Shown here piece by piece: positions 1-64,000 of a stretch of 64,000 nucleotides of DNA (positions are counted from its first letter, which is position 1; each line of letters starts with the position of its first letter). Below the pieces are notes generated by a model that saw nothing but the letters and a program-made list of their open reading frames with translations, searched no databases and was not told the origin of the DNA. The stretch is from Candidatus Bipolaricaulota bacterium. Lineage in GTDB: Bacteria; Bipolaricaulota; Bipolaricaulia; RBG-16-55-9; DRXL01. Location: NCBI GenBank assembly GCA_030550495.1, contig JAUQPG010000004.1, positions 2,476 through 66,475 of the forward strand, in the 5' to 3' direction. The position numbers were made by a program, and so were the translations under genes.

Positions 1-720
1 TCTCAGCGCCAGCAGAGCTTGGGCTTGACCACCCAAGGCGCGCACGGTGATGGGGTACTCACCGGCTTGGGCTTGCTTGGGCGGGCGCACTTCGATGTCT
101 AAGCTTTTCGACTCGCCGGCTTTGATGGGAAAGCTTGTCACTTCTTCGCTGCCAAAGCGCAGCTTGAACGTCACTTGGAAGCCCTCCGGGGCGTCAGCTT
201 CTAAATTGACCGTTGTCTCTTGCTCGCCCTTGTTGGTGAGCGTTGCCGAGTAGCGAAAAGTCGTGGAAGGGGAGCCGCGGCGCGTGGGCAGTTCCGTCTC
301 GAATTGCAGTTGGGGCGGCAGTTGTGCTTCGACTGTCAATTCTATGGGGAGCTCGCTCTGCACCCCCTGACCTACAGCGCGCACGACGAAGCGATACGTG
401 CCCGCTTGCGCACCCGAAGGGGGCTCCAGCTTGAGATTGAGCGAAACGGAGTCGTCTGTATCGACATAGACGGCTTGGACGGGGCGGCCTCCGCCGGTGA
501 GCGTAGCCCTCCAGCCCTCAGCGATCTCTTTCATGCTGACGCGCACGATCTGCGGTGCCAACCCACGATTAGAAAGCGTCAGCGAGATATTCACCGCCTC
601 GCCGACTTGGACGGACTGGGCTGGATACGGGGTAGATAGCGTCAGCCCTCGGGGTCTTTGCGCCAGCGCTGGAAAGACTGTCAAGAGAATCATTAGAATT
701 ATACTGATAGATCGCTTCAT
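1..720 (-). CDS. Secreted protein with signal peptide, partial (C-terminus beyond window start). Repeated beta-rich domains, NEW3/CARDB-like.
   Basis: Minus-strand frame runs open from position 1 to an ATG at 718-720. N-terminus is MKRSISIILMILLTVFPALAQ, a signal peptide. GGAGG-type RBS (revcomp of 724-735) sits upstream. The plus-strand ORFs 220-639 and 243-434 are antisense to it. Confidence 0.6.
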   Translation of the reverse strand, partial: MKRSISIILMILLTVFPALAQRPRGLTLSTPYPAQSVQVGEAVNISLTLSNRGLAPQIVRVSMKEIAEGWRATLTGGGRPVQAVYVDTDDSVSLNLKLEPPSGAQAGTYRFVVRAVGQGVQSELPIELTVEAQLPPQLQFETELPTRRGSPSTTFRYSATLTNKGEQETTVNLEADAPEGFQVTFKLRFGSEEVTSFPIKAGESKSLDIEVRPPKQAQAGEYPITVRALGGQAQALLALR

Positions 721-834
721 CTATCTCCCTCCTCGCTGAGCTTTTGCTTATTATATCAAACGACTGGGCAGGGATTGCAAGGGAGAGTAAGATGTGGCAA
801 ACTTAACAAAGAACTTTTGAGAGATGGGGAATCC

Positions 835-1054
835 ATGAGCGTGGTCAAGCGACAAGCCAAAGCTCGTCATAGACGAGCTTCCCGATGAAGTTGTGCAGAG
901 CTTATTAGATTTCATGCAGAAGTTGTAGGAGTGGGAGGCCATCCGCGAGATCGTCGAGGATGAAGAGTTCTCCGCGGAGATAGAACAAGGATTGCGAGAC
1001 GTCAAGGCAGGTCGTACTGTCGAATGGCGCAAGATCAAGCGCACAGATGTATAA
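835..1054 (+). pseudogene. Decayed antitoxin-like gene (DUF2281/RelB-like remnant) with a frameshift and an in-frame TAG
   Basis: Two adjoining frames read ...KPKLVIDELPDEVVQSLLDFMQKL*EWEAIREIVEDEEFSAEIEQGLRDVKAGRTVEWRKIKRTDV. Its stop overlaps the ATG of the downstream toxin remnant (gATGTATAA). Confidence 0.4.
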
Positions 1055-1315
1055 AGTCAAGCTTTCGGACACAGCTAGAAAACATATGATCGCGTCACTC
1101 AAAAGATTGCTGAACAGCTTGATCGTAGTTTCAGAATCTTGGAAGAAAACCCGTTTGACTTCAGCAAGCATGATATTAAGAAGCTTCATGGACGTTTGGA
1201 GGGATTACCCCGTCTTCGTCAAGGGAAATTGCGCATTGTCTACCGTGTGCATACTGAACACAAGATTGTAGAAATCATAGCAATCAAGACGCAGGAGCAC
1301 GCTTATCGTTTATAA
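1047..1315 (+). pseudogene. Frameshifted RelE/ParE-family toxin
   Basis: MYKVKLSDTARKH in frame 1. After a frame change near 1087-1092 it continues ...[76 protein letters not shown], a typical RelE/ParE C-terminus. No single intact ORF. Confidence 0.5.
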
Positions 1316-1323
1316 GAGAGATT

Positions 1324-4185
<2,862 letters not shown>

Positions 4186-4198
4186 CAGGTCGCGAGCC

Positions 4199-4245
4199 GT
4201 TGGGCACCTTGTAGAGTCGTGGGGTATAATGAGCGCAGACGGAGG
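4199..4245 (+). promoter_or_regulatory. Putative sigma70-type promoter plus RBS for hicBA
   Basis: TATAAT at 4225-4230, TTGGGC 19 nt upstream, GGAGG at 4241-4245 and ATG at 4257. Confidence 0.35.
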
Positions 4246-4256
4246 AAGGTGACACA

Positions 4257-4463
4257 ATGAAGTTAACTATTGAAGTCGAACAAGAGGAAGATGGGCGCTG
4301 GATTGCAGAAGTGCCTCACCTTCCTGGAGTGCTTGCGTATGGCCAAACCCGTGAAGAAGCCATCGCGCGTGTTCAGGCTTTGTCTCTAAGAGTGCTGGCC
4401 GATCGTCTGGAACATGGAGAAACTGTTCCAGAGATGTTCGACGTCTTCTCGGTAGCTGCATGA
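4257..4463 (+). CDS. hicB: HicB-like antitoxin (short UPF0150/HicB N-domain type)
   Basis: 68 aa: MKLTIEVEQEEDGRWIAEVPHLPGVLAYGQTREEAIARVQALSLRVL. Its stop overlaps the hicA start (ATGA). Confidence 0.7.
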   Translation: MKLTIEVEQEEDGRWIAEVPHLPGVLAYGQTREEAIARVQALSLRVLADRLEHGETVPEMFDVFSVAA

Positions 4464-4675
4464 GCCAATGGCCGACTACAAAGGCAAGAAACGTATTGGC
4501 AGCACTGCTGCGTATCGGATGGAGCATCAAGCGTCATAGAAGTGGTTCACACAGAGTTCTCTCTCGTCCTAATTGGCCCGATTATGTGTTTGCATTTCGA
4601 GATGACGAGGAAATTGGCCCTTGTATGCTGGCACGGATCGCAAAGCATACAGGGCTCAGGCCAGAAGATTTATGA
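4460..4675 (+). CDS. hicA: HicA mRNA-interferase toxin
   Basis: 71 aa: ...KARNVLAALLRIGWSIKRHRSGSHRVL..., the YcfA/HicA fold signature. Confidence 0.8.
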   Translation: MSQWPTTKARNVLAALLRIGWSIKRHRSGSHRVLSRPNWPDYVFAFRDDEEIGPCMLARIAKHTGLRPEDL

Positions 4676-4762
4676 CAATCCTGGACGTGTCTAGCAAACC
4701 ATCGCGACCAACGCTGCTTCCACGCCATGAGCGACCTTAGCAGAATACTGCTTATAGTAGTG

Positions 4763-5638
4763 TCACTTCTCATCCCGCGTCATGAACGCCTTGACCAAGT
4801 CTACTGGGAGCGGGAAGACGATCGTACTCGTGTTGCGCTCCGACGAGATATCTATCAGTGTCTGCAGATAGCGCAGTTGAAGTGACGCAGGGTTCTGCGT
4901 GAGAATCTCGGCAGCCTCGCGGAGCTTGGCAGCCGCCTGGAGCTCGCCCTCAGCGTTGATGATCTTGCTGCGGCGCTCACGTTCTGCTTCGGCTTGACGC
5001 GCGATCGCGCGCTGCATCTCTTGCGGGATTCTCACGTCCTTGATCTCGACGGCCTTCACCTTGATGCCCCAGGGATCTGTCTGCTCGTCGATGATCATCT
5101 GCAGCTTCTTATTGAGCTTCTCGCGCTCAGCCAAGAGCTCATCAAGCTCGACTTGGCCCAGGACGCTGCGCAGCGTTGTCTGCGCGATCTGCGACGTCGC
5201 CTGCAGATAATCTTCGACCTGGGTGATCGCCGCTTCCGGCGACATGACCCTAAAGAAGACAATCGCGTTGACGCTCACCGTGACATTGTCCTTGGTGACG
5301 ACCTCTTGGGGCGGTACGTCGAACGTCACCACACGCAAGTCCACTCTAACGATCTGATCAACGATAGGGATGATGAAGAAGAGCCCCGGGCCTTTGGCCC
5401 CCTGCAGACGTCCTAAACGAAAGACCACGACGCGCTCGTATTCGCGAACGATCTTGATGGCGTTGAGCAAAAAGAGCACGATGATGGCTAGCACGATGAT
5501 GAGCGCAGTTGTCGGCATAGCGAGACCTCCTATGAGATTCAGCAGCGTATCCCACCCCAGTATAGAGACAAAGAGAACAACTAAAAACCCCAAGGTTCCT
5601 AGAACTTCGGTCCACCCTTGACTCGGTCGTTGTCTCAT
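4763..5638 (-). CDS. SPFH/band-7 (stomatin/slipin-like) membrane protein
   Basis: N-terminal TM helices, then an SPFH domain ([10 protein letters not shown]...[13 protein letters not shown]...) and a coiled-coil tail. Start set at ATG 5638 (MRQRPSQGW). The ORF-track start at 5752 is an upstream extension. Confidence 0.8.
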
Positions 5639-5678
5639 TAATGTAATCTTAGCAACGCTGATGGCTGAAAGCAAATTC

Positions 5679-5687
5679 TGATATAAT
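5679..5687 (+). promoter_or_regulatory. Extended -10 (TGaTATAAT) 8 nt upstream of the tpiA ATG, suggesting a leaderless or near-leaderless transcript
   Basis: tgaTATAAT at 5679-5687 and ATG at 5696. The intergenic region is shared with the divergent SPFH gene. Confidence 0.3.
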
Positions 5688-5695
5688 AGCGTGTT

Positions 5696-6502
5696 ATGGC
5701 GAGACAAAAATTGCTCGTCGCCAACTGGAAGATGCACTTCGTGCGCGCCCAAGCTTCAGAGTATCTGAAAGTCTTCACGGAGCGCGTTCGGGGGGTGCAC
5801 AAGACGGAGCTCGTGCTGGCGCCGCCGTTCACGCTCTTAGAAACAGTTGGGCGTGCGCTTGAGGGCACTGCGATCAGATTAGCAGCTCAAGATCTCTTCT
5901 ATGAGCGCGAGGGGGCATTCACAGGGGAGATCTCGCCCATAATGCTGAAAGACTTGGGCTGCTCGTATGTAATCGTGGGGCACTCGGAACGCCGACGGCT
6001 CCTTGGCGAAACAGACGAGCTTATCAATAAAAAGCTTAAAGCCGCGCGCGATGCTGGGCTCGTCCCGATTCTCTGCGTCGGCGAGACGCTCGAAGAGCGT
6101 CGCGCGGGCAAGACCCAAAGGGTGCTCGAAGCGCAGGTTCGCGGGGCGCTTGCAGGGGTCCACCCTCACCCCCAGCCCCTCTCCCCTTCGAGGGAGAGGG
6201 GGGCAGGGGTGAGGGGGCCACATCTTGTGATTGCGTATGAACCGGTGTGGGCCATCGGGACTGGGATCAACGCTGAGCCCGAAGAAGCCGAAGCGAGCGC
6301 ACTGTTTATTCGTGAGCTTTTAGCTCAGCTCTGGAATGCAGAGACTGCGACAACGGTTCGGATTCTCTACGGGGGCAGCGTCAAGCCCGCAAATTTCGAG
6401 GGCTTTTTACGCCACCCCAATATAGACGGGGCACTGGTCGGCGGGGCATCCCTCGACCCAGAAGCGTTCGCGCAGCTGGCCCAGATGGCCGAGAGGGTTT
6501 GA
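5696..6502 (+). CDS. tpiA: Triosephosphate isomerase, with an in-frame palindromic insertion
   Basis: Contains [27 protein letters not shown] and GGASL. At 268 aa it carries about 15 extra residues ([20 protein letters not shown]) relative to typical ~250-aa TpiA. Confidence 0.95.
6163..6215. repeat. GC-rich imperfect palindrome (two perfect 10-bp stems) in frame inside tpiA
   Basis: ccctcacccc..cccctctccc / gggagagggg..ggggtgaggg around a central ttcga. It encodes a loop insertion rather than interrupting the ORF. Confidence 0.7.
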
Positions 6503-6527
6503 CAGCTGCCCCAGTGTCTGCTATACT
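6499..6527 (+). promoter_or_regulatory. Sigma70-type promoter for rpsF-ssb-rpsR
   Basis: TTGACA (6499-6504), 17-nt spacer, TATACT (6522-6527). The -35 overlaps the tpiA stop. AAAGAGG RBS precedes the GTG start at 6551. Confidence 0.5.
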
Positions 6528-6550
6528 CAAAAACCCAAAGAGGTCATCAC

Positions 6551-6859
6551 GTGGAGGATCGTGTGGCAGCGACGCGTTCATACGAAGTGTTATATATCGT
6601 GCGACCGGATTTAGACAAGGCCCAGATCGAGCAGACGATCACGAAGTTTCAGAAGGCCGTCAACGAGAGCGGTGGCCAATTCGTCAAGCTTGACGAGTGG
6701 GGCACACGCTTGCTCGCGTATCAAATCAAGAAGTTCGATAAGGGCTATTACGTCTTGATGGAATTCACGGCGACCCCGGACCAGCTCAGAGAGATCGACG
6801 AGCGTTTTAAGCTCGACGAGAATATATTGCGGTATCAGATCGTGCGCCAAGATGCCTAG
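6551..6859 (+). CDS. rpsF: 30S ribosomal protein S6
   Basis: RSYEVLYIVRPDLD...GYYVLMEF, an S6 signature. GTG start with RBS. Confidence 0.9.
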   Translation: MEDRVAATRSYEVLYIVRPDLDKAQIEQTITKFQKAVNESGGQFVKLDEWGTRLLAYQIKKFDKGYYVLMEFTATPDQLREIDERFKLDENILRYQIVRQDA

Positions 6860-7250
6860 CCTGAATCATGTCGTCTTAATTGGTAATCTCACGGACGATC
6901 CCGAACTGCGCTATACCCAGAACGGGATGGCCCGCGCACGGTTCTCTATCGCCGTGAACCGGCGCTGGCGCGATCGCGACGGCAACCTCCAAGAAGAGAC
7001 GACGTTTGTGCCCATCGTGGTCTGGGGACAGCAAGCAGAGAACTGCGTGAACTTCTTGAGCAAGGGCAGCACAGTCGCTGTCGAAGGGCGCTTGCGCATC
7101 GATACGTACCAAACCGAGGAAGGGGAGCGGCGCAAGGTCGCCGAGGTCGTCGCCCGCACTGTGCAGTTCCTTGATCGCCGTGAGGCTGCCCTAGAACCAG
7201 AAGCTAAAGAGATTCCCCCAGAAGAAGGAGAGGAAGAAGTCCCATTCTAA
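6852..7250 (+). CDS. ssb: Single-stranded DNA-binding protein
   Basis: LNHVVLIGNLTDDPELRYT OB fold and an acidic C-terminal tail ending EEVPF. Confidence 0.92.
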   Translation: MPSLNHVVLIGNLTDDPELRYTQNGMARARFSIAVNRRWRDRDGNLQEETTFVPIVVWGQQAENCVNFLSKGSTVAVEGRLRIDTYQTEEGERRKVAEVVARTVQFLDRREAALEPEAKEIPPEEGEEEVPF

Positions 7251-7256
7251 ACTGCT

Positions 7257-7514
7257 ATGAATAAGATGCCTACAACACCAAGGAAAGAGGCACCGCGAGG
7301 GAGGGCAAAGAGCCGCACCGAGTGTAAGGTCTGTGAGCACGATCTCATGCTGACGTATAAGCAGCCAGACGAACTCAAACGCTATATGAATAAGCTCGGG
7401 AAGATATTGCCCCGCCGCGCTTCGCGCTTGTGCGCTAAGCACCAGCGGCAGTTATCCCGTGAAGTCAAGCGCGCTCGCAAGATGGCCCTCCTCCCCTACG
7501 AAGTCGAGCCTTGA
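7257..7514 (+). CDS. rpsR: 30S ribosomal protein S18
   Basis: 85 aa: ...CKVCEHDLMLTYKQPDELKRYMNKLGKILPRRASRLCAKHQRQLSREVKRARKMALLPY. Confidence 0.92.
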   Translation: MNKMPTTPRKEAPRGRAKSRTECKVCEHDLMLTYKQPDELKRYMNKLGKILPRRASRLCAKHQRQLSREVKRARKMALLPYEVEP

Positions 7515-7556
7515 CGTGGGCTTGCCGGCTCGGTTTAATTAGTTCGGTGGTCGACG

Positions 7557-10130
<2,574 letters not shown>

Positions 10131-10134
<4 letters not shown>

Positions 10135-13100
10135 GCCCGTTTGTGCATTTGCACACGCACTCTGAGTACAGCTTGCTCGACGCGATGTGTCGCACTGAGC
10201 AATTAGTGCAGAAGTGCGTGGAGCAGAAGATGCCCGCCCTGGCGCTCACTGATCATGGCAATCTCTGCGGGGCTATAGAGTTTTACAAGCACGCTATAGA
10301 ACACGGGATCAAACCTATCATTGGGTGCGAGCTCTACGTTGCGCCCAAGAGCCGTCACACGAAGTCTAAAGAAGACGGGGCAAAGTACTTTCACTTAACC
10401 GTGCTGGCTCGCAACGAGACGGGCTATCGCAATTTAGTGAAGCTGACGAGCTTGGGGTATCTAGAGGGCTTTTATTATAAGCCGCGCGTAGACAAAGAGT
10501 TACTCCAGCGCTATAGTCAAGGGCTGATTATTCTCTCAGGATGTCGCAGCAGCGAGATCTGTCGCTTATTAGGGCAGAATAAATTCGAGAGCGCTCTTGC
10601 AGTAGCTCAAGAACTTCGCGCTATCGTTGGCCCGGAGAATTTCTACATGGAACTGCAAAATCATGGTCTCCCTGAAGACGAAGCCCGCAACGAGCAGCTC
10701 GTGGAGATCGCACGGCGTCTGAATGCTCCCATTGTCGCAACCAACGATGTGCACTATCTTTCTCGCGAGGACCGCGAAGCCCACGAGGTCTTACTGAATA
10801 TTCAGGGCGAGAAGACCCTCGCCGACGAAGATCGCCGCTCTTACGAGGGCGAAGAGTATTACTTCAAGAGCTATGACGAACTCGCCCCGCTCTTCGAGCG
10901 TTGGCCTGAAGCACTCGAGAATACTGTGCGCATAGCCGAGCAGTGTGATCTGAAATTAGACTTTTCTAAAGCCCATCTCCCAACGTTTGCCTTGCCCTCT
11001 GGGTATCAAGACGCCAACGAGTACCTGCGAGCGCTTGCCTATGAGGGGGCCCAAGCTCGCTTCGGCAGGCTCTCCTCAGAGATCAAAGACCGTCTCGAAT
11101 ATGAGCTCTCCGTGATCGCCCAGATGGGATACTCTGGGTACTTTTTGATCGTATGGGACTTCGTGCGGTTCGCGAAGAGTCAAAATATTCCCGTAGGGCC
11201 GGGGCGCGGCTCGGCCGCCGGCAGCTTAGTGTGTTACTGTCTGGGCATCACTGATGTAGATCCCCTCAAGTATGGGCTGATCTTCGAACGCTTTTTGAAC
11301 CCATCGCGTGTCAGCCTCCCTGATATCGATATAGACTTTTGCATGCGCCGCCGCGATGAGGTCATTCGCTACGTTGAGGAGAAGTACGGGCGCGAGCGCG
11401 TCGCTCAGATCGCGACTTTTGACAAGATGAAAGCGCGCAGCGTCGTCCGCGACGTCGCGCGCGTGCTCGGCTTCTCTTACGGCGATGCCGACAAGATCGC
11501 CAAGCTCATCCCCGTTGGGGCGACGCTCGATGCCGCGCTCGAGGGCGTGAGCGAGCTGCGTCGCCGGTACGAGACCGATCCGCACGTGCGCAAGCTCATC
11601 GACGTGGCGCGCAAGCTTGAGGGACTTGCGCGCAATGCTGCCACGCACGCCGCTGGGGTCGTCATCACCCCCGGCGATGTGACTGACTTTGCCCCGCTAT
11701 TGCGCCTGAGCGACGGCTCTGTGCGCACCCAGTACAATATGAAAGATCTCGAGGCCATCGGGCTGCTCAAGATCGATTTTCTCGGGCTGCGCAACTTAAC
11801 TGCTATTGACGATACCCTCAAAGCGATCAAGAAGCTCACCGGCGAAGAGCTCGAGCTGCAGAAGATCCCCTTAGACGACCCCGACGTCTATGCGATGTTA
11901 CAGCAAGGGCGCACGACCGGGGTCTTCCAGCTCGAAGGATCAGGGATTACAGCGTTACTGACAAAGTTAAAGCCCACGGAATTTCGCGATCTTATCGCGA
12001 TCTTGGCGCTCTATCGCCCTGGGCCCTTAGAGAGCGGCATGGCCAACGACTATATCGAGCGCAAGCACGGGCACCAGCCCGTGACCTACCCCCACCCTGA
12101 TCTGGAAGAGGTGCTCAAGGAGACCTATGGGCTGCCCATCTATCAAGATCAGTTATTGTTGATGGCGCGCAGGCTTGCCGGGTTCACTCTTGCCGAAGCT
12201 GATATTCTGCGTGTCGCCGTGGGCAAAAAGAAAAAAGATGTCATGGAGAAGATGCGCACGCGCTTCGTTGAGGGGTGCGTCCAAAACGGTATTGACCGTG
12301 CCAAGGCTGAGGAACTCTTTGCTGATATCGAGAAATTTGCGCGCTATGGCTTTGTCAAAGCGCACTCGACGGCCTATGCGCTCATCTCATATTGGACGGC
12401 GTATCTCAAGGCAAAATACCCTGTGCCCTATATGGCGGCGTTGCTGACGAGCGTCGCTGGCAACACTGAAAAGATCGCTGAATATATCCAAGAGTGTCGT
12501 GAGCTGGGCATCACAGTATTGCCTCCGGATATCAACGAGAGCGATGCGGACTTCACACCCTTGCCTAACAATCACATTCGCTTTGGGCTGGGGGCAATCA
12601 AGAACGTTGGGAGCACAACTGTACAAGCTATTTTAGCGGCGCGGCAGCGGGGCGGGCCGTTCCAAAATTTCGCGGATTTCTGTCGTCGCGTCGCCAGCGA
12701 TGCCCTCAATCGTGAAGTCCTAGAGAGTTTAATTAAATGTGGGGCGTTCGATCGCTTTGGCACGCGCAAGGGATTGCTCTCTCAGGTCGAAGCGGGCCTA
12801 GCTCTTGCTGCTCACGCGCACCAAGAGCGCAAGAGCGGCCAGAAGTCGTTCTTTGATCCCACAGCGCCCTTGCTGAAATCCCCTGATGGTCATGATGAGT
12901 TTGCCCCAGCTGAGCTCTTGCGCTTTGAAAAAGAGCTCTTGGGCCTCTACGTGAGCGGGCATCCCCTCGATCCCATAGAAGAGCGGCTCGCCCTCCTGCG
13001 CACCTGCACTATTCAGCAGCTTAAAGGCCAGCCGGAAGGCAAGGAGATCTCCCTTGGGGGGCGCATTGACTCCGTGCGCGTGATCACGACAAGTAGTGGC

Positions 13101-13556
13101 AAGCGCATGGCCTTTGTGCGCTTGGAGGATCTCTCTGGGCAGGTCGAAGTCACGCTCTTCTCCGACGTCTATGAGCAAGCCAAGCGACTCCTGAAAGAAG
13201 ATCAGCTCGTATGGGTGCGTGGCCGCACGGAAAGACGAGCAGAGCGCTCCAACGGCGTACAACTCATCGCGGAAGAGCTTCTGGCTCTGGAGGAGGCCGA
13301 GTGCTCTGTGCAGCTCCATCTCACTGTTGATCCTGAGGAAGTCACGGAGCCGTTTGTGCAGAGGCTGAAGGAGATCTTTGAGACCTCGCCAGGGGCTTCA
13401 TCGGTCTACGTGCGCCTGAGGGGGGATGACCCCGTCATGGTGCACCTAGGGGTGAAGGTCGGGGTGACGAGAGCTCTGCTGAAGCAGCTCGAAGCGCTCC
13501 TGGGCGATCCCACAAAGATTCAGCGCATCACGCGCAAGGGAGGCCGATGGCTATAA
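10131..13556 (+). CDS. dnaE: DNA polymerase III alpha subunit
   Basis: 1141 aa with a PHP domain (HLHTHSEYSLLD) and polymerase core motifs. Confidence 0.97.
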
Positions 13557-14887
13557 TCAAGATGATAAGCCGTCTAGTGCCCTGGCTCCATCCGGGGATC
13601 GGAGTGAAGCGCTGGGTTGCGCTTGTGCTCTTCTCGTTGGCGCTCTTTATCTTGGGGCTTTTTGTATTGGTAGGGCAGGACCTTGTGCGCGCCGTGTATA
13701 ACGTTGTAGCACCGTCAGCGCTCTCTACTGTGCTGCTAGGGGTGAGTCTCGTCGGCCTCGGCATAGGGGGTGTTTTTCTAGGAGTGCATCGGGTGAGTCG
13801 CTCAATAGTGCGAGCGATTGCCGCACCTGCCGAAGGGCGCGTCGGCGAGATGCTCTTCGAGAAGAGACTGTTGAGTCAAGGGCCACGGATTGTCGCTATC
13901 GGCGGGGGAACGGGGTTATCTTCGCTCTTGCGCGGGCTAAAACAGCTTACGACAAACATCACCGCTGTGGTTACGGTGATGGACAGTGGGGGCAGCTCGG
14001 GGAAGCTCCGTCAAGAGCTGAACATCTTACCCCCTGGAGATATTAGAAACTGTCTTATCGCTCTGGCTGAAGATGAGTCGCGGATCTCGCAGCTGTTCAA
14101 TCATCGTTTTCAAGAGGGGGCTCTTCAGGGACACTCATTGGGGAATCTAGTTATCGCAGGGCTAAAAGAGATGACAGGGAGCTTCGATAAAGCTATCGAG
14201 GAGATGAGTACGTTGCTCAACACGCGCGGCCAGGTCCTGCCTGCCACGCTGGTCGATGCCCAGCTTATGGCAGAGCTCTGGGATGGGCGGATCGTTCGAG
14301 GGGAGAGTGAGATTCCCAAAGCAGGCGGGCAAATTCGCAAAATATGGCTCTCGCCAGAGAACGTGTCGGCATACCCCAAGGCCTTGGATGAGATCCGTCG
14401 CGCTGATCTTATTATCTTAGGACCGGGAAGCTTATTCACAAGCATCATCCCCAACTTGCTTGTCTTAGGGGTCCGTGAAGCTATTGAGCGCTCCTCAGCA
14501 AAGAAGTTCTATATTATGAATCTCATGACTCAGCCTGGCGAGACCGATAATTTTACAGCATACGATCACCTGAAGGCTCTCAGTGACTATCTCGATATTC
14601 GCACTCTCGATGTCGTAGTGCTCAACAAGCAGCCAGTGCCCCAAGAGCTCCTCGCTCAATACGCGCAGGAGGGCGCTGTTCCCGTGGTTGACGACCTTAG
14701 TGAGCCCAACGAATGGGGCATTCAGATTGTGCGTGCGGATCTGTTAGATATTGTGACTCTGCCGCGCTGGCCTTCGGTCACACAAGCCCTGACAGTCAAG
14801 CATAGCCCTAAGGAACTGGCTCGAGTGATCGCCGCGAGTGCCCCGGAGGTCTTTAAGAAGGTCTTGTGGAGAGGAGGAGAGCTATGA
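13547..14887 (+). CDS. YvcK/CofD-family (gluconeogenesis factor-like) protein with an N-terminal membrane extension
   Basis: IVAIGGGTGLSSLLRGLK...VMDSGGSSGKLR...ILGPGSLFTSI, preceded by roughly 100 aa carrying 2-3 TM helices. Confidence 0.85.
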   Translation: MAIIKMISRLVPWLHPGIGVKRWVALVLFSLALFILGLFVLVGQDLVRAVYNVVAPSALSTVLLGVSLVGLGIGGVFLGVHRVSRSIVRAIAAPAEGRVGEMLFEKRLLSQGPRIVAIGGGTGLSSLLRGLKQLTTNITAVVTVMDSGGSSGKLRQELNILPPGDIRNCLIALAEDESRISQLFNHRFQEGALQGHSLGNLVIAGLKEMTGSFDKAIEEMSTLLNTRGQVLPATLVDAQLMAELWDGRIVRGESEIPKAGGQIRKIWLSPENVSAYPKALDEIRRADLIILGPGSLFTSIIPNLLVLGVREAIERSSAKKFYIMNLMTQPGETDNFTAYDHLKALSDYLDIRTLDVVVLNKQPVPQELLAQYAQEGAVPVVDDLSEPNEWGIQIVRADLLDIVTLPRWPSVTQALTVKHSPKELARVIAASAPEVFKKVLWRGGEL

Positions 14888-16047
14888 GACGCTATCGCTT
14901 GCGTATCCCTGGGCCTATCGATCTGGAGCCTGAAGTCTTGGCGTATATGAGTGCGCCGCTCATCGCTCACTACGGGCAGGAGTGGGTCGAGCTCTACACG
15001 GAAACCATAACGCTGCTGAAGCGCGTGTGGCAAACTCGCGAAGCCGATGTCTTTCTCATGCCGGGGCCAGGGAGCATCGCCATGGAAGCGGCTATTGCTA
15101 GTCTTGCCGGAGATACTCATAAGCTCCTTGTGCTTACCAACGGCTTCTTTGGAGATCGCTGGGTGACCATAGCACGACTCTATTCGTCACGGGTGATCGT
15201 GCTGGAGAGTGCGTGGGGGCGCGCGTGTGATGTTGACGCTGTCGAGCAGACCCTCAAACGTGACAGAGAGATCAAAGCCGTCATTATGGTTCACGGGGAG
15301 ACGTCCACAGGTGTGCTCAATCCCTTGAAAGAGATCGGCGAAGTCTGTGATCGCTACGGGGCAGTTTTGGTAGTTGATATGATCTCGACGCTTGGGGGCA
15401 TCGAGATCGCTTTTGACGATTGGCATATAGGGATTGGGGTGAGCGCCACGCAGAAGTGTCTAGAGTGTCCTCCAGGGTTAGCGCCGATAGGGGTGAGTCC
15501 GCGCGCATGGGAGTTGATCGAGCGCAGCAAGGGTCCAGGATGGTATATTAATCTGCGCACGTGGCAACACTTCGCCCGTGAGTGGGGCGACTGGCATCCC
15601 CATCCCGTCACCATGCCCACAGGGCTAACCCAAGCCCTGCGCTTCAGCTTACAAAATATCTTAGATGAAGGGCTTCCCCAACGCTGGGCGCGGCACACAG
15701 CTATGGCCCGGCTCGTGAGAAACGCCCTGAAAAATCTAGGATTCGAGCTCTTCGTCCCCAATGACCGCGAAGCGATGAATACTGTAACGGCTGCCAAGGG
15801 CCATGCGCGGCTCCCTGCGGCCGCGCTGATTCGCGCCCTCAAAGAGAAGTATCAGATTCTCATTGGGGGTGGGATAGAGAAACTTTCTGGCCAGATCTTT
15901 CGTATCGGGCACATGGGGCCGACGGCCACCCGCGACGCTATCGTGCCGACGCTCCTCGCCATTGAAGACATCTTGCGTTCTGTGGGAGTAGCTGTCGAGC
16001 CCGGGCAAAGCCTGCGCGCTCCTGCGCCGGTCATGGGACCTGAATGA
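14884..16047 (+). CDS. Class-V aminotransferase (serine-pyruvate/alanine-glyoxylate type)
   Basis: PGP...LMPGPGS...VVDMISTLGG...SATQKCL (PLP-lysine region). GGAGAGGAGG RBS precedes ATG 14884. Confidence 0.85.
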   Translation: MRRYRLRIPGPIDLEPEVLAYMSAPLIAHYGQEWVELYTETITLLKRVWQTREADVFLMPGPGSIAMEAAIASLAGDTHKLLVLTNGFFGDRWVTIARLYSSRVIVLESAWGRACDVDAVEQTLKRDREIKAVIMVHGETSTGVLNPLKEIGEVCDRYGAVLVVDMISTLGGIEIAFDDWHIGIGVSATQKCLECPPGLAPIGVSPRAWELIERSKGPGWYINLRTWQHFAREWGDWHPHPVTMPTGLTQALRFSLQNILDEGLPQRWARHTAMARLVRNALKNLGFELFVPNDREAMNTVTAAKGHARLPAAALIRALKEKYQILIGGGIEKLSGQIFRIGHMGPTATRDAIVPTLLAIEDILRSVGVAVEPGQSLRAPAPVMGPE

Positions 16048-17089
16048 TCTTCTCCTTGAGATTGTTATCTTCGTTGCACTCGGGGACTTGGGTCTTGCTG
16101 TCAGCAATGACAGTCAGAATATAGCTCCCTGGAGTGATCATTTGAGTGGTGCTCGCTTGTTCGCCGGCCTTGGGTGCTAAAGGCGATGTTGTCACCTCAG
16201 CAATGAGTTGTCCGTTGAGGAGAAACGCTGTCGTCGTCGGTATAGGGACTGGAGCGGTGCCGATGTTCTCTACGTAGGCGCGCGGCTTGAGCAACCACGT
16301 ATACGGGGAGATCTGAGAGAGCTCGGCATAGAGATGGCGGATAGTCAGATCGGGGCAGCCGCTGGGGGCAGCCGCGATCACATAGATCGCACGGGCGACG
16401 GCCCGCGTAGCACGGCAGCGCAATTTTATAAGAGCAGGGTCAGCACTGAACGTTGGTAAGAGCTGGGCTTCTTCGACTTCCCACCGTGCGAAGCGATAGC
16501 TCTTCTCTTCGAAAGAGACTTGAGAGCTAGCTTGTAGTGTGACGTCCGTTAGGGTGTCAAAGGTGCGCACAAACGGGGTAGAGCCGCCGCCATCGCCTAA
16601 GATATCGAGCGGGCGCACGTCGATGAACGTCCCAGAAAGATACTGCCCTAAGCTGTCCTGGGCGTCTACAGCGATGGCGCACAGCTCAGCAGGCTGAGAG
16701 CGATAGACCGCCTGGACGCGCGCGTTCGCCACGAAGGGCACCTGGCCCGCGCGCACGCGCAACTGTTGTGGCGCTTTAGAATATGGCTCGCCGTTGAAAT
16801 CCCACCGATCGAAGTAGTGCAAGGCTTGGTGGACGCCACAGTTGTCGAGCTGTCTATAGATAGCTTGTAGCGTGACTGCTTCTCCCAGCGGGACGGAGAT
16901 CGTCACGGGGCGGCCGGAGTAGACGCGTCCGTTGATTAATAGCGCAGCGTTCTCGCATGTCGCGCTGACTTCGAGCTCGAGAGTTCTGCTCTGAGCTGGA
17001 GCTAAGAGCGTCGGTCCGATGGCGAGTATGAGCGCGAGGACAAGCAGGCCCAAGCTGATCGACTGGCTTCCCCTCGTGGGGATGCGCAT
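16031..17089 (-). CDS. Secreted hypothetical protein with a C-terminal CARDB-like domain
   Basis: Signal peptide MRIPTRGSQSISLGLLVLALILAIG...APAQS. The C-terminal ...GSYILTVIADSKTQVPECNEDNNLKEKIIQVP is CARDB-like. Confidence 0.65.
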   Translation of the reverse strand: MRIPTRGSQSISLGLLVLALILAIGPTLLAPAQSRTLELEVSATCENAALLINGRVYSGRPVTISVPLGEAVTLQAIYRQLDNCGVHQALHYFDRWDFNGEPYSKAPQQLRVRAGQVPFVANARVQAVYRSQPAELCAIAVDAQDSLGQYLSGTFIDVRPLDILGDGGGSTPFVRTFDTLTDVTLQASSQVSFEEKSYRFARWEVEEAQLLPTFSADPALIKLRCRATRAVARAIYVIAAAPSGCPDLTIRHLYAELSQISPYTWLLKPRAYVENIGTAPVPIPTTTAFLLNGQLIAEVTTSPLAPKAGEQASTTQMITPGSYILTVIADSKTQVPECNEDNNLKEKIIQVP

Positions 17090-17139
17090 AGAGATCCCCC
17101 CTTCACGTAATTCTATTATAGCTCAAATGAGCAGAGACG

Positions 17140-17562
17140 TTAAATATCTAACACACACTCGACTTGGACCCTATCAGGCTGCTGGAGCACACGGAGATTA
17201 TTGTACGTCACGGCTTTGACGTCTATGCGTGGATCATGCCGTGAGCGGTCTAAGGGTTCGCCCGCGATCTTGGCCTTCAGAGCCAAGTCTTGCCCTTGAG
17301 GGATGACAGTTACGTGAAATTCTGAGAAGACGCATCCCGTGCGGTCGCGCTCTAAGATCAGTCTGTTGAGCCAATCCGCTAACAGTACCTCAAGGGACTC
17401 AGCACGCAGCTCAACGGCGATCGTCCTGTGCGGGAGCACAGTCTCTATATTGACCATCAGGGAGAAAAGCGCGCGGGCTGCTTCGGCAAATGCTTCTGAG
17501 ACCGTCTCGCCCCAAGCACGAATCCCTACTTCTGCTGTCACGTCAAAATACTCAAAGGGCAT
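17140..17562 (-). CDS. Archease (RtcB cofactor family)
   Basis: 140 aa: MPFEYFDVTAEVGIRAWGETVSEAFAEAARAL...KAVTYNNLRV. Confidence 0.9.
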   Translation of the reverse strand: MPFEYFDVTAEVGIRAWGETVSEAFAEAARALFSLMVNIETVLPHRTIAVELRAESLEVLLADWLNRLILERDRTGCVFSEFHVTVIPQGQDLALKAKIAGEPLDRSRHDPRIDVKAVTYNNLRVLQQPDRVQVECVLDI

Positions 17563-17568
17563 AGGGGC

Positions 17569-18103
17569 TCATCCTAGCTCCCACGTTGCCACGGGGGTAT
17601 AGATCGCGCCACTCGGCGATAATTGGCTCTCCATAAGCGTCAGATGGGTGATCGGCGCGTGACAGGCAAACTCCCCAATCTGGGCAAAGATCTGGGCAAG
17701 CTGTCCTGCCCGCGTCGGGCGCTCGTCTTTGATACGCCCTACAGTCACATGCGGCGTGAAATGTCGTTCTGCTTCAAAGCCCATCTTGATCAGTTCACGT
17801 TCTAGACGTTCTTGGAGCGAGAGAATTGCTTGGGGAGCTTGGCTTGTGCCGATCCAAAGTACCCGCGGCCGGTGCACCGTGGGAAACGCGCCCACGGTGT
17901 CGAACACTAGCTCAAACTTCTGAGCTGATGCGGCCGCTTGTGCTCCCAGGATCTTCAGAGCGTCGAGAGCTGTCGGGGCGACCTCGCCGAGAAATTTAAG
18001 AGTGACGTGGAAGTTTTTCGGAGGCACCCACGTCACGCGCGCATCTAGGGCTCTGAACCGCTGAGCAATCTTGTCCAGCTCTGCTCGAACGGCTTGGGGC
18101 AAC

Positions 18104-18126
<23 letters not shown>
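17569..18126 (-). CDS. thpR: RNA 2',3'-cyclic phosphodiesterase (ThpR/LigT, 2H family)
   Basis: Two H-x-T-x motifs (HVTLKF and HVTVGR). Its start overlaps the pyrI stop by 23 nt. Confidence 0.9.
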
Positions 18127-19540
<1,414 letters not shown>

Positions 19541-19609
19541 ATCGGCGGACACACGATTAGGCACGGCCTCGCTTTGAGTTTTGAAGAATCGCCGTCATTT
19601 CTCAGTAGG

Positions 19610-22600
19610 CTAGAGGCGCTCGTCGCGAAGCGCGTACACCTGGAGGAGCCCCGTCTGCAATGCTCGGATCGCTCCTATCAGTGCTTGCGCCCCTTCGAGC
19701 GTCGTCACAGAGGGCACGCGGTGCTTGACGGCCTCAATGCGAATCGCAGCTTCGTCGTGATGCGCGCGCTTGCCCGACGGCGTATTGATAACTAAACAAA
19801 TCTGCCCCTGACGAATCACGTCGACAACGTGGGGATGGCCCTCGCTCACCTTGTTGATAGCACTGACGGCAAGCCCTGCTTGCTGGAGCACGTGAGCCGT
19901 GCCGCGCGTCGCTATGAGAGAGAAGCCCATTTCTGCCAGGGCACGAGCGATGGGCACGATCGCGGATTTGTCGCGATCGTTGACGCTGATGAACGCCGTG
20001 CCCTCAGTAGGGAGCTGGCTCTTGAGATTAAGCTGCGTCTTGGCAAACGCCTCTCCAAGCGTGCGCCCTGATCCCATCACTTCGCCAGTGCTCTTCATCT
20101 CCGGACCTAAGATTGGGTCAGCGAAAAATCTATCGAAGGGGAAGACCGGGGCCTTGACATGAAAACCCTTTACCTTCGGCTCTGCTGTGAATCCTAGCTC
20201 TTTCAGCGTCATGCCCGCCATGACTTTGGCAGCGATCTTCGCGAGGGGGACACCCGTAGCTTTGCTGATGAACGGCACGGTGCGCGACGCGCGCGGATTC
20301 ACTTCCAGTACATACAGCGTATCGTTTTGCACAGCAAACTGTATATTCATTAGCCCGACGACGTTGAGCCGTCGAGCGAGTTTTTTCGTCACAGCGCGCA
20401 CTTCATCTAGAATCTTTTCGCTGAGGGTGAAGGGCGGCAGCACGCAGCAGCTATCTCCCGAATGGATCCCCGCGCGCTCGATGTGCTCTAAAATCCCGCC
20501 GATCACGCAGTCTTCTCCGTCGGCGACGGCATCCACGTCAAGCTCAATCGCGTCTTGGAGGAACTCGTCAATGAGCACAGGCTGCGCGGGTGAGACGCGC
20601 ACGGCCTCTTCAATGTAATGCGCTAGCTCGCTCTTATCGTAGCAGATGGCCATGGCGCGCCCGCCGAGCACATAGCTAGGCCGCACCAGCACTGGGAATC
20701 CAAGATCTTCAGCAACTCGAAGGGCTTCGTCGGCTGAGAACGCGAGGCCACTGCGCGGACGCTTCGCGCCGAGTTCATCCAAGATCAGATTGAACTTTTC
20801 ACGGTCTTCAGCCAAGTCAATATTTTCAGGGCTGGTGCCCAAGATGGGCACGCCGTGCGCCTTCAGAGCGAGCGCCAAGTTCAACGGAGCCTGTCCGCCG
20901 AACTGCACGATTACACCGTTGGGCTCCTCGATCTCAATGATATTTAAGACGTCCTCGAGCGTGAGCGGCTCAAAATAGAGCTTATCTGAAGTATCGTAAT
21001 CTGTTGAGACCGTCTCCGGGTTGCAGTTGATCATGATGACTTCATAGCCCAGCTCGCGCAGGGCGAACGCCGCGTGACAGCAGCAATAATCGAATTCGAT
21101 CCCTTGGCCGATTCGATATGGGCCACCGCCAAGGACGATCACTTTCTTTCTCGTCGTTGGAGCCGCTTCGCACTCGTCGGCTTCGTAGGTCGAGTAGAGA
21201 TAGGGCGTCTGAGCTTCAAACTCGGCTGCACATGTGTCGACTTTCTTGTAGACCGGGTAAATCTTAAATTCTCGACGCTTCGCGCGCACGACCGACTCGG
21301 AAGTTCCCCATATCTTCGCTAGGACGGCGTCGGAGAAGCCGAAGCGCTTGGCTTGGCAAAGCAGCTCCCTAGAGACGCTCTCAAAATCATGGGTGCGCAG
21401 TTTCTTCTCGAGATGCGCGATCTCTTCGAGCTGGGCGAGAAACCACGGGTCTATGCCGGTCCAGCGGGCTAGCTCCTCGACCGAGATCCCTGACTGCAAC
21501 GCGCGATAGAGATAGAAGACTCTCTGAGGATTAGGGCGCTCGAGATAGTCACGGATCAGCTCAGGCGAAAGGGGAAGCTCGACGTCCCCGCCCAGGCCCA
21601 ACCGTCCGATCTCCAACGAGCGAATCGCTTTCTGGAGGGCTTCTTTGAACGTGCGCCCCAGGGCCATCACTTCGCCCACGGAGCGCATCTGCGTCGTGAG
21701 CGTCGTGTCAGTTTCTGGGAATTTCTCAAAGTTCCATCGAGGAACCTTGACGACGACGTAGTCTATCGTCGGCTCGAAGCTCGCCGGAGTCTTTTGAGTG
21801 ATATCGTTGGGCAGCTCGTCGAGGGTGTAGCCCACCGCGAGCTTCGCGGCAATCTTCGCGATGGGGAAGCCTGTCGCTTTAGAGGCCAGAGCCGAGCTGC
21901 GGCTGACACGTGGGTTCATCTCGATGACGAGCATCTCTCCGTCTTTAGGGTTCACGGCAAACTGAATATTGCTTCCCCCGGTCTCGACCCCAACAGCACG
22001 AATTACTCTGATGGCCCAGTCACGCATCTGTTGATACTCTCTGTCAGAGAGCGTCTGCGCTGGCGCGACCGTGATCGAATCTCCTGTGTGGACGCCCATG
22101 GGATCGAAGTTTTCGATAGAACATATAATGACGACGTTGTCGTTGCGGTCGCGCATCACCTCGAGCTCAAACTCTTTCCAACCGATCACGGACTCTTCGA
22201 GCAGGACTTCATGCACAGGGCTTATCTCGAGTCCGTGCTGCGCGACAGCGCGCAGCTCTTCTTCCGTGTGGGCGACGCCGCTGCCCTCTCCTCCCAGCGT
22301 GAACGACGGGCGCACTAAGATGGGATAGCGCAACTTCTGCGACAGAGTGAGAGCTTCGTCGAGAGAGCGCGCAAGGCCCCCGCGAGGCACGGGCAGCCCC
22401 GCGCGCTCCATCGTCTTCTGAAAAAGCAATCTGTCTTCAGCGATCTCGATGGCACGCTGCGACGCGCCGATCAGCTCAATGCTGTAGCGTTCTAAAACTC
22501 GTGAGCGAGCCAACGCGACAGCGAGATTGAGTGCCGTCTGGCCGCCCACGGTGGGCAAGAGCGCGTCGGGGCGCTCGCGCGCGATAATTTTTTCTAGAAT

Positions 22601-22816
22601 CTCTGGGACAAGCGGCTCGATATACACACGCGACGCGCTCTCCGGGTCGGTCATGATCGTCGCAGGGTTATTATTCACTAAAATAACGTCGTAGCCCTCT
22701 TCGCGCAGGGCTTTACACGCCTGGCTGCCGGAATAGTCAAATTCTCCCGCCTGGCCGATGACAATCGGCCCGGAGCCGATCACCAAAATCTTTTTTAGGT
22801 CAGCGCGCTTTGGCAT
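19610..22816 (-). CDS. carB: Carbamoyl-phosphate synthase large subunit
   Basis: 1068 aa with duplicated ATP-grasp halves and an MGS-like C-terminus. Confidence 0.97.
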
Positions 22817-23949
22817 CTCTGTGAACTTTCTATCAGAGCGAAGAACTGATCGAAGAGCGAGAGCGCGTCCTGGGGCCCCGGCGAGGCTTCCGGGTGAAAC
22901 TGCACCGCGAAGACTGGGAGCTTCTTATGTCGAAAACCTTCAATTGAGCCGTCGTTGAGATTGATGTGGGTCAGCTCTAGATCTGGGGGCAGGTCTGCAA
23001 GGGCAAACCCGTGATTGTGCGAAGTGATCTCGACTCTATTGGTCAGGAGATTTTTGACGGGCTGGTTCGCGCCGCGATGGCCGAACTTTAATTTATACGC
23101 GCGCGCCCCCAGCGCTAACCCCAGAATCTGATGGCCCAGACAGATCCCGAAGATCGGGCAGCGCTCAGATTCGATAAGCTGACGGGCTGTGCGTATCGCG
23201 TCTTTGAGAATAGACGGGTCTCCGGGGCCGTTGGAGAGCAGAATCCCATCGGGCTTGAGTTGTAAGATCTCTGCGGCGCTCCAGAACGCCGGGACGACCG
23301 TGACTCTTCTCGCTCGTGATCGCAAGTTTCTCAGAATATTGCGCTTCACGCCGAAGTCCACGACGACGATGTGTAGGCCCTTACCCCGCCCTTGGGGCAC
23401 CCCTCTCCCGTCCGTCAAGACAGAATAGGGTCCAGGGATGAGAGCCTCGCACCACTCATACGGCTCGGTGCAGCTCACGCGATAGACCCAGTTCTCCTCA
23501 GAGATCGTGGGAGCACGCCGAGCGCGCTCGACCAATTCATCGGGATCACTGTCAAAGCTAGAAAGACATCCGCGCATCGCGCCGTGCTCGCGAATGTGTC
23601 GCGTGAGCGCGCGCGTGTCCACATCACACAGCCCAATGATATTGTGCTCTTTCAAATAACGATCTAGGTCCATTTGGCCGCGCCAGTTCGAGAATTTTTG
23701 GGAGAATTCTCGCACGATGAACCCGCTCACCCACGGCCGAGCAGATTCAATATCTTCAGAATTGACCCCGTAATTCCCAATATGGGGGTAGGTCATGCAA
23801 ACGATCTGGCCAGCGTATGATGGGTCGGTGAGAATCTCTTGGTAGCCTGTCATGGCTGTATTGAAGACGACTTCGCCACAGATAATCCCGTGAGCGCCCC
23901 AGGCGCGCCCGTAGAAGACTTTGCCATCTTCGAGGGCTAGGAGCGCCAT
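22795..23949 (-). CDS. carA: Carbamoyl-phosphate synthase small subunit
   Basis: [14 protein letters not shown]... with a GATase domain (GICLGHQ). Start taken at ATG 23949 with a GGGGAGGG RBS. The track GTG at 23967 is a probable extension. Confidence 0.92.
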
Positions 23950-23965
23950 AGGCACCCTCCCCGAC

Positions 23966-24006
23966 ACAAAAAAAATGGGCCAGGCCGCCTCTGCGGCGGC
24001 TGGCCC
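23966..24006 (-). terminator. Rho-independent terminator downstream of rtcA, about 19 nt upstream of the carA start
   Basis: Minus-strand sense: GGGCCAGCCGCCGCAGAGGCGGCCTGGCCC followed by ATTTTTTTT. Confidence 0.6.
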
Positions 24007-24126
24007 ATGATTTCTTTCACTATACAGATATGCCGTGGCACGGCTTGAGCCGGATCACCTCAAGCTACATATTGGCGGGCATTATAGCAGAAGGAGGACT
24101 GGGGGTCAAATCGCTTGCCGTATCGA

Positions 24127-25215
24127 CTATTTCACGGCTCTTGGCTTCACAGATTTGGGTGGTTGCGAGCCAGCCTCTGGCTCACAACCGATCTCCCATA
24201 TCCCCGCGCGTTCGATCACTGTGAACCGAGAGCCCGCGATCTGCTCCGCCACCCAAATATTTGTCTTAATGTGATCTGTCAGTTCGGTGCAAAAGAACCT
24301 TCCACCAAAGAGTGCCAAAAACGGGATGATCTGATCAGCCATGTGCCGGTCAAGCGTCGCACCGCGGCGCAACTCATTCAGTAATGCCGACGCAGCACGC
24401 TCACCGACTCTTTCGGCAGGCACGCCGCGCTCCCCCAGTGCGTCCCCTCCCAAGATAGTCTTTGCGCAATCTGCCCAGAGCACGACAGCTGACCCTGGTG
24501 AGAGCGTCTCGACGTAACGCGTCTCGATTTCAAGAGAAATCCCAGAAAGCTCTCGCTGCAGAAGCGCCTGTGCGGCTTCGGCTTGACGTTCAGCGACCTT
24601 GCCCTTTTGCAGATGGTGTGACGCCAGCGAAACCCCCGCAATCTTGTGAAGCTGCCCTTGCTCAGGGAAATCGAATGGTTTCGCAATATGGGCGGGGCCA
24701 AAGCGCGCGCACACTCGCGCCCCGCCCTTGGGATAGAAGCCCTCGCGCTCAACAGTAAGATGCGCTGGGAATCCCCAACGACTCAGGAGGGCGAAGGTGA
24801 CGTGCTCCAGCGCGGCTATCGGCGGTGCCCACTGCCCATACGTGCCCCCGCCCTCGATCTCGACGCTGACTCTCTGGGCACAGCGCGCCAGCGCGATCTG
24901 AATGGGCTGAAGCGCCAACGCTACCGAGCCCGCCGTCTCGATCCGAATCGTGAGGGAATCGGTTTGTATCAGGCCTGGGGAGAAGACAAGCTCGCGCGAA
25001 CCGATCTGCGCGCCCTCAAGACGCGCTTGACAGAGCTGGGCTGCGGCACGTACGCCCGCGAGGTGCTGGGCTTGTATCCCCGGATTGGGCCGCCCCTGCC
25101 GAATATTTATTACTCTGATAGATTTGTGCAAGGCAATAGCCAAGCCTAGCCCAACCCGTAAGACCGAGCCGCCCCCTATAGCACCATCTAGAACAAGCAC
25201 TCCTTCGCTTGCCAT
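24127..25215 (-). CDS. rtcA: RNA 3'-terminal phosphate cyclase
   Basis: ...GGGSVLRVGLGLAIALHKSIRVINIRQGRPNPGIQAQHL..., an RtcA signature. 362 aa. Confidence 0.9.
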   Translation of the reverse strand: MASEGVLVLDGAIGGGSVLRVGLGLAIALHKSIRVINIRQGRPNPGIQAQHLAGVRAAAQLCQARLEGAQIGSRELVFSPGLIQTDSLTIRIETAGSVALALQPIQIALARCAQRVSVEIEGGGTYGQWAPPIAALEHVTFALLSRWGFPAHLTVEREGFYPKGGARVCARFGPAHIAKPFDFPEQGQLHKIAGVSLASHHLQKGKVAERQAEAAQALLQRELSGISLEIETRYVETLSPGSAVVLWADCAKTILGGDALGERGVPAERVGERAASALLNELRRGATLDRHMADQIIPFLALFGGRFFCTELTDHIKTNIWVAEQIAGSRFTVIERAGIWEIGCEPEAGSQPPKSVKPRAVK

Positions 25216-25276
25216 AGTGCCCTCTCTGTGATATTGTTGTTATCCTACTCTGAAGGACAGCGTTTGTCGAGTAAGT

Positions 25277-26584
25277 ATGTACAGCATACGATTACGAGGC
25301 ATCTACGCGACGGCGTTGGCGGCAGTAGCGCTCGAGCACGGCTGGCGCGTGGCGCAGCCCCCTGAAGAGCTTCAGTCTCGTGTGAACCCAGAAGATCGCT
25401 TTGCCCCATTTGATCTTGAGGTCCGGGATCGTGATGACCGCCAAGGCGTGCTAGTCCTCGGGGATACGAATGCTGTCGGTGCTTTCAAAAGACTGCTCTT
25501 GGCTGAGCTCCCCGATGTCATCTGTGTGCCAGCCTTGACAGAGTTAGGTGCAATTTATCTGGGGATCGTGCACAAGCGCCGTGCCCTAGGCTATGAGATA
25601 GACCTAGGTAATTTCATGGGGTTTCTGCCCAAGACGGAGCTCACACACCCACTCAAGAAGGGCGAGGCTATTCGCGTGCAAATCAGAGAGATCGTTCATG
25701 TTCAGCCGATCGTGACGACCCAGCTCAGCCTCGCTGGACGATTCGTGGTGCTCTGCCAAAAGCAAGGTGTGGGCATCAGCAAAGAGATCATCGACCCTGA
25801 TGAGCGCAAGCGGCTCTTGAGTCTTGGAAGAAGATATTGCGCCAACGGCTGGGGGGTGATCTGGCGCACTAGTGCGTATCGAAAGGATCTTCGCGATCTC
25901 AAAAGTGAGATCGAGATCTTACAGCGCGACTTGCCCACGCTCGAGGGACACCCTGACGAAGGCATCCCTGGGAAGTTGCGCTCGGGCCAAATGACCTTGA
26001 TCTGTGAGTTTCCCGGAGGGAGCAAGCAAGTGCTCGATCAATGGCGTGCGCGTCTCATCCCAACAGAGCCAGGATATCATCAGAGTCAAGTGGGAGATCG
26101 AGCCTGGCCGCGCGTAGGCCAATCGATCTTCATCGAGCACGTCAAGGTGCCTAGCGAGCTGAGCGTGCTGATGCGCGCTCGCGTGATCGCCGTAAGTCCT
26201 AGTAGTATTACTGTGCGTCGCGAGATCAAGGGCACGGGAGTCTACGATGGGCTCAATATCCCCAAAGAATCGGGTGACTATGCCGTAACGGAATTTCTTC
26301 AAGGCGCTTGGCACTATGAGACGCGCTACTACTCGCGGAACGGCTTGCTCAAGGGCATCTATGTGAATATTAACACGCCCATAGAGATTTACGCAGATCG
26401 CGTGCGCTATGTCGACTTGGAGATCGATGTTGTGCAGAGACCCACTGAACCAGCGCAGGTCATTGATGAGCCGAAGCTTGAGTCCATGGCTCAGTATGTG
26501 AGCTCCGGCCTCGTGCAACGAGCGCGCACCGTCGCTGCGGAGTGCGTGCAGATGCTCAATCACTGCGCTCATGGCGCAGAGTGA
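25277..26584 (+). CDS. FAU-1-like protein: RNase E/G-like N-terminal region fused to a C-terminal DUF402 domain
   Basis: S1-like region, GRFVVLCQKQGVGISKEIIDPDERKRL and GVIWRTSA (the RNase E/G 5'-sensor/catalytic-half pattern). The C-terminal ...GIYVNINTPIEIYADRVRYVDLEIDVV is DUF402-like. Confidence 0.65.
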   Translation: MYSIRLRGIYATALAAVALEHGWRVAQPPEELQSRVNPEDRFAPFDLEVRDRDDRQGVLVLGDTNAVGAFKRLLLAELPDVICVPALTELGAIYLGIVHKRRALGYEIDLGNFMGFLPKTELTHPLKKGEAIRVQIREIVHVQPIVTTQLSLAGRFVVLCQKQGVGISKEIIDPDERKRLLSLGRRYCANGWGVIWRTSAYRKDLRDLKSEIEILQRDLPTLEGHPDEGIPGKLRSGQMTLICEFPGGSKQVLDQWRARLIPTEPGYHQSQVGDRAWPRVGQSIFIEHVKVPSELSVLMRARVIAVSPSSITVRREIKGTGVYDGLNIPKESGDYAVTEFLQGAWHYETRYYSRNGLLKGIYVNINTPIEIYADRVRYVDLEIDVVQRPTEPAQVIDEPKLESMAQYVSSGLVQRARTVAAECVQMLNHCAHGAE

Positions 26585-26632
26585 TCACGCCCTCTATAAT
26601 CTAGAGAACCAAGACTACAGGAGGAGATACGT

Positions 26633-27334
26633 GTGAGTGCCAAGCGCCAACAGAACCCGACAAAACTCGAGAAGAAGACTTCATCGAAATTGCCGTGGTA
26701 TCGCCAGCCGATGGTGTTGGGAATCGCCATCGGCGGGGTAGTCGTTGTGGGTTTAGTCGTGTTCATAGCGATCTTTTCGCGTCCTGGGGAGAGCTTCCAG
26801 GTCACGCGCCCCATCGGACAAGACTTTTTGCCAGAGATGGGCGATCCCAATGCCCCTGTAACTGTCTATGAATACGCGGACTATCAATGCCCAGCGTGTG
26901 CCTACTTCGCTAAGCAATATAAGCCAAAGATCGAAGACGACTATATTAAGACGGGTAGAGTGCGCTTGGTCTTTAAGAACTTTGCGTTTCTGGGACAGGA
27001 GTCGGTGTGGGCGGCTGAAGCCGCCTATTGTGCGGCCGAGCAAGGGGGCTTCTGGGCCTATCACGATAAGTTATTTGCCAACCAGCGTGGGGAAAATCGT
27101 GGGGCGTTCAGCAAGCCCAACTTGGTGCGTTTTGCTCGCGAGCTTGGCCTGAAAGCAGAAGACTTCCAGAGCTGCCTTGACTCTGGAAGATATAGACAGA
27201 AGATCCAAGACGAGCTGCGTGAGGGCAAAGCCCAAGGCGTCAACTCTACGCCTAGCTTTATCGTCAACGGTCAGCTCGTGCGTGGCGCAGACTATCTGCG
27301 CCTGCGCGAATTGATCGAGAGCTATCTTCCCTAA
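26633..27334 (+). CDS. Membrane-anchored DsbA-family thiol:disulfide oxidoreductase
   Basis: N-terminal TM helix, CPAC active site and a thioredoxin fold. GTG start with GGAGG RBS, and TATAAT at 26595-26600. Confidence 0.85.
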   Translation: MSAKRQQNPTKLEKKTSSKLPWYRQPMVLGIAIGGVVVVGLVVFIAIFSRPGESFQVTRPIGQDFLPEMGDPNAPVTVYEYADYQCPACAYFAKQYKPKIEDDYIKTGRVRLVFKNFAFLGQESVWAAEAAYCAAEQGGFWAYHDKLFANQRGENRGAFSKPNLVRFARELGLKAEDFQSCLDSGRYRQKIQDELREGKAQGVNSTPSFIVNGQLVRGADYLRLRELIESYLP

Positions 27335-27392
27335 CGTGAGCCCTTGACAAAGCCCGCGCCGGTCCGTACTCTCTTAACGAAGAGGAGGGCTC

Positions 27393-29087
27393 ATGTGGCG
27401 TGGGTGTGTCTGTGGGCTTCTCGCGGCGGCCTTGGCGGGCGCTTCCGGGCTCGCCCAGCTCAAGATTGAGAATATCGAGCTGGGGTTCAATGGGCGCTTC
27501 TTCCCAGGCACATTTACCCCTATTGCTGTTACACTTAGCTCTGCCGCGACGGCTCAGAACTTCACTCTGGAAGTCTCCCAGGAGATCCGGGAGTTCACGG
27601 AGCGCCGCGCCGTAGAACGATTACGAGTGCCGGTCAGCCTTGCTGCGGGGGCGCGTAAAGTCATCTCGTTCGATTTCCCCATCTATAGTGTGAGCACGCC
27701 GCTCCAGCTTAGGCTCATGAACGGCCCTCAGGAGCTTGCTCGCTCTACGATAGAGGTGCGCGAGCTGTGGAGCGAGACCCCGTTGGTCTTGGGGGTCGCA
27801 GTCGCTCCGAGGCCCTCTCTAGGACTGATAGACGTAGAGAAGCTTCCCAAGCGCTGGTCGAGCTACGATGGCGTAAGACGCATCTTGTGGGGGCGAGCCG
27901 ATCCCGCGCGTCTCAGTACAGAGCAGCGCCGAGCGTTGCAAGGCTGGCTGGTGCGCGGAGGCGAGCTCGTCATTCTCTCTGGGGCTAATTGGTACGAGCA
28001 ATTCTCTCCCCAAGCGTGGTGGGCCCAGCTCTTGCCCATCACGGGCGGGCGCGTCGTGCGCTCTGAGTTCAACGGTCAGGAAGTCCTGTGGCTTGAAGGC
28101 GATCTGCGTGCAGGAGCGCGGGTGACGCTCACCTATCAGGGACGCCCCCTTGCGTGGGAGCGCCCTATAGGGAACGGTACGGTTGTGCTTGTCGCTATAG
28201 CGACTTTACCGGAAGATCTAGAACTTTCTGAGCTATCTAGCCGTCAGACCGTAGAAGACGATCTCGTGATCGTCAGGGCACTTGGAGCGCTGCCAGTGCC
28301 TTTCCCCTCACGGGAGCTCATTGGGGTGCTCTTGATACTCTTTGTGCTTGGGGTAGGGCTCAGCGGGATGTTCGTAGAGCGGTGGAAGAAGCTGCCCCTT
28401 GGAGTTGGCTTGCTCGCTCTTATCTTATCGGGCGTGCTTTTCAGTTACCAGCGCAGCCCGGAGTTCTCGAGTGAGAAATACTCGCTTGATATTGGAGTCA
28501 TACAGAGCTGGTCTGGTGGGGCAGTAGCGTGGGAACGCAGCTGGTATGGGGTCTTCTTCCGTCGCTCTCGTGAGGAACAGCTTCTAGGGTCTGCCGAGAT
28601 GGTGAGCACGCTGAAGCCATCGCGTCAAGCTCTGCGCTCTGAAGGAGAGACTGTGAGGGAGCTTGCCCTGAGTGGGGACTGGCAGCTCCGTTTTTATGGC
28701 GAGCGCGACTCCGTCAGCTTTTTCAAAACAGAGCGTCTCATGGAGCCCTTTGTCCACTTCTCGCTCAATGATTCTAGACTTTGGGTGTCTAACCGAGCCT
28801 CTGTGGCATTGCAGGACGTGATCGCGTATAGTGGGGATGCGCTCTATCAGCTAGGGACGATCCCAGCTCAGACGGAGCTCGTGCGCCCGCTAACGGAGCG
28901 CGTCAGCAAGACTGAATGGGTAAATACTCTCACATCGGAGCGTCGGAGGATATGGCAACAATGGGGGAATATATCGAGCCGGACGGGACTCATCGGGTGG
29001 ATAGAAGACATAAATATTTCGTCTCTTCGTCTCGCTCTTGGTGAGAGTAGGACGGTCTTACGGCTCGTGCTTGTTGAGGGAGATTGA
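27393..29087 (+). CDS. Hypothetical exported/membrane protein (signal peptide plus internal TM helices)
   Basis: 564 aa beginning MWRGCVCGLLAAALAGASGLAQ, with hydrophobic segments near residues 305-350. No recognisable domain. Translationally coupled to the next gene (ATGA). Confidence 0.65.
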   Translation: MWRGCVCGLLAAALAGASGLAQLKIENIELGFNGRFFPGTFTPIAVTLSSAATAQNFTLEVSQEIREFTERRAVERLRVPVSLAAGARKVISFDFPIYSVSTPLQLRLMNGPQELARSTIEVRELWSETPLVLGVAVAPRPSLGLIDVEKLPKRWSSYDGVRRILWGRADPARLSTEQRRALQGWLVRGGELVILSGANWYEQFSPQAWWAQLLPITGGRVVRSEFNGQEVLWLEGDLRAGARVTLTYQGRPLAWERPIGNGTVVLVAIATLPEDLELSELSSRQTVEDDLVIVRALGALPVPFPSRELIGVLLILFVLGVGLSGMFVERWKKLPLGVGLLALILSGVLFSYQRSPEFSSEKYSLDIGVIQSWSGGAVAWERSWYGVFFRRSREEQLLGSAEMVSTLKPSRQALRSEGETVRELALSGDWQLRFYGERDSVSFFKTERLMEPFVHFSLNDSRLWVSNRASVALQDVIAYSGDALYQLGTIPAQTELVRPLTERVSKTEWVNTLTSERRRIWQQWGNISSRTGLIGWIEDINISSLRLALGESRTVLRLVLVEGD

Positions 29088-29746
29088 GTATGCGCGCTGT
29101 GCTGAGTTTAAACAGATCATGGTCAACGTATGTGAGCTATCTAATCTTGACTGGGATTCCATTGTTGCTGGTGTTGCCGTCGCCGGCTCGAGTCGATGCG
29201 CTTATCGAGCCTCGCTTGAATCTAGCTACTGGCTTTATGATCATCGCTACGGCGCTCTTTGCCGTGTACTCATTCAACTTTGGGCTAGCCCACGCACGGC
29301 TCGATCTTCCCCCCACAGAGATCCGTATCAATCTGTTCGCTCATGTTCTCTTTTTGGTGGTGCTGAGTCTGCCCTATTGGACGGTCTTTGCTGGTATCAC
29401 TGGGCACGGACTAGGCCGTCTCTGTGGGGCTTTGGGATATTTAGGGCTCTATGGGGCATGTTGGGCCGTGCTGGGCGTGCCCATTGGGCGGCGCTGGCCC
29501 ACAGAGATCGCCCAGTTTCATATGAAATACGCGTTGCTCATTGTGGGCATGGGTGTGACGTTCTTCGTGCTCAGGCCTCTGAACCCGTTCTTGATGCTCT
29601 CGCTGTGGTTTGGCGAGGGCGCGCTGCGCGAGCAAGTGGGATTCTTGATCATGGGCTACTTATCGCTAATAGCAGCGTTAGGTGCCCTCTCCTGGTGGGG
29701 AATTCAAGGAGGAAAGAATGCACTCGTTCGAGACGATACGCGTTAG
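29084..29746 (+). CDS. Hypothetical polytopic membrane protein
   Basis: 220 aa with 5-6 predicted TM helices. Its start overlaps the stop of the upstream gene. Confidence 0.6.
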   Translation: MSMRAVLSLNRSWSTYVSYLILTGIPLLLVLPSPARVDALIEPRLNLATGFMIIATALFAVYSFNFGLAHARLDLPPTEIRINLFAHVLFLVVLSLPYWTVFAGITGHGLGRLCGALGYLGLYGACWAVLGVPIGRRWPTEIAQFHMKYALLIVGMGVTFFVLRPLNPFLMLSLWFGEGALREQVGFLIMGYLSLIAALGALSWWGIQGGKNALVRDDTR

Positions 29747-31295
29747 CTTAGAGCGTCGCAAGCGCTTGGTACAAGGGAGCGCGCTGGCGAGCTGGGCTCT
29801 GCTGGGCAGCTTCGGAATAACTGCGCTTATGCTGCTAGGGAGTACCCTTGGGATTTGGGGTGCTCTCCCGTTATCTGCTTGGGTGATCGGGAATCTCTTA
29901 GTTGGCGCGCTCGCGTTTATGGTGGGATGGCTGCGACCGATTAATACTATAGAATTGCTCTTTCGTGCGGATCGCCAGTGGCGCACGAACGAGAGACTCG
30001 TAACGCTCTATGAGCTCAGTCTGGGCTATGGCCCTCAAGAGTTTCTCCCGTTGCTGGAGCGCCAGCTCAATCGGCTCTCTGTGAACGCAGCTCAAGCTCT
30101 GCCTTGCACATCACGGGACAAGTGGCGCTGGGTGGTCGTCGTGATTTTAGCGCTCGTCTGCGTGAGCCTGACAAGCTTCGTTCAGTTAGGGGCGCTCTTT
30201 GTGCGCACCGAGCCAGATCGCTCAGGGGCGACTGCTCAAGCAAGCCGAGAGTCTCAGCGGGCATCGCAGCTGCTAGAATGGTTGCAGACGCCCTCCGCAG
30301 AGCTTGCTCAAAAGCTTTTGTCAGTGCGAGAGCGCCTTGAGCAAGCCCGTGCTGCACTCGCGCTCAATCCTAATGATCCGCGCGCTCGCGCGGCGCTCCA
30401 GCAGCTTCACGCTGAGCTCATCCAAGAACAGCAGCGCCTTGCGCCTCCACTGCCTTCGGCTGAAGAAGAGCAACCGAAGAGATCACGCCCTGAGTCCTCT
30501 CTTGTCGAAGGCTCTCCGGGCGAGCCGCGTCCTCCTCAGCGAGGCACCTCTGAGGCGCTAGCGCTCAATCAGCTCTTGCAGAGCTTGCGCAGCGTCTCTG
30601 AGCAAGCGCAGAGTCTCTCCCCAGAAGAGCTACAAAAGCTCTTGGAGCAGCTCCGCGAAACGAATCCCGATGCTGCGGCCCTCGCCGAGCACCTCTTACA
30701 GATGACGCAAACCCCTGAAGAGTTTCGCGAGCGCCTCGAAGAGATCTTGCGCAAGCTTGAAGCGCGCCAAGCTCTTCGAGAACAATTAGAGAATCTGCAG
30801 CGTGAGCTTGAGTCAGCTCTCATGCCATCTGAGCCGCAAGTCGAGCGCGAAGAATCTCCCACGGGCTTCCCTAGCGCGATGACCCCACGTGAAGAAAGCT
30901 CTCCCCAAGCCCAGCAAGAGGGCCAGCAGGGCTTAGCTTCCGAAGCTCACGGGATTCAGTCACAAGAACGACAAGAAGAGGGGCAGACGTCAGCCGGAGC
31001 AGGGCGCGGTACAGCCCCGCTCGACCCGGAAGCTGCTCAAGATCTGCCTGATCTCTCCCAGTTGCGTGAACGCTCGCGCGAGCTCTCCGTTCCAGGCTCC
31101 CAACAAGACGATCTCGAAATTCTCTTTGAGATCGTCACTATGGAGCTGCCTCAAGGGAGTGAGACCCCTTGGAGTACTACTCCTGTGCAGATCGACTACG
31201 GCAAAGTCGAAGCCCTGCTCGATATGCTCGAAATCCCTGAAGAACTCCGCGACGCAGTGCGCCAGTATTTTCTGAGTCTCAGCCGTCAACGCTAA
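29718..31295 (+). CDS. Hypothetical membrane-anchored protein with a long Q/E/L/A-rich coiled-coil region
   Basis: AAGGAGG RBS 7 nt before ATG 29718. Two N-terminal TM helices, then low-complexity and coiled-coil sequence. Confidence 0.6.
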   Translation: MHSFETIRVSLERRKRLVQGSALASWALLGSFGITALMLLGSTLGIWGALPLSAWVIGNLLVGALAFMVGWLRPINTIELLFRADRQWRTNERLVTLYELSLGYGPQEFLPLLERQLNRLSVNAAQALPCTSRDKWRWVVVVILALVCVSLTSFVQLGALFVRTEPDRSGATAQASRESQRASQLLEWLQTPSAELAQKLLSVRERLEQARAALALNPNDPRARAALQQLHAELIQEQQRLAPPLPSAEEEQPKRSRPESSLVEGSPGEPRPPQRGTSEALALNQLLQSLRSVSEQAQSLSPEELQKLLEQLRETNPDAAALAEHLLQMTQTPEEFRERLEEILRKLEARQALREQLENLQRELESALMPSEPQVEREESPTGFPSAMTPREESSPQAQQEGQQGLASEAHGIQSQERQEEGQTSAGAGRGTAPLDPEAAQDLPDLSQLRERSRELSVPGSQQDDLEILFEIVTMELPQGSETPWSTTPVQIDYGKVEALLDMLEIPEELRDAVRQYFLSLSRQR

Positions 31296-31304
31296 AGGAG
31301 AGTT

Positions 31305-32291
31305 ATGATCACTGAGAAGAGAATTCGCGAGCTGCAAGAGAAGTTCCATGAACTCATAGCAGAGATTCGTTCTGTCATCATTGGTCACGAAGAAGTTATC
31401 AAGCACGTGCTGATTGGATTGCTCTGTGGGCAGCACTTGTTGTTGGAGGGTGTACCGGGGCTGGGCAAGACGCTGTTGGTGCGCACCCTAGGAAGAGCTT
31501 TGGGTTTAAAATTTGCGCGCATTCAGTTTACCCCAGACTTGATGCCCGCGGACATCATCGGCACGCGCATTCTCGTCGAGGACGAGTCAGGCCGACGCCA
31601 TTTTGAGTTTGCTCGCGGCCCGGTCTTCGCGCATCTGGTCCTGGCTGACGAGATCAACCGTGCGACCCCTAAGACGCAGTCAGCGCTCTTGGAAGCTATG
31701 CAGGAACGTAGCATCACTGTGAGCGGGGAGACGTACAAGCTCGAAGAGCCGTTCATGGTCTTAGCGACGCAAAACCCCATTGAGATGGAAGGGACCTACC
31801 CATTGCCGGAGGCCCAGATCGATAGATTCTTTTTTAAGATTCTCTTGCGCTATCCGTCGCTGGGCGAACTCGAAGAGATTCTCCGGCGTCACGGGGGCGG
31901 CCAAGAATCTCAGGCTGTGAGACAAGTCTTGACACGTGAAGAGCTCTTAGAAGTGCAGCAGCTTGTGGCACAATGGCCTACGGCATCGCCACTGCGACGC
32001 TACGCGGCGCGGCTTGTCTACGCGACGCAGCCGTCTTCCCCAGACGCACCAGAGCTCGTCAAAAAGTACGTGGAATACGGGGCGAGTCCGCGTGCGGCGC
32101 TTGCGCTCATCTGGGGCGCTAAAGCTCATGCATTTCTCTCGGGAGAGCTCAACACGCGCATTGCCGACATCCAAGCCGTCTTCTATCCTAGTTTGATTCA
32201 TCGGATCATTCGGAATTTCCGCGGGGAAGCCGAGGGCATCCCCGTCGAGCAGATTCTGCAGCAGGTCTATGAGCAGATCCAGCCTACGTAA
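31305..32291 (+). CDS. MoxR-family AAA+ ATPase
   Basis: Walker A GVPGLGKT, Walker B LADEINRA and ...VLATQNP. Confidence 0.93.
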   Translation: MITEKRIRELQEKFHELIAEIRSVIIGHEEVIKHVLIGLLCGQHLLLEGVPGLGKTLLVRTLGRALGLKFARIQFTPDLMPADIIGTRILVEDESGRRHFEFARGPVFAHLVLADEINRATPKTQSALLEAMQERSITVSGETYKLEEPFMVLATQNPIEMEGTYPLPEAQIDRFFFKILLRYPSLGELEEILRRHGGGQESQAVRQVLTREELLEVQQLVAQWPTASPLRRYAARLVYATQPSSPDAPELVKKYVEYGASPRAALALIWGAKAHAFLSGELNTRIADIQAVFYPSLIHRIIRNFRGEAEGIPVEQILQQVYEQIQPT

Positions 32292-33141
32292 GCGCGACGA
32301 ATCTTTCTGGAAGCGACTCTCCGCGCTGCAGCTTCTGGTGCGCCACCGGGCGGAGGGCCAAGCCGGCCCGTGGACGACCCGCCGCGTCGGCATGAGCTTG
32401 GAGTTTGCGGAGTATCGCGAGTATTACCCCGGGGACGACTTTCGCTACGTCGATTGGAATCTCTATGGTCGGCTCGATCGGCTCTTTGTGAAAGTCTTCC
32501 ATCGGGAAGAGAACATCCCTGTTTATGTGCTCATCGATACGAGCCAGTCGATGTCCGTAGGGGAGAAGCTCTCCTACGCTGGGGAGCTCGCCGGAGCTCT
32601 CTCGTATATCGGGCTCAAAGATATGAACCGTGTAGGTGTCTTTGCGTTTGCGCGTGCTCTCGTCCAAGGGGTGCCAGCCCGCAGCGGCTTATCTCACCTC
32701 CAGAAGATCTTGAGCTTTCTCGAAGGACTCCAGCCGAACGATCGGACGTCCTTGAGCACAGCCCTAGAAGAGTTCAGCAAGCTTCCGGTGCGTCGGGGTT
32801 TAGTGGTTGTGTTGAGCGATATGCTCGATCCTGCAGGATACGAGCAAGGGCTCTTCCATCTGCTTATCAAGCGCCATGAGATAGCGTTGGTCCAAATCCT
32901 TGCCCCAGAAGATCTCGAGCCGCCAATACATGAGGCAGCACGACTCGTCGATAGCGAAGGGCTTGGGGAGTTCTCAGTATCGGCTGGGGCAGTAGCACGC
33001 TATCGCCAGAGATTGCTTCAGTATGAGCACGGCTTAGAGACGTTCTGCCGCACGCATCAGATTCGGCATAAGGTGCTTTCAGCGGCGCGGCCGCTGGAGC
33101 GCGCCCTTTTTGAAGACTTGCGCGGGGTGCTCTTCGTATGA
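32269..33141 (+). CDS. DUF58-domain protein (MoxR-associated VWA-like)
   Basis: ...RRVGMSLEFAEYREYYPGDDFRYVDW...VLIDTSQSM... Overlaps the MoxR stop by 23 nt. An alternative start is ATG 32392. Confidence 0.85.
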   Translation: MSRSSLRKRDESFWKRLSALQLLVRHRAEGQAGPWTTRRVGMSLEFAEYREYYPGDDFRYVDWNLYGRLDRLFVKVFHREENIPVYVLIDTSQSMSVGEKLSYAGELAGALSYIGLKDMNRVGVFAFARALVQGVPARSGLSHLQKILSFLEGLQPNDRTSLSTALEEFSKLPVRRGLVVVLSDMLDPAGYEQGLFHLLIKRHEIALVQILAPEDLEPPIHEAARLVDSEGLGEFSVSAGAVARYRQRLLQYEHGLETFCRTHQIRHKVLSAARPLERALFEDLRGVLFV

Positions 33142-34808
33142 TCTTTCTCAGTGCGTGGGCGTTTGGACTCTTGGGGGTAGCAAGCGTGATCGCTCTCTTA
33201 TACTTCCTGCGACGACGTGAGGAACGCCTGGTCGTCTCGGCCATCTGGCTCTGGGAAGAAGAGCACGAACGCCCGCGCAGCGCCTTGACGCTCTTATGGA
33301 CGAAGATCTGGTTATTGCTCGTGCAATTAGCAGCTCTCGCGGCGCTCGTCTTCAGCCTCGCGGAACCGACTCTGACTCGAGAATTTATCGGAGGCGGCAC
33401 GCTCGCGCTCATCATTGACGGCAGTGCGAGTATGCAAACAGCTGAGCAGGGAAAGACACGCTATGAGCTTGCGATCGCGCGCGCTGCGGAGCTGATCGAG
33501 CAACGACGTCCCAATCGATTGACAATCATCCAAGCGCAGCAGAGCCCGAAGCTCCTTGTGCCCCTGACTGAAGACCGACCGCGTGCTCTCTTCACTTTGA
33601 AAGCTTCTCAACCGACACTCCAGGGCGACGCAAAGCCCTCTGATATTCTTGAGCTCGTGCGCAGCCAAGGCGGGCTTGAAAACTTTCACGAAGTGATCTA
33701 TATAAGCGATCACGCGCCGGCGCTGCCCATACCGTGGGTCTCCGTAGGCGAGCCTAGGAAGAATCTCGCGATCACGGGTTTTGCTGCTCGCCCGGTGCCT
33801 GATGGGACGTCTCAAGCTATAGTGTGGGCTCGCGTCCAGAATTTTTCATCAGAGGCGCTCGAAGGGACTCTAAAGCTCTTTGCTGAAGAGACTGAGATCC
33901 ACCAAGAGCGCATATCTCTTGGCCCTGGAGAGCAGCGCTCGGTCGAAGCGCTTGCGCCTTTATATACACGCTTCCGTGCTGTACTGGACGTCATCGACGA
34001 CTTCGCCTTCGATAACATTCGGTACTCGGTCATTCCGAGGCGTCCGCAGTTAAAGATTCTCTGGCTTGGGGAGCGCAATTTCTTTCTGATGCGCGCGCTC
34101 AGCACATTCGCTGAAGTGTCTATACAAACAGACGAGACAGCAAGCTATGATCTCGTTATTGCTCATAACACAGCGATACGCCCTGTCGGTGCGGTGTTAT
34201 TGATTAACAGCGTTGCGGAGCCTTGGGTGGTGCGCGCGGGGAGCATCAGCGAGCCTGGCTCACTTCAAGTATTGGTTCCCGGCCACCCACTCGTGCAGCA
34301 TGTGCGCGGGGAGCACCTACGCCCAACAACGCTCTCCGGTGCTCAGCTTGCTCCAGGTGTACAGACACTTATTGCGTCAGGGGATCAGCCCATCTTAGCA
34401 GCGTACAGATCGCAGGGCTTACGTTTCGTCTATCTAGGTGTTGACTTAAAAAGCTCTCCCTTGGTGCTTACTCCAAGCTTTCCCATTCTCATACGCAATA
34501 GTATTTATTGGCTTATTCCTGAGCTAGGGTTGCCATCGGAGCGGTTCGTATCAGACGAGTTTGCTACGCTGGGTTTTGCTGATCAGACGGCAATCAATCT
34601 AGACCCAACCGAGTCTGAGATCAATCGTCTTGGCTCTCCGAGTTTCGTCCCACAAGAAAGCCCAACAAGAGAGACAAAAAGCCAAATTTATACACCCATC
34701 TGGTATCTTGGGGCATGGGCAGCGTTCGTGGCGCTTGCTGGGGAATTGCTCTGGTACTATTGGGGTGTGTTCCGTCGCCGGAGGTGGAGCTATGAGCGTG
34801 CTCCTTGA
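33138..34808 (+). CDS. BatA-like protein: N-terminal double-TM anchor, a VWA domain (DGSASM MIDAS motif), a large middle region and a C-terminal TM helix
   Basis: MIFLSAWAFGLLGVASVIALLYFLRRRE... then LALIIDGSASMQ, with a C-terminal hydrophobic helix. Confidence 0.8.
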   Translation: MIFLSAWAFGLLGVASVIALLYFLRRREERLVVSAIWLWEEEHERPRSALTLLWTKIWLLLVQLAALAALVFSLAEPTLTREFIGGGTLALIIDGSASMQTAEQGKTRYELAIARAAELIEQRRPNRLTIIQAQQSPKLLVPLTEDRPRALFTLKASQPTLQGDAKPSDILELVRSQGGLENFHEVIYISDHAPALPIPWVSVGEPRKNLAITGFAARPVPDGTSQAIVWARVQNFSSEALEGTLKLFAEETEIHQERISLGPGEQRSVEALAPLYTRFRAVLDVIDDFAFDNIRYSVIPRRPQLKILWLGERNFFLMRALSTFAEVSIQTDETASYDLVIAHNTAIRPVGAVLLINSVAEPWVVRAGSISEPGSLQVLVPGHPLVQHVRGEHLRPTTLSGAQLAPGVQTLIASGDQPILAAYRSQGLRFVYLGVDLKSSPLVLTPSFPILIRNSIYWLIPELGLPSERFVSDEFATLGFADQTAINLDPTESEINRLGSPSFVPQESPTRETKSQIYTPIWYLGAWAAFVALAGELLWYYWGVFRRRRWSYERAP

Positions 34809-37332
34809 CGCGCCTTGGGCTCTGCTAGGGATCGTCGTGATCGTTCTTGGAGTCTGGGCGACGCGGAAGCGCTGGCGCAATCTCCCAAGAGGAGATCAGG
34901 TAGCTCTGCTTGCACGCGCCGGGGCGCTCGCCTTGCTCTGTCTTGCTCTCGCTGGCCCACGCTTCGCTTCTGGCGCTTCCGAACGATTTATCTATTTCGT
35001 GGTCGACCGCTCGGCCAGCGTGGGCGCAGAGCCTTCGGAGCTCTTACAAATCGTACAGGCGCTGGCTCAGCCTGCTGAGGGAGTCTCCTACGGGCTTATC
35101 AGCTTTGGTGCGGAGCCGTTAATCGAGACGAGCTTTGCCCCAACGCTCTCTCTGACCGAATTCCAAACGGAGCCTAACGCAACCGCGACGGACATCGCCA
35201 GCGCGATACGCTTAGCTTTAGAGACCTTGCCGCGCACCGGTCGCCGGGAGATCGTTCTGTTTACAGACGGGCAGATGACTTCTGGGGAGATCTATTCTGT
35301 CTTGGCGCGCGCGCGTCGTGAGGGCGTCCCCATTCACGTCTGGCCCCTCGGAGGAGATTTCTTAGAAGTCTGGCTCTATGATCTGCAGGTGCCCGCGGAA
35401 GTCCCTGTAGGAGTGCCCTTCTCCTTGCGTGTGGAAGTCGGCGCGACCACGCGCGGGACCGGCACAATACTTCTGTACCGAAACGGCGAGCTTATCCACA
35501 CGGTCTCTATCGAATATGCTCCTGGCATCCAAGAAGTGCGCTTGACAGATCAGCTTGAGACGCCAGGCGCTTTTGCGTACAGAGTGTATCTGAAAGCTGA
35601 TAGTGATCGGCTTAGGGAAAACAACGAGCTCTATGGGGTGACGATAGTCCCTGGCGGGCCGCAGGTGCTCATCGTAGAGCGCTCTGGGGGCGAGAGCACG
35701 GTAGCTCGCCTAGTCCGCAGCAGCGGGCTCTCTTTCGAGCAACGTGAGCTCTCTGAACTGACAGCGCTCCCGCTGGCAGAGTATAAAGTTATTATTCTCA
35801 ACAATATCCCGATGGGGCAGCTCACGAAGGAGCAGCGTCGGGCTCTGAAGAATTTCGTCGCTGATCTTGGGGGAGGGCTGTGGGTTATTCAAGGGCGTGA
35901 GGCCGTCGCGGGCTTAGAAGAGCAGACCGGCCCAGAGCTCGCTGACTTAGAAGAGCTCTTGCCCGTTTCGTATTTGGCCCCTGAGCCCTATCAGATTCCG
36001 GGGTTGGCTCTGGTCTTCGTGATGGACCGCTCAGGGAGCATGGGCGATCCCGCTGGCGGCGTCCCCAAGATAGAGATTCTCAAGCGCGCGGCTCTCCGGA
36101 GCTTGGACGTCCTTGATCCCGAAGACTGGGTTGGGCTCATCGCGTTTGATACTGACTTTGACTGGATCGTCCCGCTCAAGCCTCTTGGGGACCGGCGCGA
36201 TTTCCAAAGCAGCATCCAACGGCTGAACGCCAACGGCGGCACCGATCTCTATTTCGCCCTGAGATCGGCGTTTGAGACTTTAGAGAAGACGCCGGCGCGC
36301 GTCAAGCATATTTTAGTTTTCACCGACGGGCATAATAATACCAGACGCGAGCGCGAGTATCGCGAGCTCTATGAGCGTTTCCAAAAGAGCACCGTGCGTG
36401 TCTCCGCGCTGGGGATTGACCGGGCGCCTAACGAAGAGTTTCTCATGGAGCTGGCGACTGCCGGGCGCGGACGGTATCAACGCGTGCGCGAGTTTTCAGA
36501 TCTGCCCGTCTTTTCGCTGCGCGAGGTACGGCGCATCGCGCGGCTGCGCTGGATCGAAGGGCAGAGCCTTGTGCGCGCCCTCGCCCCTATGAAGGCAGAG
36601 GACTTCCCTCCCGTGCGCGGGTACGTGCTCACACATGAGCGCCCAGGGGCGCAAACAGTGCTTGTCGCTCTTCCCGACGAGAACCCGCTCTTGGCTTTTA
36701 AACGTTACGGCCTAGGACACGTTGCCGTGCTCAATACAGATCTTGAAGGTGATGGGGCGCCCGAATGGCTACGCTGGTCAGGGCTGAGTCAGCTCTTTGC
36801 AGAGAGTCTCGGGCAGCTCTATCGCCCCATCCCGCGTCAAGGAGAGCTCACAGTACAAACTGTCTTAGGCGATGAAAGCTTAGAGATCATTGCTGATATA
36901 CGCGAGCAAGATCGCTGGATCTCGGACGCAGAGCTATATGCCCAGCTGATCGGCCCAAGTCAAAGAGATATAGTGCTTTTGCCTGTAGCTCCAGGGCGCT
37001 ATCGCGCCCAACTTTTGCGCATTCCTCAAGGGCAGTATACTCTTCGTATAGAGGCTAAGCGCGCGGGCCAACTGCTCAGTGAAGTGATCAAACCCGTTGC
37101 TACTCCGTATGCCAAGGAGTATCGTCAGATTGGGCTCAACAGTGATCTCGTGAGCGAGATCACGCGTATCACGGGCGGGGAGGTCTTAGAACGGGCGGTT
37201 CTGCCGCCGCCGTCAGGCAAAGTGGCTCAAGAGACATATCGAGCACTGTGGCCCTGGCTGCTTCTGAGTGCATTAGGGCTCTTTCTCGTTGACTTAGCGC
37301 TGCGCAAGCTGTGGTGGCTCCTGGAGCGCTAA
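34792..37332 (+). CDS. BatB-like protein with two VWA domains, an N-terminal TM helix and a C-terminal TM helix
   Basis: VWA-1 has FIYFVVDRSASVG and VWA-2 has LVFVMDRSGSMGD...NGGTDLYFAL. GGAGGTGGAG RBS precedes ATG 34792. The ORF-track start at 34630 is an upstream extension. Confidence 0.8.
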   Translation: MSVLLDAPWALLGIVVIVLGVWATRKRWRNLPRGDQVALLARAGALALLCLALAGPRFASGASERFIYFVVDRSASVGAEPSELLQIVQALAQPAEGVSYGLISFGAEPLIETSFAPTLSLTEFQTEPNATATDIASAIRLALETLPRTGRREIVLFTDGQMTSGEIYSVLARARREGVPIHVWPLGGDFLEVWLYDLQVPAEVPVGVPFSLRVEVGATTRGTGTILLYRNGELIHTVSIEYAPGIQEVRLTDQLETPGAFAYRVYLKADSDRLRENNELYGVTIVPGGPQVLIVERSGGESTVARLVRSSGLSFEQRELSELTALPLAEYKVIILNNIPMGQLTKEQRRALKNFVADLGGGLWVIQGREAVAGLEEQTGPELADLEELLPVSYLAPEPYQIPGLALVFVMDRSGSMGDPAGGVPKIEILKRAALRSLDVLDPEDWVGLIAFDTDFDWIVPLKPLGDRRDFQSSIQRLNANGGTDLYFALRSAFETLEKTPARVKHILVFTDGHNNTRREREYRELYERFQKSTVRVSALGIDRAPNEEFLMELATAGRGRYQRVREFSDLPVFSLREVRRIARLRWIEGQSLVRALAPMKAEDFPPVRGYVLTHERPGAQTVLVALPDENPLLAFKRYGLGHVAVLNTDLEGDGAPEWLRWSGLSQLFAESLGQLYRPIPRQGELTVQTVLGDESLEIIADIREQDRWISDAELYAQLIGPSQRDIVLLPVAPGRYRAQLLRIPQGQYTLRIEAKRAGQLLSEVIKPVATPYAKEYRQIGLNSDLVSEITRITGGEVLERAVLPPPSGKVAQETYRALWPWLLLSALGLFLVDLALRKLWWLLER

Positions 37333-37392
37333 GATTTGTGTCGTTCTGCAAGTTCTGCTATGATATTACCCACTCTGCGTGGAGGTGGTCTG

Positions 37393-37818
37393 ATGTTCGA
37401 GCGCATCTTTGGCGGGTTCAGTCACTGGGCGACGATCCCATTGCGGGTAGCTATTGGGATTATCTTTGCCGCCCACGGTTGGCAGAAGTTTGCCAACGGG
37501 CTTGACGGTGTGGCCCAATTCTTCGGAAGTGTGGGGATTCCCTTGCCGCAGGTTTCGGCGTTCGTCGTTGCTTTCGTAGAGCTGGTGGGGGGGATCGGCC
37601 TGATCTTAGGGTTTTTTACGCGCTATTGGGCGCTTCTGCTCTCTATAGTGATGATCGTAGCGATCTTCACAGTGAAGCTCCAAGGGGGGTTGCTTGGAGC
37701 GGGAGGGCGCCCCGGGTATGAGCTCGACCTAGCTCTTCTAGCTGGCTGCCTTGCACTTTTGCTCACTGGCCCAGGACCGATCTCGCTGGAGCGGGTGATC
37801 TTCAGCCGCGAGTTGTAG
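37393..37818 (+). CDS. DoxX-family membrane protein
   Basis: 141 aa with 4 TM helices (RVAIGIIFAAHGWQKF...). GGAGGTGG RBS. Confidence 0.85.
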   Translation: MFERIFGGFSHWATIPLRVAIGIIFAAHGWQKFANGLDGVAQFFGSVGIPLPQVSAFVVAFVELVGGIGLILGFFTRYWALLLSIVMIVAIFTVKLQGGLLGAGGRPGYELDLALLAGCLALLLTGPGPISLERVIFSREL

Positions 37819-37946
37819 TCACCTAATTTTCACGATCTCTGTATGTACTTGGAACGAAGTCCTCGGTATGATGGCAGCGATCTTCTAGACATATACAGAA
37901 CCTCCTTGCGGGAGCTAGGGGAAGAGGGAGGCCGACCACAAGAGCG

Positions 37947-37980
37947 CCGAGCCCTGAAGCCCAGGGCTCGGATTATTCTT
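37947..37980 (+). terminator. Rho-independent terminator after doxX
   Basis: CCGAGCCCTG-aagc-CAGGGCTCGG followed by ATTATTCTT. Confidence 0.5.
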
Positions 37981-37984
37981 AGCT

Positions 37985-38497
37985 ATGAGCGCCCAACGCA
38001 TACTGGTGACGCATCTGCAGCAGCAATGTGAGGCGGCTTATCAGGGAAGCCCGTGGCATTCCCTCAAAGGGGCGATCAAGGGCATAAAACCTGACGAAGC
38101 GACGTGGCAGCCGCCGCGCTACAAAGGGTTCCCCTGGGCGCACGGCTCTATTGTAGAGATTCTCTTTCACGTTGCCGGGGATACGCTCTATCAGCTCGAC
38201 TATGCGTTTGGGCAGCGCTCGCTCACCTGGGAAGAGCTGCAAGAGCGCTTCCGACGCGCTGGAGGCGATCTGGAAGCGGCAAGAAAGCTCCTCGACGAGA
38301 GTTTTTCAGCTTTGCAGCAACATTTGAAGACCCTGACCGATGCTGATTTGGCTCGCACCTATATCGTCCCTGATGGGAAGACCCAGAAAACCCTCGGAGA
38401 ACTCTTTCAGATGCTCTTAGAGCACTATCTCTATCACGCGGGGCAGATCGTCTATGTTCGGTGCCTGTGGGCCGGATTAGCAACCTCAGAGCCTTGA
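37985..38497 (+). CDS. DinB/YfiT-like (DinB_2) four-helix-bundle metalloenzyme family protein
   Basis: 170 aa: ...WAHGSIVEILFHVAGDTLY...LLEHYLYHAGQI. Confidence 0.75.
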   Translation: MSAQRILVTHLQQQCEAAYQGSPWHSLKGAIKGIKPDEATWQPPRYKGFPWAHGSIVEILFHVAGDTLYQLDYAFGQRSLTWEELQERFRRAGGDLEAARKLLDESFSALQQHLKTLTDADLARTYIVPDGKTQKTLGELFQMLLEHYLYHAGQIVYVRCLWAGLATSEP

Positions 38498-38554
38498 TAC
38501 AGATCATGGTGCTCCTCTGCCCGCATGCTTTAAGATTGTAGGGGTGAGCATGGT

Positions 38555-40447
38555 ATGTCTGCCTATGAGCAAGCCTTTCGTGAATCTCTGGAAGACCCTG
38601 AGGGTTTTTGGGGCAGAGCTGCTGAGGCGATCACGTGGTATAAGCGCTGGGATTGCGTGCTTGACCGATCTAATCCCCCGTTTTACAGATGGTTCACTGG
38701 GGGCGTGCTCAATACGTGCTATAACGCTGTAGATCGCCATATTGAGCGCGGCCGGGGCGATCAGCTCGCGCTCATCTACGATAGCCCTGTGACCGATACG
38801 ATCCAGAAGTTCACTTATTCTGAGCTGTGTGACCGTGTGGCGAAGATCGCGGGCTTTTTACGAGAGCTTGGCGTCCAGAAGGGCGACACGGTTGTCATCT
38901 ACATGCCGATGATCCCCGAAGCGCTCATGGCCATGTTAGCGTGTGCGCGCCTTGGAGCTATTCACTCCGTCGTCTTTGGTGGATTTGCTCCCAGAGAGCT
39001 AGCGATTCGTATAGATGACGCCAAGCCCAAGATCGTGCTCTCGGCTTCCTGTGGGATCGAAGTCAAGAAGATTATCCCGTACAAGCCCTTGCTGGACGAG
39101 GCGATCGCGATGGCAGCCCATAAGCCCCAAACGTGTGTGATCTATCAGCGCCCGCAAGTTCGCGCCGAGCTCATTGAGGGGCGCGATCTCGACTGGGCTT
39201 CGTTAGAGCAAAAAGCTCAGCCTGCTGAATGTGTTCCCGTCGCTGCAACTGACCCGTTATATATTCTCTACACCTCAGGGACGACCGGAAAACCCAAGGG
39301 CGTGGTGCGCGACAACGGCGGCCATGCGGTCGCGCTCTCTTGGAGCATGAAATATATCTATGGGATTGAGCCAGGGGATGTCTATTGGGCGGCCTCGGAC
39401 GTGGGCTGGGTCGTAGGGCATTCGTATATTGTCTATGGCCCATTATTGGTGGGCGCAACGACCGTGATGTACGAGGGCAAGCCCGTCGGAACCCCTGATC
39501 CCGGTGCGTTCTGGCGCGTCATATCCCAGCACAAAGTCAAAGTGCTCTTTACGGCCCCCACGGCATTCCGCGCGATCAAGCGCGAAGACCCCACAGGAGA
39601 ATATCTGAAAAAATACGATCTCTCGCACTTCCAGGCGCTCTTTCTTGCTGGGGAGCGCACCGATCCGGATACGTATTACTGGGCTTCTGAGCTCTTGAAG
39701 AAGCCCGTTATAGATCACTGGTGGCAGACGGAGACGGGCTGGGCTATTGCAGGGAACTTCTGCGGGCTGGAACTGTTGCCTATTAAGGCCGGCTCAGCGA
39801 CGAAGCCCATGCCCGGCTATGACGTGCGCATCCTCGACCCCAGCACCGGCAAAGAACTGCCGCGGGGACAGAGTGGCGTCATCGTTGTGAAGGAACCCTT
39901 ACCGCCAGGGACGTTTATGACCCTCTGGCAGCGTGATGACGATTTCAAGAAGACGTACTTCGATCCCTTCCCTGGGTATTACTTCACCGGCGATGGCGGG
40001 TACTTCGACGAGGATGGCTATATATACGTGATGGGCCGTGTAGACGATATTATTAACGTTGCCGGGCACCGGCTCTCTACAGGCGAGATGGAAGAGATTG
40101 TCGCGCAGCACCCAGACGTTGCCGAGTGTGCAGTCATTGGCGTTGCGGACAGCCTCAAGGGAGAGATGCCGTTGGGGTTTGTTGTGCTCAAGGCTGGAGT
40201 GCGCCGAGATCACAGTGAGATCGTCTCTGAGATCAAGCAGATGGTGCGCACGCAGATCGGCGCGATTGCGTCATTGAAAGACGTGCTCATCGTCACCAGA
40301 TTGCCCAAGACGCGCAGCGGCAAGATCCTCCGAGGCACGATGCGCAAGATCGCTGATGGGCAGCCCTATACCGTGCCTTCGACTATCGATGACCCTGTAA
40401 CCTTACAGGAGATCGAGAGCGCGTTGCGTCACGCAAATCTCAAATAA
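38555..40447 (+). CDS. Acyl-CoA synthetase of the acetyl/propionyl-CoA synthetase family
   Basis: 630 aa: YTSGTTGKPKGV AMP-binding motif, WWQTETG, and a C-terminal RSGKILR lysine motif. Confidence 0.9.
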   Translation: MSAYEQAFRESLEDPEGFWGRAAEAITWYKRWDCVLDRSNPPFYRWFTGGVLNTCYNAVDRHIERGRGDQLALIYDSPVTDTIQKFTYSELCDRVAKIAGFLRELGVQKGDTVVIYMPMIPEALMAMLACARLGAIHSVVFGGFAPRELAIRIDDAKPKIVLSASCGIEVKKIIPYKPLLDEAIAMAAHKPQTCVIYQRPQVRAELIEGRDLDWASLEQKAQPAECVPVAATDPLYILYTSGTTGKPKGVVRDNGGHAVALSWSMKYIYGIEPGDVYWAASDVGWVVGHSYIVYGPLLVGATTVMYEGKPVGTPDPGAFWRVISQHKVKVLFTAPTAFRAIKREDPTGEYLKKYDLSHFQALFLAGERTDPDTYYWASELLKKPVIDHWWQTETGWAIAGNFCGLELLPIKAGSATKPMPGYDVRILDPSTGKELPRGQSGVIVVKEPLPPGTFMTLWQRDDDFKKTYFDPFPGYYFTGDGGYFDEDGYIYVMGRVDDIINVAGHRLSTGEMEEIVAQHPDVAECAVIGVADSLKGEMPLGFVVLKAGVRRDHSEIVSEIKQMVRTQIGAIASLKDVLIVTRLPKTRSGKILRGTMRKIADGQPYTVPSTIDDPVTLQEIESALRHANLK

Positions 40448-40453
40448 ATAGAT

Positions 40454-40528
40454 TGGCTCCTCGGGCAGGATTCGAACCTGCGACCCACCGGTTAACAGCC
40501 GGTTGCTCTACCGCTGAGCTACCGAGGA
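40454..40528 (-). tRNA. tRNA-Asn (anticodon GTT) with encoded CCA
   Basis: Minus-strand sense TCCTCGGTAGCTCAGCGGTAGAGCAACCGGCTGTTAACCGGTGGGTCGCAGGTTCGAATCCTGCCCGAGGAGCCA. Cloverleaf with 7-bp acceptor stem and GTT anticodon in the CTGTTAA loop. Confidence 0.9.
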
Positions 40529-40597
40529 ATCCGCTATATTATAGCAGGTAAGACCCGGGCAAGTCAACTATGGCACAATGATCATGAAGAAAAATAG

Positions 40598-40718
40598 ACC
40601 CAGGCAGCGCCCTACTCTTGCGGGCCCTCACGAGCCCACTACCATCGGCGCAGGCGGGCTTAACGGCCGTGTTCGGGATGGGAACGGGTGTTTCCCCGCC
40701 GCTAGTGAGCCACCTGGA
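40598..40718 (-). rRNA. rrf: 5S rRNA
   Basis: Sense contains ...CCCGAACACGGCCGTTAAGCCCGCCTGCGCCGATGGTAGTGGG...GAGAGTAGGGCGCTGCCTGG. Ends are approximate. Confidence 0.85.
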
Positions 40719-41177
40719 ATCTCTCGATCCCTCAAAAGTGAATAGAGTGCGTCGCGCAAACGACGGAGCGATTAGGACCGCTCGGCTGAGCAGATTGCTC
40801 TGCGTACACCTGCGGCCTATCAACCTGGTGTTCTCCCAGGGCTCTCAGAGGCCTCATCTTGGGGTGGGCTTCGCGCTTAGATGCCTTCAGCGCTTATCCC
40901 GTCCGGACCTAGCTACCCAGCGGTGCCCTTGGCAGGACAGCTGGTACACCAGCGGTCCAGCCCTCCCGGTCCTCTCGTACTAGGGAGAGCGCCCCTCAAG
41001 CCTCTTGCGCTCGCGGCGGATATGGACCGACCTGTCTTGCGACGGTCTGAACCCAGCTCACGTAACTCTTTAACCGGCGAACAGACGGACCCTTGGGACC
41101 TGCTTCAGCCCCAGGATGAGTTGAGCCGACATCGAGGTGCCGAACACCGCCGTCGATGTGTACTCTCGGGCGGTACT

Positions 41178-41208
<31 letters not shown>

Positions 41209-41673
41209 ATGATCGATGGCCCTTCCACGCAGAGCCACCGGGTCACTTGGGCCTGCTTTCGCACCTGTTCCCCCTGTCGGGGTCACAGTCAAGCCGGCTT
41301 GTGCCCATGCACTCCCCGCCGGATCGCCAACCCGGCTGAGCCGACCTTTGCGCGCCTCCGTTACTCTTTAGGAGGCAACCACCCCAGTTAAACTGTCCGC
41401 CTAGCACGGTCCCGCGACCGCTGTACGGCCGTCGGTTAGAGCCGCAACGGGCGAAGGGTGGTATTTCAAGGACGCCTCCATCCCCGCTAGCGCGGAGACT
41501 TCTCCGGCTCCCACCTATCCTACACAACACCCGTCGAGACCCAATGCCAAGCTCCAGTAAAGCTCCACGGGGTCTTTCCGTCCTGCCGCGAGTCACCGGC
41601 GTTTTCACCGGTGCTTCAATTTCACCGAGCCCATGGTCAAGACAGCGCTGGAGTGGTTATACCATTCATGCGC

Positions 41674-41717
<44 letters not shown>

Positions 41718-42459
41718 TGTCTCTGTTGCACACTGCCGAAGCAGGTGCGGCTCTTACGAGCCCTCCGTATCGCTACGGAGACCGGACCATATCATCACCC
41801 TTTTGGGGCGCCCGACGTATGGTCTCTGAGGATTCCTCGAGCCGTGCCATGATCTCTTCATCGCTATAGCGACGGTTACCACCGTCGTTCATATCGCGAC
41901 GAATTTCTAAAATGCGCGTGATTCCCTCTTGGTGAAGGTGCGCTCCCTGCTGTATGAGCTCCGCGATCTGGCAGAATTTTGAGAAGTCCCGCTTCTTCTT
42001 CGCCGAGAGAAACTTGAATCTCTTGAAGAACGGGATGACATTCTGCAAGATCGCGTTGAGGTTATTGACTTCGTAGTACCAGACGCCATCCTGGCGCTGG
42101 CGCATCGTGCCGCATCCCAAATAGCGCTTAAAGAGCGCTAAGATGACGCGGTCGCGCTGCGAAATGTTAAAGCACAGGGAGATCTTCCACGGAATGTGGT
42201 AATCTTTGCGCGGTCTGAAGACGACGTTGAAGCTTCCCTCGCCGTCAGCAAACCCAGCAAGATACCACCCGATGTGAGGAGGGACTTTTCTGACTGCCCT
42301 CATAGTGCCTCCTCTCTAGGCACGGCCAAGGCCTTTCCTGCGGATTGTCCGCACCGGTCGGATTGTTACTGCTCTTTGGGGGAGAGCGAGTACCGCCGGA
42401 TACCCCGGACTTTCCCGCATATAGTCGGGTTTATTTACGTAACTACAACGGTCAGAGTT
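41718..42459 (-). mobile_element. Group-I-like intron in 23S rRNA at the L1917 site, carrying a homing-endonuclease ORF
   Basis: Exon sequence CGUAACUAU|...|AACGGUCCUAAGG is contiguous only after removing about 742 nt. The intron IGS GUUGUAGUUACG pairs with exon CGUAACUAU plus intron AAC, with a U.G wobble at the splice site. A GGCUC-GUAA-GAGCC P9-like hairpin follows the ORF. Boundaries are ±3 nt because AAC repeats at both junctions. Confidence 0.6.
41773..42303 (-). CDS. Single-motif LAGLIDADG homing endonuclease (intron-encoded)
   Basis: 176 aa: ...IGWYLAGFADGEGSFNV.... GAGAGGAGG RBS precedes the ATG. Located entirely within the 23S intron. Confidence 0.85.
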   Translation of the reverse strand: MRAVRKVPPHIGWYLAGFADGEGSFNVVFRPRKDYHIPWKISLCFNISQRDRVILALFKRYLGCGTMRQRQDGVWYYEVNNLNAILQNVIPFFKRFKFLSAKKKRDFSKFCQIAELIQQGAHLHQEGITRILEIRRDMNDGGNRRYSDEEIMARLEESSETIRRAPQKGDDMVRSP

Positions 42460-43887
42460 ATAGTTACGGCCGGCCTTCGCTGGGGCTTCAGTTTGGGGCT
42501 TGCACCCCTCCCCTTGACCTTCCAGCAGTGGCCAGGTCTCACACCCTATACGTCCTCTTTCGAGTTAGCAGGGTGCTGTGTTTTTGATAAACAGTCCCCC
42601 CAGCCTGCTCTCTGCGACCCCCTCGGACCTTGCGGCCCTACGCGGGGCCTCCCTTCTTGCGAACGTACGGGAGCATTTTGCCGAGTTCCTTGACCATGGT
42701 TCTCTCGCCCACCTGAGCATCCTCTGCCCGCCTACCTGTGTCGGATTGCGGTACGGGCTCTCTGCGGCTCCCTAGAGGATTTTCTCGGCACCTGATCGCT
42801 CTTCCTTCGGTCCCGTAGGACCTCCGCCGCGGCTCGACTTGACCTGGCTGCGGATTTGCCTACAGCCAGACGCCTCGCCTTAGGCACGGGCACATCCGTC
42901 CGCCCGCTGAAGCGACCTGATGCGTCCCCCCTTGGTCAGCGCCGCAGAGAGGGGCCGGAATATTAACCGGCTCTCCATCGCCTACCCCTTGCGGGTTGAG
43001 CTTAGGGCCGCCTAACCCTGGGTGGATGAGCCTTCCCCAGGAACCCTTAGGCATTCGGTGGGTGAGGTTCTCACTCACCTCGCGCTACTCATTCCTGCAT
43101 TCTCTCTTCCGCTTCGTCCGCCGTGGCTTCCGCCACGACTTCAGCCTAAAGCGGAATGCTCCTCTACCGTAGCTCCAGGGCGCACCATGGAGCTCTCCCG
43201 TGGCTTCGGCGCCGAGCTTGACTCCCGCTGAATCTTGGGCGCATTCCCGCTCGACTGGTGAGCTATTACGCACTCTTTAAAGGATGGCTGCTTCTAAGCC
43301 AACCTCCCAGCTGTCTGGGCGGGAACACATCCTTCCTGACTTAGCTCGGGCTTTGGGGCCTTAGCCGACGATCTGGGCCGTTTCCCTCTCGACGACGGAG
43401 GTTATCCCCCGCCGTCTGACTCCCGGCCGATGCGCCGTGGTATTCGGAGTTTGGTTGGAATTGGGTTGCCCCGCATCCATCCAGTGGCTCTACCCCCACG
43501 GCTTAACGGCCGAGGCTAGTCCTAAAACTATTTCGAGGAGAACAAGCTATCACCGAGGCCCGTCTGGCTTTTCACCGCTACCCACAGCTCATCCCAGAAC
43601 TATTCCACGTTCACGGGTTCGGCCCTCCACCGAGTGTTACCTCGGTTTCAGCCTGGCCATGGGTAGATCGCTCGGCTTCGTGCCTACCGCACGTGACTTG
43701 TCGCCCTATTCGGACTCGCTTTCGCTACGGCTGCGCCCCACCGACGAGGCTTAGCCTGGCCACGCACGGTAGCTCGCAGGATCATACTGCAAAAGGCATG
43801 CCGTCAGGCCGCCGGCTCTGCCGTTGGGCATCTTGCGATGCCCAGGGCAAAGGGTCGGCGGGACCCTCCGACTGTCTGTGAGCGGAT

Positions 43888-43939
<52 letters not shown>

Positions 43940-44603
43940 GCGGTACTGGTCCACTATCGGTCAGCTGGTAGTATTTAGCCTTGGAAGGTGGTCCTCCCAG
44001 CTTCACGCCGTAACACGGGTACGACGCTACTTAGGCACGGCCCCAGAGGGACTGACCCTTTCGCCTACGGGACTATCACCCTCTCTGGTCGCTCTTTCCA
44101 GTGGCTTTACTAGCTGTTCGGCTAGAGCCAATCTTTGTGACCTCTGCCACGGGCTGCCCCCCGTGGATGGGCCGGCCTGCAACCCCGCGCACACAACGAG
44201 GGCAGTCTTCTACGTGTGCACGGTTTAGGCTCTTCCGCGTTCGCTCGCCGCTACTGACGGAATCTCCAAAGCCATCTTCGCTACGCTCGAGAGAGCGCAG
44301 GGAAGATAGCTTTGTCTCTTTTGATTTCTCTTCCTCCGGGTACTGAGATGCTTCACTTCCCCGGGTTCGCCTCCCTCCCCTATGGATTCAGGGAGGGATA
44401 CCGCACCTTCCGTGCGGTGGGTTTACCCCATTCGGGAATCCACGGATCAACGCCTGCTCGACGGCTCCCCGTGGCTTATCGCAGTCTGCCACGCCCTTCA
44501 TCGCCTCCAGCTGCCGAGGCATCCACCATCCGCCCGTACTGAGCTTGCGCGACGTGATGCACTCTATTCACTTTTCAAGGATCGAGAGCGTGAGGCAGGC
44601 TGT

Positions 44604-44632
44604 ATTATAGCACGGGAGGGGGAGCTTGTCAA
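44604..44632 (-). promoter_or_regulatory. Consensus sigma70 promoter for the 23S-5S-tRNA-Asn transcript
   Basis: Minus-strand sense CTTGACA-agctccccctcccgtgc-TATAAT: perfect -35 and -10 hexamers with a 17-nt spacer, about 50 nt upstream of the 23S processing stem. Confidence 0.6.
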
Positions 44633-44661
44633 GGCGGGCGGAGGAGGCGCTTTTTCTGCGT

Positions 44662-45015
44662 TTAGCCGGAGATAGGATCAAGGCGCACCGGGGCGTCTCC
44701 CCACAGCCCTTCTAGGTCATAGAAGCGGCGCAGCTCCTTCTGAAAGATATGTACAATAAAATCCCCGTAATCTAAGACGATCCAATTCTTCGATTCCCAC
44801 CCCTCGGAGCGCAGCACTTCACGGGGAAGCTTTGCTAAGATATTATCAGCAATAGCCTTGACGTGCTTGGGATTGTCCCCGTGAGTAATAACAAAGAAAT
44901 CTGTGGGGATAGAGAACCCGCGCATATCGAGAATGACGGGCTCTTCGCCCTTCTTCTCGGCGATGAGCGCTAGGAGCTCGCGGAGAGTCTCTTCTATAGG
45001 AGCTGAAAGCTTCAT
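44662..45015 (-). CDS. rsfS: Ribosomal silencing factor RsfS (Iojap family)
   Basis: 117 aa: ...DFFVITHGDNPKHVKAIADNI...WIVLDYGDFIVHIF. Confidence 0.9.
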   Translation of the reverse strand: MKLSAPIEETLRELLALIAEKKGEEPVILDMRGFSIPTDFFVITHGDNPKHVKAIADNILAKLPREVLRSEGWESKNWIVLDYGDFIVHIFQKELRRFYDLEGLWGDAPVRLDPISG

Positions 45016-46226
45016 TCTGGGATTTTGAAGTCCTGGCCCAAGATGATGATCGCATCGGCACCGTCGCCGGTGACCCCCTTGGCTGCTAACCCCTTCATCG
45101 TAGCAGAGAGTTCTTCAGGTTTGACAACTTTGAGCAAGCTGCGCAGGCTGCGCTCCCGCAGGAGCTCGATCTTCTTGGGATTGCCCGTAATGTCTATAAT
45201 ATAGCTCTGAGTATAATCAAATCGATCGGCGTTCCCCACATGGACCACGGAGAACCCCTCATTGCGCAGGAGTTCGCTGACACGTCGGGCCAACCCCGTC
45301 ACCCCAGCGCCGTTGAGCACCTTGATGCGCACCTCGTCAGCGGTGACGATATCCATCCCCCGGAGCATCTTATTGACGAGCTGGGCTGTGCGCACCGGAT
45401 CGGGCTCGATATAGCAGCCTCCTTCTTTGGCAGATTTACAGACGGACTCCCCAGGGATCTGTTTAATTTGCACGTGCTCAGGGCGCAGATTCTGCAATCG
45501 CTGAGCTATGCGATAGAGCAAGACCGGTGCAAGGTTCGTCTCGATATATCGTTGAGCTGTCGTCACAAATTGCTGGAGGTCATGGAGGGATTGAGTGGGA
45601 GCCCTCTGGCGCAGCAGGGCTTCGAGAAGCTGTCTCTGGCGCTGCAGCCGCCCCAAATCCCCCGTAACGGGGTCGCGATAGCGCACGTACGCTAGAGCCA
45701 TCTTCCCGTTGAACTTCTGCGTGCCTGCCGGGATGTCAATGGGGGGCTTGGTCTTCTCGTCTTTGAGGGGTTTCTCCACTGTCAGGGTCACTCCCCCTGC
45801 AAGATCGATGAGCTTCTCGAACCCGTCGTAATCTATAACGATATAGTGTTTGATCTCGACGCCTAGAAAGTTGGAGATGACTGTGCGGGCGAGCTCAGCC
45901 CCGCCAAACGCATATGCCGCATTGACTTTCTCGACGCGTCCATCAGGGAACTTCACATGGGTATCGCGGGGGATGGAGAGGACGCGCACCTCTCCTTCAC
46001 CGATGCTGGCTACAAAGATCGTATCGCTGCGGCGCGCTGTCGCCCCGGGTACGTAATCTACTCCTAGGATTAAGATATGGACGCGCTCAGCCAGTGGAGA
46101 AGACTCGACGCGGCTCTTGTACCACCAATATCCCGTCGCGCTCACCGCGATTGATATACCAAGAAGGAATGCGATGCTCAGGGCGCGACGGCGTTGTTCG
46201 TTCTGTCTTCGTCGGATCACATTCAC
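45012..46226 (-). CDS. LytR-CpsA-Psr (LCP) family cell-envelope phosphotransferase
   Basis: N-terminal TM helix, then an LCP domain (ILILGVDY...RSDTIFVASI...RVLSIPRDT) and a C-terminal LytR_C-like region. Confidence 0.85.
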   Translation of the reverse strand: MNVIRRRQNEQRRRALSIAFLLGISIAVSATGYWWYKSRVESSPLAERVHILILGVDYVPGATARRSDTIFVASIGEGEVRVLSIPRDTHVKFPDGRVEKVNAAYAFGGAELARTVISNFLGVEIKHYIVIDYDGFEKLIDLAGGVTLTVEKPLKDEKTKPPIDIPAGTQKFNGKMALAYVRYRDPVTGDLGRLQRQRQLLEALLRQRAPTQSLHDLQQFVTTAQRYIETNLAPVLLYRIAQRLQNLRPEHVQIKQIPGESVCKSAKEGGCYIEPDPVRTAQLVNKMLRGMDIVTADEVRIKVLNGAGVTGLARRVSELLRNEGFSVVHVGNADRFDYTQSYIIDITGNPKKIELLRERSLRSLLKVVKPEELSATMKGLAAKGVTGDGADAIIILGQDFKIPE

Positions 46227-46371
46227 CTCAGCGGCCTAAGGGTAGCGCAAGTCACGTTCAAAGTCAACCCCTCTACGCAGAAGTTTGTCCCGCTGCTGCG
46301 AGGAACTTCGTCCCCATCTTGCATCCATGACCCTCTCTATTCTGCTATAATAACTCAGGAGGTGACAGGAG

Positions 46372-48438
46372 ATGGAGAGCATCGTGCGGGAGATCACGCG
46401 AGAGATCAAAGAGTCCCAAGTCCCCGATAAGTATCGTCCCATCTCGTTTGAGGAGTATCTGAGGATGGTCTTTGAGGATCCGCGCCTTGTGCGCAACGCC
46501 TACCAACGGCTCTATGATATGATCCTCAGCCACGGCACCCATATCGCCAAAGTCCACGACAAAGAAGTGATTCACTATAACTTCTTCGACGATCCGTTCG
46601 GCAAGGGCGAAGACGCGATCTACGGCATCGATGAAGCTTTAAAGAATTTAGTAGACACGATCAACGCGGCAGCCAAGGGATTAGGGCCAGAGCGCCGTAT
46701 TATACTGTTACATGGGCCGGTAGCGACAAGCAAATCGACCATCGGGCGGCTCTTCCGCCGTGGCCTGGAAGAGTACTCGAAGACCGAGGACGGGCGACTC
46801 TATACGTTTGAGTGGGATGTCTCCGACTTCGATGACGAGCCAACGGATGTCGTTCCCTGCCCGATCTTCGAGGAACCCCTCCGGCTCATCCCTATCGAGC
46901 AGCGTCAGAAGATCTTGGTTGAGCTCAATCGCATCTTCAAAGAGAAGTATCATGGGGAGTACGAGCTGCGCGTCGAGGGCGATCTCTGTCCCAAGTGTCG
47001 GTTTTATTTCAATCGCTTCATGAGGCTCTATGAAGACGACTTAGAGAAGGTGCTCAAGCATGTCACGGTGCGCCGCTTGATCTTAAGTGAGAAAGATCGT
47101 CGTGGCATCGCGACGTTCGAGCCCAAAGACAAGAAGAACCAAGACGAAGAGGAGCTGACCGGCGGCCTCAATTGGCGCTTAGTGCAGATCTACGGAAGTG
47201 ACTCCGATCCCAGAGCGTTCAATTACGACGGCGAGCTCTGCATCGCCAACCGCGGCATCTTCGACGGCGAGGAGCTCTTAAAGCTCCAAGAAGAATTTCT
47301 CTATGACTTCTTACACGCCACGCAAGAGCACGTCATTAAGCCCAAGAAGAACCCGCGCATCGATATCGATACAGTGATCTTAGGGCGCACGAACAGCCCA
47401 GAGTATAAGCGCGTCAAGAGCAATGAGCGCATGGAGGCGTTCAACGACCGCACGCGCAAGATCGACATCCCCTATGTGCTACGTAAGTCAGACGAAGAGA
47501 AGATCTATAGGAAGTTCTTTGGGAAGAATCGCGTCTGGGGCAAGCATATTGCGCCGCATACGCTCGAGATGGCTGCCCTGTGGGCGGTGCTCACTCGACT
47601 GGAGGAGCCCAGCGCTGATATCTCGCTCTTGCAGAAAGCCAAGATCTACGATGGCGAGTCCATCCCCAATCGCACCGTAGACGTCAAGAAACTCTTAGAC
47701 GAGGCCAAGGGCAAAGAGGGCTTCTTCGGGATCAGCCCACGCTATGTCATCGATATGATCAGCAAAGCGCTGGTCAACGACGTCGAAGGGTGTATTAATC
47801 CCTATCGAGTGCTGGCGATGCTCGAGGATAACTTGCCCCACCATCCTGGGGTCGACGAGAATCGTATCGAAGAATACAAAGAGTACATTGAGCTCGTCAA
47901 AGAGGAGCTCTCGGCGATCTGCCAAGAGGAAGTGCGACGCGTCATCAGTCACGATCCAGAGGAACTGCGCCAAGTCGGGCAGAAATACTTAGATCACGTC
48001 ATGGCCTATCTCAACGACGAGAAAGTTGAAGATCGGTACACCGGCGAGGAGATGGAGCCCGACGAAGAGTTTATGCGCTCCATCGAGAAGCAGATCGGGA
48101 TCACCGAAGCGCAGAAAGACGACTTCAGACAAGAGATCTCTAACTGGATCAGCGAGCGCGCGCGCAAGGGGGAGCCGTTTAGCCCCGAGCACAATGACCG
48201 GCTCAGAAGAGCTCTCGAGAAGAAGCTCTGGGAGGACAAGAAGCACAATATTAACTTCACGGCGATGGTCAGCGACAAGACGACCGACCCCGAACACAAG
48301 AAGCGCAAGGCCGAATGGATCGAGCGTCTGAAGAAAGAGTACGGCTACTGCGACGTCTGCGCAGAGAACGTCATCGACTATGCGGGTGCCGAAGTTGCTC
48401 GCGAGGAGCTGGAGAAGCGCGAGAGCCGGCTCCCCTGA
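46372..48438 (+). CDS. prkA: PrkA-family serine protein kinase (AAA-like plus kinase domain)
   Basis: 688 aa with a P-loop LLHGPVATSKST. Collinear with PrkA/YeaG over the full length. Confidence 0.93.
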   Translation: MESIVREITREIKESQVPDKYRPISFEEYLRMVFEDPRLVRNAYQRLYDMILSHGTHIAKVHDKEVIHYNFFDDPFGKGEDAIYGIDEALKNLVDTINAAAKGLGPERRIILLHGPVATSKSTIGRLFRRGLEEYSKTEDGRLYTFEWDVSDFDDEPTDVVPCPIFEEPLRLIPIEQRQKILVELNRIFKEKYHGEYELRVEGDLCPKCRFYFNRFMRLYEDDLEKVLKHVTVRRLILSEKDRRGIATFEPKDKKNQDEEELTGGLNWRLVQIYGSDSDPRAFNYDGELCIANRGIFDGEELLKLQEEFLYDFLHATQEHVIKPKKNPRIDIDTVILGRTNSPEYKRVKSNERMEAFNDRTRKIDIPYVLRKSDEEKIYRKFFGKNRVWGKHIAPHTLEMAALWAVLTRLEEPSADISLLQKAKIYDGESIPNRTVDVKKLLDEAKGKEGFFGISPRYVIDMISKALVNDVEGCINPYRVLAMLEDNLPHHPGVDENRIEEYKEYIELVKEELSAICQEEVRRVISHDPEELRQVGQKYLDHVMAYLNDEKVEDRYTGEEMEPDEEFMRSIEKQIGITEAQKDDFRQEISNWISERARKGEPFSPEHNDRLRRALEKKLWEDKKHNINFTAMVSDKTTDPEHKKRKAEWIERLKKEYGYCDVCAENVIDYAGAEVAREELEKRESRLP

Positions 48439-48492
48439 CCCCTCCCTGGGTCTTGAGACTCACTACGGGCCAGGGAGTGAGGTCTCCTAGAG

Positions 48493-49614
48493 GTGATCAC
48501 GATGGCCAAGCGCATCTTGAAGGACCTCGAACGCTTCAAGAGGATCGTGCGCGGCGAGATTAGAAAGAATTTACAAGAGCTCATCGAGACGGGCTCGATT
48601 GTGGGGCAGAAGGGCGGAGATATCGTGAAGGTTCCCATTAAGGCGATTCGCATCCCGCAATTTCGGTATGACCCGCACGAGCAGGGGGGCATCGGCGTCG
48701 GCGCGGGGGAGATCGGTGAGCCTATTCAGTTCGACCCAAGCCAAGACGGGTCTGGCCAAGCTGGCTACGGGCCAGGTCCGCACTTTCGCGAAGTCGAGAT
48801 CGAAGTCCGTGAGCTTGCTGAGATCCTAGGCGAAGAGCTCGAGCTGCCACGCATCCAGCCCAAGGGGCATCGCCATGTGCTCAGCGGCGATGAAGAGTAC
48901 GAAGACGTCGCGACAGTGGGCCCGCAGGCGCTCTTGCTGAAGCGTCGTGCGTTTCGCAAAGGGCTCCTGCGCCAGCTCCTCATGAGCCCTCCTCTTGCTC
49001 CCCACGAGACGGTCGTCGTGACCCCGATCAAAGAAGATATGCGCTATCTCTACGGCCAGCCCAGTGAGAAACCCGAAGCCAACTGTGTTATCATCTTTAT
49101 GCGCGACGCCTCCGGCTCGATGTCCGGGGAGAAGACTGAAATTATCCGCCAAGAGAACTGGTGGATCGATCTGTGGTTGCGCACCAACTATGCCAACGTC
49201 GAGCGCGTCTATATCTTGCACGACTACGAGGCTCAAGAAGTCTCCGAAGAAGACTTTTATAGCTTAAGTACCGGGGGAGGCACGCGGATCAGCTCGGCGT
49301 ATGAGCTGTGCAATCGCGTTATTGATCGGCGCTACTCTCCAGAGCATTGGAATATCTACGCGTTCCACTTCAGCGACGGCGAGAATTGGATGGGCGACAC
49401 GGAGAACGCCTGTGTGCCCTTGTTGCGCGACCATTTGCTCCCCAAAGTGAATCTCTTCTGTTATGGGCAGGTGACGCTGGGGCGGCGCTCCCCGGGATTG
49501 CACTTGGTCAAGCTGAAAGAACGTATCGAAGACGACCGTCTTGTGACATCGATCATCTCCGATCGTGAGGATATTTTGCGATCTATCAAAGATTTTCTGG
49601 GCAAGGGGCGATAG
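48493..49614 (+). CDS. DUF444 protein (YeaH/YhbH family, VWA-like)
   Basis: 373 aa: ...GGDIVKVPIKAIRIPQFRYD.... The conserved partner of PrkA. Confidence 0.9.
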   Translation: MITMAKRILKDLERFKRIVRGEIRKNLQELIETGSIVGQKGGDIVKVPIKAIRIPQFRYDPHEQGGIGVGAGEIGEPIQFDPSQDGSGQAGYGPGPHFREVEIEVRELAEILGEELELPRIQPKGHRHVLSGDEEYEDVATVGPQALLLKRRAFRKGLLRQLLMSPPLAPHETVVVTPIKEDMRYLYGQPSEKPEANCVIIFMRDASGSMSGEKTEIIRQENWWIDLWLRTNYANVERVYILHDYEAQEVSEEDFYSLSTGGGTRISSAYELCNRVIDRRYSPEHWNIYAFHFSDGENWMGDTENACVPLLRDHLLPKVNLFCYGQVTLGRRSPGLHLVKLKERIEDDRLVTSIISDREDILRSIKDFLGKGR

Positions 49615-49616
49615 CC

Positions 49617-51236
49617 ATGCTCGCCAAGAAGATCCGTGAGCTGGAGGAGCTGCGTGAGCAAGCGCGCCGACTCGTCGAAGCTGCGGGTCTTGATCCCTGG
49701 CCCGTGATCTTCGGCATCGTCGATCACGATCAGCTCAATGAGTACTCAGCGTATGACGGCTTCCCTGAACGCTTTCCCCATTGGTCGTTTGGCATGAGCT
49801 ATGACTATTTTCGCAAGCGCTCGGCATATTCTGGTTGGTGGACCTACGAATTAGTATTGAACACCAACCCGGCCATCGCGTACTTGCGGGAGAGCAACAC
49901 CCCTATCGAAAACAAAGGGGTGATGATCCACGTCTACGCCCATGTCGATTTCTTTAAAAATAACTATTGGTTCTCCAAGACCCCTAAGGACATGATCAAG
50001 GTCATGCACACCCATGCCGAGCGCGTGGAGGAGTACATGGAGAGATACGGGGTGGAGAAAGTCGAATCGTTCATTGACAAGGCGCTCTCGCTTCAGTACG
50101 AGATCGATCAGTATGCGCCATTTATGAAGCGCACGACCAAGGCCGGAGAAGAAGAGCGTCTGCAGGAGCCCGCGCGTATCCCTGTGAAGCGTGACTATAT
50201 GGATCGTTTTATCAACCCTCCCCGGTGGCTGGAAGAGCGGCGGGCCAAGCTGCAGGCAGCCCAAGAGCGTGCCCGACTCCGCGATGAGACCGAGCTGCTC
50301 AAGCCGGATAAAGATCTCCTCGGGTTCCTCGCCAAGTATGGGCGTCTGGAGAATTGGCAGCGAGATATCCTCGCGATGATCCGCGAAGAGTCGTATTACT
50401 TTGTCCCTCAGATCCAGACCAAGATCATGAACGAAGGGTGGGCCATGTTTTGGCAGTCGAAGCTCATGACCGAGTTTGCCCAGCCCCATGAGTTCATAGA
50501 TCACGCCGATATGATGAGCAAAGTGCTTGCTGGTGGGGCGCTCAACCCCTATGCATTGGGGAAGCTCATGTGGGAAGATATCAAGGAGCGCTGGGACAAA
50601 GGGCGCTTTGGACGCGAGTGGGAGCTCTGCAAAGATCCCGAAAAGAAGAGACGTTGGGACACCAAAGCCAACTTGGGCACAGAGAAAATCTTCGAAGTGC
50701 GGCGCACCTACAACGACGTGATGTTCCTCTCAGAGTTCTTCACCCCGGAGCTCTTCGAGAGACTGAAGCTCTTCGCTTATGAATATATCCCAGAGACTGG
50801 GGCGTATCACATTACGTCGCGGGACTATGAAGACGTCAAGAAGAAGTTGCTCCTGTTGCACACTAACCTTGGGCGTCCTCTCATCAAAGTCGCCACGGGC
50901 AACTACGGCAACAGAGGAGAGCTCTTGCTCTTGCACTTTTATAACGGTGTGGGCTTGCACCTTGACGAAGCGAAGGAAGTCCTCAAGAATATCTATGCGA
51001 TGTGGGGGCGCCCGGTCAATCTGAAGACGATCATTCGGAGGAAGGTCAAAGACCCTGATCCTACACGCAATCGTATTCATCCAGAACATCCTATGACATC
51101 CGTCTATGAGGAGCAAGGGGTGCTCTTACGCTACGACGGGGAGAACTTCCGTGAGCTGGCCCTCAGCGCCCATGAAGTCAAAGATATCCGGCTCGATGAA
51201 GACTACAGTACGGTTCCTAAGGAGTGGATCGGGTAA
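49617..51236 (+). CDS. SpoVR/YcgB-family protein
   Basis: 539 aa: ...DGFPERFPHWSFGMSYD...NEGWAMFWQS.... Confidence 0.93.
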   Translation: MLAKKIRELEELREQARRLVEAAGLDPWPVIFGIVDHDQLNEYSAYDGFPERFPHWSFGMSYDYFRKRSAYSGWWTYELVLNTNPAIAYLRESNTPIENKGVMIHVYAHVDFFKNNYWFSKTPKDMIKVMHTHAERVEEYMERYGVEKVESFIDKALSLQYEIDQYAPFMKRTTKAGEEERLQEPARIPVKRDYMDRFINPPRWLEERRAKLQAAQERARLRDETELLKPDKDLLGFLAKYGRLENWQRDILAMIREESYYFVPQIQTKIMNEGWAMFWQSKLMTEFAQPHEFIDHADMMSKVLAGGALNPYALGKLMWEDIKERWDKGRFGREWELCKDPEKKRRWDTKANLGTEKIFEVRRTYNDVMFLSEFFTPELFERLKLFAYEYIPETGAYHITSRDYEDVKKKLLLLHTNLGRPLIKVATGNYGNRGELLLLHFYNGVGLHLDEAKEVLKNIYAMWGRPVNLKTIIRRKVKDPDPTRNRIHPEHPMTSVYEEQGVLLRYDGENFRELALSAHEVKDIRLDEDYSTVPKEWIG

Positions 51237-52339
51237 CTGTGCGACGCGTGCTCTTCGCCTTAAAGATCTCTATTTTTGTAGTCTTGGCGCTCTCACTTGT
51301 CTTTCTCTATCTGCAAGGGCGGGTCGCAGTCGTCTACGAAGAGCAGTACTTGCTGGGCACATATTTTCGCATCAAAGCTCAGAGTCGCTCCCGCGAGCAT
51401 GCTCAGCAAGCTATTCGTGAGGCTTTTTCAGAAGCACAGAGGCTCTCTGAAGAGTTCAGTCGCATTGGCTTGGGATCACTAGGGGAGCTCAATCGTCGTG
51501 GCGTTTCTGAGCCTGTGCAGCTCTCGCGTGATGTGTTCATCGTGCTCGAAGCTGCTGCACGCTATCGCCAGCTCAGCGAGGGCGCCTTCGATCACACCAT
51601 AGGGAAGATCATTGATCTGTGGGGTTTTACACAAGAGTGGGATCGCGCTGGGGTAGGGCGCATCCCCTCTGATGAAGAGCTTGCGCCTTTGGTTGCAGAG
51701 CAGCGTGAGGTCTTTCTTGACCCAACAGCCAAGACGGCGCGGCTTGCCAACCCTGCTATTGAAGTTGATCTTGGGGGCATCGCCAAGGGGTATATCGTCG
51801 ATAAAGTCGTCGAGATTCTGAAAAAGCACGAGCTGGACAGAGCACTTGTGGACGCTGGGGGCAATATTCGAGTCTTCAATGATCGTCCAAGGAAAGTTTT
51901 ATGGTTTGAGGACCGACGGCCGTTTCGCATTGGGGTGCAGCATCCCCGCGACGAACAGAAGATCATAGGGGTCTTAGAGCTCTGGGGGGATCGGGCGCTG
52001 GCGACGTCGGGGGATTATCAGCGCTGTTTTTTCGCCGATGCGCTGAACAATATCTTTCCGTGTCGCTATGCCGACGAACCTGATAAGATTCGTTACCATC
52101 ACATCATTGATCCCAAGACGGGGCAGCCAGCGCGCGGCTTGATCAGCGCGACTATATTAGCCCCCACAGCGATGGAGGCCGACGCGCTCAGCACGGCGGT
52201 CTTTGTGCTGGGCGAGCAGAAGGGACTAGCACTGATAGAGAGCCTGCCCAATGTCGAGGGTATTCTCGTGACAAGCGATGGGCGCATTATCGTCTCATCG
52301 GGGCTCAAGACCATAGACTTCCCGACGAAGCTACCATGA
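51224..52339 (+). CDS. apbE: FAD:protein FMN transferase (ApbE family)
   Basis: DHTIGKIIDLWGF... and VDLGGIAKGY. Overlaps the spoVR stop by 13 nt. Possible N-terminal membrane anchor. Confidence 0.9.
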   Translation: MDRVTVRRVLFALKISIFVVLALSLVFLYLQGRVAVVYEEQYLLGTYFRIKAQSRSREHAQQAIREAFSEAQRLSEEFSRIGLGSLGELNRRGVSEPVQLSRDVFIVLEAAARYRQLSEGAFDHTIGKIIDLWGFTQEWDRAGVGRIPSDEELAPLVAEQREVFLDPTAKTARLANPAIEVDLGGIAKGYIVDKVVEILKKHELDRALVDAGGNIRVFNDRPRKVLWFEDRRPFRIGVQHPRDEQKIIGVLELWGDRALATSGDYQRCFFADALNNIFPCRYADEPDKIRYHHIIDPKTGQPARGLISATILAPTAMEADALSTAVFVLGEQKGLALIESLPNVEGILVTSDGRIIVSSGLKTIDFPTKLP

Positions 52340-52728
52340 GGGAACTTTTGCGTGCTGTCGGGCGCTACTTGACGTGGGGCGACTATCTTGTGATCGCCCT
52401 GGTCTTACTTGGAGCGGCTGCGACGATCCCGATGGTGCACCATGGGACTGAAGCGTCCGGGCGTTGGGCTATTGTGCGCCTAGACGGACAGATCGTGCAT
52501 CAGCTTTCGCTTGCGCAAGACCAAGAAGTGAGGGTCGCTGGTCCTGCGGGCGAGACGGTGATCCAGGTGCAGGGCGGGCGGGTTCGGGTGCTGCGCTCCC
52601 CAGGAGCGCAAGAGATCTGCATGCGCCAGGGATGGATCTACAAGCCCGGCCAAGCTTTAATCTGTCTGCCTAATCACGTCACGATAGAGATTCCTGGAGA
52701 TTCCGGGATCGACGCGATCTCGCGATGA
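52336..52728 (+). CDS. NusG-domain-II-containing protein (ApbE-associated)
   Basis: 130 aa with an N-terminal TM helix and a beta-rich domain. Translationally coupled on both sides. Confidence 0.65.
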   Translation: MRELLRAVGRYLTWGDYLVIALVLLGAAATIPMVHHGTEASGRWAIVRLDGQIVHQLSLAQDQEVRVAGPAGETVIQVQGGRVRVLRSPGAQEICMRQGWIYKPGQALICLPNHVTIEIPGDSGIDAISR

Positions 52729-53273
52729 CCCCGTATACGCGCAACACACTCCCTGAAGTGTGGCTCTTGAAGCGCATTCTCTTCGCGGCGCTCTTGGCGT
52801 TGGGGATCGTGCTCTATGTGTTAGAAGGGTTCTTCCCGCCGTTGGTGCCGGTGCCAGGGGCCAAGCTCGGTCTCTCGAATATCTTAGTGCTCTTCACGAT
52901 GCTCTTTCTCGGCTACGGCGCGGGGATTTTTTTAGCCATTGCTCGCAGCATTTTAGGGAGTTTTATCGCGGGGACCCTCTTGGCCCCAGGGGCGCTCTTA
53001 AGCCTTGCTGGGGGCTTAGTGAGCGCCCTCATCGTCGCGTTCAGTCTGAAGAGACTGCGCCCGCCGCTGGGGCTTGTGGGCGTCAGTATCTTAGGGGCGA
53101 TCGCTCATAACGTCACCCAGCTTGTTGTGGCGTACTTTCTCTTCGTGCAGATCAGTGGGCTTTTTTACTATCTGCCATTTATGCTGATCTTAGGGCTGAT
53201 CAGCGGGCTGATCACCGGGCTGATCGCCGTCTATCTCTTTGAGCGCTTAGGCCGCGAGCTGGGGTTGCATTGA
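52725..53273 (+). CDS. Gx-transporter-family membrane protein (heptaprenyl-diphosphate synthase component I-like)
   Basis: 182 aa with 5 TM helices and a glycine-rich LGSFIAG..SLAGGLVSA motif. Confidence 0.7.
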   Translation: MTPYTRNTLPEVWLLKRILFAALLALGIVLYVLEGFFPPLVPVPGAKLGLSNILVLFTMLFLGYGAGIFLAIARSILGSFIAGTLLAPGALLSLAGGLVSALIVAFSLKRLRPPLGLVGVSILGAIAHNVTQLVVAYFLFVQISGLFYYLPFMLILGLISGLITGLIAVYLFERLGRELGLH

Positions 53274-53314
53274 GGTCCCTTGCTCATTGAAGCTACTCAG
53301 ATTATACTAATTGA

Positions 53315-54106
53315 GTGAAAGATTTATCGGTTTTCAAAAAACTTGCTATAGAAGCGGCCTATCAAGCTGGGAAGCTCTTGCGCCACAACTTTCGTCACGG
53401 CCATCGCTTCGAGCTCAAAAGCGGCTTTCGCGATCTGGTCACGGAGTTCGACCGCCGCGCCGAAGAGCTCATCGTCTCACTGATCAGAAAGAGTTTCCCC
53501 GAACACTCTATTCTCACCGAAGAGGGCTCCGTGCACCCTACAGATACGGCTCCCTATCAATGGATCATAGACCCCATTGACGGGACCACCAACTTCGCTC
53601 ATGGCTTCCCATTCTTTGCTGTTTCTATTGCGCTTTACTATCAAGATGAAGCACTTCTGGGCGTCGTGTATAATCCCATCCATGACGAGCTGTTCGTCGG
53701 CGAAGCCGGCCAGGGAGCCCAGCTCAATGGCCAGCCCATCAGAGTCTCGCAGATCGAGACCCTGCAAGAGAGTTTGGTGATGACCGGTTTCCCCTACGAC
53801 GAACGCTTGATCCCCAAGCACTTAGCATGGTGGGAGCGCTTTGCGAGAAAGACGCAGACGTTGAGACGGCTCGGCTCGTCTGCGCTAGCGCTCGCATACT
53901 TAGCCGCCGGACGAGCCGATGGCTACTGGGAATTGGACTTGAAGCCGTGGGACATGGCTGCAGCAGTGCTCATCGTGCGTGAGGCCGGCGGAAAAGTCAC
54001 AGACTTACGAGGACAGACACTCAATCTCTACAGTGGCGAGGTCTTGGCTACTAATGGGAAGATTCACGACGCGATGATCCAAGTCTTGCAGGGCGAGCGT
54101 GAGTAG
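53315..54106 (+). CDS. Inositol monophosphatase family (SuhB-like) phosphatase
   Basis: [25 protein letters not shown]... and WDMAAA. GTG start. TATACT at 53303-53308 lies only 6 nt upstream, so the transcript may be leaderless. Confidence 0.88.
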
Positions 54107-54108
54107 CG

Positions 54109-55428
54109 ATGGAGCAGACGTATATCGAAGATATCGCTCACAAAGTCGGGGAGGAAGTCTTAATTTGTGGTTGGCTCTACAATCGTCGCGAGTCTGGCAA
54201 GATTCAGTTCTTGCTCATTCGTGACGGGACGGGGGTCATCCAAGCTGTTGTCACCAAAGCCGATGGGGAAGCATTTGAGAAGGCCCTCAGACTGACGCAA
54301 GAGTCGTCGCTGAAGGTGCGGGGCACGGTGCGAGAGGACGCGCGCGCCCCCGGCGGCTACGAGTTACAGATTAAAGATATCGAGATCGTGCAGCGCGTCG
54401 AGGAGAAATATCCCATAGACTTAAAGGAGCACGGGCCGGCGTTTCTCTTGGACCATCGGCACTTGTGGATTCGCACCCCAAGGCAGACGGCGATCCTACG
54501 GCTGCGCCATGAAGTGATGCAAGCGATTCGCGACTTCTTCAATGAGCGCGGGTTCATTGCGACGGAGGCGCCTATTCTCACGCCGTCGGCGTGTGAGGGC
54601 ACAACGACGCTCTTTGAAGTCAATTACTTTGACGAGAAGGCGTATCTCTCTCAGAGCGGGCAGCTCTACTTAGAAGCGACGGCGATGGCGCTTGGGAGGG
54701 TCTATTGGATCGGCCCGGCCTTTAGAGCCGAAAAATCCAAGACTCGCAAACACTTGACAGAGTTTTGGATGGCCGAGGCCGAGGTCGCGTTCTTCGATCA
54801 CGAGCAGAATCTCAAGCTGCAAGAAGAGCTTGTGAAGTACGTGATCGGGCGCTGTCTGCAGAAGCGTGCCCGCGAGCTGAAGGAGCTTGGGCGTCAGACG
54901 GAGTCGCTTGAACGCGCTGTCGCTGAGCCCTTTGCGCGTATCACTTATGCGGAGTCGTTGGAGATCATCAATGAGCTTCTGAAAGAGAGGATTGCATCTG
55001 GGGAGGTAGAGAAGCTCAATTGGGGAGACGATTTTGGCGCGCCGCACGAAGAAGCGTTGGGGCAGCACTTTGGGAGGCCCGTCTTCGTCGAATTTTTCCC
55101 CGCAAAGATGAAAGCGTTTTATATGGAACCCAAGCCCGACAATCCCGATCTCGTGTTAGCTGCAGATCTGATCGCTCCCGAAGGCTACGGAGAGATCATC
55201 GGGGGCAGCCAGCGCATTTCAGATATTAATCTTTTGAAGCAGCGCTTGAAGGACTTCGGGCTGCCGGAGGAGCCGTACCAATGGTACATTGACTTGCGCA
55301 AGTACGGGGGCGTGCCGCATTCTGGGTTTGGGTTGGGTGTGGAGCGTCTGACGACGTGGATTGCGGGGCTAGAGCACCTGCGCGAGACGATCCCGTTCCC
55401 GAGAATGATCTATCGCTTGAAGCCGTAG
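54109..55428 (+). CDS. asnS: Asparagine--tRNA ligase (class IIb)
   Basis: N-terminal OB fold. Class II motifs [21 protein letters not shown] and [16 protein letters not shown] is AsnRS-type. Ends ...[12 protein letters not shown]. Confidence 0.85.
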
Positions 55429-55472
55429 AGAAACTGTCATTACGGCACGCCGAAGCGCGACAACGGCCAGAT

Positions 55473-55790
55473 TTATCTTATCATCCTGACTATGTCAAGC
55501 ATAGACCATATCCAGACAAAGACCACTCCTATAAGGAGATCATAGGTACTAATAATGCTATTTTCATTGGCACTAGCTTTCTCAATGCGCCCTATCACAA
55601 TTAAGATAATAATTACTGCTGTTATGAGCCATAAATCAACGAGTGCCCACCACAAATTGGGACTAAGCTTATAGACGAGGCGTTCATTAATAACATACAA
55701 GATGGTTTGAACGATCCTTACCAGAGTGATAGCAACAATGCCTACTAACGCAACAAGCCTAGCAACCCTCATTATTTTCATTATTTTCAT
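55473..55790 (-). CDS. Hypothetical small membrane protein in an AT-rich islet
   Basis: 105 aa with 3 hydrophobic helices. Local GC is far below the window average. No homology recognised. Confidence 0.4.
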   Translation of the reverse strand: MKIMKIMRVARLVALVGIVAITLVRIVQTILYVINERLVYKLSPNLWWALVDLWLITAVIIILIVIGRIEKASANENSIISTYDLLIGVVFVWIWSMLDIVRMIR

Positions 55791-56100
55791 ACAGTAGTCT
55801 CCTCATCTAGTGAAATTCTTACTGCAATTATAACTAACCTCACACTTATCGCAAGACCTGCAGCACATCTCACACATGCTCATCCCATGTCTATAAACTT
55901 GTTTACACTCAGGGTGTAAAGTGCTTTACACATCTGTCGTACAGCCATAGCTGAACTCCTTCGCTGTAGGCCCGTGACTTTGCGCCCCCAAGTTTCCCTG
56001 GGTTTGCCCTGAGCAAAGATGACACAAACAGTGTAACACTGGAAAAGTTTCGAGGAGTATAAAGACAATCGCGCCGCTCGCCCAGATAAGCCCAACGATG

Positions 56101-56526
56101 TTAAACGTTGATCTTCCAGCCAGACCTCCAAGGCACGACCTTCCCGCTGGCTCGCCACCGACGGAAGACCTTGCGCATCTCTGCGAATCCCCCTCGATCC
56201 CACAGCACGATGCCATGCTCTAAAGCCTCCAAGAGCAAGGGATGGAATTCCTCAAACATCCGCTGCCATTCGCTACGGCTGTACGGGAAGACTTCTATGT
56301 TCCCCGCTATTTCTCGTGAGAACTCTTCCAGACGGTCGATCCAGCGCTTGCCATCATCTCCCCCTAGGCCCACAAGAAGGTCATAATCGCTTCCCCACGA
56401 CCAGTCCCCACGAGCCATAGAGCCGAACAGCACAATGAATTCCAGCTTGGCATCTCGCCGCAGGAGACGCTCCACCAAGCGCTCTACCTGCTCCACCTCA
56501 GGGCGATCCGATAAGATCTTCAGCAA
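56101..56526 (-). CDS. Nucleotidyltransferase-domain protein (MNT-type, antitoxin-like)
   Basis: GSMARGDWSWGSDYDLLV matches the GS-x9-DxD Pol-beta NTase motif. 141 aa. Confidence 0.8.
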   Translation of the reverse strand: MLKILSDRPEVEQVERLVERLLRRDAKLEFIVLFGSMARGDWSWGSDYDLLVGLGGDDGKRWIDRLEEFSREIAGNIEVFPYSRSEWQRMFEEFHPLLLEALEHGIVLWDRGGFAEMRKVFRRWRASGKVVPWRSGWKINV

Positions 56527-56893
56527 ATCGGATCACCTCTTCTGCATCGGTCAGGGCCTGGCGGGCATCGGCCTCGAAGAACTGCTCCGCCGGAGCTCCT
56601 TGGTCGAAAGCGTTGGGGTAGCGTGTCGGAATGTAGTACCGATTCAACCGGGCACAAGACATTCGCAGGGGCTCAGGGACAGCTGTGTGAGCAGCAATTG
56701 CTTGGACGAGCAGATTCAAGTTATGCCCGAATTGGGGGATCCGGAAATGTTCACAGACGGCTTTCAGGGCCTTCTCTGCCGCTTGTTGACAAGTGAAGCA
56801 GCACCAAGACCAGTGCTGTCCTCGCAGCAAGTCGTAGCCTGCGCATAGTTCCGCTTGGGCTTCCTTCAACCAATCCTTGGCCCGTTGTACCAT
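56498..56893 (-). CDS. HEPN-domain protein (toxin-like partner of MNT)
   Basis: ...WSWCCFTCQQAAEKALKAV...LNRYYIPTRYPNAF, a classic HEPN (PF05168-type) signature. Overlaps the MNT gene by 29 nt. Confidence 0.8.
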   Translation of the reverse strand: MVQRAKDWLKEAQAELCAGYDLLRGQHWSWCCFTCQQAAEKALKAVCEHFRIPQFGHNLNLLVQAIAAHTAVPEPLRMSCARLNRYYIPTRYPNAFDQGAPAEQFFEADARQALTDAEEVIRFAEDLIGSP

Positions 56894-57211
56894 AGCCCCT
56901 TATTCTACCGCATCGTCTCTGGATCTTCATCAGTTACCCTATGGCCGAAATGTCTGAACACTGCTAAGGCCCGGCAAAGCGCGACAACAGCTTTATTAGA
57001 AACGCTCTATTGCCCATACCAGCAAACTCAATAGTAAGAGTAAAGCTGCCAAATATTCGAGCATCTCCCTCAGGTCCCTATCACTGATGAGAGCACTCAG
57101 AGTAAAGCTTTGTGCAGGGGCAGTGGCCAGATTTCGGATCTGTAGAGCGGCCATAGTTACAAAGCAGACAGGCTGCCCAAAGAGCCTACCAACGAATTGA
57201 GGCCGTAGCGG

Positions 57212-57802
57212 TCACTCAGCGCGTTTCTTGAAGATTTGGCTCTCTGTCCCTTGAGAGATTCTGTGAATATTGCTGCGGTGCTGCCAGATCGTTAGCAATC
57301 CCAGGGCACTGAAGAGCCCAAGCAGCTCCAAGGCTGTGACTCCAAAAGTATAGAGCACCCCGGGGATAAGCACTAATGCCACCATTGAGCCGACCGCGAC
57401 ATAGCGCGTCAGCAGCACCGTAGCTATCCAGATTCCTACAGTTACGAGCAGCGCCGGCCAGGAGAAGAACAACAAGAGCCCTAGCGTAGTCGCAACTCCC
57501 TTGCCTCCGGTGAACTTGAGCCAGATGCTCCAGTTGTGCCCTACTACAGCCAGACCCGAAAGCCATAAGGGGGCGCCCAGTGCGCTCGTCAGCCACGCAG
57601 CAGCAACCCCTTTGCCCACGTCCCCTATCAGCGCGAGCGCGCCATAGCCCACCCCGACGACACGCGTGACGTTGGTCGCGCCGACGTTGCCGCTGCCATG
57701 TTGACGAATATCTATATTTTTCAGGCGAGCGACCAGGTAACTAAAGGGCAGAGAGCCTATCAGATAACAGAGCACTCCTGCCCCAAGGGCCTGCCAGTCC
57801 AT
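57212..57802 (-). CDS. plsY: Glycerol-3-phosphate acyltransferase PlsY
   Basis: ...IRQHGSGNVGATNV...GGKGVAT... Confidence 0.92.
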   Translation of the reverse strand: MDWQALGAGVLCYLIGSLPFSYLVARLKNIDIRQHGSGNVGATNVTRVVGVGYGALALIGDVGKGVAAAWLTSALGAPLWLSGLAVVGHNWSIWLKFTGGKGVATTLGLLLFFSWPALLVTVGIWIATVLLTRYVAVGSMVALVLIPGVLYTFGVTALELLGLFSALGLLTIWQHRSNIHRISQGTESQIFKKRAE

Positions 57803-57808
57803 GGAGTC

Positions 57809-59509
57809 TTATGAGCCCTCAGACTCTTTGAGGAGCTCCTTGAGGCCCTTCACGCGCTCCCCCATCGTGATCCCTTCGCGCCCGACATCGCCAGTGAGCA
57901 AGTGCTCTTGTCTATGGAGGTTGCGCATGGAGAGCCGCACCTGGCGCTTCTCCTCGTTGATCCCAATGATGCGCGCCTTGACTACCTGGCCCACCTGCAG
58001 AACGTCTGCCGGGGTCGAGATCCGCTCGTCAGTGATCTCCGAGACGTGAATGAGCCCTTCCACGTCCTCGGTGATCTTCATGAACGCGCCAAATTCTTTC
58101 AGTTCCGTGATCGGCCCCTCGACAATGCTCCCCACAGAATAGCTCTCCAAGAACTTGTGCCAGGGGTCCTCTTGGAGCTCTTTGAGGCTGAGGCGGATCT
58201 TGCGCTTGCTCGCGTCGGATTTGATCACTTTTGCCGTGATCTCTTGGCCCTCCTTGACGACATCGCTGGGTTTATTGACTTTATCCCAGCTCATCTCGGA
58301 GATGTGCAAGAGCGCCTCGACGCCGTCTTCTAGATAGACGAACGCGCCAAAGTCCGTGAGCTTGGTCACGCGCCCCTGGACAATGCTGCCCTCGGGATAT
58401 TTCTCTTCGATCTTCTCCCAGGGGTCGGGCTGAGTGCGCTTCATCGAGAGGCTGACGCGCCGCTCTTGCTCGTTGACGTCGAGCACCACTACCTCGACCT
58501 CTTGCCCGACTTTGACGACTTCTTTGGGATGCTCAGGATAGCCCCACGACAGCTCCGAGATGTGCACTAGGCCCTCGACATCTTCCTCGATGCGCACGAA
58601 CGCGCCGAAGTCCGTCAAGCTGACGACTGTGCCCTTGGTCTTGGTCCCCGCTGGATAGCGCTGCTTGAGACCGATCCACGGATCAGGGCGCAACTGCTTA
58701 ATCGAGAGCGAGATGCGCTCCCTCTCGCGGTCGACCCCGAGCACCTTGACCTTGATCTTGTCGCCGACTTTGTACGTGTTGGGAGGCACAATGGGAATAT
58801 CCTTCCAGCTGATCTCCGAGCGATGGACTAGTCCTTCAAAGCCCCCGACGTCGACGAAGATCCCGAAATCTACGATAGATTTGATCGTGCCCTCGATGAC
58901 CTGGCCAGGTTGGAGCTTATTGAAGAGCTCTTCCTTGCGCTGGCGCTCGAGTTCCTTCAGATACTCCCTATGGGAGACGACGAGATTGCGCTCCCGCCGG
59001 TCTAGCTCTAAGATAATAAATGGCACTTCCTTGCCGCGGAGTTCTTCGATATTGGGGGGCAGGTCGTCGCCGAGGTGCGAGCCGGGCAGGAACGCGCGAA
59101 TCCCTGACTTCAAAAGATTGACGTGATACCCCGCGCCCTTGACCTCGTCCTCGATCGTCCCTGTGATGGGCAGGCGATTGCGATAGGCGCGCTCTAACTC
59201 GCTGATGCGCTTCTCATAGAGCGCAGCTTTCTCGGAGACGTGGATCGTGCCCTCTTCTTCGTCGATGTACGTGATGAGGACTTCGATCTCGTCCCCAGGT
59301 TGGAGCGGCGTCTTGTGGAACGGGGCCAGCTCCGTGGGCTTCATCAGCGCTTCGGACTTGTAGCCGATGTCGACCAAGACGCCCTGGTCGTTCACTTGGA
59401 CTACGCGCCCTTTCAAGATATCTCCGCGCGAATAGGTCAACACGTCTTGATCGTCCAAGAGTGCTTCCATCTGGGACGGCTCTGGTGTCTCTTTGAGTTC
59501 CTCGGACAT
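57809..59509 (-). CDS. rpsA: 30S ribosomal protein S1 (multiple S1 domains)
   Basis: 566 aa with repeated S1 OB-fold motifs (G.V..I.DFGAFV...). Confidence 0.93.
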   Translation of the reverse strand: MSEELKETPEPSQMEALLDDQDVLTYSRGDILKGRVVQVNDQGVLVDIGYKSEALMKPTELAPFHKTPLQPGDEIEVLITYIDEEEGTIHVSEKAALYEKRISELERAYRNRLPITGTIEDEVKGAGYHVNLLKSGIRAFLPGSHLGDDLPPNIEELRGKEVPFIILELDRRERNLVVSHREYLKELERQRKEELFNKLQPGQVIEGTIKSIVDFGIFVDVGGFEGLVHRSEISWKDIPIVPPNTYKVGDKIKVKVLGVDRERERISLSIKQLRPDPWIGLKQRYPAGTKTKGTVVSLTDFGAFVRIEEDVEGLVHISELSWGYPEHPKEVVKVGQEVEVVVLDVNEQERRVSLSMKRTQPDPWEKIEEKYPEGSIVQGRVTKLTDFGAFVYLEDGVEALLHISEMSWDKVNKPSDVVKEGQEITAKVIKSDASKRKIRLSLKELQEDPWHKFLESYSVGSIVEGPITELKEFGAFMKITEDVEGLIHVSEITDERISTPADVLQVGQVVKARIIGINEEKRQVRLSMRNLHRQEHLLTGDVGREGITMGERVKGLKELLKESEGS

Positions 59510-59515
59510 GCTCGA

Positions 59516-60430
59516 TCACCCACTTACTTGAGAGAATTTACTGACCATCTGTTCGATGGCTGTCTGCACGGCCGTGATAGCCTGCGTGGGGGTTGAGGCC
59601 CCCGCTGCGATCCCGATATGCTTCTTCCCCCAAAACCACTCTCCTTTTAGCTCGGATGCGTCTTCAATATGATAGCACGTCGTGTACTGGGAAGCGATCT
59701 CCGCCAGCCGGCATGTGTTAGAGCTGTTCCGACCTCCTACAACGATGACGACATCGCAGCGCTGAGCTAGCTCGCGAGTCGCCTCTTGACGGTCGAACGT
59801 CGCTTGGCATATTGTATTATATGCCCGGACTTCTAGGCAATGCTCAAGCACCCGCCCGATCAGTTGGGCGAATTTCTCATAGGGGTGGGTCGTCTGCGAG
59901 ATGAGCCCCACCCGATCCGACGCTTTGAGTTTGAGTTTGTCTACTTCTTCGGGGCCGGTGATCACGTCCACCTGAGCATTGAGCCCGTCTAGATGGCCGA
60001 GAATACCTTGAATCTCCGGGTGCTCAATGTGCCCCATAATGACGACGCGATAGCCCTGCTCCGCCAGCTCACGGGCAAAGCGTTGAGGGATCGTCACGAG
60101 GGGACACGTCCCGTCATAGATCTCATAGCCCTTCTCTTGGAGGGCTCTCTTGACAGACGGCGCGACGCCGTGAGCGCGAATCAAGACTTTCCGTCGCTGC
60201 CCTGGCGCTAAAGGAGGGAGCTCGTCGTGGGACTTGACGAAGACCATCCCTTTGGCGCGCAATCGAGCTACTTCTTGCGGGTTATGAATCAGCTCTCCTA
60301 AGCAATAGACTGGGCCGTCGGGCGTCTCGTCCAGTAATCTTTCGGCCATCTGCACGATACGCTCCACCCCAAAGCACCACCCGGCGCTGCGCGCGATCTC
60401 GATCGTTGGCTTTGTCGCTGTTGTGATCAT
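59516..60430 (-). CDS. ispH: 4-hydroxy-3-methylbut-2-enyl diphosphate reductase
   Basis: ...AGWCFGVERIV...GELIHNPQ...TCPLV... with Fe-S cysteines. Confidence 0.93.
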   Translation of the reverse strand: MITTATKPTIEIARSAGWCFGVERIVQMAERLLDETPDGPVYCLGELIHNPQEVARLRAKGMVFVKSHDELPPLAPGQRRKVLIRAHGVAPSVKRALQEKGYEIYDGTCPLVTIPQRFARELAEQGYRVVIMGHIEHPEIQGILGHLDGLNAQVDVITGPEEVDKLKLKASDRVGLISQTTHPYEKFAQLIGRVLEHCLEVRAYNTICQATFDRQEATRELAQRCDVVIVVGGRNSSNTCRLAEIASQYTTCYHIEDASELKGEWFWGKKHIGIAAGASTPTQAITAVQTAIEQMVSKFSQVSG

Positions 60431-61089
60431 AAGCTCTCCTGGAGCACAGGAGCGCGCTCCATCCCTACCCTGTCTATGCGCTCCATCAGTAAGTCTGCAA
60501 GCTTTTGATAGCGCTCGTGACGGTCTGAGATCTCTCCCAAATCAAACTCTAAATCTCGCAAGCTGAACGGGGCGCTAATATAAGCTGTGATCTGCGGCCA
60601 TCGAAACGGATATTTAGGGGGATAGGGCCCACGCGCTTCGAAGCGTACCGCGACGAACTCGCTGTTTGTGCGCTCGGCAAAGCGAATCACCCCCGGGTGA
60701 GCCCGCTGAGGCCGCTGCGTCGTCCCCTCAGGGAAGATCCCTACGATCTTGCCAGACCGGATAGCTTCCAAAACCCTGCGCATATCGTCGACCTGGAAGT
60801 GCTCGCGATTGATGGTGATCGCGTAGTGACGCACCCAAAATGCCAGGAATGGGTTCTCTTCTAAGAGCGTCTTGCGCGCTACAAAGTAGATGCGCCGTCG
60901 GTTGCCCAACGCGGTGATCAGGAGCGGGATATCCCAGTAGCTGCGATGGCGCGCTACTAAGAGAAATCCGCCCTGCTGAGGGAGGTTCTCCCGACCGCGC
61001 ACGCGCAACCGAAATAGAATCCGCACGATTGCGCCCAAGACTGGCGCAAGAAGCCAGTAGAAGAACCCCTTGATGGCCTCAGCGTTCAC
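60427..61089 (-). CDS. plsC: 1-acyl-sn-glycerol-3-phosphate acyltransferase
   Basis: H-x4-D motif (ARHRSYWD) and FPEGT. Confidence 0.88.
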   Translation of the reverse strand: MNAEAIKGFFYWLLAPVLGAIVRILFRLRVRGRENLPQQGGFLLVARHRSYWDIPLLITALGNRRRIYFVARKTLLEENPFLAFWVRHYAITINREHFQVDDMRRVLEAIRSGKIVGIFPEGTTQRPQRAHPGVIRFAERTNSEFVAVRFEARGPYPPKYPFRWPQITAYISAPFSLRDLEFDLGEISDRHERYQKLADLLMERIDRVGMERAPVLQESL

Positions 61090-61721
61090 CCGCTCAGTTT
61101 ACCAGACGAGCTCCGTCTCTGCAACGCGGCCTCTACAGCCCGTATAGCTTCAGCGATAACGTCGTTGAGGGTGCGCCCGTCGGTATGGAGAACAATAGTA
61201 TCTGGGGTGATTTGCAAGCGTCCAAAGCCCTGGCCATCGCGCGCGTCGCGAGCGCGCATCTGGGCCAAGACTTCTGCATAGGGGAGTCCTGGACGCTCCT
61301 GGCAACGCCGGCGGGCGCGCTCTTCGAGAGAGGCGTCAAGATAGAGCTTAACGTCAGCGTTGGGAAGCACGACCGACCCGATATCGCGTCCTTCCATGAC
61401 GACGTCTCTGTTTTGGGCGAGCGCGCGCTGCTGCGCGATGAGAAACTCTCGCACGTCGGGGTGGGCTGCCGTCTGCGAGGCGAGCTCGTCCATCTCTTGG
61501 GTATAGAGTTTTTCTGTGACGTCCTCGCCGTTGAGCAAGACGCGCTCATTGGGGCGAATCTCTATCTGTATCTCTGAGAGCTTCAGTCCACGTGAGAGCC
61601 CTAACGCGACGGCGCGGTACATCGCGCCTGTGTTTATCAAAAGACAGCCAAAGCGCCGCGCGAGCGCGCGGGCGACGCTGGTCTTGCCCGATCCAGCCGG
61701 GCCATCAATGGCGATCTGCAT
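61086..61721 (-). CDS. cmk: Cytidylate kinase
   Basis: MQIAIDGPAGSGKTSVARALA...NTGAMYRAV. Confidence 0.93.
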   Translation of the reverse strand: MQIAIDGPAGSGKTSVARALARRFGCLLINTGAMYRAVALGLSRGLKLSEIQIEIRPNERVLLNGEDVTEKLYTQEMDELASQTAAHPDVREFLIAQQRALAQNRDVVMEGRDIGSVVLPNADVKLYLDASLEERARRRCQERPGLPYAEVLAQMRARDARDGQGFGRLQITPDTIVLHTDGRTLNDVIAEAIRAVEAALQRRSSSGKLSG

Positions 61722-61947
61722 GGGCGTGCCCTGGGCTTACAATAAGATCAGTGAAAGGCAGTGCTGTGATCTCAAGCCTAGAGAGATCGACTTTTTGGCT
61801 TGCGTCTTCAATCTCTATGCCGGTCACTTGCCCGGTTTCGTCAAAGTCGAGCACGATCCCGGGCGCAATCTCTTCGGACTCCACGCTGGGCACGTCTTTC
61901 AACTCGACATAGAGCATGTCAGTTTCGGCATCGTATCGGAAGATCAT
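61705..61947 (-). CDS. DUF2283-domain protein (antitoxin-like)
   Basis: 80 aa: MIFRYDAETDMLYVELKD...IVLDFDETGQVTGIEI. Confidence 0.7.
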   Translation of the reverse strand: MIFRYDAETDMLYVELKDVPSVESEEIAPGIVLDFDETGQVTGIEIEDASQKVDLSRLEITALPFTDLIVSPGHAHADRH

Positions 61948-62228
61948 AGTGAACTCTCCTTGGGCTTAAAACCCCGATCAAAGAAAGCGTTGTGGACCGT
62001 CTCTCCGTCGGCTTCTGTCACTACTCGCAAATACTTGTTTGCTTCAGTGATAAAAGCCCAATAGCGTATACGCCCGTTAGGCTGTACTTCTTTGTGCATA
62101 GGATGCTGTAGCACGTGCTCAATCCACTCTATCTTGAGATAAGGACGGCGCACTAAGACGTTCGTCCTAAAGTACTTCGCGGTCTTCATATAATAACGGC
62201 TTAGATAAGTCCTTGCACGCCCTTCCAA
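61944..62228 (-). CDS. DUF4258-domain protein (RelE-superfamily toxin-like). Start uncertain (62228 or 62189).
   Basis: ...IEWIEHVLQHPMHKEVQPNGRIRYWAFITEANKYLRVVTEADGETVHNAFFDRGF. Forms a 4-nt overlap pair with the DUF2283 gene. Confidence 0.6.
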   Translation of the reverse strand: MEGRARTYLSRYYMKTAKYFRTNVLVRRPYLKIEWIEHVLQHPMHKEVQPNGRIRYWAFITEANKYLRVVTEADGETVHNAFFDRGFKPKESSL

Positions 62229-62983
62229 ATCATATTGATTGCTGAGTAGAGCAGCACAACGCCAAAGAGTCGTCTTAGAAAGACTTTCGAGACTTTTGTC
62301 GTGCTCCAGGCCCCAAGCTGCGCCCCAATGATAATCCCCAGTGCCAAGGGAATTGCCAAGTCTATGTGCAGATTTTTTTGGAAGTAGTGCGTCACAGCAG
62401 CGATAAGCGACGACGGCCCCATGACAAAGAGACTCGTGGCGACAGCGCTCACGATATCAACCCCAAGAAAGATATTCATCGCTGGGACCATGACGATCCC
62501 TCCGCCAATTCCGAAGAACCCCGCGGCGATCCCAGCAACTAGTCCGACCAGAGCGCCCAGAATGGGCTTCGGATTCCCCTGAGGGTCAAGACCGCGCCGC
62601 AAGAGCAAGCCCAGCTCTTTGGGCTCTTTCCCCGCGAGCATCAGCGCGGAGACGTAAAGCAATAAGACCCCAAATGCGATGGCGAGCGCGTCGCTCGAGA
62701 TAAATTCTGTCAGAAACGCGCCGAGCCATGCGCCCACCAGCGCCATGGGCAAGAGCGCCAGCGCGAATCTGTAGTCTATCTTCTTTTGTCGGGAGTACGC
62801 GATCGTGCTAGAGATCGAATTAAAGACAATCGCTGCCAAGCTGGTGCCCACGGCTTCTTGAGTCGTATCCACAGAGCCGAAAAAGACCAGAAGCGGGACC
62901 ATGAAGATCCCGCCGCCGACCCCGACCATGCTCGCCACCCACCCAATGGCGATGGCTGCGAAAAATAATAGAATGAATGTCAC
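62201..62983 (-). CDS. TauE/SafE-family sulfite/anion exporter
   Basis: 260 aa with duplicated 4-TM halves and glycine-rich GVGGGIF/GIGGGIV motifs. Confidence 0.85.
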   Translation of the reverse strand: MTFILLFFAAIAIGWVASMVGVGGGIFMVPLLVFFGSVDTTQEAVGTSLAAIVFNSISSTIAYSRQKKIDYRFALALLPMALVGAWLGAFLTEFISSDALAIAFGVLLLYVSALMLAGKEPKELGLLLRRGLDPQGNPKPILGALVGLVAGIAAGFFGIGGGIVMVPAMNIFLGVDIVSAVATSLFVMGPSSLIAAVTHYFQKNLHIDLAIPLALGIIIGAQLGAWSTTKVSKVFLRRLFGVVLLYSAINMIWKGVQGLI

Positions 62984-63018
62984 AGAATTTATCCCTTCGG
63001 ATCTGAAGAATCAAAACC

Positions 63019-63375
63019 CTATACGACCTTGCTCCATATGAGCAATATGAGCAATCCAATTATCCCAATGATGATCAGCGTGATGCCCCCAACGCGCGTT
63101 AGCACCAGGGCACTCTCAGAGGGCCTTGCTTCTTTGAAAAGCCATCGCTGCCCGAACAAGAAAGCATTTTCAGGATCTACGAATGACCATATTCCCTGCA
63201 CTATAGCATTGATCATGAGAAGAACAGCTATCGCGAGAACAAAGGGCTTTATTAATCTGTATTCTAGAGGACTTGCCAGGAACCACAGGAAGACAAGAAC
63301 CAGAAACAAAGCAAGGGCAACACTCCAGAGGATTATGATGAGCTTGCTCATATGTGCCGTGATTCTCTTAAACAT
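63019..63375 (-). CDS. Hypothetical small membrane protein
   Basis: 118 aa with 3-4 hydrophobic helices in an AT-richer stretch. No homology recognised. Confidence 0.4.
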   Translation of the reverse strand: MFKRITAHMSKLIIILWSVALALFLVLVFLWFLASPLEYRLIKPFVLAIAVLLMINAIVQGIWSFVDPENAFLFGQRWLFKEARPSESALVLTRVGGITLIIIGIIGLLILLIWSKVV

Positions 63376-63377
63376 AA

Positions 63378-64000
63378 CTATCGCTTTCGTTTCAAATATC
63401 CCTCAATGAACACATCTAGCTCGCCGTCGAGCACAGCTTGCACATTGCCAACTTCAATCTCCGTGCGATGGTCTTTCACGAGCTGATAGGGCTGCAGAAC
63501 GTACGAACGGATCTGGCTGCCCCACTCAATCGAGCGCAATTCTCCGCGCACTTTCGCAATCTCTTGCTCCTTCTCGCGCAGCTTCAGCTCGTACAAGCGC
63601 GCTGCTAAGACTTCGAGGGCGATCTCCTTGTTCTGCTGCTGGCTGCGCTCCCGTTGGCACGTCACGACGATCCCCGTGGGCAAGTGTGTGATTCTTACGG
63701 CTGATTCGGTCTTGTTGACGTATTGACCTCCGGCACCTCCGGCGCGGAACGTATCGATCTTCAAGTCTTCCGGGCGGATCTCGACGTCGGCTTCTTCGAC
63801 TTTAGGAATCACAGTGACAGCTGCGAATGACGTGTGTCGTCGAGCGTTCGCATCAAACGGCGAGATTCGCACCAAGCGATGGACGCCGCGCTCGGCCTTT
63901 AAGTACCCATACGCATAGGGGCCTTGGACTTCGACTGTAGCGCTCTTGATCCCCGCGACCTCACCGGGGCTGACTTCAATAATACTAGCCCGCCAGCCCC
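63378..64000 (-). CDS. prfB: Peptide chain release factor 2, partial (N-terminus beyond window end)
   Basis: ...[24 protein letters not shown]... (RF2-specific SPFD..RRHTSF) and [26 protein letters not shown] (GGQ motif). The frame stays open to position 64000. Confidence 0.9.

Follow-up and report, generated by a model that had tools for sequence, protein, structure and literature searches.

The gene at positions 5696–6502 on the forward strand of the window (the whole 64,000-nt stretch analysed here) is an intact tpiA encoding a triosephosphate isomerase (TpiA) of 268 residues, as identified by its open reading frame, its PF00121 homologues, the AF2 model, and Foldseek. A nested palindrome of 53 nt (6163–6215, forward strand) lies wholly within the gene and keeps the reading frame, as the first-pass annotation of this DNA had proposed. 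On the forward strand, it consists of an outer left arm CCCTCACCCC (6163–6172), an inner left arm CCCCTCTCCC (6176–6185), a central loop CTTCGA (6186–6191), an inner right arm GGGAGAGGGG (6192–6201), and an outer right arm GGGGTGAGGG (6206–6215). The spacers between the outer and inner arms are unequal (CAG and GGCA), and the full reading is CCCTCACCCC-CAG-CCCCTCTCCC-CTTCGA-GGGAGAGGGG-GGCA-GGGGTGAGGG. The repeat finder recovers both of the perfect 10-bp stems described earlier, one formed by the outer and one by the inner pair of arms. The loop, previously given as ttcga, has six nucleotides, and it differs among copies of the element. Repeat finding, folding, and block comparison together describe a four-block repeat (C'-C-G-G') with the blocks CCCTCACCC, CCCTCTCCC, GGGAGAGGG, and GGGTGAGGG.

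The palindrome is predicted to fold stably. The RNA of 6150–6230 folds at −56.6 kcal/mol, compared with a shuffle mean of −40.1 kcal/mol (z = −4.5), and none of 200 shuffles is as good; the mRNA folding that the first-pass annotation had suggested as a check thus agrees with its hairpin. The DNA hairpins of the two strands fold at about −25 kcal/mol (z = −4.4 and −4.7). A terminator and promoter scan finds nothing at the element and no terminator-like site. At a permissive E-value threshold, Rfam returns no family, only far-sub-threshold look-alikes of eukaryotic miRNA precursors, which are generic hairpins. The half-pattern of the element occurs once in the 64 kb, where 0.04 occurrences are expected. 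Relaxed block patterns and a peptide-signature search reveal no second copy of the palindrome in the window, consistent with the earlier observation; that observation holds for the window, and related genomes carry copies at other loci (see below). The same searches also hit the tails of three open reading frames in the window, which are chance matches in DNA that has no palindrome.

The protein is otherwise a regular triosephosphate isomerase. The catalytic residues K12, H96, and E182 occupy invariant columns in an alignment of 45 sequences. The source names of the closest homologues place the organism in Candidatus Bipolaricaulota (Acetothermia). The best homologue is 100% identical, and the best relative in the PDB is the enzyme of T. 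maritima (1b9b, E = 1e-75). When given the 45 aligned sequences, AF2 models a TIM barrel with high confidence (mean pLDDT 90.9, pTM 0.90); its superposition on 1b9b has an rmsd of 1.7 Å and a Foldseek TM-score, normalised to the target, of 0.96. Twenty codons, H156–P175, come from the element and the bases directly next to it (6161–6220, forward strand), and they appear as an extra loop between α5 and β6 in the translation, in the gaps of the alignments with orthologues and 1b9b, and in the AF2 model. In the sequence alignment to 1b9b, the gap at the insert is 14 residues. In the model, residues 153–177 are coil between helix 140–152 (α5) and strand 178–181 (β6), and the mean pLDDT is ~48 for residues 161–170 of the insert. 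In a TIM barrel, the catalytic β-to-α loops are on one face and the α-to-β loops on the other. As modeled, the insert thus forms a disordered loop at the surface of an otherwise normal TIM barrel, on the side away from the active site, which answers the earlier call to map it on a structure. The insert should do little harm, because it is a low-confidence coil on the non-catalytic face, the catalytic residues are kept, and the barrel is predicted with confidence.

A BLAST search of E. coli genomes with the element gives only two weak partial matches (E = 0.5 and 2) and no identification. Therefore, we identified the family from the literature and by direct comparison of the blocks. The names BoxC, PIT, and TM are said to go with work by Bachellier (1990s) and by Hoyne & Maher (2000) as well as with the study used here. 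That study describes 23 TMECO copies in E. coli K-12, CCCTCTCCCTTCCAGGGAGAGGGTCGGGGTGAGGGT among them, which were formerly named BoxC and PIT (potential intrastrand triplex) elements (Holder et al., NAR 2015, PMC4666352). The TM motif occurs in more than 260 genomes, above all in Enterobacteria and Cyanobacteria, and is tied to local genomic instability; the E. coli K-12 copies are always intergenic and have no link to known mobile elements (PMC4666352). A similar arrangement is found in the genome of Enterobacter sp. 638, which contains 100 CCCTCTCCCxx(x)GGGAGAGGG palindromes at the 3' ends of genes (PMC2869309).

Three 9-nt blocks in 6177–6215 are identical to those of E. coli TMECO, for example CCCTCTCCC-TTCCA-GGGAGAGGG-TCG-GGGTGAGGG (Table 1, PMC4666352). 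The ITxF definition of that study (PMC4666352) is a C-G-G order of blocks with stems of 6–15 nt, at most one mismatch, and loops of 1–6 nt. The tpiA element presents CCCTCTCCC (6177–6185), CTTCGA (6 nt), GGGAGAGGG (6192–6200), GGGCA (5 nt), and GGGGTGAGGG (6206–6215), so that the outer right arm, together with 6177–6200, makes up the C-G-G 'triplex motif' arrangement of TMECO. The element lies inside a gene; intergenic location is a trait that describes one species and carries no structural definition. Judged by its blocks, the tpiA element belongs to the BoxC/PIT/TM family, and its location is unusual for that family. The two share the same 9-nt blocks, the C-G-G order, loops of 5–6 nt, and GC-rich hairpins. 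Judged by the genome scan and by relatives, both occur as many dispersed copies in many phyla; both have no known transposase and are tied to local sequence variability among close relatives.

There are also differences. The 23 copies of K-12 are intergenic, whereas the tpiA copy is translated within an essential gene. The Bipolaricaulota unit is a compact full palindrome, C'-C-G-G', of 53–55 nt, and since it is a four-block full palindrome it has the motif on both strands. In addition, Bipolaricaulota is not among the phyla discussed for the family. Formation of an intrastrand triplex by the E. coli sequence was demonstrated by CD and NMR (PMC4666352), whereas the tpiA element is known from computed hairpin folds alone. 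A scan of one genome per species with the pattern CCCTCACCCC..CCCTCTCCC..GGGAGAGGG matches at least 120 stretches. Among the matches listed are Pseudomonas, Xanthomonas, Variovorax, Rhizobiales, Chloroflexi, Planctomycetes, Verrucomicrobia, Acidobacteria, Myxococcales, and one Bipolaricaulota MAG.

Copies of the element are found at other loci in Bipolaricaulota relatives, where the first-pass annotation had advised searching. A copy at another locus of a related MAG (L135) is nearly identical to the window copy, and related Bipolaricaulota contigs carry 53–55-nt four-block copies at several loci each, along with a 46-nt subfamily. As the window holds a single copy in 64 kb, we infer from these relatives that the element is multi-copy in the window's organism. 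In the relatives, the copies lie in intergenic DNA, at the 3' ends of genes, and inside genes. Copies across the stop codons of uvrA and pheT give rise to C-terminal tails. UvrA of one relative (L089) contains two copies as an in-frame insert of 45 residues, which is missing in five relatives. No target-site duplication or shared flank is present at the 12 copies examined.

In-frame copies are not confined to TpiA and UvrA. We screened at least 141 matches in the 120 loci listed for long open reading frames that span the element, and checked six of them against Pfam. The domains of the host protein flank the element on both sides in all six: Mfd (L099), LigA (L154), a YgiQ-type radical SAM protein (L189), an ABC transporter (L102), MetRS (L097), and PriA (L213).

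To place the insert in tpiA, we compared the segment between the VLExQ and AYEPVW motifs in the alignment of 45 TpiA sequences. The DNA of relatives was obtained by exact-protein look-ups and read for nine insert-bearing relatives and for empty-site relatives; a metagenome scan with TpiA gave few close relatives. In 27 relatives, which are 53–85% identical to the window protein, the segment is 26–29 residues (..GALAGLALSENLVI..) and the loop is empty, with 7–10 residues (..GLALSEDLVI..). The window segment is 43 residues versus 27, a net gain of 16 residues. The earlier estimate of a loop lengthened by 13–15 residues is therefore right about the lengthening, and the size, measured against the 27 orthologues, is net 16. 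At the DNA level, ~62 nt stand in place of ~14 nt of ancestral loop codons (net +48 nt). The nearest neighbor of the window protein in a neighbor-joining (NJ) tree (P0008) has the empty site GAA AGG CTC ACG CTC TCA GAA AAT. An empty site folds at −6.8 kcal/mol (z = −1.6). The orthologue alignment asked for by the first-pass annotation thus shows a lineage-specific insertion before the β6 strand, with close orthologues that have no insert.

Sixteen other close relatives have extra loop residues, which differ from one another and include HTPSPPSPLPSEGEGRKGMRG, EGLMLFAPSPLAPLPSEGEGSRGEG, a 52-residue double version, and a different type, PDFVWTVRLRQPPAGEDEAHAQR, with its doubled form. All inserts of the first type whose DNA was read are nested hairpins of the four-block design; the insert is truncated in L088 and is 1.5–2 copies long (duplicated) in L093. 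The second type, found in L094 and L095, is an unrelated palindrome, CCAGACTTCGTCTGG...TTCGCCAGCC-TCC-GGCTGGCGAA. Translation of the first type uses CCT CAC CCC (PHP) in the window and CCC TCA CCC (PSP) in L086, L089, L091, and L093; its third frame contains TGA in GGGGTGAGGG. The DNA of the second type is likewise read in two frames, giving PDFVWTVRL in P0019 and QTSSGPYAFAS in P0016. The junctions fall into at least four classes (GAL|HTPSPPS, AGV|HPHPQ, EGLMLF|APSPL, and GAL|LAPSPL). The junction follows GAL with the ancestral SLELSED kept downstream in P0003, P0006, P0007, P0011, and P0023, follows AGV with ALSEN lost in the window protein, follows EGLMLF in P0005, and follows GAL or AGLR in P0002 and P0004. 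These varied junctions, frames, and copy numbers, and the presence of two palindrome families or of neither, show that the α5–β6 loop is an insertion hotspot. The hotspot amounts to a natural tolerance experiment, in which one TIM-barrel loop takes at least two repeat families, each in two frames and in single or double dose, a result of use to protein engineers.

Sequences with and without an insert are intermixed in the NJ tree, which was built from this single protein with the loop masked and is weakly resolved. Monophyly of the first type, or of all inserted sequences, is recovered in none of the 200 bootstraps. Sister pairs of an inserted and an empty sequence are P0023/P0021 (85% support), P0006/P0030 (71%), and the window protein with P0008 (55%). 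In the empty-loop sequences, residues of the ancestral loop are kept that are missing from several inserted alleles. Because of these kept residues, we infer independent gains, with recombination possibly helping, in preference to a single gain with many exact losses afterwards. Part of the patchy distribution could come from recombination between lineages instead of independent insertions. In one empty site (L216), CTCAC..CTCTC resembles the left half of the element; the match is very short, and we can only speculate that it reflects microhomology.

We consider it highly probable that a BoxC/PIT/TM repeat is tolerated here as a disordered α5–β6 loop of TpiA, at a site struck repeatedly in this clade by two palindrome families. 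One copy of the repeat landed in the loop codons of tpiA in this lineage, replacing ~14 nt and adding a net 48 nt. It persisted because the added length leaves the reading frame intact and because translation runs through one of the two frames of the element that lack a stop codon. The insert is probably a selfish or neutral passenger of a permissive site, with no dedicated function. It may have arrived by copy-and-paste or by recombination-repair, a route that in other bacteria may be linked with DUF559 nuclease cassettes that have the same repeats on either side. The selfish mini-element suggested by the first-pass annotation is thus right in kind, with the BoxC/PIT/TM family as its identity and with inserts that vary in frame, site, and family among relatives.

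The hairpin might instead be kept for a function of the tpiA message, such as ribosome pausing for protein folding or protection from RNase. The fold is very stable, its G-rich half fits the pattern of a G-quadruplex, and its location at the α5/β6 boundary would put a pause between the first five and the last three β-α units. Relatives with inserts have strong hairpins at the same loop, and the element persists on 14 contigs from several samples, consistent with some effect on translation or mRNA stability. However, the closest relatives lack any hairpin, and the empty site folds weakly. Lineages differ in where the palindrome sits, in which frame it is read, in how many copies there are, and in which family it belongs to, and copies of the same repeat also lie between genes, at the ends of genes, and within unrelated proteins. 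In addition, neither an Rfam family nor a terminator-like site is found at the element, and earlier tests of PIT elements gave no promoter, terminator, or polymerase effects in vivo (PMC4666352, introduction). A regulatory or pausing role, which the first-pass annotation had raised, is disfavored by this variation in presence, position, frame, copy number, and family among close relatives, and we regard it as improbable.

An adaptation at the protein level, in which a loop rich in Pro, Gly, and Arg serves thermostability or partner binding and the palindromy of the DNA is incidental, is very improbable. The gene is intact, and the identical allele is present on 14 contigs from several samples, as such an adaptation would have it. 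However, the peptide is not conserved: one DNA is read in two frames depending on the lineage, one of them giving PSPLAPLPSEGEG.. The DNA blocks, by contrast, are conserved across phyla, non-coding DNA included. In addition, AF2 predicts a disordered coil, and 27 relatives do without the extra loop. This reading is largely refuted and, together with a technical artefact, essentially excluded. A sequencing or assembly artefact, or a de novo local template-switch mutation unrelated to any repeat family, is scarcely credible even though a contig that folds back at the palindrome indicates that such hairpins do disturb assemblers, because the palindrome DNA is identical in all five loci read, each from a different sample and together from three data sources (JGI, ENA, and Logan), three of the blocks are identical to those of a family of many phyla, and a near-identical copy sits at another locus of the related MAG.

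The tolerated BoxC/PIT/TM repeat in tpiA resembles the Rickettsia palindromic elements (RPEs), a family that reportedly goes back to Ogata et al. (2000). Both are presumed selfish palindromic repeats that lie in frame in unrelated housekeeping genes and encode a surface peptide compatible with the fold. Like RPEs, the element occupies permissive sites in frame, namely in TpiA, UvrA of L089, Mfd, LigA, the YgiQ-type protein, the ABC transporter, MetRS, and PriA. RPEs are ~100–150 bp long, form Rickettsia-specific families, and have a conserved peptide in each family (PMC10969869). They are AT-rich and occur in Rickettsia only, whereas the tpiA element has 53 nt, is GC-rich, and is found across phyla. 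As it is read in two frames, its family has no conserved peptide. An RPE identity was considered and rejected: the size, the peptide that varies by frame, and the blocks that match BoxC/PIT/TMECO set the element apart from RPEs as these are described. The likeness to RPEs noted in the first-pass annotation thus stands for the in-frame insertion of a palindrome and fails for the family. In-frame insertion is a behavior that RPEs and the BoxC/PIT/TM family share, not a sign of shared ancestry. Colonization of essential genes in frame by palindromic repeats, best known from Rickettsia, accordingly extends to the widespread BoxC/PIT/TM family, with cases in an uncultured phylum that branches deeply and in several further phyla.

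As short, non-autonomous, hairpin-forming dispersed repeats, these elements are also comparable to MITEs and REP/REPIN sequences. Assignment to MITEs was rejected, as the 12 copies examined show no terminal inverted repeats with target-site duplication and the ~14-nt target in tpiA is replaced, not duplicated. REPs flank RAYT genes, and the analogous arrangement here is a DUF559 nuclease gene between inverted BoxC-type copies. The flanked gene is of another superfamily: DUF559 is a Vsr-like PD-(D/E)XK nuclease, whereas RAYT is an IS200/IS605-like Y1 HUH protein.

The arrangement is seen in the MetRS (L097) and PriA (L213) reading frames, which contain an in-frame DUF559 domain between two inverted copies of the palindrome (Pfam E = 3e-30 and 4e-37). 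A further locus (L110) looks like that of MetRS in sequence and by the DUF559 profile that we built from these domains. In 835 kb around palindrome matches, this profile finds five DUF559 domains, and all five are within 160 nt of a palindrome; such windows make up 5.9% of the sequence (p ~7e-7). The layout is [C-G-G]-DUF559-[C-C-G] in L097, L110, L132, and L107, in either gene direction, and is mirrored as [C-C-G]-DUF559-[C-G-G] in L213. At an independently fetched DUF559 locus (L219), the DNA layout is [C-G..G]-DUF559-[C-C-G]. A homologue search with a palindrome-free core of the domain lists 120 proteins, which are mostly stand-alone. Of these, 44 end in palindrome-type C-terminal peptides (..HPHLTSPVEGEE, ..TPSPSPKGEGS, and ..PHPSPLPTGERG), compared with none of 120 TpiA homologues. 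The DUF559 gene of E. coli that we checked, ycjD, is followed at 168 nt by a BoxC element, and a hairpin spans its stop codon. The physical association of DUF559 with the palindromes is well supported. Our literature search found no paper that links DUF559 or YcjD to BoxC/PIT/TM repeats, and in the literature searched the link is so far unreported.

The association makes DUF559 cassettes a suggested, and not a proven, source of BoxC/PIT/TM repeats. We tentatively propose, as a reading less likely than not, that the palindromes, instead of being free-standing structural DNA, are either the terminal hairpins or the derivatives without cargo of a selfish cassette encoding a DUF559 endonuclease (YcjD-type, Vsr-like PD-(D/E)XK), that they spread by nuclease-triggered recombination, and that the tpiA insert is a solo remnant. 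The cassette and its solo hairpins would spread in this manner and settle in frame in conserved genes. Recombination between both hairpins of a cassette such as that in PriA would yield exactly the four-block solo palindrome seen in tpiA, and loss of the gene alone from a cassette such as that in MetRS would yield the 'tandem inverted TMECO' pairs known in E. coli. Neither a transposase nor a DUF559 gene is found near the tpiA element, and DUF559 genes are absent from the window and from the ~250 kb of Bipolaricaulota loci examined. For the window's organism, the DUF559 link is a lead and not a finding. If the link is causal, it provides a testable source and a mechanism of mobility for a repeat family that has had neither since the 1990s (~30 years).

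The palindromes also call for care in annotation. Such hairpins break contigs and give frameshifted gene calls and spurious C-terminal tails. The exact TpiA protein of the window is encoded on 14 contigs, and a metagenome contig (L011) breaks off right at the palindrome, in a folded-back copy of the left arm.

In sister lineages, the loop of tpiA that carries the BoxC-type palindrome in the window is filled by a second palindrome family, unrelated to BoxC-type (about 10451-10551 in L095 and about 10448-10626 in L094). The second family has the design CCAGAC..GTCTGG around an inner hairpin, GCCGCCGCAGGCGGC or CGCCAGCC..GGCTGGCG, and its tpiA inserts occur as single or doubled copies and use two reading frames. 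A further copy is intergenic, at 4141-4212 of the relative L091, in the spacer between rpsR and a GTPase gene.

In two tpiA gene calls from lineages with the second-family insert, P0114 (184 aa) and P0118 (182 aa), a frameshift inside or just past the palindromic insert cuts the protein short, and the truncated sequence ends ..AGEDERPTRSVACDRL*. The frameshifts are either genuine disrupted alleles or indel errors induced by the hairpin. The metagenome contig L011, which is 99% identical to the window tpiA, ends at the BoxC-type palindrome (10468-10534, contig end), where the left flank recurs as a fold-back copy (..GGGTGAGGGTGGACCCCTGCAAGC). This fold-back end is an assembly artefact due to the hairpin.

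Inverted copies of the BoxC-type palindrome lie on both sides of DUF559 genes or domains. DUF559 is a Vsr-like PD-(D/E)XK nuclease. The host protein contains the entire palindrome-DUF559-palindrome cassette in frame in three cases, namely MetRS in L097 (1307-1815) and L110 (2111-2649) and PriA in L213 (2407-2839). The remaining bracketed DUF559 genes or domains are at L132 5594-6026, L107 899-1468, L219 1379-1881, and the ycjD region of E. coli (NC_000913 1351204-1351760, corresponding to L218 1706-2261). Among the matches listed, palindrome-encoded peptides form the C-terminal end in 44 of 120 DUF559 homologues.

In UvrA of the related Bipolaricaulota locus L089 (uvrA, 2276-5272), two palindromic elements together form a 45-residue in-frame insert (about 3000-3130; ..TPSPFPEGKGQS..SSPSPFRGGDRGE..), which is missing from five relatives, the window UvrA among them. 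In Bipolaricaulota relatives, uvrA, pheT, and one further gene also have BoxC-type palindromes overlapping their 3' ends. Such 3'-end copies, at L091 1285-1330, L094 9005-9050 and about 20270-20304, L095 8992-9053, and L010 13985-14037, add short Pro/Ser/Gly/Arg tails to the ORFs.

Close relatives vary in gene order 3' of tpiA (window, 6551 onward; L216, 8822; L217, 9994; L094, 10884). The gene is followed by rpsF-ssb-rpsR in the window, L089, L091, and L095, and by a convergent plsY-like gene in L216, L217, L093, and L094; in L086, an inserted HEPN/nucleotidyltransferase pair has tpiA on one side and rpsF on the other.

The interval between uvrA and the Band_7 gene seems to gather toxin-antitoxin genes. 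Syntenic positions hold HicB/HicA Pfam matches in L095 and ParE in L089 and L217. In the window, the interval contains a small ORF on the forward strand (4460-4675; MSQWPTTKARNVLAALLRIGWSIKRHRSGSHRVL..) that resembles a HicA-type toxin.

Follow-up and report, generated by a model that had tools for sequence, protein, structure and literature searches.

The FAU-1 family received the name RNase W in 2024, in work that located its nuclease site in the DUF402 domain and described the family as archaea-specific (PMC11602121); in the same year RNase W was proposed to be the first ribosome biogenesis factor restricted to archaea. The closest described system is the P. furiosus enzyme (structures 8rza and 8wo8; Vayssieres et al. 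2024, PMC11602121; Ikeda et al. 2017, PMC5627344), whose full-length chain runs from an N-terminal, or central, domain through S1, 5'-sensor and helical regions to DUF402, and for which the roles of ten DUF402 active-site residues have been defined (PMC11602121). In the crystal of this protein the active site of DUF402 holds the 3'-phosphate of an RNA; among the possible chemistries the authors count the resolution of a cyclic 3'-phosphate (PMC11602121). The isolated C-terminal domain presents a strong RNase activity that is abolished by the D424K mutation; the full-length D424K and H326A mutants stay active, and tests of RNase W with RNA or nucleotides revealed no phosphatase activity (PMC11602121). 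Since the full-length mutants are active and phosphatase activity was not seen, the chemistry of the family is not fully settled. Endoribonuclease activity of the C-terminal domain and a role in late 16S rRNA maturation are known only from P. furiosus (in vitro) and H. volcanii (deletion of HVO_0406); the archaeal substrate is an opened circular pre-16S rRNA arising from the EndA/RtcB pathway. As to distribution, a 2025 survey of bacterial genomes put the share of non-CPR genomes with the RNase W KEGG orthologue at 0%.

Two bacterial families resemble parts of RNase W. RNase E/G enzymes (E. coli 2c4r; C. crescentus 4oxp) possess S1 and 5'-sensor folds and are tetrameric, whereas catalysis is assigned to another domain in RNase W and the P. 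furiosus protein has been reported as a monomer (or trimer). The stand-alone DUF402 enzymes, such as S. aureus Ntdp (7d8g), FomD (5zdn) and SC4828 (3cbt), are single-domain proteins of approximately 170-200 residues that act on nucleoside di- and triphosphates; compared with these, RNase W binds RNA in reversed polarity and relies on H326, K328 and D364, the last supplied by a rearranged beta5-beta6 loop.

Architecture, fold and active site of the 435-residue protein

The window, that is, the whole 64-kb stretch of DNA analysed, encodes a new bacterial member of the already known RNase W (FAU-1) family. The open reading frame of 435 residues that the initial annotation had placed at 25277-26584 was found at exactly these coordinates, and the gene and its domains are as follows.

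25277..26584, plus strand: rnw/fau-1, 435-aa RNase W (FAU-1) orthologue; complete ORF with ATG start, stop codon included
25277..25546, plus strand: N-terminal ('central') domain, about aa 1-90, from alignment to 8rza, with approximate boundaries
25547..25981, plus strand: S1 and 5'-sensor module, about aa 91-235, from Pfam, TIGR00757 and Foldseek, with limits taken from the deletion in short forms
25982..26101, plus strand: helical linker, about aa 236-275, with the conserved patch EFPGGSK...LD..R..PT..G(Y/H)H
26102..26581, plus strand: DUF402-type catalytic domain, aa 276-435, from Pfam DUF402 and residue mapping to the P. furiosus enzyme

An S1/5'-sensor region followed by a C-terminal DUF402 domain had been claimed beforehand, and Pfam, an end-to-end phmmer alignment and a full-length Foldseek match agree on this architecture; the two motifs quoted in its favour were both located, QGVGISKEIIDPDERKRL at residues 163-180 and GWGVIWRTSA at residues 192-200. 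Pfam places DUF402 at residues 334-398 (E 2.9e-14, 53 bits against a cut-off of 23.9) and RNase_E_G at residues 151-222 (E 2.7e-10), with no complete RNase G catalytic domain: the latter match covers model positions 1-73 of 270 only, and the similarity to RNase E/G is therefore confined to the S1/5'-sensor region, the sole part of the protein homologous to those enzymes. The family models score far below their cut-offs, TIGR00757 (residues 121-218) reaching 44 bits against 326 and the RNase G model NF008689 26 bits against 594. As judged by Pfam, TIGR00757, NF008689 and Foldseek, the RNase E/G-type catalytic domain is absent, and so are the RNase H-like, DNase I-like and Zn-link domains and the catalytic aspartates of RNase E. 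The N-terminal domain is also kept in natural short forms of the family, and the linker columns E244, F245, P246, K250, D254, R257, T263 and H268 are invariant.

The match to archaeal RNase W extends over the entire protein. Searches with phmmer aligned residues 3-432 to P. furiosus 8wo8/8rza (E ~1e-69) as two segments adjoining at residue 276, and also found S. acidocaldarius RNase W, 8rzf (E 5e-34). An AlphaFold2 model of the protein (pLDDT 94.6, pTM 0.91) superposed over its full length with a TM of 0.87 on 8wo8, 0.88 on 8rza and 0.73 on 8rzf. Foldseek also matched the S1/5'-sensor structure of C. crescentus RNase E (4oxp), but RNase E structures aligned over only about 200 columns, with a target-normalised TM of about 0.26. 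RNase E, Ntdp, FomD and SC4828 each match one part of the protein (TMq ~0.3), the fold match of 7d8g being restricted to the C-terminal domain (TMq 0.29) and the NtdP model NF049996 scoring 12.8 bits against a cut-off of 280, so the proposed likeness to FAU-1 rather than to stand-alone bacterial DUF402 proteins stands. With the latter the protein has in common the beta-barrel and the Asn/Asp ligands (N364, D380, D384), in a multi-domain chain of 435 residues.

Identity to the P. furiosus enzyme is 32%, and the bacterial protein is approximately 35 residues shorter, with a deletion in the linker that precedes DUF402, where, after the helical patch, about 30 residues present in other family members are missing. 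The active site is intact: H288, K290, R315, D324, T338, Y351, N364, D380, D384 and D397 are all identical to their P. furiosus equivalents (in order, H326, K328, R355, D364, T378, Y391, N404, D420, D424 and D437), and across 80 labelled sequences, bacterial and archaeal, these ten positions vary little or not at all. The regulatory arginines R5 and R7, which correspond to the R10/R12 switch, occur in 44/44 and 43/44 of the bacterial-like sequences, respectively. Most contacts of the 5'-sensor are kept as well, namely S168, R177, R197 and T198 (P. furiosus S172, R181, R201 and T202), of which R197/T198 and S168 correspond to R169/T170 and S140 of E. coli RNase E, residues that bind the 5'-monophosphate. 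The differences from P. furiosus are Glu170 for K174, Gly166 for K170, Lys169 for R173 (a conservative change) and Tyr267 for H271, with H272 kept as H268. K174 is a 5'-phosphate contact equivalent to E. coli R142. Its replacement by Glu170 and that of H271 by Tyr267 are non-conservative changes found in the crown clade of Bipolaricaulota alone, and for this reason the recognition of RNA ends, or its regulation, may differ from that of the P. furiosus enzyme.

Distribution and origin within Bipolaricaulota

The window comes from a bacterium, a member of the deep-branching phylum Bipolaricaulota, since bacterial-type 23S rRNA (2488 bits) and 5S rRNA genes lie, with a tRNA-Asn gene, in the same 64-kb window as rnw. 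A LytR_cpsA_psr gene is also found there, the GC content of the window is uniform (0.52-0.59), and the nearest relatives of the 435-residue protein carry Bipolaricaulota or Acetothermia labels. At least 15 species genomes of Bipolaricaulota show synteny around rnw, and the gene order RtcA-RNaseW-DsbA-P564-P220-P537 is kept among them in independent assemblies from different studies.

The bacterial clade comprises 55 clusters at 90% identity. Set against archaeal FAU-1 in simple neighbour-joining (NJ) trees with Kimura correction, whose resolution does not reach the deep nodes or the donor lineage, the bacterial proteins form a clade of their own: they are monophyletic in 93/100 bootstraps and not nested within the sampled archaeal groups, and no labelled archaeon falls inside the bacterial clade in a tree of 288 sequences. 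Mean distances between the bacterial clade and Bathyarchaeia (1.35), the bacterial clade and Thermococci (1.29), and Bathyarchaeia and Thermococci (1.25) are about equal. Comparison with seven orthologues indicates that rnw is under purifying selection (dN/dS 0.13-0.23). Synteny, monophyly outside the sampled archaeal groups and purifying selection together point to one old, phylum-level acquisition and not to contamination.

The restriction to Archaea stated in the literature thus does not hold for the Bipolaricaulota sequences, which amends the described distribution and gives no ground for placing the protein outside the family. A literature search combining FAU-1 with Bipolaricaulota, Acetothermia or OP1 found no paper on this bacterial clade; UniRef already lists an Acetithermum orthologue as FAU-1, and JGI annotates the orthologues as 'Ribonuclease G/E'. 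A candidate second bacterial lineage, L092, was set aside, its RtcA being nearer to those of Bathyarchaeia despite the 'bacterium' label.

Linkage of rnw to rtcA

Upstream of rnw, on the opposite strand, lies the gene for an RNA 3'-terminal phosphate cyclase, followed on that strand by carA, carB and pyrB.

24127..25215, minus strand: rtcA, RNA 3'-terminal phosphate cyclase, 362 aa (Pfam RTC and RTC_insert, TIGR03399)
25216..25276, no strand: divergent intergenic region, 61 bp, with two overlapping promoter-like sites (consensus scan)
25209-25237, plus strand: putative promoter TTGCCA-17-TATTGT with an upstream TG (consensus scan)
25270-25242, minus strand: putative promoter TCGACA-17-TAGGAT (consensus scan)

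The assignment of RtcA is supported by TIGR03399 (320 bits against a cut-off of 250) and by both Pfam domains, PF01137 (1.5e-62) and the insert domain PF05189 (6.9e-24); its sequence includes DRHMADQ, in which we see the motif where RtcA is adenylylated on histidine. Across 11 crown-clade loci the two pairs of hexamers are conserved, as is the core TGTGATATTGT..GTATCCTA, and the two sites of the 61-bp region may, from their sequence, act as promoters. Other neighbours of the locus are a DsbA-like thioredoxin gene, three conserved proteins without Pfam families and a MoxR/DUF58/BatA/VWA cluster, besides carA-carB-pyrB; none of the neighbours examined is related to RNA, and no other RNA-repair genes (RtcB etc.) were among them.

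The pairing with rtcA is the new element of this locus and is not accidental. Among the 14 informative Bipolaricaulota loci, those with upstream flank available, 12 present the divergent rtcA-rnw pair with the genes 53-125 bp apart, and the linkage is retained at FAU-1 identities down to 37-40% within bacteria (L016, L018, L087). In Bathyarchaeia/Nitrososphaerota, rtcA and rnw form a co-directional operon in 51 of 52 loci, rtcA lying upstream, separated from rnw by -17 to +72 nt (in most cases 2-25 nt). The RNase W proteins of Bathyarchaeia and Methanomethylicota (MAG proteins such as P0080 and P0117) have the same architecture, active site and rtcA adjacency as the window protein, to which they are 32-36% identical, and differ from it in this same-strand arrangement, the window pair being head-to-head; their operon sometimes runs on into a Trm5/TYW2-type gene, and their RtcA is 35-38% identical to that of the window. 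Linkage was further seen in Methanomethylicota, L088 and L087, and in L092 rtcA adjoins a short-form rnw paralogue without the sensor. It was missing in three bacterial loci (L007, L010, L085), and was not found in loci of Thermococci (0/13), nor in those of Sulfolobus, Asgard or Theionarchaea. A literature search for RtcA with RNase W or FAU-1 returned nothing relevant. The initial annotation had treated the divergent pairing as meaningful context, a view borne out by its recurrence in Bipolaricaulota together with the TACK-type archaeal operon.

In an NJ analysis RtcA sequences from bacteria and from Bathyarchaeia do not cluster together, the bacterial RtcAs lying at a mean distance of 0.99 from assorted other RtcAs and of 1.29 from those of Bathyarchaeia. 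Within the limits of this crude analysis, such a separation suggests that the pairing has been maintained independently in each domain. For the same reason there is no support for the idea, also considered, that rtcA and rnw were transferred jointly from Bathyarchaeia as a cassette, though the tree is crude. In the nearest named outgroups, Aenigmarchaeota and Helarchaeota, rtcA does not adjoin rnw.

Possible role and competing explanations

Taken as a whole, the locus probably encodes a functional bacterial RNase W that was acquired once into the Bipolaricaulota stem and shares RNA ends with RtcA. Going by its P. furiosus homologue, the protein would bind the 5' end of a single-stranded RNA with its S1/5'-sensor module, R5 and R7 of the N-terminal domain would close on that end in what has been published as a 'molecular switch', and auto-inhibition would thereby be relieved; the RNA would then be handed to the C-terminal DUF402 domain, where the metal site (N364, D380, D384, D397 and D324), with H288 and K290, would cut the phosphodiester, a nuclease chemistry expected by analogy. 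The gene would have entered the stem lineage a single time, most likely from an archaeal donor, purifying selection having kept it throughout the phylum. The conserved rtcA pairing suggests that nuclease and cyclase act on the same RNA ends. These may be termini with a 3'-phosphate or a 2',3'-cyclic phosphate on RNAs that undergo processing, probably precursors of rRNA. Against this explanation counts that an opened circular pre-16S rRNA, the archaeal substrate, is to our knowledge not known in bacteria. A bolder proposal, tentative and rather doubtful, is that RtcA and RNase W constitute a conserved two-enzyme RNA-end module in both domains, with RNase W making or consuming 3'-phosphate/2',3'-cyclic-phosphate termini, the archaeal enzyme taken up by Bipolaricaulota for the maturation of their rRNA, where it might replace RNase E/G, and the Lys-to-Glu change in the sensor altering which 5' ends activate it; if true, this would settle the chemistry of the DUF402 nuclease site.

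Other explanations have to be weighed against this one. That the protein is an ordinary bacterial RNase G/E might be read from the JGI name and the Pfam RNase_E_G match, but it is refuted by the domain and fold data: only the first 73 positions of that model match, TIGR00757 stays far under its cut-off, the superposition on RNase E structures is partial, and downstream of the sensor come a helical linker and DUF402. An archaeal contaminant or a mis-binned contig would be the natural suspicion for a family otherwise archaeal (PMC11602121), the more so as the related genomes are all MAGs, some of them inconsistently labelled (Fraserbacteria, Thermotogae); this is effectively refuted by the bacterial rRNA and LytR_cpsA_psr genes on the same contiguous 64 kb, the uniform GC content, the identical gene order in independent assemblies of different studies and the deep clade that the bacterial sequences form on their own. 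More serious, yet still somewhat unlikely in our judgement, is an rtcA adjacency devoid of functional meaning, a gene order inherited once in TACK archaea and once in Bipolaricaulota, or a cassette transferred a single time. Phylogenetic inertia could account for the conservation within each lineage, two to three independent arrangements are documented and no more, many archaeal lineages lack the link, and the rtcA of the window also heads the carA-carB-pyrB cluster, which is unrelated to RNA. However, the orientation differs between the archaeal operon and the bacterial head-to-head pair, the RtcAs of the two domains are not mutual closest relatives, the link survives the divergence of bacterial FAU-1 noted above, and rtcA recurs beside a domain-reduced paralogue.

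The chemistry itself could also be of another kind, with DUF402 acting here as an RNA-end or nucleotide phosphohydrolase, for instance a 3'-phosphatase or a 2',3'-cyclic phosphodiesterase on ends made by RtcA, and the S1/5'-sensor serving only to tether the RNA. Ntdp, FomD and SC4828 are phosphohydrolases with the same metal ligands as RNase W, the crystallised P. furiosus enzyme holds a 3'-phosphate, for which its authors name 3'-phosphate removal or cyclic-phosphate resolution (PMC11602121), and a recurrent rtcA neighbourhood suits end chemistry better than bulk cleavage. We nonetheless regard it as unlikely: the authors saw no phosphatase activity with RNA or nucleotides, the isolated C-terminal domain is an RNase whose activity is lost in D424K (PMC11602121), and the similarity to the NtdP model is negligible.

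A bacterial RNase W encoded beside rtcA in Bipolaricaulota has several implications. The bacterial clade, being intact, phylum-wide and selectively maintained, corrects the stated archaea-only distribution and means that RNase W can work outside the archaeal EndA/RtcB pathway of pre-rRNA circularisation; Bipolaricaulota offer a second cellular context for asking what RNase W recognises. The rtcA neighbourhood is in turn a lead on two questions of the structural paper, the chemistry of DUF402 at RNA 3' ends and the control of activity. A first cultured representative of the phylum has reportedly been described in a preprint (10.1101/2025.11.21.689855), which may open the way to experiments.

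The idea of a correlation between acidic substitutions in the 5'-phosphate pocket and the linkage to rtcA was rejected, the raw sequences of the rtcA-linked P0080 and P0117 showing a canonical or near-canonical pocket. The changes behind this idea are, in P. furiosus numbering, K174E in crown Bipolaricaulota, T202E in the Bathyarchaeia species representatives and R201H in deep Bipolaricaulota.

Domain make-up, fold and active site

The gene under study and its divergent neighbour lie in the window as follows:

25277..26584, + strand: RNase W (FAU-1) gene, 435 aa, ATG start
24127..25215, - strand: rtcA, with TIGR03399 and the RTC and RTC_insert domains

The initial annotation had described an archaeal-type FAU-1 architecture in a bacterium; its ORF position is exact, and both peptides that it quoted are present in the translation. 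Pfam places the claimed DUF402 domain at residues 334-398 (E 2.9e-14) and the partial RNase E/G region at residues 151-222, which match RNase_E_G over model positions 1-73 of 270 only. This similarity is equally partial in NCBIfam, with 44 bits for TIGR00757 (cut-off 326) and 26 bits for the RNase G model (cut-off 594). The divergent rtcA was also recovered upstream on the opposite strand, 61 bp away, and its product is a genuine RtcA that scores 320 bits with TIGR03399 (cut-off 250) and contains both RTC and RTC_insert.

The proposed FAU-1 likeness is borne out by a PDB sequence search, in which the protein matched end to end the 'Probable ribonuclease FAU-1' / RNase W of Pyrococcus furiosus (Pf; 8wo8, 1.8e-69; 8rza, 2.4e-68); RNase W of Sulfolobus acidocaldarius was also matched (8rzf, 5e-34), and the RNase E match was confined to residues 138-217. 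A very confident AlphaFold2 model, built from an alignment of 99 sequences (pLDDT 94.6, pTM 0.91), superposes over its whole length on 8wo8 and 8rza (TM 0.87 and 0.88, rmsd ~3 Å) and on 8rzf with a TM of 0.73. The phosphatases Ntdp, FomD and SC4828 each align to one part of the protein only, as do the RNase E structures, with a query-normalised TM of ~0.3 in both cases. The shorter length of the window protein is due to the absence of ~30 residues from the linker preceding DUF402, relative to other family members.

Vayssieres et al. 2024 (PMC11602121) reported that the nuclease activity of RNase W sits in the DUF402 domain, and that the S1/5'-sensor module binds the 5'-phosphorylated RNA end. 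When isolated, the Pf C-terminal domain cleaves RNA potently, an activity abolished by D424K, and the N-terminal part is auto-inhibitory, the mutants R10D/R12D and H271A/H272A being hyperactive (PMC11602121). When the published Pf residues were mapped onto the window protein, the active-site residues were identical (10/10: H288, K290, R315, D324, T338, Y351, N364, D380, D384 and D397), and they are invariant or nearly so among 80 labelled bacterial and archaeal sequences. The sensor/switch residues R5, R7, S168, R177, R197, T198 and H268 are kept, Pf R173 is a Lys, and three positions differ: Glu170 stands in place of the 5'-phosphate contact Pf K174, Gly in place of K170 and Tyr in place of H271. 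The Lys-to-Glu change at Pf K174 is fixed across the crown Bipolaricaulota clade (raw sequence GISKEI); deeper bacterial members retain Lys or Arg at this position.

The 5'-sensor also varies among archaea. Of the 52 species-representative loci of the Bathyarchaeia/Nitrososphaerota type (within L014-L080), 41 have the motif WGIIWRE, in which Glu replaces the 5'-phosphate-contacting Thr (Pf T202, E. coli T170); the Pf R173 position is Leu in 41/52. Thermococci RNase W retains the canonical 5'-phosphate pocket, so that, judging from these sequences, 5'-end recognition may differ between archaeal lineages too.

A short RNase W family of ~315-370 aa was also observed (P0280, P0307, P0254, P0303, P0340, P0454 and others), some members of which are named 'protein associated with RNAse G/E' by JGI. 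Exactly the S1/5'-sensor module is missing from these proteins; their N-terminal domain, helical patch and complete DUF402 active site are retained. Their labels are Bathyarchaeota, Aenigmarchaeota, Aigarchaeota and Thaumarchaeota, with one Thermodesulfobacteriota and one 'bacterium'. The hyperactivity of the isolated Pf C-terminal domain raises the question of how such sensor-less forms are controlled.

A bacterial clade of RNase W

The host is a bacterium and the RNase W gene belongs to its genome: the window holds a bacterial-type 23S rRNA (2488 bits), a 5S rRNA, a tRNA-Asn and a LytR_cpsA_psr gene, its GC content is uniform, and the closest homologues carry the names Bipolaricaulota, Bipolaricaulia or Acetothermia. 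When GTDB was scanned with each species represented by a single genome, 547 relatives were found, the best 80 of which include 15 bacterial loci. The close ones keep the gene order RtcA / RNase W / DsbA-like / P564 / P220 / P537 (the last three being conserved proteins named by length) and, as in the window, carA-carB beyond rtcA.

Six relatives (L002, L003, L006, L010, L011 and L016) were deposited as 'uncultured Thermotogae' or 'Candidatus Fraserbacteria', and all six fall within the bacterial RNase W clade. L002, L003, L006 and L010 share multi-gene synteny with the window and 63-76% RNase W identity, for which reason these labels are taken as artefacts, probably wrong or outdated names for Bipolaricaulota; synteny is only partial in L011 (65% identity) and L016 (40%).

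Phylogenetic comparison with archaeal FAU-1, one of the checks suggested in the initial annotation, places the bacterial proteins in a group of their own. In a neighbour-joining tree with simple distance correction (80 sequences, 463 columns, 100 bootstraps), bacterial RNase W is monophyletic at 93% and that of Bathyarchaeia at 98%. On average the bacterial clade lies at a distance of 1.35 from Bathyarchaeia and 1.29 from Thermococci, about as far as these two archaeal groups lie from each other (1.25). No labelled archaeon was found inside the 51-sequence bacterial clade of a 288-sequence tree with representatives of the whole family. Its four-member sister group would be bacterial too, judged from the gene context of its member P0064, where P564-like, P220-like, P537-like and MoxR genes lie downstream, as in the window, and a divergent rtcA is two genes away. 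The dN/dS of the gene is 0.13-0.23 against seven orthologues. The whole family comprises 794 clusters at 50% identity, with named members in Thermococci, Sulfolobus, Bathyarchaeia, Methanomethylicia, Theionarchaea, Methanofastidiosia and Asgard lineages. The simplest history would be a single ancient transfer from an archaeon to the Bipolaricaulota stem followed by vertical inheritance, a reading drawn from crude distance trees. The bacterial loci come from the best 80 of the 547, and RNase W may occur in further bacterial phyla: one short form is labelled Thermodesulfobacteriota, and one CPR genome appears in a 2025 survey of bacteria.

Downstream of the RNase W gene lie genes for three conserved proteins (564, 220 and 537 aa; 27393-31295, + strand) that fall in no Pfam family, the first having weak, sub-threshold Pfam hits only; MoxR AAA, DUF58, BatA-VWA and 900-aa VWA proteins follow (31305-37332, + strand). 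Throughout Bipolaricaulota, the deep-branching locus L087 included, this 27393-37332 block keeps its synteny with the RNase W gene; it resembles a membrane complex of the Bat/MoxR type that includes lineage-specific subunits.

Linkage of RNase W to rtcA in two domains of life

Among the 14 bacterial species loci with an available upstream flank, 12 have rtcA and the RNase W gene in head-to-head orientation, 53-125 bp apart; the link is lost in the other two (L007 and L010) and absent from the deep Acetothermia locus L085. In 51 of the 52 Bathyarchaeia/Nitrososphaerota-type loci rtcA lies directly upstream on the same strand, with a gap of -17 to +72 nt, mostly 2-25 nt, the sole exception starting at a contig end. 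The operon also occurs in a Methanomethylicota contig and in L088, and in L084 it extends into a Trm5/TYW2-type tRNA methyltransferase gene. No rtcA link was seen in Thermococci (0/13) or in the Asgard, Sulfolobus and Theionarchaea loci examined.

Transfer of a simple rtcA-RNase W cassette is unsupported, since the RtcA proteins of bacteria and Bathyarchaeia do not cluster together; the nearest named relatives of bacterial RtcA, from Aenigmarchaeota and Helarchaeota, have no adjoining RNase W gene. The linkage itself fits the Pf crystal, in which an RNA 3'-phosphate is held in the DUF402 site, and the candidate chemistries named by its authors, which include terminal 3'-phosphate cleavage and cyclic 3'-phosphate resolution (PMC11602121). 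Within the 61-bp spacer each strand has one promoter-like site, and the two sites overlap. Conservation of their hexamers and of the core TGTGATATTGT..GTATCCTA across 11 loci of the crown clade suggests that transcription of the two genes may be coordinated or mutually exclusive.

A co-directional run of rtcA (first), carA, carB and pyrB was observed in the window (18574-25215, - strand), with successive gaps of 159 nt, an overlap and 115 nt. Pyrimidine-biosynthesis surroundings of rtcA are also seen in L092 (4926-6996), a MAG labelled 'bacterium' only, where a short-form gene lies 4 nt downstream of rtcA and both are preceded by genes whose Pfam domains are those of a phosphoribosyltransferase (possibly pyrR), an aspartate carbamoyltransferase (pyrB-like) and a dihydroorotase (pyrC-like).

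RNase W has been described as archaea-specific, and this is restated in a 2025 survey of ribosome biogenesis factors in bacteria, whose supplement lists K22469 (fau-1) in 0% of non-CPR and 0.2% of CPR genomes. Family membership is trivially recoverable, since in UniRef the orthologue from Acetithermum autotrophicum already bears the name 'RNA-binding protein FAU-1, ribonuclease E'; the orthologues are named 'Ribonuclease G/E' by JGI and 'DUF402 domain-containing protein' by NCBI. No paper in the searchable literature joins FAU-1 to Bipolaricaulota or Acetothermia, none was found on RtcA together with FAU-1, and neither RtcA nor a cyclase is mentioned in the RNase W paper (PMC11602121). What is absent from the literature is an old, phylum-wide bacterial RNase W clade and a cross-domain association with rtcA; together these findings correct the published distribution and make the chemistry of the enzyme more open to test.

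rRNA locus and other features of the window

Two further features were noted:

41773-42303, - strand: ORF within the 23S insertion, 176 aa, with a LAGLIDADG-type motif (LAGFADGEGSF)
55932-56018, - strand: c-di-GMP-I riboswitch aptamer, 40.7 bits, just above the gathering score of 35

The rRNA locus (40454-46226) carries 23S, 5S and tRNA-Asn on the minus strand. The 23S match (40752-44550) spans 3,799 nt against a model of 2,925 positions, and its insertion at ~41763-42469 matches the group I intron model over the full length at 34.7 bits (E 2.7e-6), below the gathering score of 50; together with the ORF, it has the appearance of a group I intron that carries a homing endonuclease in a Bipolaricaulota 23S gene. 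No 16S gene was found upstream of the 23S within the 64-kb window and the next gene past the 23S encodes the LytR_cpsA_psr protein (45012-46226), so that 16S and 23S-5S may be unlinked.

Follow-up and report, generated by a model that had tools for sequence, protein, structure and literature searches.

Do the three membrane proteins that are encoded directly ahead of a moxR gene in a member of Candidatus Bipolaricaulota/Acetothermia belong to the MoxR system, and what might such a gene set build? The question arises from a stretch of 64,000 nucleotides, here called the window, which carries nine closely packed genes on the + strand at 26633-37818 (Table 1). A sequence-only reading had described an eight-gene cluster, beginning with a DsbA-like gene and led by three membrane proteins without recognisable domains. 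All open reading frames that it listed are indeed present on the + strand. The limits of the cluster, however, had to be redrawn, because a ninth gene, DoxX, begins 3 bp past G8 and the DsbA-like gene falls outside the cassette. The cassette proper spans 27393-37332 and consists of seven genes in the order G2 - G3 - G4 - MoxR - DUF58 - G7 - G8.

Table 1. Features of the locus, in positions of the window.
Feature	Position	Strand	Basis or description
G1, DsbA-like	26633-27334	+	Pfam Thioredoxin_4 1e-38
G2, exported membrane-anchored protein, 564 aa	27393-29087	+	no Pfam/NCBIfam match above cut-off
G3, six-helix membrane protein, 218 aa	29090-29746 (alternative TTG start 29084)	+	homologue starts
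G4, membrane anchor, 525 aa	29718-31295	+	ATG 29718, homologue starts
G5, MoxR	31305-32291	+	AAA_3 1.4e-63
G6, DUF58	32269-33141	+	DUF58 9e-39
G7, BatA_N+VWA protein, 556 aa	33138-34808	+	BatA 4e-11, VWA_2 1.5e-10
G8, double-VWA protein, 846 aa	34792-37332	+	VWA_2 2.4e-30, two stretches
G9, DoxX family	37336-37818	+	DoxX 1e-25
Terminator-like hairpin	37947-37971	+	10-bp stem, 8 G-C pairs, weak T tail

From G2 to G8 every junction is either overlapping or separated by at most 9 bp, the latter being the spacing between G4 and MoxR. The overlaps proposed earlier at 29718-29746 (G3/G4, 29 bp), 32269-32291 (MoxR/DUF58, 23 bp), 33138-33141 (DUF58/G7, 4 bp) and 34792-34808 (G7/G8, 17 bp) were all recovered; the one at 29084-29087 probably does not exist. 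The G3 homologues have 218 aa and begin with MR(Y/A), so that G3 probably starts at ATG 29090, which leaves a 2-bp gap behind G2 instead of a 4-bp overlap. The three leading reading frames stand, with G3 probably shortened from 220 to 218 aa and G4 from 537 aa (counted from GTG 29682) to 525 aa, because the homologues of G4 begin with M(H/N)SFE. Shine-Dalgarno sequences lie upstream of G2, G3, G4, G5 and G8, and from the sequence we infer that G2-G8 form one operon, with which DoxX may be co-transcribed. The hairpin is the best terminator-like candidate of the region and possibly the end of the transcription unit; since terminator-like sites are in total not above shuffled expectation, this evidence is weak.

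The arrangement is not a chance cluster, because the block was found again in more than 15 related loci and the seven-gene core in distant lineages. Within Bipolaricaulota, where MoxR is 80-97% identical to that of the window, every locus of sufficient length has the complete block, save for one deep Acetothermia branch (L001-L003, L015). There, DsbA-VKOR-G2-G3-G4 is followed by a dihydroorotase gene and not by MoxR. The conservation in relatives that the sequence-only reading wanted checked is therefore found throughout the sufficiently long Bipolaricaulota loci except in this branch. Farther afield we sampled eight distant contexts (L017, L019-L025). A G4 homologue lies directly upstream of MoxR in all eight, and the G2-G3-G4 trio precedes MoxR in seven of them, with unrelated flanks. 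The order G2-G3-G4-MoxR-DUF58 is present in six (L019, L020, L021, L023, L024, L025), and both VWA genes follow in L019, L023, L024 and L025; the contigs of L021 and L020 end inside the second VWA gene and inside DUF58, respectively. Among these six, all sufficiently long contigs hence go on to the BatA-type VWA and the double-VWA genes. The two remaining contexts are incomplete: L022 has the trio and MoxR with no adjoining DUF58 or VWA genes, and L017 combines a G4-like gene with MoxR-DUF58-BatA-VWA2 and lacks G2 and G3. Together with the deep branch that lacks MoxR, they show that the parts of the cassette are separable. In profile searches the distant copies were recognised as G2-like at E 5e-91 to 7e-19 and as G3-like at E 7e-41 to 3e-7; the protein at the G3 position of L023 was undetected by the G3 profile search. 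The distant cassettes, with MoxR identities to the window of 52-71%, reside on contigs of 49-68% GC, and their flanking genes differ in every context. From this data we conclude that G2, G3 and G4 consistently accompany MoxR and membrane proteins with VWA domains in several lineages of uncultured bacteria. The partnership with MoxR had been suggested from the sequence, and the 8/8 and 7/8 counts bear it out. The accompanying suggestion that the partners are possibly lineage-specific fails, given this spread of contigs and 175 representative clusters of G4 relatives.

These clusters were obtained by exhaustive HMMER searching (E <= 1e-3) of 1.84 billion representatives with the G4 profile. They constitute an unnamed family, whose members mostly have 430-650 aa and align in the conserved N- and C-terminal parts. 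G4 begins with a basic N-terminus and a TM hairpin (22-70), followed by a 68-residue basic loop, predicted to be cytoplasmic, with the conserved sequence FRADR..E.LVTLYEL. After TM3 (139-157) comes a helical, low-complexity region of ~370 residues, which is rich in Q, E and L and predicted to lie outside; only its composition and the alignment are the grounds for calling it a putative coiled coil. The protein ends with the conserved motif ..LP..IDY.KVE.LL..IP.ELR..VR.YF.SL. G4 gave no consistent Pfam, NCBIfam or PDB match. Its architecture can be likened to DUF4175/TIGR02302, which combines 2-3 N-terminal TMs with a long Gln-rich low-complexity ectodomain; G4, 38 relatives and 5 distant homologues did not match these models.

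That the three leaders have no recognisable domains holds in so far as none of them passes a Pfam or NCBIfam cut-off, but recognisable folds are present in G2 and G3. G2 consists of a signal peptide, an Ig-like β-sandwich (~23-120), a GATase1-like/DUF4350-type α/β domain (~131-267), a TM hairpin (307-354) and a C-terminal β-sandwich (362-563). The α/β domain, of the DUF4350/GldG/ThuA type, is non-catalytic. On DUF4350 (PF14258) G2 scores 15.9 bits, under the gathering cut-off of 30.4; 21 of 37 relatives match weakly (best E 1.8e-5), and the homologues of L022 and L023 reach 18.8-19.2 bits. For G3, with its six helices, the prediction gives the transmembrane-domain fold of ABC-2 permeases (type V ABC exporters), and its top structural matches are NosY and other type V permeases. 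Neither G3 nor 34 relatives matched any Pfam or NCBIfam model, the ABC2_membrane families included, a PDB sequence search with G3 gave no match, and one distant homologue matched ABC2_membrane_5 at E 0.027. The GldG (TIGR03521), ABC_transp_aux and GldF models were matched by neither G2 nor G3 nor their relatives.

An exported partner adjoining a six-helix ABC-2-fold protein is also what GldG/GldF and NosD/NosY present. One may thus read the locus as two independent modules lying side by side: a GldG/GldF-type ABC-2 accessory set of G2/G3(/G4), whose ATPase is encoded elsewhere, and a self-sufficient Bat-like MoxR-DUF58-G7-G8 block. The transporter fold of G3 and the resemblance of G2 to the GldG/IFT52/DUF4350 class of ABC-auxiliary domains (PMC5898192) speak for this, as do the trio without an adjoining MoxR block in the deep branch and the MoxR block without G2/G3 in L017. 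But GldA/F/G and NosD/F/Y have an ABC ATPase, while the ATPase next to G2/G3 is the AAA+ protein MoxR. No ABC ATPase gene was found in the 64 kb window, where the sole LSGG-type signature belongs to a UvrA-like ORF (1324-4185), and no ABC_tran gene adjoins the cassette in L017-L025, although an ATPase may be encoded at another place in the genome. Moreover, at residues ~70-80 of G3, the place of the ABC-2 coupling helix, the family alignment has a short, variable and gapped loop. In six or seven unrelated contexts the trio and the MoxR block are contiguous on the same strand, with frequent overlaps, and G4 always stands directly before MoxR, even when G2 and G3 are missing. We therefore consider two separate modules unlikely, if still the best of the rival explanations, and favour a single system.

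The second half of the cassette was correctly recognised from the sequence as a MoxR/DUF58/VWA membrane system, as the AAA_3, DUF58, BatA and VWA_2 matches confirm. The MoxR-family AAA+ ATPase G5 (AAA_3 213 bits, AAA_lid_2 6e-14, Walker A GVPGLGKT) and the DUF58 protein G6 have neither TM segment nor signal peptide and are cytoplasmic. G6 is VWA-like (VWA_2 3.5e-8), with the MIDAS motif DTSQS at residue 90; DUF58 proteins are the usual companions of MoxR. G7 scores 43.6 bits on Pfam BatA (PF07584; cut-off 25.9), 18.9 bits on TIGR02226 (cut-off 23.05) and 11.9 bits on NCBIfam VWA_BatA_Lepto (cut-off 380), and matches DUF7408 faintly. It has TMs at 2-20 and 57-75 and an exported VWA domain with the MIDAS motif DGSAS. 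Another domain lies C-terminal to it, and the protein ends in a TM anchor, a hydrophobic stretch with RRRR behind it; cysteine is absent. G8 has two N-terminal TMs (3-21, 37-55), which did not give a BatA_N match, then VWA1 (DRSAS, residue 72), a ThuA/GATase1-like module, VWA2 (DRSGS, residue 412), a GATase1_like/DUF7408 module and a C-terminal TM (819-837). Besides VWA_2 it matches VWA (2.6e-25), GATase1_like (27.0 bits, at the cut-off), DUF7408 (25.4 bits) and, weakly, ThuA. G7 and G8 together thus carry three VWA domains with intact MIDAS motifs. The earlier labels were BatA-like and BatB-like; at 556 and 846 aa, doubly anchored and with extra GATase1-like modules, these are not ordinary BatA and BatB proteins.

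The flanking genes are a different matter. G1 (additionally DSBA 2e-15, one TM at 29-47) is a membrane-anchored DsbA-like thiol:disulfide oxidoreductase. Only in Bipolaricaulota is the gene kept 5' of G2, mostly accompanied by a VKOR gene, which the window lacks. Counting it as a cluster member, as had been done, is not upheld: none of the cassettes L019-L025 includes it, and cysteine is missing from the exported regions of G2, G4, G7 and G8, so G1 is probably a syntenic neighbour outside the functional cassette. DoxX, kept downstream in Bipolaricaulota loci and missing after the cassette in L017, L019, L023 and L025, is likewise a neighbour only within the phylum and not a cassette member.

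These flanks matter for a further explanation, a classical Bat aerotolerance operon that protects against oxidative stress, in which G2-G4 replace BatC/D/E and the DsbA-like protein and DoxX supply redox chemistry. With the Bat operons of Bacteroides, Leptospira and Borrelia the cassette indeed shares the MoxR-DUF58 core in the same order, a VWA protein with BatA_N (G7) and another membrane protein with VWA domains (G8), and within Bipolaricaulota thiol-redox genes (DsbA, VKOR in relatives, DoxX) stand beside it. Unlike those operons, however, it has three genes before MoxR, a departure from the Bacteroides/Leptospira layout that had been pointed out already, and DoxX instead of BatC/BatD/BatE after G8. 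TPR/BatC, BatD and SH3/BatE were matched neither by the window proteins nor by 37+39+35 family members (E <= 0.1-1), and G7 and G8 exceed the Bat proteins two- to threefold in length and have, in addition, GATase1-like modules and a C-terminal anchor. The very low score of G7 on the NCBIfam BatA model, the missing redox genes in the distant cassettes and the cysteine-free exported regions argue in the same direction, and the oxidative-stress role is itself unproven in Bacteroides and Leptospira (PMC5700661). We regard this explanation as improbable. A conflict or anti-phage function, as in the MoxR-vWA-β-propeller ternary systems, is hardly credible: G5 does match Pfam bpMoxR above the cut-off of the model (45.2 bits), but AAA_3 scores far higher, neither β-propeller nor effector domain is present, PADLOC gave no meaningful match for the seven cassette proteins, five of the seven are membrane-embedded and of structural type, and the block occupies a syntenic core-genome location whose housekeeping surroundings are conserved across the phylum.

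Returning to a single MoxR-centred system, we find its closest existing description in Archaea. There, arCOG01314 (DUF4350, GldG-like), together with MoxR (COG0714), vWA and membrane proteins, was predicted to form a complex for secretion or membrane remodelling (Makarova, Galperin & Koonin 2015, PMC5898192). G2 corresponds to arCOG01314 in being exported and anchored, with a GldG-like flavodoxin/GATase1-type fold, and in adjoining MoxR and vWA genes. In both, almost every component is located in the membrane or outside the cell, and both include, by description, small membrane proteins with 2-3 or ~5 TMs as well as Ig-like domains. The two also differ: arCOG01314 is anchored by one C-terminal TM, G2 by an internal TM hairpin, and G2 carries a second β-domain besides; the S-layer-type Ig proteins of arCOG02884 are seen only in the archaeal system; and the archaeal vWA proteins are portrayed as probably secreted, while G7 and G8 are large and doubly anchored, with BatA_N in G7. 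Among bacteria, the RL3499-RL3502 operon of Rhizobium leguminosarum has a broadly similar composition, with MoxR, then DUF58, then large membrane proteins with an N-terminal double-TM BatA domain (BatA_N type; TIGR02226, on which G7 stays below the cut-off). It is not known to have G2/G3/G4 genes ahead of moxR. Its part in envelope integrity and cell morphology, as summarised in PMC5700661 (ref. 24, Vanderlinde et al. 2011), fits a scaffold at the membrane face. The cassette is thus a new form of the Bat/RL3499-type MoxR-VWA envelope systems, the likeness to RL3499 being one of description.

With moderate confidence we propose that the cassette encodes one conserved membrane machine, in which MoxR and DUF58 act on an envelope complex of G2-G4, G7 and G8. 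In G2, G4, G7 and G8 the bulk of the mass is on one side of the membrane; on account of the positive-inside rule, the signal peptide of G2 and the analogy with the BatA-type protein BB0173 of Borrelia, whose VWA domain is periplasmic by experiment (PMC5700661), we infer that this side faces outward from the cytoplasmic membrane. The ectodomains would assemble, at the outer side of that membrane, into a hetero-oligomeric scaffold that depends on metal, with the GATase1-like modules of G2 and G8 (faint in G7) as oligomerisation units. G2 and G3 may constitute a sub-complex of permease and exported partner, as in GldG/GldF or NosD/NosY. In the cytoplasm, a MoxR hexamer with DUF58 as adaptor would assemble or remodel the complex, acting via conserved short loops on the cytoplasmic side of G4 and of the BatA_N hairpins; DsbA upstream and DoxX downstream would stay outside the machine as phylum-specific neighbours. 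The most likely role would be to build or maintain an envelope or surface structure, serving either integrity or the export and anchoring of surface material; this matches what was proposed for RL3499-RL3502 and for the archaeal DUF4350-MoxR-vWA neighbourhood. One may further speculate, though we give it only a slim chance, that G3 is an ABC-2-fold permease whose ABC ATPase has been lost for good, and that together with its GldG-like partner G2 and with G4 it is driven or gated by MoxR through DUF58. If true, this would be a hybrid membrane machine with an AAA+ motor in place of the nucleotide-binding domains of an ABC exporter, and it would move or assemble the surface material that the VWA/GATase1-like scaffold holds.

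The eight genes from the DsbA-like oxidoreductase G1 to the double-VWA protein G8 are all found on the plus strand, where the sequence-only reading had placed them. Two details needed revision by comparison with homologues: G3 has 218 aa, counted from ATG 29090, and G4 has 525 aa with its start at ATG 29718. The claim that the three leading membrane proteins G2, G3 and G4 lack recognisable domains held in Pfam and NCBIfam; this extension passes no cut-off, next to a MoxR-DUF58-VWA core that is well known. The arrangement is listed in the table.

Genes of the block in the window, with domain matches and spacing
Gene	Position	Strand	Match or remark	Spacing to next gene
G1, DsbA-like	26633-27334	+	Pfam Thioredoxin_4 1e-38	58-bp gap
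G2	27393-29087	+	no Pfam/NCBIfam match above cut-off	2-bp gap, counted from ATG 29090
G3	29084/29090-29746	+	no Pfam/NCBIfam match above cut-off	29-bp overlap
G4	29718-31295	+	no Pfam/NCBIfam match above cut-off	9-bp gap
G5, MoxR	31305-32291	+	AAA_3 1.4e-63, AAA_lid_2	23-bp overlap
G6, DUF58	32269-33141	+	DUF58 9e-39	4-bp overlap
G7, BatA_N+VWA protein	33138-34808	+	BatA 4e-11, VWA_2 1.5e-10	17-bp overlap
G8, double-VWA protein	34792-37332	+	two VWA_2 stretches, GATase1_like at cut-off	3-bp gap
G9, DoxX	37336-37818	+	directly 3' of G8	

Shine-Dalgarno sequences precede G1, G2, G3, G4, G5 and G8, and DoxX is probably co-transcribed with G8. The best terminator-like hairpin lies 3' of DoxX (37947-37971); the promoter and terminator scans of the region were overall not above shuffled expectation and say little on transcription. 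The best NCBIfam match of DoxX, an HvfX-family maturation protein, falls short of its cut-off (64.8 bits against 80). Outside Bipolaricaulota, DoxX does not go along with the cassette. Alternative-frame ORFs also occur, one of 237 aa over G3 (29038-29751, plus strand) and several on the minus strand inside 26569-34880; in a sequence with 57% GC, they most likely represent non-coding shadow ORFs. Upstream lies a gene (25277-26584) for a 435-aa protein in which an RNase E/G-family segment is joined to a DUF402 domain at the C-terminus. It directly precedes the DsbA-like gene across Bipolaricaulota, in the deep branch in a shorter 272-aa form.

All named homologues of G2, G3 and G4 come from Candidatus Bipolaricaulota/Acetothermia metagenome-assembled genomes. 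The block is present in twelve species-representative genomes and nine metagenome contigs, in the order RNase E/G-DUF402, DsbA, (VKOR), G2, G3, G4, MoxR, DUF58, G7, G8, DoxX, (DinB), acetyl-CoA synthetase. A metagenome scan with the G3 alignment A3 returned only close Bipolaricaulota relatives with the same synteny. Because this synteny reaches into housekeeping genes, it says little about function inside the phylum. Most relatives carry VKOR between the DsbA-like gene and G2 (L004 9474-9938; L010-L016, L027-L033). The window's own clade (L005-L009, L026) has lost this gene: a 58-bp gap is found there (window 27334-27393), and at E < 1e-5 the rest of the window contains no VKOR-like sequence. 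Four syntenic records are titled "uncultured Thermotogae bacterium" and "Candidatus Fraserbacteria bacterium" (L006, L008, L011, L014; G2 72-77% and 51-53% identical, MoxR 84-96%), labels that are probably wrong. In the deepest Acetothermia branch (L001-L003, L015; G2 38% identical), DsbA-VKOR-G2-G3-G4 is followed by a dihydroorotase gene, and no MoxR-DUF58-VWA block stands next to the trio at those loci. The RNase E/G gene again leads the row in L001 (10001-15134) and L015 (9776-13589).

More informative are distant lineages. An exhaustive HMMER search with the G4-family profile gave 175 representative clusters at E <= 1e-3, mostly of 430-650 aa, with matches over the N-terminal conserved region and over the C-terminal motif. 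For eight of these (E-values 1e-42 to 1e-5) the neighbouring genes were inspected. Four (L019, L023, L024, L025) encode a G2-like (561-631 aa), a G3-like (227-262 aa) and a G4-like protein, MoxR, DUF58, a BatA_N/VWA protein (595-647 aa) and a double-VWA protein (842-918 aa); the L019 cassette belongs to Candidatus Bipolaricaulia. The same order is seen in L021, whose contig ends inside the double-VWA gene and whose 612-aa VWA protein matches only Pfam VWA_2, yet can be aligned to G7 from residue 1, and in L020 up to DUF58, where the contig stops. L022 has the trio and MoxR, then rpsU. Local profile searches confirmed the G2-like (E 5e-91 to 7e-19) and G3-like neighbours (E 7e-41 to 3e-7) as homologues; only the 262-aa protein at the G3 position of L023 was not detected in this way. 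The contexts span 49 to 68% GC and have different flanking genes throughout, and identity to the window proteins is 52-71% for MoxR and only 22-36% for G2, G3 and G4. In each of the eight contexts the G4-like gene stands directly before moxR, making G4 the most constant MoxR partner. G2-G8 are thus probably one functional unit, for which the conservation in distant contexts is the strongest evidence.

In L017 (7973-17989), the G4-like gene and a four-gene MoxR block have an FG-GAP/ASPIC gene 360 bp upstream in place of G2/G3. The 555-aa FG-GAP/UnbV_ASPIC protein that it encodes may be an alternative exported partner. Separable arrangements of this kind, in L001, L015, L017 and L022, keep alive the reading that the cassette consists of two independent modules and that a distal ABC ATPase serves G3. 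Against it stand the tight linkage, repeated in unrelated contexts, and the constant adjacency of G4 and MoxR. The reading as a Bat operon of the classical aerotolerance type, in which DsbA and DoxX would lend redox support, fails: BatC, BatD and BatE are missing, none of the eight distant contexts has DsbA, VKOR or DoxX adjoining the cassette, and the ectodomains lack cysteines. For these last two reasons DsbA was also rejected as the functional lead gene. Nothing supports a defence or conflict system: neither the window proteins nor the family members gave a defence match in Pfam, NCBIfam or PADLOC, and the core-genome location speaks against it.

In the AlphaFold model of G2 (pLDDT 83, pTM 0.80), the signal peptide is followed by an Ig-like β-sandwich (about 23-120) and an α/β domain (about 131-267); a TM hairpin (307-354) separates the latter from a further domain rich in β-structure (362-563). 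The mature protein contains no cysteine, so that the α/β domain cannot be an amidotransferase. With hhalign, the G2 profile matched G8 weakly, in the GATase1-like motif only, and did not match G7. G3, which appears to have an ABC-2 fold, gave nothing in a PDB sequence search with its profile, and its loop at the expected coupling-helix site is short, variable and gapped in the family alignment. No ABC ATPase gene is found in the 64-kb window or adjoining any cassette. The only ABC-type signature of the window is in a UvrA-like 953-aa ORF (1324-4185), with two Walker A motifs and LSGGE.

G4 starts with a basic N-terminus and a TM hairpin. A conserved basic loop of 68 residues (L[FY]..DR...GE.L.T..EL) connects the hairpin to a third TM; then come a region of variable length, about 370 residues long and rich in E, L, Q and A, and a conserved C-terminal motif (..LP....Y..VE.LL....P.ELR..VR.YF..L), whose P478, Y517 and F518 do not vary in the wide family. 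The positive-inside rule predicts a cytoplasmic position for the basic loop and an outside one for the long region. No G4 relatives were found in Pfam, NCBIfam, PADLOC or PDB; against PDB sequences the profile gave coiled-coil noise only. A kinship of the leading proteins with BatC, BatD, BatE, TPR or DUF4381 families, considered in the sequence-only reading, was not borne out with Pfam and NCBIfam. Neither these models nor DUF4175 matched G2-G4 in any window protein or family member, with PADLOC included.

MoxR and DUF58 have no TM segments. The DxSxS MIDAS motif is kept in DUF58, in G7 and in both VWA domains of G8. G7 and G8 each have two TM helices at the start and a TM followed by basic residues at the end, which puts the stretch between them, by prediction, on the outside of the cytoplasmic membrane, in agreement with the BatA-like BB0173 of Borrelia, whose VWA domain is periplasmic by experiment (PMC5700661). 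ThuA, GATase1_like and DUF7408 matches reveal GATase1-like modules in G8, and the GATase1-like fold is common to G2 and G8. The C-terminal part of G7, with a faint DUF7408 match only, possibly shares it.

Which genes are present, their folds, their conservation and their predicted topology come from tool results; how the proteins interact and what they do is our inference. The cassette proteins probably build a hetero-oligomeric scaffold at the outer surface of the cytoplasmic membrane. G2, G7 and G8 would contribute the VWA, GATase1-like and Ig-like domains of which it consists, and the long helical arm of G4 would be attached to it, as would G2/G3 as a pair of permease plus exported partner. 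Assembly or remodelling of the scaffold would fall to MoxR in the cytoplasm, for which DUF58 would be the adaptor. MoxR would act through the loop of G4 and those of the BatA_N hairpins, the only conserved features of the membrane proteins predicted in the cytoplasm. The cassette likely serves to maintain the envelope, or to export and anchor surface material. Two precedents fit: the Rhizobium RL3499-RL3502 operon, with a reported envelope-integrity phenotype (as cited in PMC5700661), and an archaeal DUF4350-MoxR-vWA neighbourhood, predicted in 2015 to be a secretion or membrane-remodelling complex (PMC5898192). The latter is also the concept nearest to the cassette; our literature searches found no published description of the G2-G3-G4 extension.

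In summary, the cassette is real, widespread and unnamed, and known from uncultured organisms only. To our knowledge, few bacterial gene clusters that lack a known mechanism are as widespread as the MoxR-DUF58-VWA operons. To this core the cassette adds, in several uncultured lineages, three conserved unnamed families: a GldG-like ectodomain protein, an apparently ATPase-less membrane protein of ABC-2 fold and a three-TM anchor. An ABC-2-fold protein without its ATPase beside an AAA+ motor would be an unusual feature. The finding bears on the problem of how an AAA+ ATPase in the cytoplasm can serve VWA proteins that are exported, since G2, G3 and G4 are plausible transmembrane links between the ATPase and the scaffold outside. 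Defining these families, at present all "hypothetical protein", would improve annotation, and their members are concrete proteins to co-purify and to image by cryo-EM wherever a carrier can be cultured. They also connect the bacterial Bat-type systems with the predicted archaeal DUF4350-MoxR-vWA system.

Follow-up and report, generated by a model that had tools for sequence, protein, structure and literature searches.

A group I intron ending in A, with a LAGLIDADG endonuclease gene over its catalytic core, at position L1917 of a Bipolaricaulota-like 23S rRNA gene

The window, by which we mean the whole 64-kb stretch of DNA that was analysed, carries an interrupted 23S rRNA gene on the minus strand (40752..44550; Rfam LSU_rRNA_bacteria, 2488 bits), which is followed by a 5S rRNA gene (40599..40717; Rfam 5S, 88 bits) and then by a tRNA-Asn (GTT) gene (40454..40528; ARAGORN). 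The 23S match runs from 44550 to 40752 and scores as full length apart from its sole interruption, which lies in the helix-69 loop. The LSU covariance model aligns the exons as ...GGCCGUAACUAU and ACGGUCCUAAGG on either side of an insert counted as 743 nt; read directly, U1917 (E. coli numbering) is window position 42460 and the insert is a 742-nt group I intron at 42459..41718 (41718..42459, minus strand), assigned from exon continuity and the Intron_gpI match described below. Its 5' start is AACUCUGACC and its 3' end is AACAGAGACA, and exon 2 starts at 41717 with AACGGUCC. The two approaches agree on an insertion of ~742 nt after U1917 in the helix-69 loop, as the first-pass annotation of this DNA had proposed, and its remark that the 23S gene is unlinked from 16S also stands: an Rfam scan found no 16S gene within the 64-kb window. 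The sequence of the helix-69 loop is universally conserved and the loop forms an inter-subunit bridge. Retention of the intron without splicing would presumably be lethal unless other rrl copies exist.

Infernal-type comparison with Rfam supports the group I identity that had been read from the letters: Intron_gpI (RF00028) matches 42469..41763 with E = 7e-7 and 34.7 bits, under the gathering score of 50, which is not reached because the ORF constitutes an insertion of ~500 nt that the model aligns poorly. In 38 distinct sequences of the family, pairing in the core helices amounts to 94%, with compensatory change in 26 of 50 pairs (P1, P3, P4, P5, P7, P8, P9 and P9.0); in the controls, shifted registers gave 31–42% pairing and 0 of 500 shuffles reached the observed value.

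At the 5' splice site the internal guide sequence GUUGUAGUUACG (42438..42449, minus strand) is the 3' strand of P1 and pairs over 12 bp with a 5' strand (42457..42468, minus strand) made up of the exon sequence CGUAACUAU, ending in U1917 (42460), and the intron nucleotides AAC. U1917 faces G42446 in a wobble at the splice site, and this U.G pair is present in 38 of 38 distinct family sequences. The perfect guide–exon pairing claimed at the outset is thus borne out. A P10 had also been suggested from the AAC that is repeated at the start of exon 2; it exists, but it is longer than the 3 bp of that repeat, with 7 contiguous bp from the junction between exon 2 AACGGUC (41717..41711) and GACCGUU in the L1 loop and the 5' end of the guide (42447..42453, minus strand).

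The intron has no P2. The 5' strand of P3 (42429..42424) and the P4-P5-P5abc-P5'-P4' domain (42419..42339) together cover 42339..42429 on the minus strand and were placed by compensatory changes (P3, 5 of 6 pairs; P5, 4 of 5; P4, 1 of 6) and by a minimum-free-energy fold, which for the P4-P5 domain has a value of -34.4 kcal/mol. No convincing conserved pairing was seen by eye for P6, which has the ORF inside it, and P6 stands outside the counted structure. The catalytic core, recognized by conservation and covariation, occupies 41784..41826 on the minus strand: the 5' strand of P7, G-A(bulge)-GACCAUA (41826..41818), is followed by P3', GUCGGG (41816..41811), the P8 hairpin (41810..41796) and the 3' strand of P7, UAUGGUCC (41791..41784). 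At the sequence level, the G-C after the bulged A of P7 is the guanosine-binding pair. The P7 elements (G, bulged A and G-A-C, together with G-U-C-C) are alike in 39 aligned introns, with a single mispaired position that belongs to a G-ending intron.

The 3' domain (P9.0 to P9.2; 41728..41782, minus strand; 3' tail fold of -32.7 kcal/mol) begins with the P9.0 5' strand GU (41782..41781) and continues with three hairpins: P9 (41780..41763; compensatory change in 4 of 6 pairs), P9.1 with a GUAA loop (41762..41749) and P9.2 with a UUCG loop (41748..41728). The last ten nucleotides, AACAGAGACA (41718..41727, minus strand), contain a family-invariant AAC, the P9.0 3' strand AC (41720..41719) and the terminal A (41718). 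P9.0 covaries within the family (GU/AC, AU/AU, AC/GU and AA/UU), so the terminal position is fixed independently of the exons.

The ORF list, together with matches in Pfam and the PDB, identifies a single-motif LAGLIDADG homing endonuclease ORF of 176 aa at 41773..42303 on the minus strand. The ORF is intact (531 nt including the stop codon) and is preceded by AGAGGAGG, with a Shine–Dalgarno-like AGAGGAGGC at 42315..42307. It starts in the P6 region, runs through P7, P3', P8 and P7' and continues into P9, where it has its stop codon; 156 nt of the intron lie upstream of the ORF and 55 nt downstream. These flanks are as the first-pass annotation gave them; the compact ORF-over-core layout that it singled out is no peculiarity of this intron, since the L1917 intron of Synechococcus sp. 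C9 has been described with the same arrangement (PMC1995217). Its assignment of the protein is upheld by Pfam LAGLIDADG_1 (PF00961; 1e-19, 71.7 bits against a cut-off of 23.1) and by PDB matches to the I-SmaMI and I-OnuI domains at 8e-37. The protein has the motif LAGFADGEG, in which Gly17, Phe18, Asp20, Gly21, Glu22 and Gly23 are invariant. Comparison with the closest relatives (dS > 1, pairs of A-ending introns included) gives dN/dS values of 0.07–0.12, about 0.09, and judged by this substitution pattern the gene is under strong purifying selection. The ORF is intact in all of the A-ending introns examined and frameshifted in one relative (L038). The endonuclease is presumably a homodimer because it has a single motif, and an enzyme of this type would be expected to cleave 23S genes that lack the intron and so to spread it.

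The last intron nucleotide, A41718, occupies a position at which the relatives mostly have G. Exon 2 and the intron both start with AAC, so by sequence alone the ends could slide by up to 3 nt, and the A might then reflect a misplaced boundary, or else a sequencing or assembly error, with a true end of G. This reading is already refuted. The same intron with the same A occurs in five further independent assemblies, one of which has two SNPs elsewhere. No slid end is G, and the U.G wobble is formed only with U1917; relatives with introns starting with AG, UG or GA also place the site unambiguously after U1917. A covariance model built from 92 G-ending 3' domains (R1) aligns window positions 41832..41706 end to end with 108 bits; in this alignment A41718 falls, at top posterior, in the terminal-G column. 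Five other members of the family end in A as well. The first-pass annotation had read the terminal base as A and had named a G placed there by a covariance model as the result that would count against it; even a model trained on G alone places the A. The data thus support a group I intron at L1917 that has a LAGLIDADG ORF over its catalytic core and ends in A.

The A could be genuine and yet lie beyond the true end, if the terminal nucleotide were the G located 3 nt upstream (GAG/ACA). Splicing there would give the junction CUAU/ACAAACGG in place of the standard CUAU/AACGG, with a helix-69 loop that is 3 nt longer. A G is found exactly 3 nt before the A in the window and in four A-ending relatives (L003, L004, L030 and L042; GACA in four of the five introns and GAUA in one), but the remaining A-ending member (L032) has no G at all in its last 12 nt. 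In P9.0 it is the two nucleotides directly before the A that are paired, not those preceding the upstream G; the register of P10 is that of AACGGUC beginning at 41717; and the G-ending sisters of the window intron (L001 and L002) show the usual AACGG exon. Given also the universal conservation of the helix-69 loop sequence, we regard use of the upstream G as very improbable.

As an element the intron is nothing new: L1917 LAGLIDADG introns of this type were described in 2007, and it has more than 100 relatives in many bacterial phyla. These were gathered in a survey that covered 38 species-level genome loci from many phyla and 357 confirmed metagenome matches, 80 of which were kept, all with the intron at the same site; these are 118 unpublished genome and metagenome loci, and 103 distinct introns were aligned. 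The terminal base is G in 97 of the 103 (94%) and A in six. The intron had been presented as a potential natural second example of an A ending, but it is not alone, as five further A-ending members (L003, L004, L030, L032 and L042) are present in public assemblies. In a neighbour-joining tree the A-ending introns fall into four separate lineages, and natural G/A pairs are found: the window intron (A) against L001 and L002 (G), and L042 (A) against L077 (G). Within one A-ending clade there is a compensatory change in P3, and the hosts of A-ending introns differ by 13–23% in their 23S exons (window versus L004). The same loci also contain introns at L1931, 1 of 32 of which ends in A (L060); the idea that a terminal A is specific to the L1917 site was rejected on this count.

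What accompanies the A in the L1917 family is P10. A P10 of 6–7 bp that is contiguous from the junction is present in 6/6 A-ending introns and in 12/97 G-ending introns (Fisher p = 1.3e-5, for sequences that are not independent). Each A-ending lineage branches from within G-ending relatives in which P10 is already continuous (neighbour-joining tree), and the chance that all four origins would fall on such a background is ~9e-4 if the origins are independent; the comparison comprises only four lineages, from short-read assemblies. When the 103 introns were scanned column by column, the only alignment columns that tracked the terminal A were the second intron nucleotide (A42458 in the window) and the U of the guide opposite A1919 (42448), and no core column separated A-ending from G-ending introns. 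Compensation within the guanosine pocket, by a change of the P7 G-C pair to A-U, was considered and not found: P7 is unchanged in all of the A-ending introns aligned (five, of 39 introns). A continuous P10 also occurs in 12 G-ending introns and is therefore permissive at best, not diagnostic. At L1931, the long P10 of the A-ending L060 begins 3 nt away from the junction and is shared by its G-ending relatives, so here no P10 difference accompanies the A. For the L1917 family we propose that a G-to-A change at the terminal position would be tolerated, as a nearly neutral change, only where P10 is continuous from the junction.

These observations suggest how the intron might splice. The first step would be an attack after U1917, held as a U.G pair in P1, by free guanosine that occupies the unchanged P7 pocket. 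Exon 2 would then displace the 3-bp extension of P1 (intron AAC with guide GUU) and form the unbroken 7-bp P10 (AACGGUC with GACCGUU), while the 3' end of the intron would be held by the 2-bp P9.0 (AC with GU). Together, P10 and P9.0 would position the phosphate between A41718 and A1918 (41717) so that the 3'-OH of U1917 could attack it; the terminal A would bind poorly in the guanosine pocket, yet this step would go ahead. The predicted ligated exons are ...GGCCGUAACUAU joined to AACGGUCCUAAGG. In the Tetrahymena intron, a change of the terminal G to A reportedly impairs exon ligation severely unless the P7 pocket pair is also changed. Splicing of the window intron could be slow because its P7 pocket is unchanged. 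On balance we think it probable that the element is a live, mobile L1917 LAGLIDADG group I intron in a Bipolaricaulota-like 23S rRNA gene, and that P10 and P9.0, in place of a terminal G, set its 3' splice site.

From general knowledge of these ribozymes, a terminal A would be expected to cripple the second splicing step, and it might accordingly be a symptom of lost function: the intron would be a decaying or non-splicing relic, with the 23S copy non-functional or the intron retained. Decay does happen in this family, as the frameshifted ORF of L038 attests, and the title of a paper on the Simkania L1931 intron speaks of 'An unspliced group I intron in 23S rRNA...'. A relic fits poorly with the selection on the ORF, which extends to comparisons between A-ending introns, and with core helices and a P9.0 that are all intact around the unchanged P7 pocket. 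The compensatory P3 change arose within an A-ending clade, and the A ending persists across hosts as far apart as the exon divergence given above. The rest of the 23S gene scores full length, and a retained 742-nt insert in the helix-69 loop is hard to square with function. Loss of function is therefore quite unlikely as the explanation of the A. It is also unlikely, on our assessment, that a protein and not P10 makes the A tolerable, whether the LAGLIDADG protein of the intron itself, as a maturase, or an RNA chaperone of the host. Some LAGLIDADG proteins are indeed maturases, the ORF is strongly conserved by selection and the title of Hicks et al. was counted in favour of such a dependence, but G-ending introns encode the same protein family, which does not explain which introns carry A, and only RNA positions in P1 and P10 track the terminal base.

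A final G counts among the defining features of group I introns, and annotation software sets intron ends by it. One natural exception, from Coxiella, has been characterized in the literature available here, and a search of that literature for further A-ending group I introns returned nothing beyond the Coxiella citation. The window intron and its five relatives indicate that the exception is found again in another, far larger intron family, in free-living uncultured bacteria, in introns with what looks from its sequence like an active homing endonuclease gene and, within the L1917 family, always in the company of a continuous P10. It is possible, and we put this forward tentatively, that loss of the terminal G is recurrent and stably kept in bacterial rRNA group I introns (6/103 at L1917 and 1/32 at L1931), and that at L1917 it occurs only after P10 has become unbroken at the 3' junction. 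If so, P10 and P9.0 alone could specify the 3' splice site and the guanosine pocket would be dispensable for the second step; an A ending might even be favoured, for example through less hydrolysis at the 3' splice site, circularization or reverse splicing, and the L1917 family would amount to a natural allelic series for dissecting second-step recognition. For ribozyme specialists this provides a cheaply testable hypothesis on 3' splice-site choice, together with the natural G/A pairs. Genome annotators would do better to set the ends of rRNA introns by exon continuity and P9.0/P10 than by a terminal G. The general picture of such introns as common selfish elements is unchanged.

The Coxiella precedent named by the first-pass annotation is real: going by its cited title, the paper of Raghavan et al. 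(2007) concerns an intron of Coxiella burnetii, Cbu.L1917, that lacks the canonical terminal G. Cbu.L1917 is inserted after U1917 of 23S rRNA, as is the window intron, and has been assigned to subgroup IB2 in the literature, as against IB4 for the LAGLIDADG L1917 family. Raghavan and co-workers are said to have found that its terminal base is A and that it splices both in vivo and in vitro; it reportedly has no ORF and is much shorter than the window intron. The window intron, for its part, has a terminal A amid otherwise canonical splice-site pairings. Nearer at hand, R1 also matches the 3' domains of an L1923 intron (in L003) and an L1931 intron (in L030), with 66 and 95 bits, respectively. 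Introns at these two sites likewise use a P10 with exon 2, and one L1931 intron (L060) is A-ending; they differ from the L1917 introns in insertion site and guide sequence, and many L1931 copies are ORF-less mini-introns of 200–300 nt.

The window protein matches each half of I-SmaMI, of the I-OnuI/I-SmaMI group, at 8e-37, and matches single-domain rRNA-intron endonucleases at 1e-17 to 1e-19 (PDB entries 5e5p, 3e54 and 5gkk stand for the I-OnuI/I-SmaMI group and the homodimeric rRNA-intron enzymes together). Unlike the I-OnuI/I-SmaMI group, it is a single-motif protein of 176 aa with ~35 C-terminal residues that are encoded by the ribozyme core. L1917 introns with single-motif LAGLIDADG genes are known from bacterial and organellar LSU rRNA genes and make up subgroup IB4 (PMC11019260); described members are those of Synechococcus sp. 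C9 (743 nt, with a 181-aa endonuclease) and Thermotoga subterranea (774 nt, 168 aa) (Haugen et al., 2007; PMC1995217). The window intron resembles the type of Haugen et al. (2007) closely: it has the same site, nearly the same length (742 versus 743 nt), no P2 and a complex P5 region, its ORF likewise starts in P6, passes through P7, P3 and P8 and stops in P9, and the LAGLIDADG_1 protein is ~170 aa in both. This likeness is drawn from the published description of those members (DQ421380 and AJ556793). The A ending of the window intron probably sets it apart from them, since 94% of the relatives read here end in G, and its Bipolaricaulota-like host is a further difference.

The 23S rRNA gene (44550..40752, minus strand; Rfam LSU_rRNA_bacteria, 2488 bits) is broken once: covariance-model alignment of the exons places a single insertion between ...GGCCGUAACUAU and ACGGUCCUAAGG. 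Read directly from the sequence, U1917 (E. coli numbering, the last base of exon 1) lies at 42460, the 742-nt intron runs from 42459 to 41718 and ends ...AACAGAGACA with A as its last base, and exon 2 starts with AACGGUCC at 41717, all on the minus strand; the coordinates and guide sequence of the first-pass annotation were correct. Downstream are a 5S rRNA and then a tRNA-Asn gene (operon 23S-5S-tRNA-Asn, 40454-44550), and no 16S gene was found anywhere in the 64-kb window. An acetate/propionate-CoA ligase gene (38555-40447, plus) and an LCP-family gene (45012-46226, minus) lie on either side of the operon, and two independent contigs (L119 and L120) have the same operon neighbours. At about 3057 nt, the exons owe their length to several insertions that expand the 23S beyond the bacterial model (about 44153-44300 and 43800-43860, in domains I and II), among them one of some 53 nt near model position 230 and another of some 45 nt near position 584. 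An aptamer of the c-di-GMP-I riboswitch class at 55932-56018 (minus; 40.7 bits against an Rfam gathering score of 35) has no connection with the intron.

Rfam Intron_gpI matches 42469..41763 (E=7e-7); its 34.7 bits fall short of the gathering score (50), since an ORF of roughly 500 nt is more than the model can absorb. The intron was aligned with 38 relatives, and P1, P3, P4, P5, P7, P8, P9 and P9.0 were assigned by hand. Standard pairs fill 94% of the helix cells and 26 of the 50 helix pairs show changes on both sides; none of 500 shuffles attained the observed pairing and covariation, and moving the 3' partners by 1-3 columns left pairing at only 31-42%. The 3' tail forms P9, P9.1 (GUAA loop) and P9.2 (UUCG loop) and leaves its last 10 nt single-stranded. 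On this comparative evidence the 23S interruption is a group I intron. An AAC at 41725-41727, 7-10 nt upstream of the 3' splice site, equals the first three nucleotides of exon 2; it does not vary among the 39 introns of alignment A1 (A745 A746 C747) or the 92 G-ending 3' domains of alignment A4, and it lies outside the assigned pairings.

We take the terminal base to be truly A on four independent lines. Exon continuity in the covariance-model alignment supports an intron end at A41718, and relatives with introns starting AG, UG or GA make the insertion site, after U1917, unambiguous. P9.0 joins the last two nucleotides ahead of the terminal base to two of J7/9, and the pairing covaries across the family (GU/AC, AU/AU, AC/GU and AA/UU); the window has AC with GU, with the terminal A directly after. 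A covariance model of 3' domains (R1), built from 92 G-ending introns with the A-ending ones left out, aligns 41832..41706 end to end (108 bits) with A41718 in the invariant-G column at the top posterior, and likewise puts the terminal A of L003, L004, L030, L032 and L042 in that column. Finally, five further assemblies, made from different sequencing runs, contain the identical 742-nt intron with the same A; one of them has two SNPs elsewhere. The initial interpretation as an A-ending L1917 group I intron with a LAGLIDADG ORF is supported, and the covariance-model check proposed with it has A41718, not a G, in the terminal column. R1 also matches the 3' domains of an L1931 intron in L030 (1002-1136; 95 bits) and of an L1923 intron in L003 (2159-2296; 66 bits); the intron cores at these neighbouring sites are therefore related.

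The endonuclease ORF (42303..41773, minus; 176 aa) matches Pfam LAGLIDADG_1 at 1e-19, and its product aligns with either half of I-SmaMI and of I-OnuI (best 8e-37). The ORF length (531 nt), its ribosome-binding site and the non-ORF flanks of 156 and 55 nt had been annotated correctly. The frame begins in the P6 region and passes through P7, P3', P8 and P7' into P9. This compact arrangement over the core, singled out in the first pass, is present but not peculiar, since the 743-nt L1917 intron of Synechococcus sp. C9 was published with exactly the same layout (Haugen et al. 2007, PMC1995217). The window frame stops in P9, unlike those of three other loci (L013, L014 and L030), which stay open to the intron 3' end and into exon 2 (proteins ending ...ERS or ...KRS). 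At a further locus, L038, the ORF is frameshifted (106 aa readable, 46% best-segment identity) while the intron keeps its G end and core helices, which looks like decay of the endonuclease gene.

A scan of one genome per species gave 38 loci with endonucleases 46-85% identical, all at L1917, with hosts labelled Bipolaricaulota, Nitrospirota, Elusimicrobiota, Chloroflexota, Acidobacteriota, Planctomycetota, candidate-phyla-radiation lineages and others; in metagenomes, 357 further matches were confirmed, 80 of which were retrieved. The closest 23S relative of the window is L003, a Bipolaricaulota metagenome-assembled genome (exons 96-98.6% identical), compared with 91.5-97.6% for L001 and L002. 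L003 carries a second, G-ending group I intron after U1923 (L003:1567-2240, 668 nt), which lies just 6 nt downstream of the A-ending L1917 intron there and is absent from the window. Many loci among L006-L118 have two or three introns within 23S 1917-1951 (L1917 plus L1931 and/or L1951), the L1931 copies forming two size classes, one ORF-less at about 200-370 nt and the other at about 670-700 nt.

Of 103 distinct L1917-family introns compared, 97 end in G and six in A (the window, L003, L004, L030, L032 and L042), the latter in four separate lineages of a neighbour-joining tree. Other rRNA introns in the same loci served as a control: 31 G and one A (L060) at L1931, about 10 G and no A at L1951, and two G and no A at L1923. 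The terminal A is therefore rare but recurrent, and not confined to L1917; the earlier claim of rarity should be toned down, as five more A-ending members exist in public assemblies. The L060 case lies in a different intron family. This L1931 intron (201 nt, without an ORF, downstream of its L1917 intron) ends ...AAAUAUA/AGCG (slash, junction), and its close relatives in L112 and L114 end ...AAAUAUG/AGCG. Its 8-bp P10, GAAAUUCC with GGAAUUUC, begins 3 nt from the junction, and the G-ending relatives have an identical one.

The guanosine-binding site (G, bulged A, and G-A-C with G-U-C-C) is the same in the 39 aligned introns, five A-ending ones included, with the sole exception of one mispaired position in a G-ending intron. 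A column scan of the 103 introns linked no core position to the terminal A; as far as the alignment speaks, the pocket is not re-tuned for A. Only two columns hold a minority state common to all six A-ending introns: intron nucleotide 2 is A, and U stands in the guide two nucleotides 5' of the wobble G, where it pairs with A1919 of exon 2. The usual P10 of the family has A1918-U, one or two mismatches and then GGUCC with GGACC. P10 is unbroken from the junction for 6-7 bp in all six A-ending introns (AACGGUC with GACCGUU in the window) and in only 12 of the 97 G-ending ones (Fisher p = 1.3e-5, for sequences that are not independent). These pairings, and the association of P10 with the terminal A, are evident across the compared sequences. 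Every A-ending lineage is nested in the neighbour-joining tree among G-ending relatives that already have a continuous P10 (by lineage: L050, L001 and L002; L043 and L077; L082; L049 and L086), suggesting that G changed to A in introns whose P10 was continuous beforehand. On this background A occurs in 6 of 18 introns, which fits near-neutrality; the chance of four origins all falling on a 17.5% background is about 9e-4, if the origins are independent.

An intron lacking the terminal G might be a recently dead relic, but the evidence argues against this. All A-ending introns examined have an intact endonuclease ORF, dN/dS is 0.07-0.12 (dS above 1) within the window's clade, A-ending pairs included, P3 shows a compensatory change from A-U to G-C in L004 within the A-ending clade, and the A ending is kept across hosts with 23S exons 13-23% different. 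For a living intron we infer the standard two-step group I pathway. Free guanosine would initiate at U1917, exon 2 would displace the 3-bp P1 extension and pair as the 7-bp P10, and P10 and P9.0 would position for exon ligation the phosphate that links the terminal A to A1918, offsetting weak binding of A in the guanosine pocket. Compensation by P10, and splicing of the window intron, would find their sole experimental support in the Coxiella precedent; that L1917 intron reportedly splices and is said to lack an ORF.

Judged by its sequence, the window element belongs to the known L1917 LAGLIDADG intron type. The new findings are modest: a terminal A recurs in a single family, and every intron of that family which has it also has a continuous P10. 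The accessible part of the literature holds one published precedent for a terminal A, at the same site, in the Coxiella intron; there the Coxiella L1917 intron is assigned to IB2, whereas the LAGLIDADG L1917 type, to which the window intron belongs, is assigned to IB4.
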